A DNA stretch of 39,499 nucleotides, taken from contig JBIOJT010000002.1 of NCBI GenBank assembly GCA_044451055.1, forward strand, positions 1-39,499, in the 5' to 3' direction. Numbering within the stretch: the first letter of the stretch is position 1; every line of letters starts with the position of its first letter. The notes beneath the pieces are model-generated. The model was given only the letters and a program-made list of their open reading frames with translations. It was not told where the DNA came from and searched no databases. This DNA is from Candidatus Methylomirabilales bacterium. GTDB lineage: Bacteria > Methylomirabilota > Methylomirabilia > Methylomirabilales > 2-02-FULL-66-22. Shown here one piece after another: positions 1 through 39,499 of the stretch. The translations under genes were made by a program, and so were the position numbers.

Positions 1-1515
1 ATCCCGGACTTCATCGAGCGCAAGCACGGCCGGACCAAGGTGACGTACGACCATCCCTTGATGGAGGAGATCCTCAAGGGCACCTACGGGATCATGGTCT
101 ACCAGGAGCAGGTGATGCGGATCGCCTCCGACCTGGCCGGATTCAGCATGGGCGAGGCGGACATCCTGCGCCGGGCCATGGGCAAGAAGAACCCCGAGCT
201 CATGGCCGAGCAGCGGAAGAAGTTCGTGGACGGCGCCGTGGCCCGCGGGGTCCAGGAGAAGAAGGCGGAGCGGATCTTCGGATTCATGGAACAGTTCGCC
301 GGCTACGGCTTCAACAAGTCCCATTCGGCGGCGTACGCCATCATCGCCTACCAGACCGCCTACCTCAAGGCCAACTACCCGGTGGAGTTCATGGCCGCCC
401 TGCTCACGTCCGAGATGGCCGACACGGACAAGATCGTGAAGTACATCGAGGAGTGCCGGGCCATGGGAATCGAGGTCCTGCCACCGGATGTGAACGAGTC
501 CAGCAACGACTTCGGGGTGGTGGGGGAGAAGATCCGCTTCGGGCTGGTGGCGGTGAAGAACGTGGGGGAGGCCGCCATCCAGTCGATCCTGACCGCGCGG
601 CGCGACCAGGGGCGATTTCGCGACCTCTTCGACTTCTGCGAGCGGGCGGACCTGCGCCTGGTGAACAAGCGGGTGATCGAGAGCCTGATCAAGTGCGGCG
701 CCTTCGACTCCCTGGGGGCACGGCGGGCCCAGCTCATGGCCGTGGTGGACAAGGCCATGGAGGCCGCTTCAGCGGCCCAGCGGGACCGGGCGCACGGGCA
801 GGTGTCGCTGCTGGACATGCTGTCCTCGGCCGGGGCCACCCGGCGCGAATCGCCGGCATTGCCCGATTTGCCGGAGTGGGACCGGCCGCAACTGCTGGCT
901 GGCGAGAAAGAGACGCTGGGCTTCTACATCACGGGCCACCCGCTGGCGGAGCACCGGGGACTCATCGCGAAGTACACGAGCATGACGACGGAGGATCTGC
1001 CCTCGCTTCCGGACAAGTCCACGGTGAAGCTGGGGGCCATTGTCACCGCGGTCAAGGAGATCAGCACCAAGAACGGGGACCGGATGGCCTTCGTCACGCT
1101 CGAGGACATGCAGGGATCGGTGGAGGCGGTGGTCTTCCCCGACCTGTACCGATCCAGCATGCTGCACCTGGCGAAGGACTCGGCGGTCCTGGTGAAGGGG
1201 CAGGTGGACATCGGGGAGGAGACGGTCAAGCTCTTGCTGAGCGAGGTGCAACCCCTGGCTCTGTCGGGGAACGGAAGCCTCCCCTTGGTCGAGGTGACGT
1301 TGGCCGGAGTGTCCGCCAGCTCCGACGGGTTGCGGCGACTGAAGGCCCTCCTCGAGATGCATCCGGGTAGCTCTCCCTGGCGCCTGCACCTCCAGCTTCC
1401 CGAGGGAGGCCAGGTCACCATCGCCCCCGCGCCCGGGCTGACCGTGGCGGCGGACGAAAGCCTCCGCCAAGAGCTGGAGGAAGCATTCGGCCCCGGGTGT
1501 CTCGCCATCCGTTGA
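1..1515 (+). CDS. dnaE: DNA polymerase III alpha subunit, C-terminal part (5' end cut by window edge)
   Basis: Frame 1 is open from nt 1 ([42 protein letters not shown]...[17 protein letters not shown]), typical DnaE sequence. Stop at 1513-1515. Followed by accA, the classic dnaE-accA synteny. Confidence 0.93.
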
Positions 1516-1636
1516 TATTCCGCTCGCCGGGTGCCGATCCGAATGTGACTCCGCATCGTCCGAGCACGAGATTCGACAGCGATATCCGATAGGGACAGCG
1601 CGTGGGGAATCGCTGTCGGTTCATCGGGAGTGCGGG

Positions 1637-2596
1637 ATGCCGACCTACACCCTGGATTTCGAGAGGCCGATTCTGGAACTGGAGGCCAAGATCCGGGAAC
1701 TGAAGCAGTTCGCGGAGGTGGAGAAGGTGGACTTCTCCACCGAGATCGCTCGTCTCGAGCGGAAGGTCGCCCGGCTGCAAGAGGAAGTCTTCGCCAACCT
1801 CACCCCCTGGCAGCGCACCCAGATTGCCCGACACCCCCACCGCCCCTACGCCATGGATTACATCCGGCTGATGCTGACCGACTTCATCGAGCTGCACGGG
1901 GATCGCGCCTTTGCCGACGACCGGGCGATCGTGGGCGGCCTGGCCCGGCTGGAGGGGATGCCCCTGGTCGTCATCGGCCACCAGAAAGGCCGGGACACCA
2001 AGGAGAAGCTGGCCCGAAACTTCGCCATGGCCAACCCCGAGGGCTATCGCAAGGCGCTCCGCCTCATGAAGATGGCGGAGAAGTTCGGCAAGCCGGTCCT
2101 CAGCCTGGTGGACACTCCGGGGGCGTACCCCGGGATCGGGGCCGAAGAGCGGGGGCAGGCCGAGGCCATCGCCCGGAACCTCCGCGAGATGTCAGGGCTT
2201 CGGGTCCCCATCGTGGTGGTGATCTCCGGGGAGGGAGGCTCGGGCGGCGCCCTGGGGATCGCCGTTGGGGATACCGTCCTGATGCTGGAGTACGCCATCT
2301 ACTCGGTGATCTCCCCCGAGGGCTGTGCCTCCATCCTGTGGCGTGACCCGGCCAAGGCACCCGAGGCGGCGGCGGCCATGGGGATCACGGTTCAGACACT
2401 CAAGCGCCTGGACCTGATTGACGAGATCGTCTCGGAGCCCACAGGTGGGGCGCACCGCAACCACCAGGAGATGGCCACCACGCTGAAGGGCGCCCTGGTG
2501 AAGGCCTTCGATCGTTTGCGCCGCCTTCCTCCGGAGGAGTTGCTGGAGCAGCGGTACCAGAAGTTCCGACGGATGGGCGTATTCGAGGAAGGCTGA
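1637..2596 (+). CDS. accA: acetyl-CoA carboxylase carboxyltransferase alpha subunit
   Basis: 319 aa. [18 protein letters not shown]..., [36 protein letters not shown] are hallmark AccA motifs. GGGAG upstream of the ATG. Confidence 0.95.
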
Positions 2597-2786
2597 CCAG
2601 GACCCGTCGTCCATGCCTGCCAGGCACCCATGGGAGTATCCGGGGCGGCTTTTCTGTTTTTTGTCGTCCGTGCGCCCGGGCGTGGGGTGGGGTGGGGTTC
2701 GCGACGGGCGGCGAAGGGAGAGGCAGGAGCTGGTACACATCCCGGCATCGAGGCATCCGGCAGAGAAAGGAGGGCCCGTGCTCTTC

Positions 2787-3050
2787 ATGGTCATCGAGCG
2801 GTTCAAGAACCGGGATGGGAAAGCAGTCTATCGCCACTTTCTGCAGAAGGGCCGAGGGCTGCCTGAAGGGTTAACATTTGTGGCGGGCTGGATCGAAGCG
2901 AACTTCGACCGGTGCTTCCAACTCATGGAATGCGACGACGCACGCCTCCTTCAGCGGTGGGTGCTTCATTGGCAAGGCCTGATCGAGTTCGAGATCATCC
3001 CCGTGGTCCCGTCCAAGGAAACGGTGGAAACAATCACCCCGATGCTCTGA
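2787..3050 (+). CDS. small DUF3303-like protein (hypothetical)
   Basis: MVIERFKNRDGKAVYRHFLQKGRGLPEGLTFVAGWIEANFDRCFQLMECDD... resembles the DUF3303 family. GAAAGGAGGG lies 12 nt upstream of ATG 2787. The 5' part of track ORF 2613..3050 is Arg/Gly-rich and looks non-coding. GTG 2778 is an alternative start. Confidence 0.55.
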   Translation: MVIERFKNRDGKAVYRHFLQKGRGLPEGLTFVAGWIEANFDRCFQLMECDDARLLQRWVLHWQGLIEFEIIPVVPSKETVETITPML

Positions 3051-3083
3051 TCCCTTTCTGGAGACCAGAGGAGAGACTCTTCC

Positions 3084-4127
3084 ATGCCGATTCTCGGGCA
3101 CGAACCTCTCGAAACACTCGCGCGAGAGATCTTCCAGGCCATCCGCGTCCCGCGGGATGGGGCCGCGTGGATGGCCAAACTTCTGGTCCGGGCCAACCTG
3201 CGCGGGCATGATTCCCATGGAGTCATCCGCATCCCCCAATACATCGCCTCATGGCGCAAGGGCGAAGCGAATCCAACAGCCGAGCCGCAGATCGTGCAGG
3301 AAGGGCCGGCCACTGCGTTAATGGACGGGAAGCTGGGCTTTGGACAGATCGTGGCCCGACACGGGATGGAGGTGGCCATGGAGAAGGCGGCGGCGGTCGG
3401 CGTCTCGACCGTCGGCGTCTTCAACAGCAACCACATCGGCCGTCTGGCGGATTACACAGAGATGGCGCTCGCGCGCGACATGCTGGCCATGCTGGCCGTG
3501 AATGCCGGCGGCGCCGGACAGCGCATGGCGCCGTGGGGCGGCCGTGCGCCGCGTCTGAGCACGAACCCCATCGCCTTTGCCTGTCCCGCTGGAGGTGCCC
3601 AACCCATCAGCTTCGACATCGCAACCACGGTCGCCGCCGAGGGGAAAGTCCGGGTGAAGCGGAACCGGAAGGAGCAGATGCCCCTCGGCTGGGTCCTGGA
3701 TGCGGAGGGACGGCCCACGGCGGATCCCAATGCTCTCTACGGCAATCCTCCTGGCACCATCCTGCCGGCGGGCGGGCACAAGGGATACTGCCTGGCCCTG
3801 ATGATCGAGGTCCTGGGGGGGATCATGGCTCGCGGAGGATACTCGAAGGAACATCCCGGACCACTCCGGAACGGGGTGTTCATGGTCGTCGTGGATATCG
3901 CGCGCTTCGTCCCGCCCGACACCTTCCGCGCCGAGGTGGACGATCTCGTCCGATATCTCAAGACCTGTCCCACGGTGCCGGGAACGGACACGATCCTCAC
4001 GCCGGGCGAGCCAGAGGCGATCATGGAGGCGGAGCGCCGCCGGTCGGGAATCTTCGTCGAGGACCAGACCTGGCACCAGATTCGAGAGATCGCGCGGGAA
4101 CTGGGGGTAGCGGTTCCGATCGCGTAG
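3084..4127 (+). CDS. Ldh_2 family (malate/L-lactate/ureidoglycolate dehydrogenase-like) oxidoreductase
   Basis: 347 aa. LRGHDSHGVIRIPQY, NSNHIGRLADY, STNPIAFACP and AGGHKGYCLALMIEVLGG match the Ldh_2 (PF02615) fold pattern. Confidence 0.85.
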   Translation: MPILGHEPLETLAREIFQAIRVPRDGAAWMAKLLVRANLRGHDSHGVIRIPQYIASWRKGEANPTAEPQIVQEGPATALMDGKLGFGQIVARHGMEVAMEKAAAVGVSTVGVFNSNHIGRLADYTEMALARDMLAMLAVNAGGAGQRMAPWGGRAPRLSTNPIAFACPAGGAQPISFDIATTVAAEGKVRVKRNRKEQMPLGWVLDAEGRPTADPNALYGNPPGTILPAGGHKGYCLALMIEVLGGIMARGGYSKEHPGPLRNGVFMVVVDIARFVPPDTFRAEVDDLVRYLKTCPTVPGTDTILTPGEPEAIMEAERRRSGIFVEDQTWHQIREIARELGVAVPIA

Positions 4128-4374
4128 CGGGCCTGACGGCTCAGAAGCCATGCTGCGACGCTGGAAGACACTGTGGTGGGAGAAGGGGATTGAACCGCGC
4201 CAAGAGCGCCAAGGAACTCTCCTCGCTCGGGCTCTCAGAGGGAAGTGCCGAGGAGCCGTTCGGAACATTATGGTCCGGAGTCTTGCCTGGATAGCGGGGA
4301 GCTGACGGTTCTCGGCGACCCTGGCGCACCAAGGGCGGTGCCGTTGATACCGGCGATTGATTTTTTCTCTCGGA

Positions 4375-4740
4375 TCAGTTGGTGGCGTAGGGGCGGAGGA
4401 TCTCGGGAAGCTGGGCCGTGAAAGCCGAGCGGGGCATGACCCGGCCGCACCCGGCCTCCACCGCCGCCGCCTTGAGGTCCTGTTGCACGTGAGAGCAGAA
4501 GCCGAGGACGGCCGTATCCTTCAAGTCGGGATCCGCCTTCAGCCGGCGAATGGCTTCCAGCGGCCGACAGCCCTCGGCGTTGAGATCGAAGATCACGAGG
4601 GCGGGCACATCGGCGCGCAGCTTCTCGTCCAGTGCCTCGAATGAGCGGACGAAAACCAGCGGCACATTGAGCCGGACTGCCGTCTCGGCAATCTTGGCCC
4701 CGAAGAACAGGTCGTCAACCGCGGCGATTACACCGGTCAC
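4375..4740 (-). CDS. stand-alone CheY-like receiver domain protein
   Basis: 121 aa, GTG start. The acidic pair (AAVDDLFF) and putative phospho-acceptor (LVIFDLNAEG) are arranged as in REC domains. No output domain. Confidence 0.6.
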   Translation of the reverse strand: MTGVIAAVDDLFFGAKIAETAVRLNVPLVFVRSFEALDEKLRADVPALVIFDLNAEGCRPLEAIRRLKADPDLKDTAVLGFCSHVQQDLKAAAVEAGCGRVMPRSAFTAQLPEILRPYATN

Positions 4741-4765
4741 GATTCAGCCTGCCAGACAGCCCCGA

Positions 4766-5986
4766 TTAGGCCTTCTTCAAGAGCTTGGCCGCCCTGGGTG
4801 CCCGGAGTCTGTGGGCGGACCCGAACCCTGACCCAAGCAGGGGCCGGACGTAGGAGATGAAGGCGTCGGTCACGTCATTGCCTTCCTGATTGATGAACTC
4901 GTCCGGCATCCTCCGCGTCTTCGCGGCGATCTCTTCCAGCGGGCTCAGCCGGTAGTCCACGGAGTAAGAGCCCGTCCGGTGGATGGTGACCGAGCCGTCC
5001 ATGTTGTGCCACAAGGCAAACTGGACTGCCCGTTCGCCCACCTCTCGCGCCTCGTGCTGATCCACGTCCGACACGCAGCCGAAGAACGACCGCTGCAGAT
5101 ACCCGAACGTGTCGGACCGGATCCGCTTAATACTCAGGTGCTGCTTCACCTGCTGGGCCAGGAGATCCCCAAGGGCTCCAGTCCCGGACAACTGGATATT
5201 CCCGTGGGCGTCCTTCTCCACGCGGTCGACCAAGTTGGTGATGATCGGCTTCCCCTCCGAATCGATGATCCCCTCCGAAACCGCCACGACGCACCGTCCG
5301 AAACGGTCGTAGACCTGCCGGACATCCTTCAGGAACTGGTCGACGCTGAACGGGCGCTCCGGCAGGTAGATCAGATGGGGTCCGTCGTCGGGATATTTTC
5401 TGGCCATGGCCGACGCCGCGGTCAGAAAGCCCGCATTCCGGCCCATGATGACGGCGATGTAGACCCCGGGCAGCGCGGCATTGTCCAGGTTCGCCCCGAT
5501 GAACGCCTGGGCGACGAACCGCGCCGCCGAGCCGTAGCCTGGCGTGTGGTCATTCACGGTTAGGTCGTTGTCGATCGTCTTGGGGATGTGGATGGCGCGG
5601 AATTCGTAGTCCGGTTTCTCCGGCTGCCCGTTCATGATCCGCACCGTGTCAGCGGAATCGTTGCCCCCGACGTAGAAGAAGTAACGGATGTCGTGAGCCC
5701 GCATGACCTGGAACATCTCCCTGCAGTATTTCTCATCGGGTTTGTCCCGCGTCGAGAAGAGGGTCGAAGAGGGAGTGATGGCGACCTGCTCGAGGTTGTG
5801 CGTGGTTTCCTGGGTTAGATCCAGGAAGTCCTCGTTGATGATGCCGCGAACGCCGTACGCGGCACCATACACGCTGGTCACCTGGGGGAACTTTCGTGAT
5901 TCGAGCACGACCCCCACGAGCGACTGGTTGATGACCGCGGTCGGACCGCCGCCCTGCGCCACCAAGACCTTCCCGACAAGTTTCAT
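4766..5986 (-). CDS. 6-phosphofructokinase, PfkA family (GGNDS / PKTIDND / MGR motifs; possibly PPi-dependent)
   Basis: 406 aa. VAQGGGPTAVIN, FFYVGGNDSADT, IPKTIDNDL, VIMGRNAGFL. Strong SD (AAGGAGG) 5 nt upstream of ATG 5986. Confidence 0.9.
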   Translation of the reverse strand: MKLVGKVLVAQGGGPTAVINQSLVGVVLESRKFPQVTSVYGAAYGVRGIINEDFLDLTQETTHNLEQVAITPSSTLFSTRDKPDEKYCREMFQVMRAHDIRYFFYVGGNDSADTVRIMNGQPEKPDYEFRAIHIPKTIDNDLTVNDHTPGYGSAARFVAQAFIGANLDNAALPGVYIAVIMGRNAGFLTAASAMARKYPDDGPHLIYLPERPFSVDQFLKDVRQVYDRFGRCVVAVSEGIIDSEGKPIITNLVDRVEKDAHGNIQLSGTGALGDLLAQQVKQHLSIKRIRSDTFGYLQRSFFGCVSDVDQHEAREVGERAVQFALWHNMDGSVTIHRTGSYSVDYRLSPLEEIAAKTRRMPDEFINQEGNDVTDAFISYVRPLLGSGFGSAHRLRAPRAAKLLKKA

Positions 5987-6124
5987 GTGAACCTCCTTAT
6001 GGCCTCCTCTTCAGGAAATCCAGACCGATACCCCCAATAACGAAGAAAGCTCACCACGGGCGAAAAAGGGGGGGGAAAGGGGAAACCCTGCAATATGACG
6101 CCCATCGAAGATAGCGTCACGTGT

Positions 6125-6506
6125 TATTTCGCCAGCACCCGTGAGGGCTCCAGGACGTGACGGTCCAAGGACTTCGTCTTCCAAACGGTTCCGCACGGGG
6201 GCTGGTAATCACATCGCCCTTGATGAGAGCGACCAGTACCGCGAGTCCGCCGCAGGCGAGGCTCTCGGTCGCGCCCGCGCCGAGCCGGGTGGCCAGGATC
6301 CGATCGAGCATCCCAGGCGTGCCGCGTCGCTGGAGGATGCCGCCCACGTCCCGCGCCGTGAGCGACTCCATCATGCCCGAGATCAGACCGGTGCAGTCAT
6401 TGCGGATGCCGAAGACCCCCCATCCGTGGTCAAGACCTGTACGGACGACCGTGCGAATGACCGTATTCATCCCCGGCACGTCACCTTCGCTGGTCAGGAC
6501 GGCCAT
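6125..6506 (-). pseudogene. pfkA: relic of an ATP-type 6-phosphofructokinase (internal deletion plus frameshift)
   Basis: MAVLTSEGDVPGMNTVIRTVVRTGLDHGWGVFGIRNDCTGLISG...RDVGGILQRRGT is a PfkA N-terminus (SGGD mutated to SEGD). It joins directly to a PfkA C-terminal segment, DRILATRLGAGATESLACGGLAVLVALIKGDVITSP. The natural-looking end (GTVWKTKSLDRHVLEPSRVLAK-stop at 6127..6125) is in a different frame. Confidence 0.7.
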
Positions 6507-6816
6507 CCGCTTCGTGGTGGCTCTCCTCGCAACGCGGTGATGAGTGCTGGAATTGCCCCCTTGAGGGTATGCGGCCGTCTCGCCCCTGTCAAGGCTCCGG
6601 CATCGCGGACAGTACATTTCAGCCCGGGCGCCGGCGAGGTGGGCTGCCGTATCCGAACACCCCAATTGAGGCCCCGGATGCCCATCAGCACCATGTCGTA
6701 GCACGGGATCCAGGCGGGAACCGTGAATATGTCAATCTGCGCGGCCAGGGTTCCGGCAGGGGTCCCGAGGCTGAAGCGACCACAGGTGCTCTGCGGCTAC
6801 CTACTCTCACGTCCTG

Positions 6817-7005
6817 CTATGACTGCTGTAGCCAGACGTAGCTCACGTAGACCGCCGGAATGACGAACAGGACCCACAACAGGGTGTGCCAGCCTGCAAA
6901 GACTTCTGGCCACGTCGAACCCACAGCCAGACCGAGGGACGCCATTGAGAGCTTGAGGAGACTCAATTGCCACCACGCAAAAGTAAAGGACCTGAAGAAT
7001 TTCAT
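6817..7005 (-). CDS. small hydrophobic (two-TM) hypothetical protein
   Basis: 62 aa, MKFFRSFTFAWWQLSLLKLSMASLGLAVGSTWPEVFAGWHTLLWVLFVIPAVYVSYVWLQQS, with two hydrophobic segments. GGAG upstream. Lies in the lower-GC stretch. No family recognised. Confidence 0.4.
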   Translation of the reverse strand: MKFFRSFTFAWWQLSLLKLSMASLGLAVGSTWPEVFAGWHTLLWVLFVIPAVYVSYVWLQQS

Positions 7006-7153
7006 CTTCCACTTCTCCTGCCACCCTTGCTAGAAACACCTACCACACCTTCGACTAGAACCGCCTGATCTCCTCCAGCACGTCGCCCCGCGTGGTCAGC
7101 CCTCAGGCTCCTCTTAGCCCAGCCGACCGTGATGTAAGGAGACTTCATGCTCC

Positions 7154-7699
7154 CTATAGCTTGTCGGCCTCTTTCGAGCGGGGTTCATAGATGAGCAGGA
7201 GCCTTCCGTCGAAGTAGTGCAGGCTGATGATTGTCTTCGGGAAACTCCACCAAGCAACCCAGTCATCGAATCCCGCGGGACCATTCCTCGGTTTGTTTTC
7301 GTGCGCGGAAGTGGGGGGACCGTACTTCTCCGTGAGGAGCATCTCCAGCCTTCGGTACAGAACCGCGTTCAGCGCCCCTGAGGCTGCTGTCTCCCGCTTT
7401 GGCTGAATCTGAATTTTGGTGAGCGTCTTGGTACTCACGTCAAACAAGAACAGCACTCGATACCGCGTCCCGTCGATGCTGTAGTCAGGAATCTCCACGG
7501 TGGCAGTGCCGCTGGAGAAACGCACTTCCTTGTCGAGCTTTCGCGCTTCGCCTTTGAAGATTTCAAGAATCTCTGCTTCGGTCATGCCCCATTTTGCAGA
7601 ACGCCAGGCTTCAATGTCAGTCGGCCCTTGAGCGGTTGAAGCCACGGGAACGAGAACGATTGTTGCCGCCACACTGAGGAAAAAGAGGATCGTCCTCAT
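7154..7699 (-). CDS. secreted/periplasmic hypothetical protein (signal peptide)
   Basis: Start chosen at MRTILFFLSVAATIVLVPVASTAQG (signal-peptide-like) with GGAAAGGGGGG upstream. 181 aa, mixed-charge soluble body. Codon usage visibly less GC3-biased than the neighbours. No family recognised. Confidence 0.65.
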   Translation of the reverse strand: MRTILFFLSVAATIVLVPVASTAQGPTDIEAWRSAKWGMTEAEILEIFKGEARKLDKEVRFSSGTATVEIPDYSIDGTRYRVLFLFDVSTKTLTKIQIQPKRETAASGALNAVLYRRLEMLLTEKYGPPTSAHENKPRNGPAGFDDWVAWWSFPKTIISLHYFDGRLLLIYEPRSKEADKL

Positions 7700-9207
7700 G
7701 CCAGCCCCCCTTTCCACAACCTGACACCCCTGGGCACACCTATCCCCTTACGCAGCGGTGGAGAGAGCATCTTCGCCATCACGACTCAGAACGAAACCGG
7801 CTGGAAGGCGAGGATGGCCTTGCATCGGTCCTCCCCTTCTCGGGACGTGAAAGTTCGAGGTATGGGAACCACGGGCTGCCGAGTGCCCTGGCTGGACAAG
7901 TGGATGAGAAGACAGCAAGCGCCATCGCGGCCCGTTATGCGCGGTAGGGATATGGTGGGCGAGCACTCCCGCCATGTGGGGATAGTTTCGGAAGCCTCGT
8001 AAGGGAGCGTATCGAATGCGGCAGGGGGAGTCAAGGGGAATGCTCCCCACCAGGAGGATTGGAGGATGAAGAAGATCTGGAAGGACTGCCCCAGAAGGAT
8101 ATCTCGCCCACAGGGATTCGGCAGGGGGCAGAATGAAGTGGAGGGTCGCTAGACAGACGCGATTTTTGCCCTTGATTCGCGCCGCGAGGTCACCGCGCCC
8201 AGCCCTATGGTGGGCTGCACATCTGGACTCCGTCTCCAGCGGCGACTACCCACACTCGCTGGCGTGCATCGGAGTGTGTCCAGCAGGCACCCCTTTCCAT
8301 AGCCTGCCGATCTGCGATGAGCGAAAAAAATAATGTGAGGCTGAGTGGACGAGCGTGCGAATCAGACATTCCCATCCAAGTTGAATCCCATCCTCTTTCG
8401 ACCTCGTCTGCCTCTCTTGCTTCTTTCTGTTCCTCATTCGTTGCAGTGCGTCTCTTCGTGTCTCCAGGTGTCTTAACAGTTGGCGCACCCCGCCGCACGG
8501 GCACGGCACTTGACGCGGTGCTACTCAGCCTCTCCCATAGTCCAAGCATCGGGAGTTGATATTACGGAGGAGCGATGTCGCGAGGCAACGTGTGCGCGCC
8601 GTCCGTCCGACACCGGGAGCGTTCGCTGAAGGGGTGATAATCCTTTGCCGCCCTCGTCACTTTTTGTCATTCTCTTCCCCGGCAACTCTCGCATCTACCA
8701 GGTGAGAACTCCTCGAAAGAGCGATAGATCTTGGTTGGCCAGACCGGACCCCGGCCTTTCCGGGGATGTGGGAACGAATCTCGCATAGGCAGTGGGTGGC
8801 GAATCAAAGTGATGCTCAGCGAGAATAGGCCCCCCGTCGTCCTGGTTCGGTGGACGGATGCGCCGCGGGGTGAGTGGTTTCTAGGGGGCTGGTGGTTCTG
8901 TCAAAAGAGCAGTAGCTCCACCCTCCAGCGCCGGGAAGACCGGGTGCGCGTGCGGGAGCGGGTTCCGGTCCAGCTCCTGCGCTGGGAGGCCAAGGTCATT
9001 GACATCCGCCTCTCGGGTGCTCTCATCGGGCACACGAAACCAGTGCGCGTAGGGGATGCCTACCGTGACTGCAGGAAGGCAAAGCAGGATGAGGACCTCC
9101 CCAGCGGGCCCCCTTGGGTGCTCCCAGGAACGGCGAGATGGGCAGTCTCCGGGGCGGGGCAGGGCCAACTCGCCTGCACAGCTTATCGGGGAGTAGGAAG
9201 GCAGCCC

Positions 9208-9876
9208 ATGTCCGACTGGTCCATACATCGCCGGTTCGCCCGTTACCGGATTTCCCTCCCGATCGTCCACAGGTCCGTGCCCACAGGCATCGGCGCCGGG
9301 GTGGGCTGGACCCGGGACCTGAGCGAGGGGGGCGCGTGCGTGGAATTGGCCGAGCGTCTCTGGCCCCAAACCCCCATCCACCTCTGCCTCCAGACAGGCC
9401 GAGGCCACCTTGAAGTGGAGGCGCGGGTGGCTTGGACCGGGGAGCCCGATTCGGCCAGGGGCTGTACGCCCCATGGCCTGGCCTTCACGAAGGTCGCCGA
9501 AGATCAGCTTCAGGCGCTCCGGGACCTGATCCTCTCGCGGGAACAGGTGCGGCAGGCTGGGGTGCGCCTGCCTGTAGCGCTTCCCGTGACCTTTCGACCC
9601 AAGGGGCACTCCGGGCCCTCGCTCCACGGCCGGACCGGCAATATCAGCCGCGGGGGGCTCTCGCTTCGCCTCCTCCAGGCGTTCCCGCCCGGCATGGCGC
9701 TGGAAGTTACCCTCCACACCCGCACGGGGCCACTCACGGCGGAAGGGACGATCGCCTGGGTTGCCCCGCCAGACACGCGCAGGCCAGGGGAACTGATCCC
9801 GCACGGCTTGCGCTTCACCGCCTTCGGCTGGGCCACATCCGACTCCTTGGGTCTCGTCCTGGCGGAGTCCGTGTAG
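9208..9876 (+). CDS. tandem (di-)PilZ domain protein, paralog 1
   Basis: Two PilZ units. Unit 1: RRFARYR...DLSEGG...PHGLAF. Unit 2: VRQAGVRLPV...NISRGG...PHGLRF. ATG 9208 follows GGAG..GGAAGG and corresponds to the N-terminus of the downstream paralog. The frame is also open upstream to 8731 (see findings). Confidence 0.72.
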   Translation: MSDWSIHRRFARYRISLPIVHRSVPTGIGAGVGWTRDLSEGGACVELAERLWPQTPIHLCLQTGRGHLEVEARVAWTGEPDSARGCTPHGLAFTKVAEDQLQALRDLILSREQVRQAGVRLPVALPVTFRPKGHSGPSLHGRTGNISRGGLSLRLLQAFPPGMALEVTLHTRTGPLTAEGTIAWVAPPDTRRPGELIPHGLRFTAFGWATSDSLGLVLAESV

Positions 9877-10106
9877 CGATCCTGACTCCTCCTCCTCCTC
9901 GGAGACCCTCTGCCGCGCCGGCTCCATTCGTTCATTCTCCTTACGCGGGACACCCAAAAGACTGTCTAGGCGTTGGCCGTCTCTGTGGGCACAAGAGCCG
10001 CGAGATTCCCCTTGCCAATGGCCCGTCGGTCATCTACCGTACAATCTCCCGGAGGTGATCCATACCCGAGGGATGGCTGCAACGACAGTTCACTCGCTTC
10101 CCGCTG

Positions 10107-10778
10107 GTGCTCCCCCTCCAACACCGGGTGCCGGGCCACCCGCTCTCCGGGGCCGCCGTGGGATGGACCCACAACCTGAGCGGAGGGGGGGCCTGTCTGG
10201 AGCTGGCAGAGCCCCTCCAACCCCAACTCTCCCTCGGCCTCCGGCTGCAGACCTCTGGTGGCCCAATCGAGGCGGAGGCCCGGGTCGTCTGGACTCGGAA
10301 CCCGCGGCCCGCCGAGGGCGGCAGCCTGCATGGGATCGCCTTCACCCAGCTTGCCCCGGACCACCTCGAGGTTCTGCGTCGTCTGCTCCTTTCCCTGCAG
10401 CCGTGGCGGCGTACCCAGGTGCGCTTCCCCGTCGATCTCGCCGTGATCTGTCAGCCACAGCGGCCGCCCGGGCCCCTCTACTCGAGCCGGGTGAGCGACA
10501 TCAGCCGAGGCGGGCTCGCGCTCCGCCTCCCCGAGGTGCTGCTTCCGTTCACGGCCTTGGACGTCACCCTGCCTACACCCGCCGGACGGCTCTCGCTGGC
10601 GGGGGAGATCGCCTGGGTGGATCGCCCAGAGGGGCGGAGGCGAGGGAGGCTGATCCGGCACGGCATGCGCTTCGCTCGCCTGGACTGGTCCACCGCACTG
10701 GTTCTGGCGCGCCTCCTGGCGGAGGCGCTGAACAGTCCGCAGCTTTCCTCCCCAGAGGTCCGCACAACGCCCCGCTGA
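10107..10778 (+). CDS. tandem (di-)PilZ domain protein, paralog 2 (start uncertain; the homologous sequence begins at about 10059)
   Basis: About 45% identical by eye to paralog 1. NLSGGG...LHGIAF, then RRTQVRFPV...DISRGG...RHGMRF. The first canonical in-frame start is GTG 10107, but the RQFTR (RxxxR) motif is encoded upstream at 10083-10097. Confidence 0.72.
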   Translation: MLPLQHRVPGHPLSGAAVGWTHNLSGGGACLELAEPLQPQLSLGLRLQTSGGPIEAEARVVWTRNPRPAEGGSLHGIAFTQLAPDHLEVLRRLLLSLQPWRRTQVRFPVDLAVICQPQRPPGPLYSSRVSDISRGGLALRLPEVLLPFTALDVTLPTPAGRLSLAGEIAWVDRPEGRRRGRLIRHGMRFARLDWSTALVLARLLAEALNSPQLSSPEVRTTPR

Positions 10779-11243
10779 CCCGTCTGGCCCCGTCCCCCTC
10801 ACCTCTCGTCAGTGACCTCCACAGGTGGGCTGATCTGCAATCCCTGACCAGCTCAGGAGGCTCCGGATTCCCCTCGTGGGAGTGCACTTCTGTGGGCCAG
10901 GCTCCACGATCTTCCAGGGGTGGTTACCAGGGTAGCCATGCACTGCCTGGCTCCCCCGAGAGTGATCGTCTTCCCTGCGGTCTGCGCCACAAGCAGGGTG
11001 GGGCTTGCTAGTGTGACGATGAACGCACCCGGGGACGAGGCATTCGGCTCGCCATCGGAGGCGACCCCCCCAGCGAGTCGGATGCTCGAGCGCGCCCCAC
11101 CGCATCTCGCGCATTCGACTGATCTCACCCTTCGCTTTCCAGTGGCGCGGGGGGGTTGCGTCGCTCCGCATCACGGTGCTATGGCATGCCACCCTCGTCC
11201 CTCTAACTCCGCGCCACTCTGGGTGTCTCTCGCGATGTTTCCG

Positions 11244-11273
11244 TTGACACCTTTTCGTGGCCAGCAGTATACT
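11244..11273 (+). promoter_or_regulatory. sigma70-like promoter upstream of glpX
   Basis: TTGACA (11244-11249), 18 nt spacer, TATACT (11268-11273), about 90 nt upstream of the glpX start. Confidence 0.4.
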
Positions 11274-11362
11274 GCAACACCTGTGGGGCGGCCGGATCTC
11301 CGCCGAGGTGGTCCGCGTCGCTTTTTTGCTCTGGGCAGGACCCTAACGATGGAGGGAAAGGC

Positions 11363-12319
11363 GTGGAACGGAATCTGGCCTTGGAGGTGGTCCGGGTGAC
11401 CGAGGCGGCCGCGCTGTCCTCCGCCAGGTGGATGGGATTAGGGAACGAGAAGGCGGTCCGGCAGGCCGCGGTAGATGCCATGCGGCGAGCCCTGGACGCG
11501 GTGCCGTTCTGCGGAACCGTGGTGATCGGCGAGGGCGAGCGGGACGAGGCGCCGATGCTTTTCGTCGGGGAACGAATCGGCAGCGGCGACGGCCCAGAAC
11601 TGGACGTGGCCCTGGATCCCCTGGAGGGAACGAGCATCGTGGCCCAGGGCCGGGCTAACGCCATGGCCGTGGTGGCCATCACCGAGAAGGGTGGCTTTCT
11701 CCAAGTCCCCGATACATACATGGAGAAGATCGCCGTGGGCCGCAAGGCCAAGGGCGCCGTGGACTTGAGCCTGAGCCCCGAGCAGAACCTCCAGAACATC
11801 GCCGACGCCATGAAGTGTTACGTGGAGGACCTCACCGTGGTGATCCTGGACCGACCGCGGCATGCGGAGCTGATCCGTTCGGTTCGCGAGGTGGGGGCGC
11901 GCATCAAGCTGATCCAGGACGGGGATGTTTCCGCCGCGATCGCCACTGGGTTCCCGGACACGGGCGTGGATGTCCTCACGGGGACCGGCGGTGCGGCCGA
12001 AGGGGTGCTGGCCGCCGCGGCGCTCCAATGCCTGGGCGGGGACATGCAGGGGCGCCTGAGGCCGCGCAACGACCAGGAGGTCGAGCGCGCGCGGCGGATA
12101 GGGATCAAGGACATGAACCGGGTCTATCGCATCGGAGACCTCGCCAGGGGTGCCGATGTCATGTTCGCGGCCACCGGGGTGACCGACGGTGATCTGCTCC
12201 GGGGCGTCCGATTCTTCGGTGGCGGGGCGCGAACGCACTCCGTGGTCACGCGGTATCGGTCGGGGACTGTCCGGTTCATCGAGGCCACGCACCGGTTCGA
12301 CCGCAGGCCGGAGTACTAG
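11363..12319 (+). CDS. glpX: fructose-1,6-bisphosphatase class II
   Basis: 318 aa, GTG start. LALEVVRVTEAAALSSARWMGLGNEKA..., DPLEGT and GGAAEGVLAAAAL are typical GlpX sequence. Confidence 0.93.
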   Translation: MERNLALEVVRVTEAAALSSARWMGLGNEKAVRQAAVDAMRRALDAVPFCGTVVIGEGERDEAPMLFVGERIGSGDGPELDVALDPLEGTSIVAQGRANAMAVVAITEKGGFLQVPDTYMEKIAVGRKAKGAVDLSLSPEQNLQNIADAMKCYVEDLTVVILDRPRHAELIRSVREVGARIKLIQDGDVSAAIATGFPDTGVDVLTGTGGAAEGVLAAAALQCLGGDMQGRLRPRNDQEVERARRIGIKDMNRVYRIGDLARGADVMFAATGVTDGDLLRGVRFFGGGARTHSVVTRYRSGTVRFIEATHRFDRRPEY

Positions 12320-12398
12320 ACGATTTTGGATTTTGGAATGCGGATTTGACAATTCGAAATCCGGGGTTCGCCATTCGAAATATGAGAGGTGTTGGCAG

Positions 12399-13670
12399 GT
12401 GATCAAGGGTGTCAGGGGAGCTCCGGATATCCTTCCCGAGGACTCGGGAAAATGGCAGGCGCTGGAGGCCGTGGCCCGAGACGTGCTCGACCGATACGGC
12501 TACGCCGAGATTCGAACCCCGGCGTTTGAGCGCACCGAACTCTTCGTCCGCGGGATCGGAGAAGGGACGGACATCGTCGAGAAGGAGATGTACACGTTCG
12601 AGGATCGGGGCGGAGAAAGTCTCACCCTCCGGCCCGAGGCCACCGCGTCTCTCATGCGGGCCTACGTGGAGCACAACCTGGGCGCCAAGAGCAGCCTGGT
12701 GAAGTTCTATCTCATTGGGCCCATGTTCCGCCACGAACGGCCCCAATCCGGCCGGTTTCGCCAATTCCACCAGATCGACGTAGAAGCCGTCGGGTCCCCG
12801 GGCCCGGCCGTGGACGCCGAGGTGGTGGCCCTGCTCCACCACCTGCTGGAGGCCTGGGGGCTGCAAGGCATCCTGTTGCACCTCAACAGCATCGGCGATC
12901 CGGTGTGCCGGCCGGCGTACCGGCAGTCGTTCGTGGCCTATGCGCAGGCCCACCGGGCAGCCCTGTGCCCGGACTGCCACGTCCGGCTGGAGAAGAATCC
13001 CCTGCGGATCCTGGACTGCAAGGTGCCGGGGTGCCAGCAGATCGCGGCCGGCGCCCCCACGATCTCGGCATACCTGTGTGCGCCCTGCCGCGAGCATTTC
13101 GCGACCGTGCGCAGCTTGCTGGACGGGCTGAAGATCGGTCACACGGTGAACGACCGCCTGGTGCGAGGGCTCGACTACTACACCCGGACCACCTTCGAGT
13201 TCCTGAACCCGGCGTTGGGTTCTCAGAATGCCGTGGCGGGAGGCGGCCGCTACGACGGCCTGGTGGAAGAACTCGGGGGGCCAGCCACGCCCGCCATCGG
13301 CTTCGCCATCGGTGAGGAGCGGATCCTCGCCTCGCTGGCAGCGCAGCAGACCCCGCAGGAGGCGCCGACTTATACCGGTGTGTATGTGGCCACGGCCGGG
13401 ACGGAGGCCTTTCCCGCAGCCTTCGATCTCGTCCAGACGCTCCGGAAGCGTGGGCTGCGGGCCGCCGTGGACCTCGAGGCGCGAAGCCTGAAGGGCCAGC
13501 TGCGGCAGGCCAACAAGGATCGGTGCCGCTACTCAGTGATCCTCGGCAGCGACGAGCTCGCCCGGGGGGAGGCGACCCTGAAGGACATGGTCTCCGGTGA
13601 ACAGCGGGCGATCCCCCTCGGAGAGGTGGTGGATCGCCTGACCAGATTGCCCGACCGAGAGTACGCCTGA
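12399..13670 (+). CDS. hisS: histidine--tRNA ligase
   Basis: [23 protein letters not shown]..., [29 protein letters not shown] 12399 follows GAGAGG. The longer track ORF (from 12189) overlaps glpX and was rejected. Confidence 0.92.
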
Positions 13671-15439
13671 TGAAGGATTGGGCGCGAAGCCTGTATTGCG
13701 GTGAGCTGCGGGCCGCCCACGCCGGTCGGGTGGTCACCCTCAACGGCTGGGTGGACCGCCGCCGGGACCTCGGAGGACTCATCTTCGTGCACCTCCGCGA
13801 CCGGGAGGGCATCGCGCAGGTCGTCTTCAATCCCGAACGATTTGCCACCGCCTACGAGACTGCCAAGGCCATGCGCTCGGAGTACGTAGTGGCCGTCCGC
13901 GGCGAGGTCTGCCGCCGCCCGCCAGGTGCCGAGAATACGGATCTCGCCACAGGCGAGGTGGAGGTGGTGGCGCATGAGGCGGTCATCCTCAACGACGCCA
14001 AGACGCCCGTCTTTCCGATCGAAGACGAGACCGACGTCGGCGAGGACCTCCGCCTGACCTACCGGTACCTGGATTTGCGACGGGCGCCGCTGCAGCGGAA
14101 CCTGCGGTTGCGGCATCGATTCTACCAGGTGACACGCCGCTACCTGGACTCTCAGGGGTTCATCGAAGTGGAGACCCCCGTCCTCACTAAGAGCACGCCC
14201 GAAGGGGCTCGCGACTACCTCGTGCCGAGCCGGGTCAACCCGGGCGAGTTCTTTGCGCTGCCCCAGTCCCCACAGATCTTCAAGCAGTTGCTCATGATCT
14301 CCGGGTTCGACCGGTACTTTCAGATCGTGAAGTGCTTCCGGGACGAAGACCTTCGCGCCGACCGCCAGCCGGAGTTCACGCAGATCGACATCGAGATGTC
14401 CTTCGTGGATCGAGAGACGGTCCTCGCCACCATGGAGGGGCTGGTTGTCGAGATCTTCAAGGAGATCAAGGGGCTGGATCTTCCCCGACCCTTCCCGCGC
14501 CTCATCTACGCTGATGCGATCCGACGGTTCGGCCTGGATGCGCCGGATACCCGATTCGGCCTGGAACTCCAGGACGTGGGTGACCTCTTCGCCGGGACCT
14601 CGTTCCGCGCCTTTGCTCAGCCGCTCGAGGCCGGGGGGCGGGCCATGGCCCTGAATGCCAAGGGGTGTGGCGACTATCCCCGGAGCCAGCTCGATCAGCT
14701 CGAGGACTTCGCCAAGGGATTCGGCGCGAAGGGGCTCGCCTGGTTCAAGATCGGCCCCGACGGCATCCAGTCGCCCATCGCCAAGTTCCTGGGACCGGAC
14801 GTCCTGCAGCGCTTCCGCGAGCGGATGGGAGGGGAGGAGGGCGATTTGGTGCTCCTCTGCGTGGATCGGTCCAAGCCCGCCGCCGACGCCATGGGGCGGC
14901 TCCGCCTGCGCTTCGGCCAGGAACTCAAGCTGATCGATCCCGAGGCGCTGGCCATCACCTGGGTCACCCACTTCCCGTTGCTGGAGTGGGACGAGCGGGA
15001 GAAGCGCTGGTCGGCCATGCACCATCCGTTCACGTCCCCCGTGGACGAAGACCTTCCACTGTTCGACACCGATCCGGGGAAGATCCGCGCCAAGGCCTAC
15101 GACTTGGTGCTGAACGGGGCCGAGGTCGGCGGGGGCAGCATCCGGATCCACCGGCGGGAGGTCCAGAACAGGATGTTCCAGGCCCTGGGGATCGACCCGG
15201 AGGAGGCGCGGGCGCGGTTCGGCTTCCTCCTCGACGCCTTGGAGTACGGGACGCCGCCTCACGGCGGGATCGCCTTTGGCCTGGATCGACTGGTGATGAT
15301 CCTGACGGGAGCGCAGTCCATCCGCGATGTCATCGCCTTCCCCAAGACGCAGCGGGCGCAGGACCTCATGAGCCAGGCCCCGTCACCGGTGGACCCGTCC
15401 CAACTGGGCGAACTCCACATCAAGCTGGACCTCGCCTGA
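13670..15439 (+). CDS. aspS: aspartate--tRNA ligase
   Basis: 589 aa. [64 protein letters not shown] overlap with the hisS stop. Confidence 0.95.
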
Positions 15440-15515
15440 CCCCTACATTTGACGAACACAAAATGCCCGTCCCGGTTCGTGGCCAGACATCACTATGGTA
15501 TTCCTGGCCCTGCGG

Positions 15516-16403
15516 TCAGGCGCGGGGATGATGCTTGTCGTAGATGGCCTTCAGGTGGGCGCGGCTCAGGTGGGTGTAGATCTGCGTGGTGCCGATGTCG
15601 GCGTGGCCGAGCATCATCTGGACCGAGCGGAGGTCCGCCCCTCGCTCCAGCAGGTGTGTGGCAAAGGAGTGCCGCAGGGTGTGGGGCGTCACCCGCTTCG
15701 TGATCCCGGCGGCCCCGACGTACCGCTTCAAGAGCCGCCAGAACATCTGGCGCGTCAGCCCGCGGCCGTGCCGCGCGAGGAACAGGTGCGGACTGGCGCG
15801 GCGCTTCTCCAGGCGTGGTCGCCCGTGAGTGAGATAGTCGCGCAGGCTCGTCACCGCGGCCTCCCCCAGTGGCACCAATCGTTCCTTATCCCCTTTCCCC
15901 AGGACATGGACGATCCCGACCGTCAGGTCGAGATCGGCCAGTCGCAGGCCCACCAGCTCTGACACGCGCAGGCCGGACGCATACAACACTTCCAACATGG
16001 CCCGATCCCGAAGTGCCTGCGGGCTCGTCGCCTCGCGCGGCGCCAACAGTCGTCTTACCTCCTCGCCGCTCAGGACCGTGGGGAGCCGGCGCCAGGGGCG
16101 AGGTGACTCCAGGTGGGCCGTCGGGTCATCGGTCGCATGGCCCTCGCGCACCAGGAAACGATGAAACTGCCGAATGGCGGACAGGTGACGGGCGACGGAG
16201 CGGGGGCTCAATCCCGCTTCGCGCAGGGCCAGAAGGTATCGCGGCACCTCGGCCCGATCCAGGGCGGTGACCTGCTTTCGCCGTCCTTTCAGAAAGCTCA
16301 CGTACCGCGACAGGTCGCGCCGGTAGGCCTCCAGGCTGTTCTGAGCCAGCCCGCGTTCTACCACCAGATGTTCGAGGAAGCGGTCGACGTGCGATTCCAT
16401 CAT
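15516..16403 (-). CDS. xerD: site-specific tyrosine recombinase XerD-like
   Basis: 295 aa. FLEHLVVERGLAQNSLEAYRRDLSRY, GLRVSELVGLRLADLD, HTLRHSFATHLLERGADLRSVQMMLGHADIGTTQIYTH (R..HxxR..Y catalytic pattern). Confidence 0.87.
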   Translation of the reverse strand: MMESHVDRFLEHLVVERGLAQNSLEAYRRDLSRYVSFLKGRRKQVTALDRAEVPRYLLALREAGLSPRSVARHLSAIRQFHRFLVREGHATDDPTAHLESPRPWRRLPTVLSGEEVRRLLAPREATSPQALRDRAMLEVLYASGLRVSELVGLRLADLDLTVGIVHVLGKGDKERLVPLGEAAVTSLRDYLTHGRPRLEKRRASPHLFLARHGRGLTRQMFWRLLKRYVGAAGITKRVTPHTLRHSFATHLLERGADLRSVQMMLGHADIGTTQIYTHLSRAHLKAIYDKHHPRA

Positions 16404-17596
16404 GTCCGGGCTTCCTGGGGGCTGGCGGCCCGGGCTCGAGCCGGCACGGCCTCGTAGGATCGGACCACCTCTTCGTACAGATCGAGCAGTCTGGCAGCGC
16501 AGGCGTCCGGAGTATACCGGGCCGCAATCCGCCGGCCCGCCTCAGCCATGGCCCGCCTTCGCTCCGGCTCATCCCACAGTTCCACTGCGCCCCCTGCAAA
16601 CGCCACCGGTTCCTCGGCGCTGACGATGCCAGCCTGGCCATCAGCCAGCAGATCCGCGGCCGCGTCCGAGGTCACTGCCACTACCGGTAGACCGGCGGCG
16701 AGGGCCTCCAGCACCACGATCCCCTGGGTTTCGGAGGTCGACGGGAACAGAAACAAGTCGGCCGCCCGGTAGTAGTCGCCCACCGCCTCGTGAGGAACAC
16801 CGCCCACGAACCGAACGCGACCTCTGATGCCCAAGGTGTGCGCGAGCCGTTCGAGGCGCGGACGGTCGTCACCCTCCCCCACGAGAACCAGGCGAGCAGT
16901 CGGGAGGTCCCGGAGGATGCGGGCGAATGCCGACAGCAAGAACGCTTGGTTCTTCTCCTTTGCCAGACGACCGACACCGAGGCACAGTGGGCTTCCATCG
17001 TCGAGGCCGAGGGCCTGGCGACACGCCATCCGACCCGGTTCCGCAACATTCACGCCGAGGGGCACGCCCGTGGGGACGATGGCGATCCGGGTCTTTACCC
17101 CCTGGGCGCGGAGGGTGCGAACCACGGCGGGCCCGGGTACCACCACCAGGTCGGCGCGGTCGGCGAAGGCGGCGGCCTGCCGGATTGCCAGCCGGGCCAC
17201 CAGGCGCGAGGGGCCGGGAACATAGTGGGCGTAGCGGTCGTAGTGGGTGTGATAGGTGAAGACCAGCGGCCTCTTCGCCCGACGGGCCCAGTGGTCCGCC
17301 GCGCGTCCCAGGAGCAGTGGATGCTGGGCGTGAAATACATCCAACTCGAGATCCGCCACCGCCCTCGCTACACCCGGCCACCATGCCATGGGCAGGACGT
17401 AGGCGTGATGGGTAGGGGCACGGACCCCCCGCACCCGGAGCACGCCCTCCTCGCAGTCGGGCACGCCCGGGTATCGTGGGGCCACGACGGTCACTGCATG
17501 GCCCGCCCGGCGGAATGCCTGAGCAAACGTTTCCACCGAGGTCGCCAGGCCATTGGCCAACGGGCGATAGTTATTCGTGAAGAGCCCGATCTTCAT
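16400..17596 (-). CDS. glycosyltransferase family 4 (GT-B, RfaG-like)
   Basis: 398 aa. MKIGLFTNNYRPLANGLATSVE..., C-terminal FLFPSTSETQGIVVLEALAAGLPVV (E-x7-E region). Its stop overlaps the xerD start (ATGA). Confidence 0.88.
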   Translation of the reverse strand: MKIGLFTNNYRPLANGLATSVETFAQAFRRAGHAVTVVAPRYPGVPDCEEGVLRVRGVRAPTHHAYVLPMAWWPGVARAVADLELDVFHAQHPLLLGRAADHWARRAKRPLVFTYHTHYDRYAHYVPGPSRLVARLAIRQAAAFADRADLVVVPGPAVVRTLRAQGVKTRIAIVPTGVPLGVNVAEPGRMACRQALGLDDGSPLCLGVGRLAKEKNQAFLLSAFARILRDLPTARLVLVGEGDDRPRLERLAHTLGIRGRVRFVGGVPHEAVGDYYRAADLFLFPSTSETQGIVVLEALAAGLPVVAVTSDAAADLLADGQAGIVSAEEPVAFAGGAVELWDEPERRRAMAEAGRRIAARYTPDACAARLLDLYEEVVRSYEAVPARARAASPQEART

Positions 17597-17764
17597 CGTG
17601 GAGAGTTCAGCTATCGGCCAACAGCCGTCGGCAGTGGCGCGCGAAAACTTCGCGTGACACCCAGCACTGGTTGGGCCGTTGCCGGGAAGTCTGAGTGACC
17701 CTCTGGCTGGTCCAAGCCGTATATCCGCTAAGGGCTGACCGCTGAAGCCCGAAGGCTTGCCGGG

Positions 17765-19450
17765 TCATTTCCGGGTGACCGGCGTATGCGTGATGGGCAG
17801 GCCCAGGGCCAGCTTGCCCTGAGTGTACAGCTGGGCCGTGGCCATGAGGAAGTAGTGGTGCAGATTGATGGGCGTGAAGACCAGGCGGAACCACTCCGCG
17901 AACTTGCGCGTTCGGCGCCAGCGCCGCGGCGTCTGGTGGTGGATGATCGGCTTCAGGGTGTGGGGGACTACCACCATGCCGAGAAGCATGGACGAGGTGA
18001 GGACGATGGTCTGGAAGATCAGGTTGAAGGCCGCCATGGGACTCACGCACAGGCTCTTCCCGCCCAGCTTCAGGGCCAGGACGTCCGGCGACAGGAACAC
18101 CGGCACTGGCCAGAGATCGCGCACGCACGGGCTGATCCAGGAGATCAGGATGAGTTGGGCCGGCAAGATGACCGTAAGGGGCGGCATCGCGTTAGCCAAC
18201 AGCGCGCGGAGCGCCAGGAAGGCCTTGCTTTTCAAGAGGGGTAGCCCTGACCCGTGATACTTCCGCTTGTAACGCACAACGAATTTCGCATCCACGGCGC
18301 CCCGCGCCCAGCGGGCGATCTGGCCCCAGGATTCTCGGGTGGTGAGGGGCGCCTGGCCCCAGGTCGGCATCTTCAACGGCGCGACCCGGTAGCCCTCCAT
18401 CACGACCTTGTAGCGGAACTGCATGTCCTCGTTGTGGCGGTTGGGCTCGAAATATTCCACGCCCCGGAACGCCTCGAAGTCCATGCTGGTCCCCGGACCC
18501 AGGACCAGGTAGTCGCCCTTGGTCTGCATCTTCCCCATCTGGTAGAGCACAAAGCCGGTGTTGTGCAGCCGGGGAAGCATGGGGACCTTCCAGTAGTTCG
18601 CGGTGTAGGTCGTCAGGGATTGCAGCACCACACCCCGGACGCCGAGCGCAGCTGCCTGGGCGTCCTCCTCGCGATGCGTCCACTCGCGGAACGCCAGGTC
18701 CTGCGGGTGCAGGATGGTGTCGGCATCGATGATGAGGACCTTGACGCCGCCCGTGGGGACCGAGAAGGTCCCGTCGGCGATGCGTTCTGCCAGATGACGT
18801 CCGGCCGTGGTGATGGAGGTCGCCTTGCACTTCACCGGCAGGCCTTCCGTCGGATAGATGAAGGGTTCGACCCGCATTCGCCGTTCGAAGATCGCGGCGA
18901 CGTCCTCCAGCTTTTCCAGGGTGATGTGATCCTCGGCCTCCACGATGGGGACGAGCGTCACCAACGACTTGGGGTACCGCAGCCGCTCCACCGACAGGAA
19001 CGTCTGGAACAGGACGTGCCGGTTGCTTTCGTTCTTGAGCGGCATGAAGACGACGTAATGGCTGAGCGGGATCCCCTGGGATCGGAGTCGGTCCAGCCAG
19101 TCCACTTCGAGATTCTGGAGGATGGCCTGCCGGGTCTTGTGCGCCCGGACCATGTTCACGATCAGGAAGCCGATCCAGAAAGAGATGAAGGCGAAGCGGA
19201 ACACCTCGGCTGGAAACGGGTCCTTTAGGAGATAGCGGAGGAGAGGGTACACCGAGAGAAGCAAGAGGGTGGTGAGAAACGGTGCGATCTCGAGCAGGCG
19301 ATCGACACCCGGCTGGAGAGCCGATTCATGCAACTTTCGAGAGAAACGCCGGACGAAAAAAAAGGCCCGCCCGAGGTGCTGCAGCTGCGTCGGGCGAGCC
19401 ATGGCGGAAGCGTCCGGGGCGTCCTCTGCCCCGACAGGGATCGCACCCAT
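17765..19450 (-). CDS. membrane-integrated processive family-2 glycosyltransferase (synthase-type)
   Basis: 561 aa. Hydrophobic segments at both ends. VLIIDADTILHP (DxD), NEDMQFRY (ED), GQIARWARG (QxxRW), the motif set of cellulose/PNAG/chitin-synthase-like GT2 enzymes. Confidence 0.8.
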   Translation of the reverse strand: MGAIPVGAEDAPDASAMARPTQLQHLGRAFFFVRRFSRKLHESALQPGVDRLLEIAPFLTTLLLLSVYPLLRYLLKDPFPAEVFRFAFISFWIGFLIVNMVRAHKTRQAILQNLEVDWLDRLRSQGIPLSHYVVFMPLKNESNRHVLFQTFLSVERLRYPKSLVTLVPIVEAEDHITLEKLEDVAAIFERRMRVEPFIYPTEGLPVKCKATSITTAGRHLAERIADGTFSVPTGGVKVLIIDADTILHPQDLAFREWTHREEDAQAAALGVRGVVLQSLTTYTANYWKVPMLPRLHNTGFVLYQMGKMQTKGDYLVLGPGTSMDFEAFRGVEYFEPNRHNEDMQFRYKVVMEGYRVAPLKMPTWGQAPLTTRESWGQIARWARGAVDAKFVVRYKRKYHGSGLPLLKSKAFLALRALLANAMPPLTVILPAQLILISWISPCVRDLWPVPVFLSPDVLALKLGGKSLCVSPMAAFNLIFQTIVLTSSMLLGMVVVPHTLKPIIHHQTPRRWRRTRKFAEWFRLVFTPINLHHYFLMATAQLYTQGKLALGLPITHTPVTRK

Positions 19451-19474
19451 GGCTGAACTCCAAACGTCCCGGGG

Positions 19475-19921
19475 TTACCCCCCGGGTGAATCGAGCATGA
19501 TTGTAACCGGCCCGTCGTTGACCAATTCCACCTGCATGACGGCTTGGAATCGGCCAACGCCGGTCATTATTCCACGGGAGGCGAGAATGTCAACGAATTT
19601 CTCGAACAGGGGACGGGCGTGGTCCGCAGGTGCGGATGCATCGAAACTGGGCCGCCGGCCTTTCCGGGCATCACCGTACAGGGTGAACTGGGAAACCGCC
19701 AGGGCCCGCCCTCCCACCTCGAGCACCGAGCGGTTCATCTTTCCCGCTTCATCCTCAAAGATCCGGAGGTGGGCGACCTTGTCGGCCATCCATGTCAGGT
19801 CGGCGTCTCTGTCCCCGGCCTTGAAGGCGACGAACAGCAACAAGCCGGGCCCGATGGATGCCACCGTTTCCCCTTCGACATGGACTGCCGCCCGGGCAAC
19901 GCGCTGGACGAGGACACGCAT
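19475..19921 (-). CDS. dtd: D-aminoacyl-tRNA deacylase
   Basis: 148 aa. MRVLVQRVARAAVHVEGETVASIGPGLLLFVAF...SQFTLYGD...RRPSF is canonical Dtd. Confidence 0.93.
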   Translation of the reverse strand: MRVLVQRVARAAVHVEGETVASIGPGLLLFVAFKAGDRDADLTWMADKVAHLRIFEDEAGKMNRSVLEVGGRALAVSQFTLYGDARKGRRPSFDASAPADHARPLFEKFVDILASRGIMTGVGRFQAVMQVELVNDGPVTIMLDSPGG

Positions 19922-19936
19922 GGACGCTGTGGCCTC

Positions 19937-20437
19937 CTACAGGATCTTCTCCATGACGATGGTGTCCGCCCACTTCCCATCCAGGAGTCCCTGCTCTTTG
20001 TAGATGCCGACCGTGCGGAAGCCATACTTCTGGTAGAGCGCCATTCCGGCCGTGTTCCAGGGAAAGGCGGAGAGAACCATCTTGTGATAGCCGAGCTGTT
20101 TGGCCCGGGCGATCAGGGCACGGAGGAGGGCACTGCCGACGCCCTTTCCGCGCCAGTCCCTCGCGATATACACGGAGAAGTCGGCGACGAAATCGTAGGC
20201 TTTCCGTGGGTTGAAATGGTTTAAGCTCCCCCAGCCCACGATTGTCCCGTCCAGTTCCGCCACCAGCACGGGGTGTCGTGGCCCCCGCGCGGCCAGCCAC
20301 TGCCGCCGCTCCTCCGGAGTGCGTTCCTCGGTCTCCAGCGTGGCGATCCGATCGACGAGCCCCTGGTTATAGATGGTGGCGATGGCTGCTGCATCGCTGG
20401 GCGCGGCGTCGCGGGTCTTCACGGCTTCGAAAGCCAT
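19937..20437 (-). CDS. GNAT N-acetyltransferase (phosphinothricin/MSO acetyltransferase-like)
   Basis: 166 aa. IYNQGL..., YIARDWRGKGVGSALLRALIARAKQLGYHKMV..., YQKYGF (acetyl-CoA binding R/Q-x-x-G-x-G/A). Confidence 0.87.
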   Translation of the reverse strand: MAFEAVKTRDAAPSDAAAIATIYNQGLVDRIATLETEERTPEERRQWLAARGPRHPVLVAELDGTIVGWGSLNHFNPRKAYDFVADFSVYIARDWRGKGVGSALLRALIARAKQLGYHKMVLSAFPWNTAGMALYQKYGFRTVGIYKEQGLLDGKWADTIVMEKIL

Positions 20438-20477
20438 GGGTCCTCCCGTTACTGGTCGAAGCGGCCGGGATGTATGG

Positions 20478-21316
<839 letters not shown>

Positions 21317-21448
21317 ATTGTTCTGCTCCTCCGTCCGGTCGGTTCTGGTGCAGAGTCACGTCGCGGAGCCTTGCAGCGCCAATCCCACACCGTGAGATAT
21401 TCTCAAAGCTGTTTCTGAAATGCAAGACTGCTTCCCGGTAGGCAGTGA

Positions 21449-22042
21449 TCAGGGAGGCGATCCGTCGATGCCGGCTGACGGAGAGAGGAAATCACGCGGG
21501 AACGCGGGAGCAGTCATACTGGCTCTGATTTGGGCAATGTGGTGGGCCTCGTGCCATGCTTGCAGTTTGACCCAGCCACCGGGGGTGAACCAAACGCCGG
21601 TCGCCGGGTCCGGTGACCGCAGGGTCTCGGAATTGTCCCCGCGGAAGTGTTTGAGTTCCATCCTGAAACGCGCATGTGCGGACCTCAACTCCCTTTCCAG
21701 CTCCGCTTGGTCCCGGACCGAACCCGGCACTAGGTCGCGTGGGACCTGAAGCCGCCCGTATGGATATTGATCGAGATCCGCCGTGTAGAGGGTCGCGCTG
21801 GCTGGAACGGTTTGACCGTGGTAATCTCCACGGATTGGCTTTCGCACCATCTTGCTCGACCCGATCTCGGCGCGCAGCAGGTGTTCTACCGCCTCTCCGA
21901 TGCACCAGAATCCTGCCTCGGGCCGAAACATCCACTGGGCGGGCGTCAGGCAGCGGATGGTTTCGAGCAGCTCCCTCCGAACCCTTTCACTGGACAGCCA
22001 TCCGGTCCGCAGTCCAGGGTGCAAGCCATCATGCGTGTGCAT
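21449..22042 (-). CDS. DinB-superfamily protein
   Basis: 197 aa. Helical, with His residues in the DinB-like arrangement (IGEAVEHLL ... AWHEAHHIAQI). Confidence 0.7.
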   Translation of the reverse strand: MHTHDGLHPGLRTGWLSSERVRRELLETIRCLTPAQWMFRPEAGFWCIGEAVEHLLRAEIGSSKMVRKPIRGDYHGQTVPASATLYTADLDQYPYGRLQVPRDLVPGSVRDQAELERELRSAHARFRMELKHFRGDNSETLRSPDPATGVWFTPGGWVKLQAWHEAHHIAQIRASMTAPAFPRDFLSPSAGIDGSPP

Positions 22043-22527
22043 CAGAGCCTCCGAAGAAGTCCCTTGTCCTGTGGGAAACCTGCGAGGTCACGAGGAAGGC
22101 ACCCAAGCTTAGAAAGGTGATGCCATTCCTGTCATGGAGCCAGAAGTGCACGGCTGCTGGTGGCATGAGCGAAGAGGCTGTTGACCCGGTCAACCGTCTA
22201 GGGATGGTCTTGCCTTGGACCCTGCTTCGGCCTGCCTTGATACCGGTGGGCTCGAGCCAATCATTCCCGCCGGTGGCTGGCCACAAGAAGTTCCTTTCGC
22301 CGGTTCCACTGCCTCGCCTCCTACCACAAGGTGCGTAAAGCGACTGGTTTTTACTCTCACTACGGGAGTAACCCAGGTGTATCCTGCGTGGACCGGTGGC
22401 ATGCTACTTGTTCAGCCGGCATGTCGTCAACATGCCGCAATCGGCTCGAACGATTGAAGCGAAAGGAAGGAAAAGCGTTATCCTCTCGCCGTAGCTGGCT
22501 GCAGGCCCGCCTCATCCGGCTTTTCAA

Positions 22528-22574
22528 TTGACACAGCACGGACGCTCTTGTACATTCATGATCAAACACTCATG
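22528..22574 (+). promoter_or_regulatory. promoter plus imperfect inverted repeat (putative ArsR operator) of the first arsR
   Basis: TTGACA (22528-22533), 17 nt spacer, TACATT (22551-22556). CATGA-N8-TCATG inverted repeat at 22557-22574, just before the SD GGAGGGG. Confidence 0.45.
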
Positions 22575-22585
22575 GAGGGGGCAGA

Positions 22586-22906
22586 ATGAGCGACGATCTG
22601 CTGGAGCTGAAAGCGAATATCCTGAAGGCGTTGGGCCAGCCAACGCGGCTGAAGATCCTGGAGCTCCTGCGGAACGGCGAGCGATGTGTCTGTGAGATCT
22701 TTCCCGCCATAAAGGAAGAACAGTCCAATGTCTCCCGTCACCTGGCTCTCATGAAGGCCAGCGGGATCCTGGCCTCGCGAAAGGAGGGGCAGATGGTCCA
22801 CTACCGCGTTCGGGATCCCCAGGTCTTCAAGCTCCTGGACGGTGTCAACGCCCTTCTCAAGAACCACATTGCGGAACGGAAGAGTTTGTCTCGCCGCCTG
22901 GTCTGA
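22586..22906 (+). CDS. arsR: ArsR/SmtB family metalloregulator
   Basis: 106 aa. LKALGQPTRLKILELLRNGERCVCEIFPAIKEEQSNVSRHLALMKASGILASRKEGQMVHYRV, a winged HTH with a CVC metalloid site. Confidence 0.88.
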   Translation: MSDDLLELKANILKALGQPTRLKILELLRNGERCVCEIFPAIKEEQSNVSRHLALMKASGILASRKEGQMVHYRVRDPQVFKLLDGVNALLKNHIAERKSLSRRLV

Positions 22907-23006
22907 GAGCACGACACGACGACAACTACCTTCCCCCAAGAACCCTTCCTAGTACACTCTTGCCGGCAGGTCAGCGCTTTCCCGACCCGCATGCACAGAA
23001 CTCTGG

Positions 23007-23054
23007 TTGACAGGATGGGTGAGGAGGAATAACATATGCGCTGATTTGCATATG
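23007..23054 (+). promoter_or_regulatory. promoter plus perfect 8-bp inverted repeat (putative ArsR operator) of the arsR2-acr3-arsC operon
   Basis: TTGACA (23007-23012), 17 nt spacer, TAACAT (23030-23035). ACATATGC-N7-GCATATGT (23032-23039 / 23047-23054) overlaps the -10 element and the expected transcription start. Confidence 0.5.
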
Positions 23055-23072
23055 TCCGGAGGCTCAATTGCC

Positions 23073-23438
23073 ATGAAAGACATGACCCGACTCTTGGCTG
23101 TTCTGGCAGACGCCACGCGCCTGCGGCTGGTCCGCCTACTGCTCCGGCAGGAGTTGTGCGTCTGCGAGTTGGTAGACGCGCTCTGCATGCCTCAATACAA
23201 GGTGTCGCGCCACCTGCGTCAGATGCGGGCCATCGGGCTGGTCGAGGCGAGGCGGCGCGGTCGGTGGATGCACTACCGGATCGGCGGAGTCGCGGCCCCG
23301 AGCGGCGTCCACCAGGCCCTGCTGAAAGTCCTGGGCGCGCACCTGAAGGATCTGCCGGACGCGAAGCGGGATGATGCGCGCCTGCGGCGGCGCCTGACGC
23401 TCCGTCAGGCGGGGCGGTGCGTCGTGGGGCAGAGGTAG
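23073..23438 (+). CDS. arsR: ArsR/SmtB family arsenite-responsive repressor
   Basis: Start at ATG 23073 (GGAGG 9 nt upstream). LADATRLRLVRLLLRQELCVCELVDALCMPQYKVSRHLRQMRAIGLVEARRRGRWMHYRI, with the ELCVCEL As(III) site. Confidence 0.85.
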   Translation: MKDMTRLLAVLADATRLRLVRLLLRQELCVCELVDALCMPQYKVSRHLRQMRAIGLVEARRRGRWMHYRIGGVAAPSGVHQALLKVLGAHLKDLPDAKRDDARLRRRLTLRQAGRCVVGQR

Positions 23439-23540
23439 CTCTGGCGTTTGTCGAAGCCTGGCTGTCGGCATCCCGGCACGGACGTCCCGGCAGGGAGGCA
23501 CGCGAAGCCCCATCCTTTCTCTCAACGAAGGAGGTTCCGG

Positions 23541-24620
23541 ATGACTCAAGGGGTTGCCAAGAGGCTCTCGTTCCTCGACCGGTACCTGACCCTGTGGATC
23601 TTCCTCGCCATGTTTGTCGGCGTGGGCCAGGGATATCTCTTGCCCGACAGCATTACCTGGATCTCGGCGTTCCAGGTGGGGACGACCTCGATCCCGATCG
23701 CGCTCGGCCTCATCCTCATGATGTACCCACCGCTCGCCAAGGTGAAGTACGAGGAGATCGGGCGGGTTTTCAGGGATGTCCGGGTCCTTGCGCTTTCTCT
23801 CGTCCAGAATTGGATCATCGGCCCGATCCTGATGTTTCTCCTGGCAATCACGTTTCTCCGCGACTACCCAGAGTACATGGTCGGGCTCATCCTGATCGGC
23901 TTGGCGCGCTGCATTGCCATGGTCATCGTCTGGAACGATCTGGCGAAAGGCGACACCGAGTACTGCGCCGCCCTCGTTGCCTTCAACGCCATTTTCCAGG
24001 TGTTGTTCTTCTCCGTGTATGCCTATGTCTTCATCACCGTCCTGCCCACCTGGCTCGGGCTGCAGGGTGCGGTGGTAAACATCTCCATCCGCCAGATTGC
24101 GGAGAGCGTGTTCATTTACCTCGGCATTCCCTTCATCGTGGGAGTGATCACCCGATTCAGTCTGATCGGACTCAAGGGAAAAGCGTGGTACACGACGCAG
24201 TTTATCCCGCGCATCTCCCCCCTCACGCTGATCGCGCTTCTGTTCACGATCGTCGTCATGTTCAGCCTGAAGGGAGAGTATATCGTCCGTCTGCCCTTGG
24301 ATGTGCTGCGGGTTGCCCTCCCATTGCTGATCTACTTCGTGGTGATGTTTCTGGCCTCGTTCTACATCAGCCGGAGGTTTGGGGCGGACTACGCGAAGAG
24401 CGCGTCTCTGTCCTTCACGGCCGCCAGCAACAACTTCGAACTGGCCATTGCGGTGGCGGTCGGCGTGTTTGGGCTGAATTCCGGGGCTGCCTTTGCCGCC
24501 GTCATTGGTCCGCTGGTGGAGGTGCCGGTACTCATCAGTCTTGTCAATGTGGCCTTCTGGTTCCAGCGGAAGTACTTCGCGGTCGCGCCGAGAGTTCAAA
24601 GGGCGATGGGCTCTCGCTGA
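23541..24620 (+). CDS. acr3: ACR3-family arsenite efflux transporter
   Basis: Start at ATG 23541 (GAAGGAGG upstream). [21 protein letters not shown]..., [29 protein letters not shown] are canonical ACR3. Confidence 0.92.
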
Positions 24621-24659
24621 CGCTCGCCCTGGTGAGCGCCGCGCATCGAGGAGGGGAGT

Positions 24660-25124
24660 ATGCCAGGTCCGGTCAGGGTGATGTTCGTTTGCACCGGCAA
24701 TTCTGCGCGCAGCCAGATGGCCGAAGGGTTTGTCCGCTATATCGGCCGGGGCCGGATAGAGGCGTGCAGTGCGGGGATGGAGCCAAGCCAGTTGAACCCG
24801 TTTGCCGTGACCGTCATGCAGGAGAAGGGGGTTGACATCTCGGGCCAGCGGTCGAAGGGATTTGACGAGGCCCTGGCCCGCCGGATGGACGTGGTGGTGA
24901 CGGTGTGCGGCAACGCCGATGAGCGTTGCCCGATCCTTCCTCCGGAGGTCACGAGGCTCCACTGGCCGCTGGAGGACCCGGCTGCGGCGCAAGGAACCGA
25001 GGCCGAGATTCTGAGCAACTTTCGGGAAATCCGAGACCAGATCGAGGCAAGGGTCCAGGAACTGGTGAGAACTCTCGATTCTTCGAACACCGAGGGGTTG
25101 GCCCGAGACCTCGCGGGTAGATGA
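24660..25124 (+). CDS. arsC: arsenate reductase, LMW-PTP (thioredoxin-coupled) type
   Basis: 154 aa. VMFVCTGNSARSQMAEGF (CX5R P-loop), VTVCGNADERCP (second Cys pair). Confidence 0.92.
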   Translation: MPGPVRVMFVCTGNSARSQMAEGFVRYIGRGRIEACSAGMEPSQLNPFAVTVMQEKGVDISGQRSKGFDEALARRMDVVVTVCGNADERCPILPPEVTRLHWPLEDPAAAQGTEAEILSNFREIRDQIEARVQELVRTLDSSNTEGLARDLAGR

Positions 25125-25137
25125 GGAGGAAGGCGCA

Positions 25138-25545
25138 GTGGCGAAGAAGGCGAAGCCCGGGGAGAAGTTGCCGGGACCGTTTAAGAACTTTACGAATGAG
25201 TTCCCTGCGGTCATTGCAGAGTACGACGCAATGGGAAGGGCCGCCCATGCCGGGGGTCCGCTAGATGCGAAGACGCGTGAGCTGTTCAAGCGGGGTATGG
25301 CCATCGGGGCGCGCCTGGAGGGGGCCACGCATTCCCATGTCTGCAAGGCCATCGGCGAAGAGCAATCCAAAGTTTCCAAGCACCTGGGTATTCTTCGCCG
25401 TGCTGGAATCCTCTTCGCCCGCCGAGATGGGGGCAGGGTGATGTACCGATTGAAGGATACAGGGGTTTCGGAATTCCTGCGGAAGCTTCACGACCTCGTT
25501 CCGGCCGATTTTTTTTGTACGGGACATGAGGACATGGTCATATGA
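25138..25545 (+). CDS. chimeric ORF: Cys-less CMD/AhpD-like N-terminal half fused to an ArsR C-terminal half
   Basis: 135 aa, GTG start. Residues 1-66 (FKNFTNEFPAVIAEYDAMGRAAHAGGPLDAKTRELFKRGMAIGARLEGATHSHV) follow the carboxymuconolactone-decarboxylase pattern, but L and A replace the CxxC cysteines. The rest (CKAIGEEQSKVSKHLGILRRAGILFARRDGGRVMYRLKD) closely matches arsR1 residues CEIFPAIKEEQSNVSRHLALMKASGILASRKEGQMVHYRVRD. Confidence 0.6.
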   Translation: MAKKAKPGEKLPGPFKNFTNEFPAVIAEYDAMGRAAHAGGPLDAKTRELFKRGMAIGARLEGATHSHVCKAIGEEQSKVSKHLGILRRAGILFARRDGGRVMYRLKDTGVSEFLRKLHDLVPADFFCTGHEDMVI

Positions 25546-25849
25546 TTATTTTCACCTGTTCGGCAACTTCGCTGTAATCAACCCGGGCCGATGGATCTTT
25601 CGTGGTCGGGAGTTAGCCACTCCATGCAGCCGTGAGACACGGGAAGCGAAATGGTGAGACAAAAGGGTCAGCCGTGCTGCCTTACACGCACATCAACCGA
25701 CTGCCTTCAAGCCATGACGGACCTGGCAGGGAAGAATGCGACACGATCGGTCGCTGATTGCGGGCAGTCCAACCCGCCGTGCGGATCGTGAACAGGAGAC
25801 GAAGTTGATCGAGCGACCCGGGATGGTGCTGGGGTAAGGAGGGTCATTG

Positions 25850-26983
25850 ATGGACGGTGCTGAACGGAAGCCTTGTTGCGCGATGGGGGGTGGTGAAAGG
25901 CAGCAAGCGTTCGCGTTGGCAACGAGGAATCCGCTGACGACACGATACTTTCTTGCCACTGGATTTGGAGTGATCGCCTGGTGGTTGGTGTACCGACAGT
26001 TGGCGCCTGTGGCGGACTGGGCGACTTACACCCTCATGCATCTGGAGCGGGGAACGCACCTCTCTGCGACCGTCGAGTTCTTTGTGTTCGAGGTGCCCAA
26101 GGTCCTCATGCTGCTGCTCCTCGTAGTCTTTGGAGTGGGCATCGTTCGGACCTTCTTCACCCCGGAGCGGACGCGCCGGATCCTGGCCGGGCAGCGGGAG
26201 TCAGTTGGGACGGTGCTGGCGGGACTACTTGGCATTGTCACGCCCTTCTGCTCCTGCTCGGCCGTGCCGCTCTTCCTGGGCTTCGTTACCGCCGGGATCC
26301 CACTCGGCGTGAGCCTCACGTTCCTGATCTCGGCCCCCATGGTGAACGAGGTCGCCCTGGTGCTCCTCTACGGGATGCTCGGGTGGAAGGTTGCGGCGAT
26401 CTATATGAGCACCGGCCTGGCCATCGCCATGGTGTCGGGCTGGACGATCGGGCGTCTGCACATGGAAAAGCACGTGGAAGAGTGGGTGTGCGAAGCCCGG
26501 ATGGGAGACGGGGGGTCCGAACAGCGCCTCGACTGGGTCGCGCGGATCCACTACGGCCTCGACTCGGTCCGAGAAATCGTCGGTAAGGTGTGGTTCTACG
26601 TCGTCCTGGGGATTGCGGTCGGGGCAGGCATCCACGGCTATGTCCCGGAGAACTTCCTGGCCGGGATCATGGGGAAGAGCGCGTGGTGGTCCGTGCCCCT
26701 CGTGGTCCTCATCGGCATCCCCATGTATTCTAATGCCGCCGGGATGATCCCTGTGGTGGAGGCCCTACTGGCGAAGGGGGCAGCGCTGGGGACGGTCCTC
26801 GCCTTCATGATGGCGGTGATTTCCATCTCCACTCCGGAGGCAATCATCCTGCGGAAGGTGCTGAAGCCCCGCCTAATCGCCGTTTTCATCGGAGTAGTCA
26901 CAGTCGGCATCCTGATCGTCGGGTATCTGTTCAACCTGTTGCCGCTCCAGAACATCGTCACGGCAGGACACGCTCTGCCCTGA
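25850..26983 (+). CDS. ArsP/DUF318-type permease
   Basis: ATG 25850 (AAGGAGGG 7 nt upstream). Polytopic, with GIVTPFCSCSAVPLF, the signature of the permease family that includes organoarsenical exporter ArsP. N-terminal KPCCAMGGG. Confidence 0.85.
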   Translation: MDGAERKPCCAMGGGERQQAFALATRNPLTTRYFLATGFGVIAWWLVYRQLAPVADWATYTLMHLERGTHLSATVEFFVFEVPKVLMLLLLVVFGVGIVRTFFTPERTRRILAGQRESVGTVLAGLLGIVTPFCSCSAVPLFLGFVTAGIPLGVSLTFLISAPMVNEVALVLLYGMLGWKVAAIYMSTGLAIAMVSGWTIGRLHMEKHVEEWVCEARMGDGGSEQRLDWVARIHYGLDSVREIVGKVWFYVVLGIAVGAGIHGYVPENFLAGIMGKSAWWSVPLVVLIGIPMYSNAAGMIPVVEALLAKGAALGTVLAFMMAVISISTPEAIILRKVLKPRLIAVFIGVVTVGILIVGYLFNLLPLQNIVTAGHALP

Positions 26984-27136
26984 CGACATGAACTGACGAA
27001 TGAGATGCCCCTTCTCCGAGGGAACACTCGTGAGGATAGACACGGTCGAGAATCCAGGGCGTGACAGGCGCAAGCGGCCTCAGGACCTGCTAGGACCGTT
27101 AGCGTTCAACCCCCATTGAGACTGGAGGGAACAACC

Positions 27137-27385
27137 ATGAAGATCCAGATTGCCGGACCGGGGTGCCCGCGATGCCAGACGACGGAGAAGAATGTCATCA
27201 ATGCGTGCGCGCAACTTGACCTGGCTGCCGATATCTCGCACATCTATGACGTGAAGGAGTTTGTGAAGCTGGGCGTGATGTCGACTCCCGCTGTGATCGT
27301 GGACGGCAAGATCGTGATGTCGGGCAGGGTCCCCACCGTCGGAGAGTTGAAAGCGATTCTGTCCGAGACCGGACGCGCTAATTGA
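27137..27385 (+). CDS. small thioredoxin-fold protein (redox-active disulfide protein 2-like)
   Basis: 82 aa. MKIQIAGPGCPRCQTTEKNV...STPAVIVDGKIV. CPxC motif. Commonly paired with DUF318 permeases. GGAGGGA upstream. Confidence 0.85.
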   Translation: MKIQIAGPGCPRCQTTEKNVINACAQLDLAADISHIYDVKEFVKLGVMSTPAVIVDGKIVMSGRVPTVGELKAILSETGRAN

Positions 27386-27447
27386 ACGGGGGGTGCCAAC
27401 CTTTCTTCGGGAGGCCCACGAAACCCGAGGGGGGCGGGAGCTGACCC

Positions 27448-28269
27448 ATGAGCATATTGACGGGGAAGCGATTCGGGTTCCTGGGAGCGGGGGTGATCGC
27501 CGAGGTCTCCGTCCGCCGCCTTCTCGGCAGCAGGCTGGCCAAAGCAGAAGAGATCCTGGCCTACGACATCAAGGAGGCGATCCTTGAGCGCCTGGCCGTT
27601 ACCTTCGAGGTCCGGCCGATGAAGAGCAACAGCGACGTTGCGGCCAACGCCGACTACATCTTTCTGGCGGTCCCGCCCCTGGCGATAGTACCGGTCCTGC
27701 GAGAAGTCGCGCCTGCTCTCCGCATTGACCAGATGATCTTGTCACTGGCTGCTGCCGTGTCAACGGAACTCATGGAGGCGGCGATCGGCAAGCCGGTCCC
27801 GGTGGTGCGCCTCATTCCCAACACGCCGTTCTGGATCGGACAAGGCATGAATCCATATTGCCTCGGAAGTCATGTCGGGCCGGGAGAAGCGGAGGAGGCG
27901 TGGGAATTGCTCAAGGTGTTCGGCAAGGCCGAAGAGATCCCCGAGGAGCAGATGGCCATCGCCACGGCGCTGACGGCGGTGGGACCGACCTACATCTTTC
28001 CGGTGATCGCCGCCCTGGCCGATGCCGCCATTGCCCATGATCTGCCGCCGCACATCGCGCTGCCCGCGGCCTGCCAGGTCGTTGCCGGGGCCGCCGCCCT
28101 GGTGACGCAGACCGAGCGAAGTCCGAATAGCCTGAGCCTGATGATCGGCACCCGCACATTGGATGAAGGAGCCGCGAGAAAACTCTTCACCCAAGCCGTC
28201 GAGGATGCCCACGCCAAGATCATGGCGACAGAGGCGAAGGTCACCGCAGGAGCCGCAGCGAAGAGTTGA
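27448..28269 (+). CDS. pyrroline-5-carboxylate reductase-like NAD(P) oxidoreductase
   Basis: 273 aa. FGFLGAGVIAEVSVRRLL (Rossmann GxGxxA), RLIPNTPFWIGQGMNPY, and a C-terminal P5CR dimerisation-like region (ALTAVGPTYIFPVIAALADA). Confidence 0.78.
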   Translation: MSILTGKRFGFLGAGVIAEVSVRRLLGSRLAKAEEILAYDIKEAILERLAVTFEVRPMKSNSDVAANADYIFLAVPPLAIVPVLREVAPALRIDQMILSLAAAVSTELMEAAIGKPVPVVRLIPNTPFWIGQGMNPYCLGSHVGPGEAEEAWELLKVFGKAEEIPEEQMAIATALTAVGPTYIFPVIAALADAAIAHDLPPHIALPAACQVVAGAAALVTQTERSPNSLSLMIGTRTLDEGAARKLFTQAVEDAHAKIMATEAKVTAGAAAKS

Positions 28270-28274
28270 CCTCT

Positions 28275-28311
28275 CAAAAAACTCCGGCCCCTCCGGGTGA
28301 CGGAGGGGCCG
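28275..28311 (-). terminator. intrinsic terminator of the minus-strand AhpD-like gene (may also stop the convergent plus-strand operon)
   Basis: Perfect 11-bp stem CGGCCCCTCCG / CGGAGGGGCCG (28285-28295 / 28301-28311) with a 5-nt loop. On the minus strand it is followed by GAGTTTTTTGAG (A6 on the plus strand at 28276-28281). Confidence 0.6.
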
Positions 28312-28335
28312 TGGGAAGGCGGCCAAGCGCGAGGA

Positions 28336-28632
28336 CTACTTCTTGGCTTCGCGATCGTACTTATCCTTCCACTTCTTGTTCAAGTCCTCGATCCCGTCAA
28401 TGTGCTTGATGGTGCTCCAGGTGGCGCGGGCCGCGCCCCGCATGGCGTAGTACAGGGTCTCCATCAGCTCATCCTCGGTGGCGCCGGCTTGCTTCGCGGC
28501 CGCGAAGCGACCGGGCACTCAGCTGGTACAGCCGGCTGCGGCCATGGCGGCCAGGGCAACTAACTGCGTGGTCTTCGGGTCCAGCGTCCCCTCGCGATAG
28601 AACACCCCCGCAAACTCTTTCATGGCTCCCAT
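28336..28632 (-). CDS. AhpD/carboxymuconolactone-decarboxylase-like protein with in-frame UGA (probable selenocysteine, CxxU)
   Basis: One 99-codon frame from ATG 28632 (GAGGAGGAGGA upstream) to TAG 28338..28336, interrupted only by TGA at 28521..28519. Sequence ...TTQLVALAAMAAAGCTS[U]VPGRFAAAKQAGATEDELMETL... The UGA occupies the second Cys position of the family CxxC motif. A hairpin lies immediately downstream. Confidence 0.65.
28484..28514 (-). promoter_or_regulatory. SECIS-like stem-loop downstream of the in-frame UGA
   Basis: mRNA: UGA-GUGC-CCGG-UC-GCUUCGC(GGCC)GCGAAGC-AAG-CCGG. The 18-nt perfect palindrome is at 28491-28508, flanked by complementary CCGG at 28511-28514 and 28484-28487. 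It begins 5 nt after the UGA. Confidence 0.45.
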
Positions 28633-28689
28633 GCGATCCTCCTCCTCTTGCTTGGGTTGGTGGGCTGTTTCCCCACAAGTGCCGCGGTG

Positions 28690-28717
28690 ATTATACTCGA
28701 CGAGGCTCCAGTTGCAA
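28690..28717 (-). promoter_or_regulatory. sigma70-like promoter of the AhpD-like gene
   Basis: Minus strand: TTGCAA (28717..28712), 16 nt spacer, TATAAT (28695..28690), about 55 nt upstream of ATG 28632. Confidence 0.5.
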
Positions 28718-29072
28718 CCACGTGTCCGAACCAGAGCGATTCTCGTTGTGGCAGGTTTGCCGCCACGTCAGCATTCCAGAACATGTAGGGAAACGGGATT
28801 GAGGGACGCGGCGGCCTCGCGTAGAATCGGCATCCTGATTGATGCCAGGCATGTCTGCCTGCCATCGGACACAGGTTCGTCATCAGATCCCGGGAGAGTC
28901 TGACCACCCGAGATCATGAGCCGATACGGAAAAGCCATAGGGTTGGCGGGGCAGGAGAGATTGCCGAATCTCGCAGGGCGTGTGGGATCTGATCGGCCTG
29001 ATCGGTTGAAGGAGCCGCGAAAGTCCCTGTAGCTCGGATCTCCCCTCAGCTCCGAGAGGATAGGGAAAGGTC

Positions 29073-29101
29073 TTGACTCGCCCCGGTCCAATCGGTAGTG
29101 T
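29073..29101 (+). promoter_or_regulatory. possible promoter of the REC-PilZ gene
   Basis: TTGACT (29073-29078), 17 nt spacer, TAGTGT (29096-29101). Confidence 0.3.
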
Positions 29102-29127
29102 CCATCCTGTCCTTCATGGAGGCAGGC

Positions 29128-29898
29128 ATGCCTGGGGAAACGGTGCTGATCGTAGAGGACGATGACTCTCTGCGGGTGGCCCTGGCCGATTCCCTGGCCC
29201 GCCTGGGGTACGAGATCATCGAAGCCGGAACCGGCACCGAGGGCTATGCCCTGGCCGCCCGGGAACTTCCGGATCTCATCCTCCTGGACCTCGGCCTGCC
29301 GGACGTGGACGGGCTGTCACTGGCCAAGAAACTGCGCGAGCAATCCGAGACGGCCGGCATCGTGATTGTCGCGCTCACGGCCGAAGAGATCTCGGGCATT
29401 CGAGCGGAGGATGTCTTCAAGCACTGCATCGGGTACATCCCCAAGCCGGTCGGCTTGGAGCGTCTCGCGCGCAACGTTGCACTCTTCCTGCGGGTCGGGG
29501 GTCCCCACGCGAAACGCGCAAAGGCAGGGACTCCGGTCGATGATCACCCCAAGCGGCGCTACCCTCGCTTCAACGTCGAGATCGGGGCGATCTGCCGGTT
29601 GCGCGGCGGTGGCAGGCAGCCTGGCGCCGCGAGGATCGCAGGCCTCATCCGGAATCTGAGCGAAGGCGGCGTCATGCTGGAACTGCCCAGGTCGTACGGG
29701 AAGGGAACCATGCTCGAGATCAGCCTCCGTACTGACGACGCTAGGCTGCAGGCCGTCTCAGAGGTCGTATGGACCGGCCCGCCGGAGATGATCACCGGGG
29801 TGGGGCAGGTATTCCGTCACGGCCTCCGCTTCGTCTGGATGGATCAGGAGCAGCGGAACACCATCCGGCGGTTCATCGTCAAGCGGTACACCGCCTAG
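29128..29898 (+). CDS. response regulator with C-terminal PilZ domain (REC-PilZ)
   Basis: TVLIVEDDDSLRVAL...DLILLDLGLPDVDG...IGYIPKPV forms a complete REC domain. Then KRRYPRFNVE...IRNLSEGGVMLEL...FRHGLRFVWMD is a PilZ domain (RxxxR + NxSxxG). ATG 29128 follows GGAGG (29118-29122). ATG 29116 and GTG 29098 are alternative starts. Confidence 0.85.
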   Translation: MPGETVLIVEDDDSLRVALADSLARLGYEIIEAGTGTEGYALAARELPDLILLDLGLPDVDGLSLAKKLREQSETAGIVIVALTAEEISGIRAEDVFKHCIGYIPKPVGLERLARNVALFLRVGGPHAKRAKAGTPVDDHPKRRYPRFNVEIGAICRLRGGGRQPGAARIAGLIRNLSEGGVMLELPRSYGKGTMLEISLRTDDARLQAVSEVVWTGPPEMITGVGQVFRHGLRFVWMDQEQRNTIRRFIVKRYTA

Positions 29899-30008
29899 CC
29901 CGCAAGGAGTCTCCTCTCCTGCGACCGCGGTACGTCGGGATTCGCGGTCCTCTCCGATGGAAGAAAGGGAGACTGAGCAGCTGATAGGCAGGGGACCTGC
30001 GGGTAGAG

Positions 30009-30037
30009 TTGCCGCGGGGGCGCCCGGATGCTATGAT
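30009..30037 (+). promoter_or_regulatory. possible promoter of the small orphan gene
   Basis: TTGCCG (30009-30014), 17 nt spacer, TATGAT (30032-30037), about 110 nt upstream of ATG 30147. Confidence 0.3.
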
Positions 30038-30146
30038 CACGCCGGTGGTTCGCTGCCGCACCCACCGGCCGGGCCCGGGTACCTCGTCCCGCCTAGAGGT
30101 CGCCCCATGCTTGTTGCGGCGGTCTTGCGTCGACGGGAGAGAGACC

Positions 30147-30419
30147 ATGGCAGGTATTCCAGGGAATCCGCTAGGCTACTGCCGCGATATCGCCGAGGGT
30201 AACGCCCCTTTCACGGTTCTTCAGCTCAAGAAGATGACAGGTGAGGAACTAAAGAAGATCTTCACCAACCTTCACATCGTCATCCGCGAGGTACGCACCA
30301 CGGCCGTCGCCGACCGCGATATCGATGGGATGCGCCGCCGGGCCCACAAACTCCAGCGCCTCAATTACGCCATCCTCCTCCTCGAGACCCACGCCAGGAA
30401 GTTGCGCATCCCGCTCTAA
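30147..30419 (+). CDS. small helical hypothetical protein
   Basis: 90 aa from ATG 30147: MAGIPGNPLGYCRDIAEGNAPFTVLQLKKMTGEELKKIFTNLHIVIREVR...KLQRLNYAILLLETHARKLRIPL. The composition looks like real protein, unlike the Arg/Pro-rich 5' extension in the track. No family recognised. Confidence 0.5.
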   Translation: MAGIPGNPLGYCRDIAEGNAPFTVLQLKKMTGEELKKIFTNLHIVIREVRTTAVADRDIDGMRRRAHKLQRLNYAILLLETHARKLRIPL

Positions 30420-30734
30420 CTGCTCGACGCTCGACATTCGAAGCTCGAGGCTGACGTGCCACGCCGCCTAACGCCACAGGAAGCGCCTCCCGCTTGGGGG
30501 TGTGGAGGAGCATGTGCACGTGATTCGACATCAGCGTGTAGGCCTACAGGGTGACCTCGTACGTCGGGACCACCTCGCGCAAGCAAGCCAGCAGCAATCT
30601 GCCGGCCCAGAAGCAGACCAATCCCGCGGGGCGCGTCCATCACCCCGGGGCGCGCGGACGGCAGCATCGGCCCGACGCATGCCGCAGACGCGCAGCGACT
30701 GGCCAGGAGCCACAAGCGCATCGGGCGAGCAGGC

Positions 30735-31319
30735 TCAGACCATTCCCCGCGCCGCGAGAAGAGCGAGGAGCTCGCTGACCTCCTCCTCGATCTCCTTCCC
30801 GGCATCCGTTCGATAGGTGAGATCCGCAGCCTGCCGGTACAGGTGGCCGGCCGCCGACCATATCCGCCGGAGATCTTCCCCCAGGGAGGCGCCGGGGTTG
30901 ACGCGGGGACGGTCGGCGCGGCGGACCCGCTCCACCAGGTCGCCGAGGTCTGCCTCCAGGAGGATGATGACGCCGGTGCCACGCAGGATATCGGTGTTCC
31001 AGGCATAGCGGACGGTGCCCCCTCCTAGGGCGACGACTACTCGCTTGAGATTCGCGAAGCGCCGACACAGGGCGTACTCTCGTTCGCGGAAGGCGAGCCA
31101 GCCCTCCTCCTGAACCAGCTCGTGGAAGCTCCGGCCGAGTTCGCGGTCCATCTCCCGATCGAGATCGAGGAACGGCCGGCCGAGGCGGGCCGCCAGCCGC
31201 TCCCCGATGACCGTCTTGCCCGACCCGATCATTCCGCACAGGTACACATTGAGGGAATCCGGAGGCCGGGGAACGGAGGGCAGAGGCGCAGAGGAGTCGG
31301 GCCGCACGGGAGAATTCAT
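30735..31319 (-). CDS. aroK: shikimate kinase
   Basis: Start at ATG 31319 (GGAGGTGAA upstream). VYLCGMIGSGKTVIGERLAARLGRPFLDLD (Walker A), ...VVALGGGTV... Confidence 0.87.
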   Translation of the reverse strand: MNSPVRPDSSAPLPSVPRPPDSLNVYLCGMIGSGKTVIGERLAARLGRPFLDLDREMDRELGRSFHELVQEEGWLAFREREYALCRRFANLKRVVVALGGGTVRYAWNTDILRGTGVIILLEADLGDLVERVRRADRPRVNPGASLGEDLRRIWSAAGHLYRQAADLTYRTDAGKEIEEEVSELLALLAARGMV

Positions 31320-31436
31320 TTCACCTCCGCTCCTTTGCACCTCGGCCCCGCGCTCGGCCTCCAGGGGGCGAGCATCGGCCAGTTCCGTGCATTGGTTCCC
31401 CATGCCGGCGCAGGGTTCGCGAGGGATCCTTCCGAC

Positions 31437-32360
31437 TCACGCCCGGGCGGCGTCCCGTGCGGCCTTGATCAGGGGCGGGAAGCTGTAGCTTGCCACCGAG
31501 CATCCCGGCGCCAGGATGAACTTCGTGTTGCCCGCCTGGGCGCGGGCCGTCTTGACCTGGTCGCGGATCGCCCGCGCCGAGACGTACGGGAACTTGATGT
31601 GGTCCATGCCGGTCATCAGCGTGAGGGGGGTCCGGCGGCGGGCCTCGGCGATGGAGGGTCCACCGTTCAGGTCAGCCCAGGACAAGGCGTGGACAGGATA
31701 ATCCAGGATCTGGTCGAGGTAGAGCTTTTCCCCGTGGGCGTGGAGGATATGACACTCCCCTTTGCCGCGGATCGCTTTCAGCAGTTGCAGGTCGAACGGA
31801 CGCATGAACCGGGCGTACTGCTCGGGGGTGATGCTCTCGGCCGATGCCGGCACCGAGAGGAAGATGCCGGCCGCCCCTCGCTCGAGGCTGGCCAGGGCGT
31901 ATTGGATGAGATTGTCGTTCACGATCTGGAGGGCGGCCTCGAGGGCCACCGGGTGCTTGGCCATCAGGGGCTCCATCGCCTCCTTCACCAGGTTGCGCCG
32001 GACTGTATTCCAGGCGTTGAAGACGGTGTCCACGAAGAGGGCCTCTCCCCTGAGCAATCTGGAGATCAGCTCGATTGCCTTGAGTTGTTGGCCCAGCGGC
32101 GTCCGCGTCACATCGAGCGGAGCGAGTCGTTTGAGGTCGTCCGGAGTGGACATCACTTCCATACCCTCCGGCATGGGGTAGTCATAATCGTTCATCACTT
32201 TGAGGAGATCGAGGTCGTACGCCTCGAAGAACTCCAGGTGCACCTGGGCCGTCCGCTCCGGCGAGGCGTGCTGGCTCCCGAAGTGATACCAGATGGTGAA
32301 GGGCGGCTGGTCCACTGGCTTGCCTGCCAATGTCGCCCGCACTCGCTCGACCTTGGTCAT
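31437..32360 (-). CDS. uroporphyrinogen-decarboxylase (URO-D) family protein, function unclear
   Basis: 307 aa. MTKVERVRATLAGKPVDQPPF..., overall URO-D/MtaA-like TIM-barrel pattern (FVDTVFNAWN, ILHAHGEK, ILAPGCSV). Confidence 0.8.
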   Translation of the reverse strand: MTKVERVRATLAGKPVDQPPFTIWYHFGSQHASPERTAQVHLEFFEAYDLDLLKVMNDYDYPMPEGMEVMSTPDDLKRLAPLDVTRTPLGQQLKAIELISRLLRGEALFVDTVFNAWNTVRRNLVKEAMEPLMAKHPVALEAALQIVNDNLIQYALASLERGAAGIFLSVPASAESITPEQYARFMRPFDLQLLKAIRGKGECHILHAHGEKLYLDQILDYPVHALSWADLNGGPSIAEARRRTPLTLMTGMDHIKFPYVSARAIRDQVKTARAQAGNTKFILAPGCSVASYSFPPLIKAARDAARA

Positions 32361-32492
32361 GGGACTCCTCCTCCTTTGTGTTGGGGTGCAGAGGTGCCGA
32401 GGGGATAAAGAGCTCAGGGGCTGAGGGCCACAGGCGCTGGGGGATCATCACACCTGCCTCTCAACTCCTCAGCCCCTCTGCTCAATCTGCGC

Positions 32493-33197
32493 TCAGACCT
32501 CCAAGTACGATTTCCGCATCATGGGATGGTTCAGTAGATCCTGGGCCGGATCCTCCAACACGACCCGCCCCGTCTGAAGGACGTACCCACGGTTGGCGAT
32601 GGCGAGGGCCATGTTGGCGTTCTGTTCCACCAGCAGGATGGTGATCCCCTGCCGGTTGAGATCTTGAATGATCTCGAAGGTCTTCTCCACGTACAGCGGG
32701 GAGAGTCCCATCGAGGGCTCATCCATGATGAGAAGCCGGGGGCGGGCCAGCAGCGCTCGCGCGATGGCCAGCATCTGCTGCTCACCGCCCGACAAGGTCC
32801 CACCCAATTGTCCGCGCCGCTCGCGGAGGATGGGGAAGCGTTCGTAGACCTGTTCGATGTCATGCCGGATGCCCGGCCCGTCGCTCCTCGTGTAGGCCCC
32901 CATGAGGAGGTTCTCGTACACGGTGAGTTCCGGGAAGATGCGCCGCCCCTCCATCACCGGGGCGATCCCCGCCCGCACGACCTGCGCCGGCTTGGCATGA
33001 TGGATCGGGTGTCCTTGAAACAGGATCTCTCCATGGAATGGGTGGACCAGTCCGAGAATCGTCTTCATCGTTGTCGACTTGCCGGAGGCGTTGGGGCCCA
33101 GGAGGCAGACCAGTTCCCCCTCCCCCACCGTGAGTGACACCTCCCACAGGACCTGGACCTGCCCGTAGCGCGTCGAAACCTTCCGCAGTTCAAGCAC
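32493..33197 (-). CDS. livF: branched-chain amino acid ABC transporter ATP-binding protein
   Basis: 234 aa. GPNASGKSTT (Walker A), LSGGEQQMLAIARAL, LLIMDEPSMGLSP. Confidence 0.92.
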   Translation of the reverse strand: MLELRKVSTRYGQVQVLWEVSLTVGEGELVCLLGPNASGKSTTMKTILGLVHPFHGEILFQGHPIHHAKPAQVVRAGIAPVMEGRRIFPELTVYENLLMGAYTRSDGPGIRHDIEQVYERFPILRERRGQLGGTLSGGEQQMLAIARALLARPRLLIMDEPSMGLSPLYVEKTFEIIQDLNRQGITILLVEQNANMALAIANRGYVLQTGRVVLEDPAQDLLNHPMMRKSYLEV

Positions 33198-33966
33198 GGC
33201 CGTGCCGTCTCCCCATATAGGCGCGGATGACTGCCTCGTCCGCCCGGATCACCTCGGGGCGCCCCTCGGCGATCTTCTCCCCATGATCCAACACCACGAT
33301 GCGTTCCGAGACTCCCATGATGACTTCCATATCGTGCTCGATGAGCAACACCGTCACCCCCATGTCCCGGACCGTCCGCATCAACTCCACGACTCCGGCG
33401 CTCTCGTGGGGGTTCATGCCGGCGGTCGGCTCGTCGAGGAGCAAGAGGCGTGGCTCGCCGACCAGGGCCCGGGCGATCTCCAGCCGCCGCTTGTTGGCGT
33501 AGGAGAGGGTGTCGGCGAAATCATCCAGGTGCGGGAGGAGGTGGTCCTCGAAGAGGGCCAGGATCTTGCGGCCGCGCTCGCGCGCCTCCTCCTCTTCTCG
33601 GGTGACCCAGATGGGGCGGGCGATAGCGCCCCACAGCCCTGTCCGCTGATGCAGGTGGCGACCCACCAGGAGGTGCTCCATGACCGTCATTCGCTTGAAG
33701 ATGCGGCTGGCCTGGAAGGTGCGGGCCAGGCCGAGAGCGGCGACTTGGTGGGGGGCCAATGTTTCGAGAGGGGCGCCGCGGAAGCGCATACGCCCCTCGG
33801 ACAGAGGTTGAAAGGCGCTCAGGCAGTTGAAGAGCGTGGTCTTGCCGGCCCCGTTGGGGCCGATGAGTCCCACGATCTCCTCTTCCTCGATGGCAAAGCT
33901 CACCTGCCTCAAGGCCTTGAGGCCGCCGAAGTTGACGCTGACCGACTCCACATCGAGGAGGCTCAT
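33190..33966 (-). CDS. livG: branched-chain amino acid ABC transporter ATP-binding protein
   Basis: 258 aa. GPNGAGKTTLFN, LSYANKRRLEIARAL, LLLLDEPTAGMNP. Has the LivG-specific insertion. 8-nt overlap with livF. Confidence 0.92.
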   Translation of the reverse strand: MSLLDVESVSVNFGGLKALRQVSFAIEEEEIVGLIGPNGAGKTTLFNCLSAFQPLSEGRMRFRGAPLETLAPHQVAALGLARTFQASRIFKRMTVMEHLLVGRHLHQRTGLWGAIARPIWVTREEEEARERGRKILALFEDHLLPHLDDFADTLSYANKRRLEIARALVGEPRLLLLDEPTAGMNPHESAGVVELMRTVRDMGVTVLLIEHDMEVIMGVSERIVVLDHGEKIAEGRPEVIRADEAVIRAYMGRRHGRA

Positions 33967-34964
33967 TTTGCCGGCTCCTGCGTCGTGGACGGCTCTTTGG
34001 TTGCGGCTGGCGCCTCCCGCGAATGGATGATCCCCGGAATCCCCGCGATGCCCTCGGGGCGGAAGAGGATGACCCCGATGAGGATCAGGCCGTACACCAC
34101 CTCCCGGTACTCGACGAGAGAACGGGAGGCCTCGGGCAGGATCACCAGGAACACGGCGCCGATCACCGGGCCGATCAGGGTTCCCATTCCTCCTACGATC
34201 AGCATGGTAAGGATGACGAAGGTCTCGTCCAGCCTGAAGGAGTCGGCGCTGATGAATCGGGCATGATGCGCGAAGAAGGCGCCGGCCACCCCAGCCAGGG
34301 CTGTAGCGAACACGAAGGACAAGACCCTCGTTGGAAATATGGCGATGCCCACGGACTGGGCGGCCACCTCATCCTCGCGGATGGCCACAAAGGCGCGCCC
34401 CAGGCGCGAGTCGATGATCCGGGAAATGATGAAGAGCATCAATACGACGATGGCCAGGATGAGGTAGAAGTAGTCGCGATTCCCGCGGAACGCGACCCCC
34501 CAGATCGCTGGCGGCGGGATACCCGGGATCCCCATGGGACCGCGGGTGAGCGCGATCCAGTTGAGGGTGACGAGGAACACGATCTCCTGGAAGCCGATGG
34601 TGATGAGCGCCAGGAAGATCCCCCTGAGACGGAGGGTGGGCAACGCGATGGCCACTCCGAAGAGGCCGGCAACGATCCCACCCAGTGGCAGCGTCAGCCA
34701 GAAGGGGGCGCCGTAGCGCGTGGCCAGGATGCCGGCCGTGTAGGCCCCGATCCCATAGAACGCCGCGTGCCCGAAGGAGAACAGCCCGGTGTAGCCGTTG
34801 GTGATGTTCAGCCCCGAGGTGAGGATGATGTAAATCCCGCAGAGGACCGCCACGTTGAGGATGTACTCGCTGTGCACCACCAGCGGGAAGACCAGCACGG
34901 CCGCCAAGACGGGAAGCCAGACCCATCGGTTGTTCCAACGCGGGGTGAAGCTATGGAGGGGCAT
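33963..34964 (-). CDS. livM: branched-chain amino acid ABC transporter permease
   Basis: 333 aa. Polytopic. NITNGYTGLFSFGHAAFYGIGAYTA is the LivM signature. 4-nt overlap with livG. Confidence 0.9.
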   Translation of the reverse strand: MPLHSFTPRWNNRWVWLPVLAAVLVFPLVVHSEYILNVAVLCGIYIILTSGLNITNGYTGLFSFGHAAFYGIGAYTAGILATRYGAPFWLTLPLGGIVAGLFGVAIALPTLRLRGIFLALITIGFQEIVFLVTLNWIALTRGPMGIPGIPPPAIWGVAFRGNRDYFYLILAIVVLMLFIISRIIDSRLGRAFVAIREDEVAAQSVGIAIFPTRVLSFVFATALAGVAGAFFAHHARFISADSFRLDETFVILTMLIVGGMGTLIGPVIGAVFLVILPEASRSLVEYREVVYGLILIGVILFRPEGIAGIPGIIHSREAPAATKEPSTTQEPAK

Positions 34965-34968
34965 TGGG

Positions 34969-35835
34969 CTAGACCGTCCGCATCTTCTTGCCCAGGAGGC
35001 CCTGGGGACGGACCACCAGCACGATCACCATGACCAGGAATGCCACCACATCCCGGTATCCGGAGGAGATGAATTGGACCGTGAGGTTTTCCACCACCCC
35101 GAGAATGAGGCCGCCCAGGATGGCTCCGGGAATGCTGGTGAGCCCGCCGAAGACACAGGCGGCGAAACCCTTCAGTCCGGCGGTCCCGCCCATGGTGGCG
35201 TACACGGTGTTGTAATAGATGCCGACCAGAACGCCGGCGGCTCCCCCCAGGCAGGAGGCCAGCGCGAAGGCGATGTTGAAGACTCGATCCGCATTGACCC
35301 CCATGGCGTTGGCAGCCTCGTGATCCTGGGCCGTGGCGCGCATGGCGCGGCCGATCTTCGTCCCCTGGATCAGGAGCCGGAGGGCAACGATCAAGAGGCC
35401 GGACAGGCCGAGGATCACGAGCTGGAGGACGGAGATCTGCGTTCCACCGACCTGGATCGTCTCTTCATAAATCGAGGGGACGGGGCGGTTCTCGGCGCCC
35501 AGAGTGATCACGGTGATCTCCCGGAGGATGATCGAGAACCCGATGGTGATGAGCAGGGGCGGCATATGACCGGCCGTACGCATCGGCCGGAAGGCCACCT
35601 TCTCCATCAGGGCGCCAAGGACCCAGCCCGCGGCCATGCCCAGGATCAGGGCCACCGGCCACGGCAGGTGCCAGACCGTGAGGCTGAAGTAGCCCATGAA
35701 GGCCCCCACCATGTACACCTCCCCGTGGGCGAAGGTGACCAGGTTCATGGTCCCGAAGATGATGACGAACCCGATGGCGATGAGGGCGTACAGACTCCCC
35801 TGGGTGAGGCCGTTGATGAGCTGGGGGACGAACAT
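34969..35835 (-). CDS. livH: branched-chain amino acid ABC transporter permease
   Basis: MFVPQLINGLTQGSLYALIAIGFVIIFGTMNLVTFAHGE... is the LivH signature. ATG 35835 preferred over TTG 35865 (start uncertain). Confidence 0.9.
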   Translation of the reverse strand: MFVPQLINGLTQGSLYALIAIGFVIIFGTMNLVTFAHGEVYMVGAFMGYFSLTVWHLPWPVALILGMAAGWVLGALMEKVAFRPMRTAGHMPPLLITIGFSIILREITVITLGAENRPVPSIYEETIQVGGTQISVLQLVILGLSGLLIVALRLLIQGTKIGRAMRATAQDHEAANAMGVNADRVFNIAFALASCLGGAAGVLVGIYYNTVYATMGGTAGLKGFAACVFGGLTSIPGAILGGLILGVVENLTVQFISSGYRDVVAFLVMVIVLVVRPQGLLGKKMRTV

Positions 35836-35931
35836 GCTAAGGTTCCCGTCTTCCGGGGGAAGCAAGGACCGGCGGAACGGGCGGCCTTGGCCCCTCGTTC
35901 CGACGGCCCGCTCGTTGTTCCGGCTCGAGCC

Positions 35932-37053
35932 CTACTTATCGAAGAGGGTCCACTGACCGTTCTTGACCATCAGGTGGCGGTAGTCCTTGATCACATCCCG
36001 GCGCTCGGTGAAGGTGATCTTCCCCGTCAGGCCGGGGAAGTTCTTGGTCTTGGCCAGTTCGTCACGGATGGCCTTCCGTTCGGTGCCCGCCTTCCGGATG
36101 GCCTCGGCCAGGATGTTGAGCGAGTCGAAAGCCACGGCCGCGAACATGTTCGGTGTAATGTTATATTTGGTCTCGAAGGCCTTGACGAACTTCTGCACAT
36201 CCGGCCGGGGATCCTTGTCGAAGAAGATGGTGCTGGTGTGCAGCCCTTCGACGGCGCCCCCTCCGATCTCCAGCAGCTTGGGCGAGAAGAGGGAGCCCGG
36301 CCCGAGCACCGCGACGTCGTTCCAGCCCATCTTCTCGCGTTGCTTGCTGATGAGGGCCCCCTCGTTATACATGGCGGGGATGAACAGAGCATCCGGCTTC
36401 AGCCCGCGCAGCTTCGTGAGGACCGCGGCGAAATCCCGGTCTCGCTCGAAGAAGGACTCCACGCCGACGATCTCGGCTCCCATCTCCTTGGCGGCCTTCT
36501 CGAAGTAGTTCTTGGTCGCGATGCCCCAGTCGTTGTTGATGTACAGGATAACGATCCGCTTCTTGCCCAGCTTCTCGACGGCGTACTTGGCCATGAAGGG
36601 CCCCTCACCTGCCTGGGTGCCGACGATCCCGAAGCTCCAGATGCTCTTGGGCGCAAAATCCGGGTGAGACGAGGTCGGTGAAAGCTGGACCATCCCGGCC
36701 TGATCGTAGATCGGCTGGGCTGCCATGCACGCGGTGCTGGTGAAATCGCCGATCTCGGCGACGATCTGGTTGTCCGAGGTGAATTTCTGGGCCAGCGCCG
36801 CCGCCTCTTTCGGGTCGCCCTTGCTGTCGCCCGCCTCGATGACGATGGGTCGACCCTTGATCCCGCCCGCCGCGTTGATCCATTCCACGGCGATACCGAT
36901 GGCTCGCTGGAAGTTCTGTCCGTATTCGGCGTAGTTGCCGGTCATCGGCGCGCTCAACGCGACGTGAATGGGCTCGCCGCTCCAGCTTGCCGGAGCGCCC
37001 GCGAACACCACCGCGAGTGCGATCAGAAGTATCCCAGACCACCTGGTCTTCAT
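35932..37053 (-). CDS. ABC transporter substrate-binding protein, LivJ/LivK (type I PBP) family
   Basis: Start at ATG 37053 (GGGAGGG upstream). MKTRWSGILLIALAVVFAGAPASW is a signal peptide, then IHVALSAPMTGNYAEYGQNFQRAIGIAVEWINAAGGIKGRPI. The 5' extension in the track belongs to a cysK relic. Confidence 0.9.
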   Translation of the reverse strand: MKTRWSGILLIALAVVFAGAPASWSGEPIHVALSAPMTGNYAEYGQNFQRAIGIAVEWINAAGGIKGRPIVIEAGDSKGDPKEAAALAQKFTSDNQIVAEIGDFTSTACMAAQPIYDQAGMVQLSPTSSHPDFAPKSIWSFGIVGTQAGEGPFMAKYAVEKLGKKRIVILYINNDWGIATKNYFEKAAKEMGAEIVGVESFFERDRDFAAVLTKLRGLKPDALFIPAMYNEGALISKQREKMGWNDVAVLGPGSLFSPKLLEIGGGAVEGLHTSTIFFDKDPRPDVQKFVKAFETKYNITPNMFAAVAFDSLNILAEAIRKAGTERKAIRDELAKTKNFPGLTGKITFTERRDVIKDYRHLMVKNGQWTLFDK

Positions 37054-37089
37054 GTTCCCTCCCTTCGTTGATGATCCTGTGTAGCGCAC

Positions 37090-37311
37090 GTCGATTGCCA
37101 GATACCGGAGCCCATTGTCCGGGATCAGCGTTGCCACGGCGCAGGACGGGGAGAGTCGTGCGGCCACTCGCTCGGCGGCGGCCACGTTTGCCCCGGCCGA
37201 GAACTCGCCGCGCATGCATTCTTCCCGCGCCAGCCGCCGAGCGGCCGTAATGGCCTCCCCATCCTCCCCGGGAGCAAACCATGCGGCTTGCTCGCGTCCT
37301 GTCCAGAGGCC
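37090..37311 (-). pseudogene. relic of a cysteine synthase (PLP fold-type II) C-terminus
   Basis: Continuous minus-strand frame ...APGEDGEAITAARRLAREECMRGEFSAGANVAAAERVAARLSPSCAVATLIPDNGLRYLAI... It follows the CysK/CysM C-terminal pattern (eAi..aRrLareEGi..G.SsGAnvaAAl.vA....vvtilpD.G.RYLs), with no matching N-terminal two-thirds in frame. It runs into the livJ-like start without its own stop. Confidence 0.55.
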
Positions 37312-37923
37312 TCAACAATTGCAGGGTGTCCTCTTGACAGTGCCAGCCGCTCCACGTAACCTCGCCCCCAGGACCATGCGCTTCCCGTCGAGTGGGGGCC
37401 ATCACCCTGGCCGTTGCCGCCCTGGATCGATCCGGGCGATACGCCGGGATCGACCGCTAGGCTGCCGCGTCCTCTGCTCTCCAGTCGGGAGGCGTCCGAT
37501 GCTAGACAGCCGGGAAGGCCGGGACCTACCCATAGCCCGGCTGTTCGTGGATGGGCGACCGTTCCAGGCGTCGAAGAGGACACCATCCCTGAGGGGCCTG
37601 ATGTAGGCGATGGTCTGAGGACAATCGCGCAACAGCGGTTGGATTGTCAAGGACAAATCACGCTTCAACCGGATGGGATCGTGGCCCACTACTGGCCCGA
37701 CGAAGCTGCAGGGCAGGGCGGCCACGGTCTGCTGCCTGGGCCTTGCCGCAGAGGCGCCGCTAGCGCTATGCGCAGCCCCGTCCCAGCAGTGTGAGGCAAT
37801 GATAGTGGCGCGCCCGCGACTCAGTCGCTCCGCGGAGCCGAAGGAATATCGGGAACAGCGCGCAGAGTCGAAAGACTCGTGATGAGGTCAGCAGCTCGAA
37901 TTGGGCTCTTCAAGGGGGTCTCC

Positions 37924-39102
37924 ATGGACGGCACGATTTACCTGGACAACGCGGCCACGTCATTCCCCAAGCCCGACGCGGTCCACGACAAGATGATCAG
38001 CTTCTACCGCACCTGCGGGGTGAACCCAGGCCGCTCGGGGTGCGATATGGCCCTGCAGGCAGAGGCCATGGTGGAGGGCGCACGGTGCAAGCTCACCGCG
38101 TTGTTCAACGCCAGCCTGGTGGCGGCTGGCAAGACGAAAGATCACAATCGTCTGATCTTCACCTCGAACGCCACCCACAGCCTGAACCTGATCTTGAAAG
38201 GGACGATCGGTCCTGGGGACCACGTCATCACGACGTGGATGGAACATAACTCGGTCCTCCGCCCGGTCAATCACCTGGTCAGACTGGGGGCGGAGGCCAC
38301 GTTCATCCGTCCTGGGGCGGACTGTCTGGTGGATCCCGAAGACATCCGCCGCGCCATCAGGTGCAACACCAAGCTAGTCATCGTCAACCACGGCTCGAAC
38401 GTCTGCGGGGTGGTGCAAGACACCCGAGCGATCGGGACCGTGTGCAAAGGGGCTGGGGTGCGCTTGGCCATCGACGCGGCCCAGACCGCCGGAGCCTTTC
38501 CCGTCGACATGGCGGAATGGCAGGTCAGCTTCGTGGCTTTTACCGGGCACAAGAGCCTGCTTGGGCCCACAGGAACTGGCGGGATTTGCGTGGCGGACGA
38601 TGCTGAGATCGCCTCGACCATGTGGGGCGGGACTGGCGTCCGCTCGGCGCATCCGTACCACCTGGAGGAGTATCCTTGGCGGCTTGAGGTCGGCACCCTC
38701 AACGTCCTCGGGATTGCCGGGCTCTCCGCCGGCGTGGACTGGATCACCGAGCACGGCCTGGATGTGATCCAGCAGCGGGAGAATGCGCTGGCCGCCAAAC
38801 TTGCCGAAGGGTTGCGTGAGATCCGGGGTGTGACGGTGTACGCTCCCGCCAATGGGCAGCCGCGAGTTCCGACCATCTCCATCACGGTGGACGGATGGGA
38901 CCCCTCGGATGTCGGCACCATTCTGGACGTGGATTACAACATCCTCACCCGCACCGGCCTGCAGTGTGCACCCAAGGTACACGATCACCTCGGCACGGCG
39001 CCACAGGGGACGGTACGCTTCTCCGTGGGTCCCTTTAATACCCAGGAGGACATCCTCGCTGCCGTCAAGGCGGTAGGGGGGATCGCGGTCCGGAGGGCGT
39101 GA
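37924..39102 (+). CDS. class-V aminotransferase-fold cysteine desulfurase family protein
   Basis: Start at ATG 37924 (AAGGGGG upstream). IYLDNAATSFPKP, FTGHKSLLGPTGTGG (PLP Lys), LTRTGLQCAP (active-site Cys loop). Confidence 0.88.
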   Translation: MDGTIYLDNAATSFPKPDAVHDKMISFYRTCGVNPGRSGCDMALQAEAMVEGARCKLTALFNASLVAAGKTKDHNRLIFTSNATHSLNLILKGTIGPGDHVITTWMEHNSVLRPVNHLVRLGAEATFIRPGADCLVDPEDIRRAIRCNTKLVIVNHGSNVCGVVQDTRAIGTVCKGAGVRLAIDAAQTAGAFPVDMAEWQVSFVAFTGHKSLLGPTGTGGICVADDAEIASTMWGGTGVRSAHPYHLEEYPWRLEVGTLNVLGIAGLSAGVDWITEHGLDVIQQRENALAAKLAEGLREIRGVTVYAPANGQPRVPTISITVDGWDPSDVGTILDVDYNILTRTGLQCAPKVHDHLGTAPQGTVRFSVGPFNTQEDILAAVKAVGGIAVRRA

Positions 39103-39339
39103 GCCGCACCCACTCCGCGCTGGCCCCGCATCCACTCCCTTCAGGCGGAAGCCCTGGAGCGCGGAATTGGGGGAGCAAGACCTTGGGTGCGGGCGCAGCC
39201 ATTGCCTCAGATGACGCGATTGGCGAGCCCATGGGTGGTCGCGAGGATGACGCGGCGGCAGAGTCAAGCGGACGGTGACCAGATCGGCCTGCCTACGCTC
39301 GGGTGGCGACTGGCCGCGAGGGGGTGAGCCTGCCCTCCG

Positions 39340-39499
39340 CTACGCGCCCATCACCTTGTCCCGGTTCTCCTGCCGGGCCATGTCAATGAAGTCGATGATG
39401 ATGATCCCGCCCAGGTCCCGCAGGCGGACCTGCCGCGCGATCTCGCGGGCGGCCTCCCGGTTGGTCTTCAGGATGGTCTCCTCGAAGTCGTGCTTGCCC
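39340..39499 (-). CDS. RNase E/G family ribonuclease, partial (5' part beyond window); 3' end appears prematurely truncated
   Basis: Minus strand reads ...[52 protein letters not shown]-stop (39342..39340). The [17 protein letters not shown] motif is diagnostic of Rne/Rng. Full-length homologs continue well over 100 aa past this point. Confidence 0.7.

Follow-up and report, generated by a model that had tools for sequence, protein, structure and literature searches.

The window analyzed here is a 39,499-nt stretch of DNA from a Candidatus Methylomirabilales bacterium, and it shares 86% identity over 11.6 kb with a metagenome-assembled genome (MAG) of NC10/Methylomirabilota. On its minus strand, positions 28632..28336 translate as one frame of 99 codons that opens with the ATG at 28632, ends with the TAG at 28338..28336 and contains a lone internal TGA at codon 38 (28521..28519). 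The list of open reading frames for this locus holds 28336..28518 alone, a frame of 60 amino acids that starts with GTG. The sequence-only reading had joined the two parts into a single gene, and our translation reproduces the quoted peptide exactly and leaves the listed frame as a 60-codon stub after the TGA. The full coding sequence (28336..28632, minus strand) would then specify a CMD/AhpD-like candidate selenoprotein of 98 residues with selenocysteine (Sec) at codon 38. It had also been expected that standard annotation would split such a gene, which is the case in relatives, where the public gene calls consist of one fragment of 37-75 aa and a second fragment of 60 aa. Indeed, hundreds of public calls in this family are stubs of 59-61 residues that are labelled as 'YurZ' fragments or 'hypothetical protein'.

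The frame is accompanied by expression signals of its own on the minus strand. A sigma-70-type promoter-like site at 28690..28717 consists of TTGCAA (28717..28712), a 16-nt spacer and TATAAT (28695..28690). Our scan recovered this previously proposed promoter with 10/12 matches, where shuffled sequences are expected to yield 0.1 such sites, and both hexamers are kept within diverged flanks in the closest relatives (L005, L001, L031, L007 and L024). The Shine-Dalgarno sequence that had been assigned to this ATG is likewise present: GAGGAGGAGGA can be read at 28637..28647, 4 nt upstream of the start codon, and relatives carry a GGAGG core at the same position. An intrinsic terminator, which was absent from the earlier reading, was placed by a terminator scan at 28275..28311, where an 11-bp GC-rich stem (28311..28285) is followed by a T-run. 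The terminator hairpin, GGCCCCTCC...GGAGGGGCC, is conserved among relatives with variable loops. The gene would form a self-contained single-gene transcription unit with its own promoter and terminator.

Profile scoring was conducted with U replaced by C. The read-through product matches the Pfam CMD family (PF02627) with 55.3 bits (E = 6.5e-15) relative to a cutoff of 23, in agreement with the CMD/AhpD membership proposed for both halves of the gene. Taken alone, the N-terminal 37 residues score 29.4 bits against this family and the 60-residue half scores 14 bits, which is under the cutoff. The match to the AhpD core domain (TIGR00778) is marginal (28.5 bits relative to a cutoff of 27.8). The top three NCBIfam matches are all curated models of AhpD-domain selenoproteins, none of which reaches its cutoff. 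The best is NF041047, the GSU3128 family or 'distant AhpD homolog', with 50.1 bits over profile positions 8-68 of 84 and a curated cutoff of 110. It is followed by the ArsM/AhpD selenoprotein NF041537 (48.5 bits, cutoff 510) and by MduS, NF045649 (44.3 bits, cutoff 380), both of which are matched over their AhpD-like part only. The score for NF041047 is far under the cutoff, which leaves the protein outside this family by the criterion of NCBI and is probably why annotation pipelines fail to rescue the UGA; and since no curated selenoprotein model of NCBI is matched at its cutoff, the family is split or truncated in the MAGs of Methylomirabilota/Rokubacteria.

The in-frame UGA is the last position of a C-T-S-U motif. 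The first residue of this motif, Cys35 (TGT, 28528..28530, minus strand), is found in 78/78 distinct sequences (73 with TGC and five with TGT) and aligns with the first Cys of the CxxC motif in two CMD proteins of known structure, 7y4r and 1vke. The UGA codon falls on the second Cys of these motifs (CDGC in 7y4r and CDDC in 1vke), which is the position that had been claimed for it. The structure of the Cys ortholog P0002, which is 76% identical to the window protein and was modelled in its place, was predicted by AlphaFold2 with a pLDDT of 86 and contains five helices; the motif occupies residues 35-38 and leads into helix 38-48. The top 30 PDB matches of this model in Foldseek are all CMD-family proteins, with TM-scores of 0.46-0.58 and modest E-values of at least 0.01. 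This model points to an all-helical CMD fold for the product. The same predicted fold, with the redox pair at the N-terminus of a helix, is found in M. tuberculosis AhpD (Cys130-x-x-Cys133, e.g., PDB 1lw1), and the fold and the placement of the redox pair are shared with small CMD-family proteins of solved structure, namely RclX (7y4r), TM1620 (1p8c/1vke) and TTHA0727 (2cwq). Residue 42, four positions past U38, is an Arg encoded by CGC in 78/78 sequences, and there is no AhpD-type His. AhpD itself is a two-domain protein with the signature CxxCxxxH, in which His137, four residues past the second Cys, participates in a proton relay. With the invariant Arg42 in place of this His, the protein may not share the chemistry of M. 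tuberculosis AhpD. In addition to Arg for His, the window protein differs from the M. tuberculosis enzyme by a predicted Sec for Cys and by its length (98 vs. ~175-177 residues). We rejected its classification as AhpD sensu stricto (M. tuberculosis type) based on Arg42 and on its size of only 98 residues.

We compared the gene across 82 related loci from ~80 species-level genomes, nearly all of them Methylomirabilota/Rokubacteria/NC10, which represent 78 distinct sequences with nucleotide identities of 67-99%. The orthologous frame is conserved in the 82 loci, and codon 38 is TGA in 82/82 of them and TGC or TGT in none. Upstream of the UGA, codon positions 1/2/3 have entropies of 0.20/0.11/0.91, and those downstream have 0.30/0.24/0.76, so that most of the variation lies at third positions on either side. 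In the 28632..28336 frame, purifying selection acts on both halves, and the 37 upstream codons are strongly constrained. The gene is conserved across a phylum of soil and groundwater bacteria. The sequence-only reading had named relatives with TGC or TGT and a decayed upstream half as the sign of a pseudogene; we did not observe this pattern among these loci.

It is extremely improbable that the gene is a nonsense-mutated pseudogene of a CMD gene with an ordinary CxxC motif. TGA is one base away from TGC and TGT, and decay-like variants do exist on isolated contigs, namely L085, which presents GGA and an extra stop, and L011, which carries a truncated second copy. A pseudogene, however, would not keep a stop codon and the surrounding frame fixed across a phylum, and the TGA is invariant down to 67% identity with strong purifying selection on both of its sides and with promoter, Shine-Dalgarno and terminator conserved in relatives. 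We consider the pseudogene to be refuted by the 82/82 conservation of the TGA, by the two-sided selection and by the frozen codons of the stem described below. Three full-length calls present Leu, Arg or Gly at the Sec position (P0001, P0003 and P0004), and for P0003 and P0004 alternative decoding was considered and rejected. The Arg and Gly codons of P0003 (CGA) and P0004 (GGA) are each found on a single contig, one base off TGA, with the hairpin intact, and the GGA contig (L085) presents an additional in-frame stop. These two variants are probably due to sequencing errors or to lesions of recent origin.

A hairpin follows the UGA. The stem-loop CCGG-UC-GCUUCGC(GGCC)GCGAAGC-AAG-CCGG, already recognized as SECIS-like from the letters, is present at 28514..28484, and the minimum-energy fold lengthens it to a whole element at 28481..28518 (minus strand), with a lower helix that begins at the base directly after the UGA. 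Its apical part (28491..28508) is composed of a 7-bp stem, GCUUCGC/GCGAAGC, and a 4-nt loop, GGCC (28501..28498), and it would be the part bound by SelB. The minimum free energy is -23.3 kcal/mol for the whole element and -12 kcal/mol for the apical part. The 39-nt hairpin yields a modest z-score of -2.4, and the fold of a 61-nt segment is unexceptional for its GC-rich composition (z = -1.36, with 24/200 shuffles folding as well). The support from the single sequence is therefore partial, and the significance of the hairpin comes from the comparative data, i.e., the TGA in 82/82 loci and the frozen synonymous sites of the stem. Searches against Rfam returned nothing at the gathering thresholds, only noise in a permissive search, and no match to a general bacterial SECIS model.

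The hairpin resembles the intragenic stem-loops known to follow the UGA of bacterial selenoprotein genes. The upper stem of the fdhF SECIS carries a bulged U, of which the present stem shows no evident counterpart. The remaining features agree with the SECIS of E. coli fdhF and with the bSECISearch consensus as outlined in PMC13188914: the stem-loop is located within the gene right after the UGA, its small loop opens with GG, its upper stem comprises 7 bp, its spacing is 17 nt and its stability is adequate. According to the same source, the bacterial SECIS model requires a loop of 3-9 nt whose first two bases are G, an upper stem of 4-16 bp, a distance of 16-37 nt from the UGA and a free energy of at most -7.5 kcal/mol. 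With its 4-nt GGCC loop, leading GG, 7-bp stem and 17-nt spacing, the hairpin falls within all four of the corresponding limits of the model, and the free energies of the apical part and of the whole element both lie below the threshold. This supports the earlier claim that it has the place and shape expected of a bacterial SECIS.

The comparative data indicate that the sequence of this hairpin is under constraint. Across 70 distinct sequences, the 14 pairs of the hairpin are paired in 96.8% of the cases, relative to 30-50% after a shift of the partners by 1-3 columns. The seven apical pairs are 99.8% paired; six are invariant and the other (C27-G36 in alignment columns) is broken in 1/70 sequences, while the last base of the loop is free to vary between C and U (GGCY). 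We detected no compensatory changes with RNAalifold or with explicit pair counts over these 70 sequences. This lack of covariation is due to the invariance of the stem, so that the structure rests on pairing potential and on nucleotide-level constraint. Summed over codons 42-49, the synonymous entropy amounts to 0.95, and 0/100,000 resamplings, which drew codons for the same amino acids from elsewhere in the gene, were as low. The frozen stem codons are CGC (78/78), TTC (78/78), GCG (76/78 and 77/78) and AAG (78/78), and Gln is encoded in the stem by CAA in 72/77 sequences, in spite of the usual preference for CAG. Relatives with a Cys codon at position 38 are rare: P0002 (locus L083) presents TGT, P0061 (L086) presents TGC and P0091 has a Cys. 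In L083 and L086, the same stem sites have experienced synonymous and other changes, among them AAG to AAA and GCG to GCC in L083, and the stem is broken, and the L083 region folds no better than shuffled sequences (z = +0.27).

Alternatively, the locus could consist of two genes, a 37-residue peptide and a 60-residue protein that are coupled by a UGAGUG stop-start junction, with a hairpin that is incidental or regulatory. A GTG does follow the TGA directly in 74/78 distinct sequences, and these are just the two pieces annotated by public gene callers. Yet the downstream part is still conserved in the 4/78 sequences where the codon after the TGA is not a start (GTA twice, GCG and ACG), there is no purine-rich Shine-Dalgarno ahead of the GTG (...GGCTGYACCTCCTGAGTG) and the hairpin would bury this start codon. 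Moreover, the junction lies within a single CMD domain and a single CxxC motif that caps a helix, and the 60-residue half by itself remains below the Pfam cutoff. We consider the two-gene arrangement highly improbable.

A single protein translated through the UGA requires that this codon be decoded as an amino acid. Reassignment of UGA genome-wide (genetic codes 4 or 25), which would make it an ordinary Trp or Gly codon, has a vanishingly small chance of being correct, and nothing particular to this locus speaks for it. TGA is the stop codon of 24/37 confidently called genes of the window, all of which have full-length Pfam matches, which indicates that the code is not reassigned and refutes this explanation. 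Only one in-frame TGA of the window, at 28521..28519, presents a coding signal on both sides and a redox motif. Searches for the Sec-decoding machinery recovered no tRNA-Sec with ARAGORN in the 39.5-kb window or in 86 related loci (~20 kb per genome), and tblastn with approximate E. coli probes recovered no selA, selB or selD in the window and ~1.1 Mb of related loci. Such a result is expected from the small amount of sequence covered (the window and ~20 kb per genome) and is neutral with regard to the genome as a whole. Selenoproteins are reported from this phylum: PMC13188914, citing Deng et al. 2026, mentions a Methylomirabilota MAG with 63 predicted selenoprotein genes, and PMC13582414 reports Sec-type hydrogenases in Methylomirabilota. 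Two of the loci that carry the gene also present a second selenoprotein candidate. The candidate of L067 belongs to the UGSC family (161 bits, cutoff 125) and that of L007 is a P-type ATPase whose HMA domain contains UxxC. A further candidate, in L019, was discarded, as its stop codon proved to terminate a Tim44-like protein in the usual way.

A SECIS-directed UGA may also be read as Cys by a non-canonical, Cys-charged tRNA (SelC*, tRNA-ReC) that SelB delivers to the UGA-hairpin signal, which would yield an ordinary CxxC protein, either always or when selenium is scarce. Such recoding has been documented (Vargas-Rodriguez et al. 2018, as cited in PMC13582414), tRNA-ReC-like genes occur in ~13-17% of the genomes surveyed in the latter, and the conserved UGA, the SECIS and the two-sided selection fit Cys recoding as well as they fit Sec. 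However, the lineages for which that survey reports tRNA-ReC-like genes are Armatimonadota, Desulfobacterota and JAPLJL01, not Methylomirabilota. If Cys alone were needed, a single base change to TGY would suffice and would release the hairpin from its constraint, which is what happened in L083 and L086; TGA is nonetheless kept in 82/82 loci. The retention of TGA despite this easy route argues for a selenium-specific benefit, and we regard decoding as Cys as quite improbable.

Our results strongly support the selenoprotein reading of 28336..28632 on sequence grounds. We conclude that the locus very probably encodes a selenocysteine-containing protein of a long-known type that gene finders split at its internal TGA, and its best overall explanation, a CMD/AhpD-like selenoprotein with the motif Cys35-Thr-Ser-Sec38 whose UGA is read by means of a SECIS, appears highly probable to us. 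Under this explanation, the stem-loop right after UGA codon 38 would act as a bacterial SECIS that recruits SelB carrying Sec-tRNA(Sec), and the ribosome would insert selenocysteine rather than terminate; SelB binding and the actual insertion of selenium are predicted from the nucleotide sequence. The product would be an all-helical thiol/selenol oxidoreductase with Sec38 at the N-terminus of its third helix. Regarding its catalytic chemistry, we infer that Sec38 would be the attacking nucleophile and would form a selenenylsulfide with Cys35 during turnover, with a likely role in the reduction of peroxides or disulfides under oxidative or metalloid stress.

This kind of protein is already known. 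Selenoproteins of the CMD/AhpD-like type with CxxU have been catalogued since 2005 (Zhang, Fomenko, Gladyshev 2005, PMC1088965), and they appear as 'CMD domain-containing protein' or 'AhpD-like 2' in the Sargasso Sea and GOS surveys (PMC1088965; Zhang and Gladyshev 2008, PMC2398784). The sequence-only reading was right to treat the class as known. The window protein shares with them PF02627 and Cys-containing homologs, and would share a CxxU motif with Sec in the second redox position and a SECIS after the UGA. In this comparison by description, the catalogued proteins come from ocean metagenomes, whereas the present one comes from soil and groundwater Methylomirabilota, has 98 residues and possesses a stem-loop that is invariant within its clade. 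The GSU3128 family (NF041047) is similar in that it is also a small single-domain CxxU protein. The C-terminal AhpD-like domains with CxxU of ArsM/AhpD and MduS resemble the window protein as well, and the window gene adjoins an arsenic-resistance island; unlike them, it encodes no methyltransferase domain and has a length of 98 residues.

The island includes genes for Acr3, ArsC, ArsP, a thioredoxin-like protein and a P5CR-like protein, and the candidate selenoprotein gene is convergent to it with its own promoter and terminator. The gene had been described as closing this ars/redox island. This holds for the near relatives of the window, since the order of the island is collinear in L031 (the nearest of these relatives), L001 and partly L011 only, but not elsewhere: these genes adjoin it in 2-3 of the ~62 loci with enough flanking sequence. 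We therefore rejected the gene as a component of an ars operon, as the linkage is not conserved across the family. An ORF for a class-I SAM methyltransferase lies directly downstream in ~26 related loci and none is found in the window; it was dismissed as a conserved operon partner because it is generic and below every curated cutoff. It is possible, if doubtful, that the small CxxU protein is a stand-alone version of the AhpD-like domain that is fused to methyltransferases in ArsM/AhpD and MduS, and that it acts with the downstream methyltransferase of the ~26 loci or with the ars genes next to it in the window by reducing or handing over a metalloid or organometal substrate. If true, metalloid methylation or detoxification would include an obligately selenium-dependent step that is widespread in Methylomirabilota.

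These results correct the annotation of a gene family and introduce neither a new mechanism nor a new kind of protein, so that their value is practical more than conceptual. The family further constitutes a clean natural example of Sec vs. Cys, with TGA retained in 82/82 loci and the constraint on the stem relaxed in the Cys-codon loci L083 and L086. Finally, counts of the selenoproteome of Methylomirabilota will be underestimates as long as read-through is left out of the models.

Read on the minus strand from the ATG at 28632 to the TAG at 28338..28336, the locus is a single 99-codon frame interrupted only by the TGA at 28521..28519, and its translation reproduces the peptide quoted in the sequence-only reading. 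As that reading had stated, the mechanical ORF list holds only a 60-codon piece (28336..28518), whose start is the GTG directly 3' of the TGA. Both of the upstream signals that it had proposed are present on the minus strand: the Shine-Dalgarno GAGGAGGAGGA at 28647..28637, 4 nt 5' of the ATG, and a promoter-like site TTGCAA-16-TATAAT at 28717..28690 (10/12 matches versus 0.1 sites expected in shuffles). A strong intrinsic terminator (28311..28275, minus strand), absent from the initial list, was also identified. The closest relatives keep the promoter hexamers, the Shine-Dalgarno and the terminator hairpin while the intervening sequence has diverged, and this conservation indicates that the gene, which is convergent to its neighbours, constitutes its own transcription unit.

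The search for relatives at the protein level (E ≤ 0.001) returned 500 sequences; among the 120 listed, all but six were stubs of 59–63 residues matching the downstream fragment. Public gene calls in the two relatives that we inspected place a short "CMD (weak)" ORF against a 60-residue ORF, so that standard annotation splits the gene as had been anticipated. We then scanned one genome per species and obtained 80 loci matching across both gene halves, nearly all of them from Methylomirabilota/Rokubacteria/NC10 MAGs. Whether orthologs carry Cys or TGA at this codon received a uniform answer: codon 38 was TGA in 82/82 loci and TGC or TGT in none. Since TGA terminates 24 of the 37 well-supported genes of the window, the genetic code is the standard one.

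Selection was analyzed on 78 distinct sequences (67–99% nucleotide identity). Entropies at codon positions 1/2/3 were 0.20/0.11/0.91 across the upstream 34 codons and 0.30/0.24/0.76 downstream of the UGA, and this pattern in both halves rules out a pseudogene. The TGA could also separate two small, coupled genes. In 74 sequences the codon after it is GTG; the other four have GTA (two), GCG (one) or ACG (one), and no Shine-Dalgarno was found ahead of this codon. The four non-GTG codons and the missing Shine-Dalgarno argue against two genes, an arrangement that we consider extremely improbable.

With the UGA scored as Cys, the read-through product matches the Pfam CMD profile (PF02627) with 55.3 bits, in agreement with the CMD/AhpD family first proposed. 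Scored separately against the cutoff of 23, the 37 residues ahead of the UGA reach 29.4 bits and the 60 residues after it 14 bits. The three best NCBIfam matches are curated selenoprotein models with an AhpD-like domain, all scoring far below their cutoffs (GSU3128 family, 50.1 bits; ArsM/AhpD-domain selenoprotein, 48.5 bits; MduS, 44.3 bits), and the general AhpD core-domain model TIGR00778 is barely reached (28.5 versus 27.8). When aligned to solved structures, the UGA falls in the column of the second Cys of the CxxC motif, as originally suggested; that motif is CDGC in 7y4r and CDDC in 1vke. The AlphaFold2 model of P0002, a Cys-codon ortholog (76% identical; pLDDT 86), presents five helices, with the motif at residues 35–38 immediately ahead of helix 38–48; the PDB entries most similar to it all belong to the CMD family (TM-scores of about 0.5–0.58, modest E-values). 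In the AhpD of M. tuberculosis, a His serves the relay at the fourth position after the second Cys of the motif, whereas the window protein has an invariant Arg there, four positions after the predicted Sec. Because of this replacement, we name the protein AhpD-like/CMD and not AhpD proper.

In the minimum-energy fold, the lower helix begins directly after the UGA; the whole hairpin spans 28518..28481 and its apical part, a 7-bp stem GCUUCGC/GCGAAGC closed by the loop GGCC, spans 28508..28491 (both minus strand). The bacterial SECIS model specifies a loop of 3–9 nt with a G constraint on its first two positions, an upper stem of 4–16 bp, a UGA-loop distance of 16–37 nt and a free energy of −7.5 kcal/mol or lower (PMC13188914). 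Our hairpin fits each of these constraints, with a 4-nt loop starting with GG, an upper stem of 7 bp, a distance of 17 nt and free energies of −12 (apical part) and −23.3 kcal/mol (whole element); its place and shape are those claimed for a SECIS-like element. Fold energy alone is weak evidence because the context is GC-rich: its z-score is −1.36 over a 61-nt segment and −2.4 over 39 nt. The suggested covariance analysis yielded compensatory changes in none of the pairs among the aligned UGA forms, six of the seven apical pairs never varying. The evidential weight of this putative SECIS rests on nucleotide-level constraint. Arg42 is encoded by CGC in 78/78 sequences, while other invariant Arg codons show synonymous entropies of 1.1–1.7. 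Likewise, GCG encodes Ala44 in 76 and Ala46 in 77 of the 78; the codon of Ala45, which supplies the final loop base at its third position, is free to vary. Gln48 is CAA in 72/77, whereas Gln23 is CAG in 69/70. When codons for the same amino acids were resampled from the rest of the gene, none of 100,000 draws showed synonymous variation this low.

For two rare relatives with a Cys codon, we examined the nucleotide sequence. L083, the source of P0002, has TGT at codon 38; its 3' arm has become GCC AAA C, two pairs are thereby disrupted, and the fold is not more stable than those of shuffled sequences (z = +0.27). In L086, whose codon is TGC, the corresponding stretch is CGG TTT GCG GCA GCG CGG CAG, and the stem is again lost. 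Sites frozen in the 78 UGA forms are therefore freed once the codon is Cys, matching the prediction for a SECIS. The L086 homolog (P0061, 48-377; motif CADC) is situated among phage-like genes (Phage_lysozyme, DUF1353, HTH regulators), so a Cys form of the family may be carried by a mobile element. Two further full-length gene calls, each on a single contig, retain an intact hairpin with CGA (Arg; L084:531-839) or GGA (Gly; L085:3001-3234, with an extra in-frame stop in the upstream half) at the Sec codon; these are likely sequencing or assembly errors, or recent lesions or inactivation. In addition, L011:13591-13791 is a truncated second copy with only the C-terminal ~55 codons, beginning within the 3' arm of the hairpin after unrelated upstream sequence, and is probably a duplication remnant.

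No tRNA-Sec or sel genes were found in the window or in the flanks of related loci, which represent a small part of each genome. Support for Sec decoding is indirect. Along 11.6 kb, the window is 86% identical to L031, a contig of 1.6 Mb from NC10/Methylomirabilota, an alignment that places it in that phylum. According to a 2026 review, one MAG of Methylomirabilota is predicted to hold 63 selenoprotein genes (PMC13188914, citing Deng et al. 2026), and Sec-type group 4 hydrogenases were found in Methylomirabilota (PMC13582414). Our screen of related loci revealed two further selenoprotein candidates on contigs that also bear the AhpD-like gene. L067, from a MAG labelled Thermodesulfobacteriota, encodes a UGSC-family (seleno)protein (NF041046; 161 bits versus a cutoff of 125) with an in-frame TGA at the U position (8441-8443, minus strand). 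The Methylomirabilota contig L007 encodes a heavy-metal P-type ATPase (1016-3256, minus strand) with TGA (3101-3103) at the first Cys of the CxxC in its N-terminal motif for metal binding (GLT-U-PDC). The TGA falls within the Pfam HMA match (36.6 bits), and about 20 nt 3' of it is a hairpin whose loop is GGAACG. This single sequence is a candidate UxxC selenoprotein.

The most likely mechanism is SECIS-directed insertion of Sec: the hairpin would bind SelB bearing Sec-tRNA(Sec), Sec would be inserted at codon 38, and Sec38, at a helix N-terminus, would act as the nucleophile, with Cys35 resolving through a selenenylsulfide. The product would be an AhpD-like thiol/selenol oxidoreductase. Alternatively, tRNA-ReC would place Cys at the same UGA-hairpin signal, as documented in other systems; we regard this as very unlikely here.

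The ars/redox island that the gene was said to close is real in the window, where it comprises, all on the plus strand, two ArsR genes (22586-22906 and 23007-23438), Acr3 (23448-24620), ArsC of the low-molecular-weight phosphatase type (24660-25124), an ArsP-type permease (25847-26983), an MTH895/ArsE-family thioredoxin-like protein (27116-27385) and a P5C-reductase-like protein (27448-28269). L031 and L001 share this gene order, and L011 does so in part. The linkage was overstated, however: ars genes adjoin the selenoprotein gene in only 2–3 of about 62 loci with enough flank, and it is confined to the window's clade. The ArsR-Acr3-ArsC segment (22996-25067) is 93% identical to L031, versus 81–87% in flanking collinear segments, a difference that could stem from stronger constraint on this part of the island or from its more recent exchange. 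Between ArsC and the permease, a ~720-bp gap (25125-25846) has a GC content below its surroundings and contains no ORF with a family match. Across the 62 or so loci, the most frequent neighbours are an amidase on the downstream side (about 28 loci), PdxS/PdxT on the upstream side (about 27) and a generic class-I SAM methyltransferase ORF that directly follows the gene (about 26; e.g., L032:717-1640, same strand). The methyltransferase, which is absent from the window, reaches no NCBIfam cutoff (best matches, the DVU_1556 family and an ArsM-type domain). No firm functional partner emerges from this comparison.

Elsewhere in the window, three PilZ-domain proteins (8731-9876, 10107-10778 and 29098-29898) suggest that c-di-GMP signalling genes are common in the lineage; one, a response-regulator-PilZ fusion, is the immediate, divergent upstream neighbour of the selenoprotein gene and is syntenic in 6–7 loci. 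A 195-codon ORF (6117-6704, minus), whose match to the phosphofructokinase profile is limited to positions 1–64, adjoins a full-length PFK gene (4766-5986, minus) and may be a PFK fragment or diverged duplicate; ~6700 to 8700 holds no confident gene call.

These results confirm the initial observation and, at the level of sequence, support its interpretation as a selenoprotein. The family is known, as had been acknowledged: papers from 2005 and 2008 (PMC1088965, PMC2398784) described CxxU selenoproteins of the AhpD-like and "CMD domain-containing" types, and these appear in current catalogues (PMC13188914). The window gene is a further member of this kind. It is of note that public annotation consistently splits the gene, that none of the curated NCBIfam selenoprotein models reaches its cutoff, and that the putative SECIS is unusually frozen, with a constraint that visibly lapses in the Cys forms.
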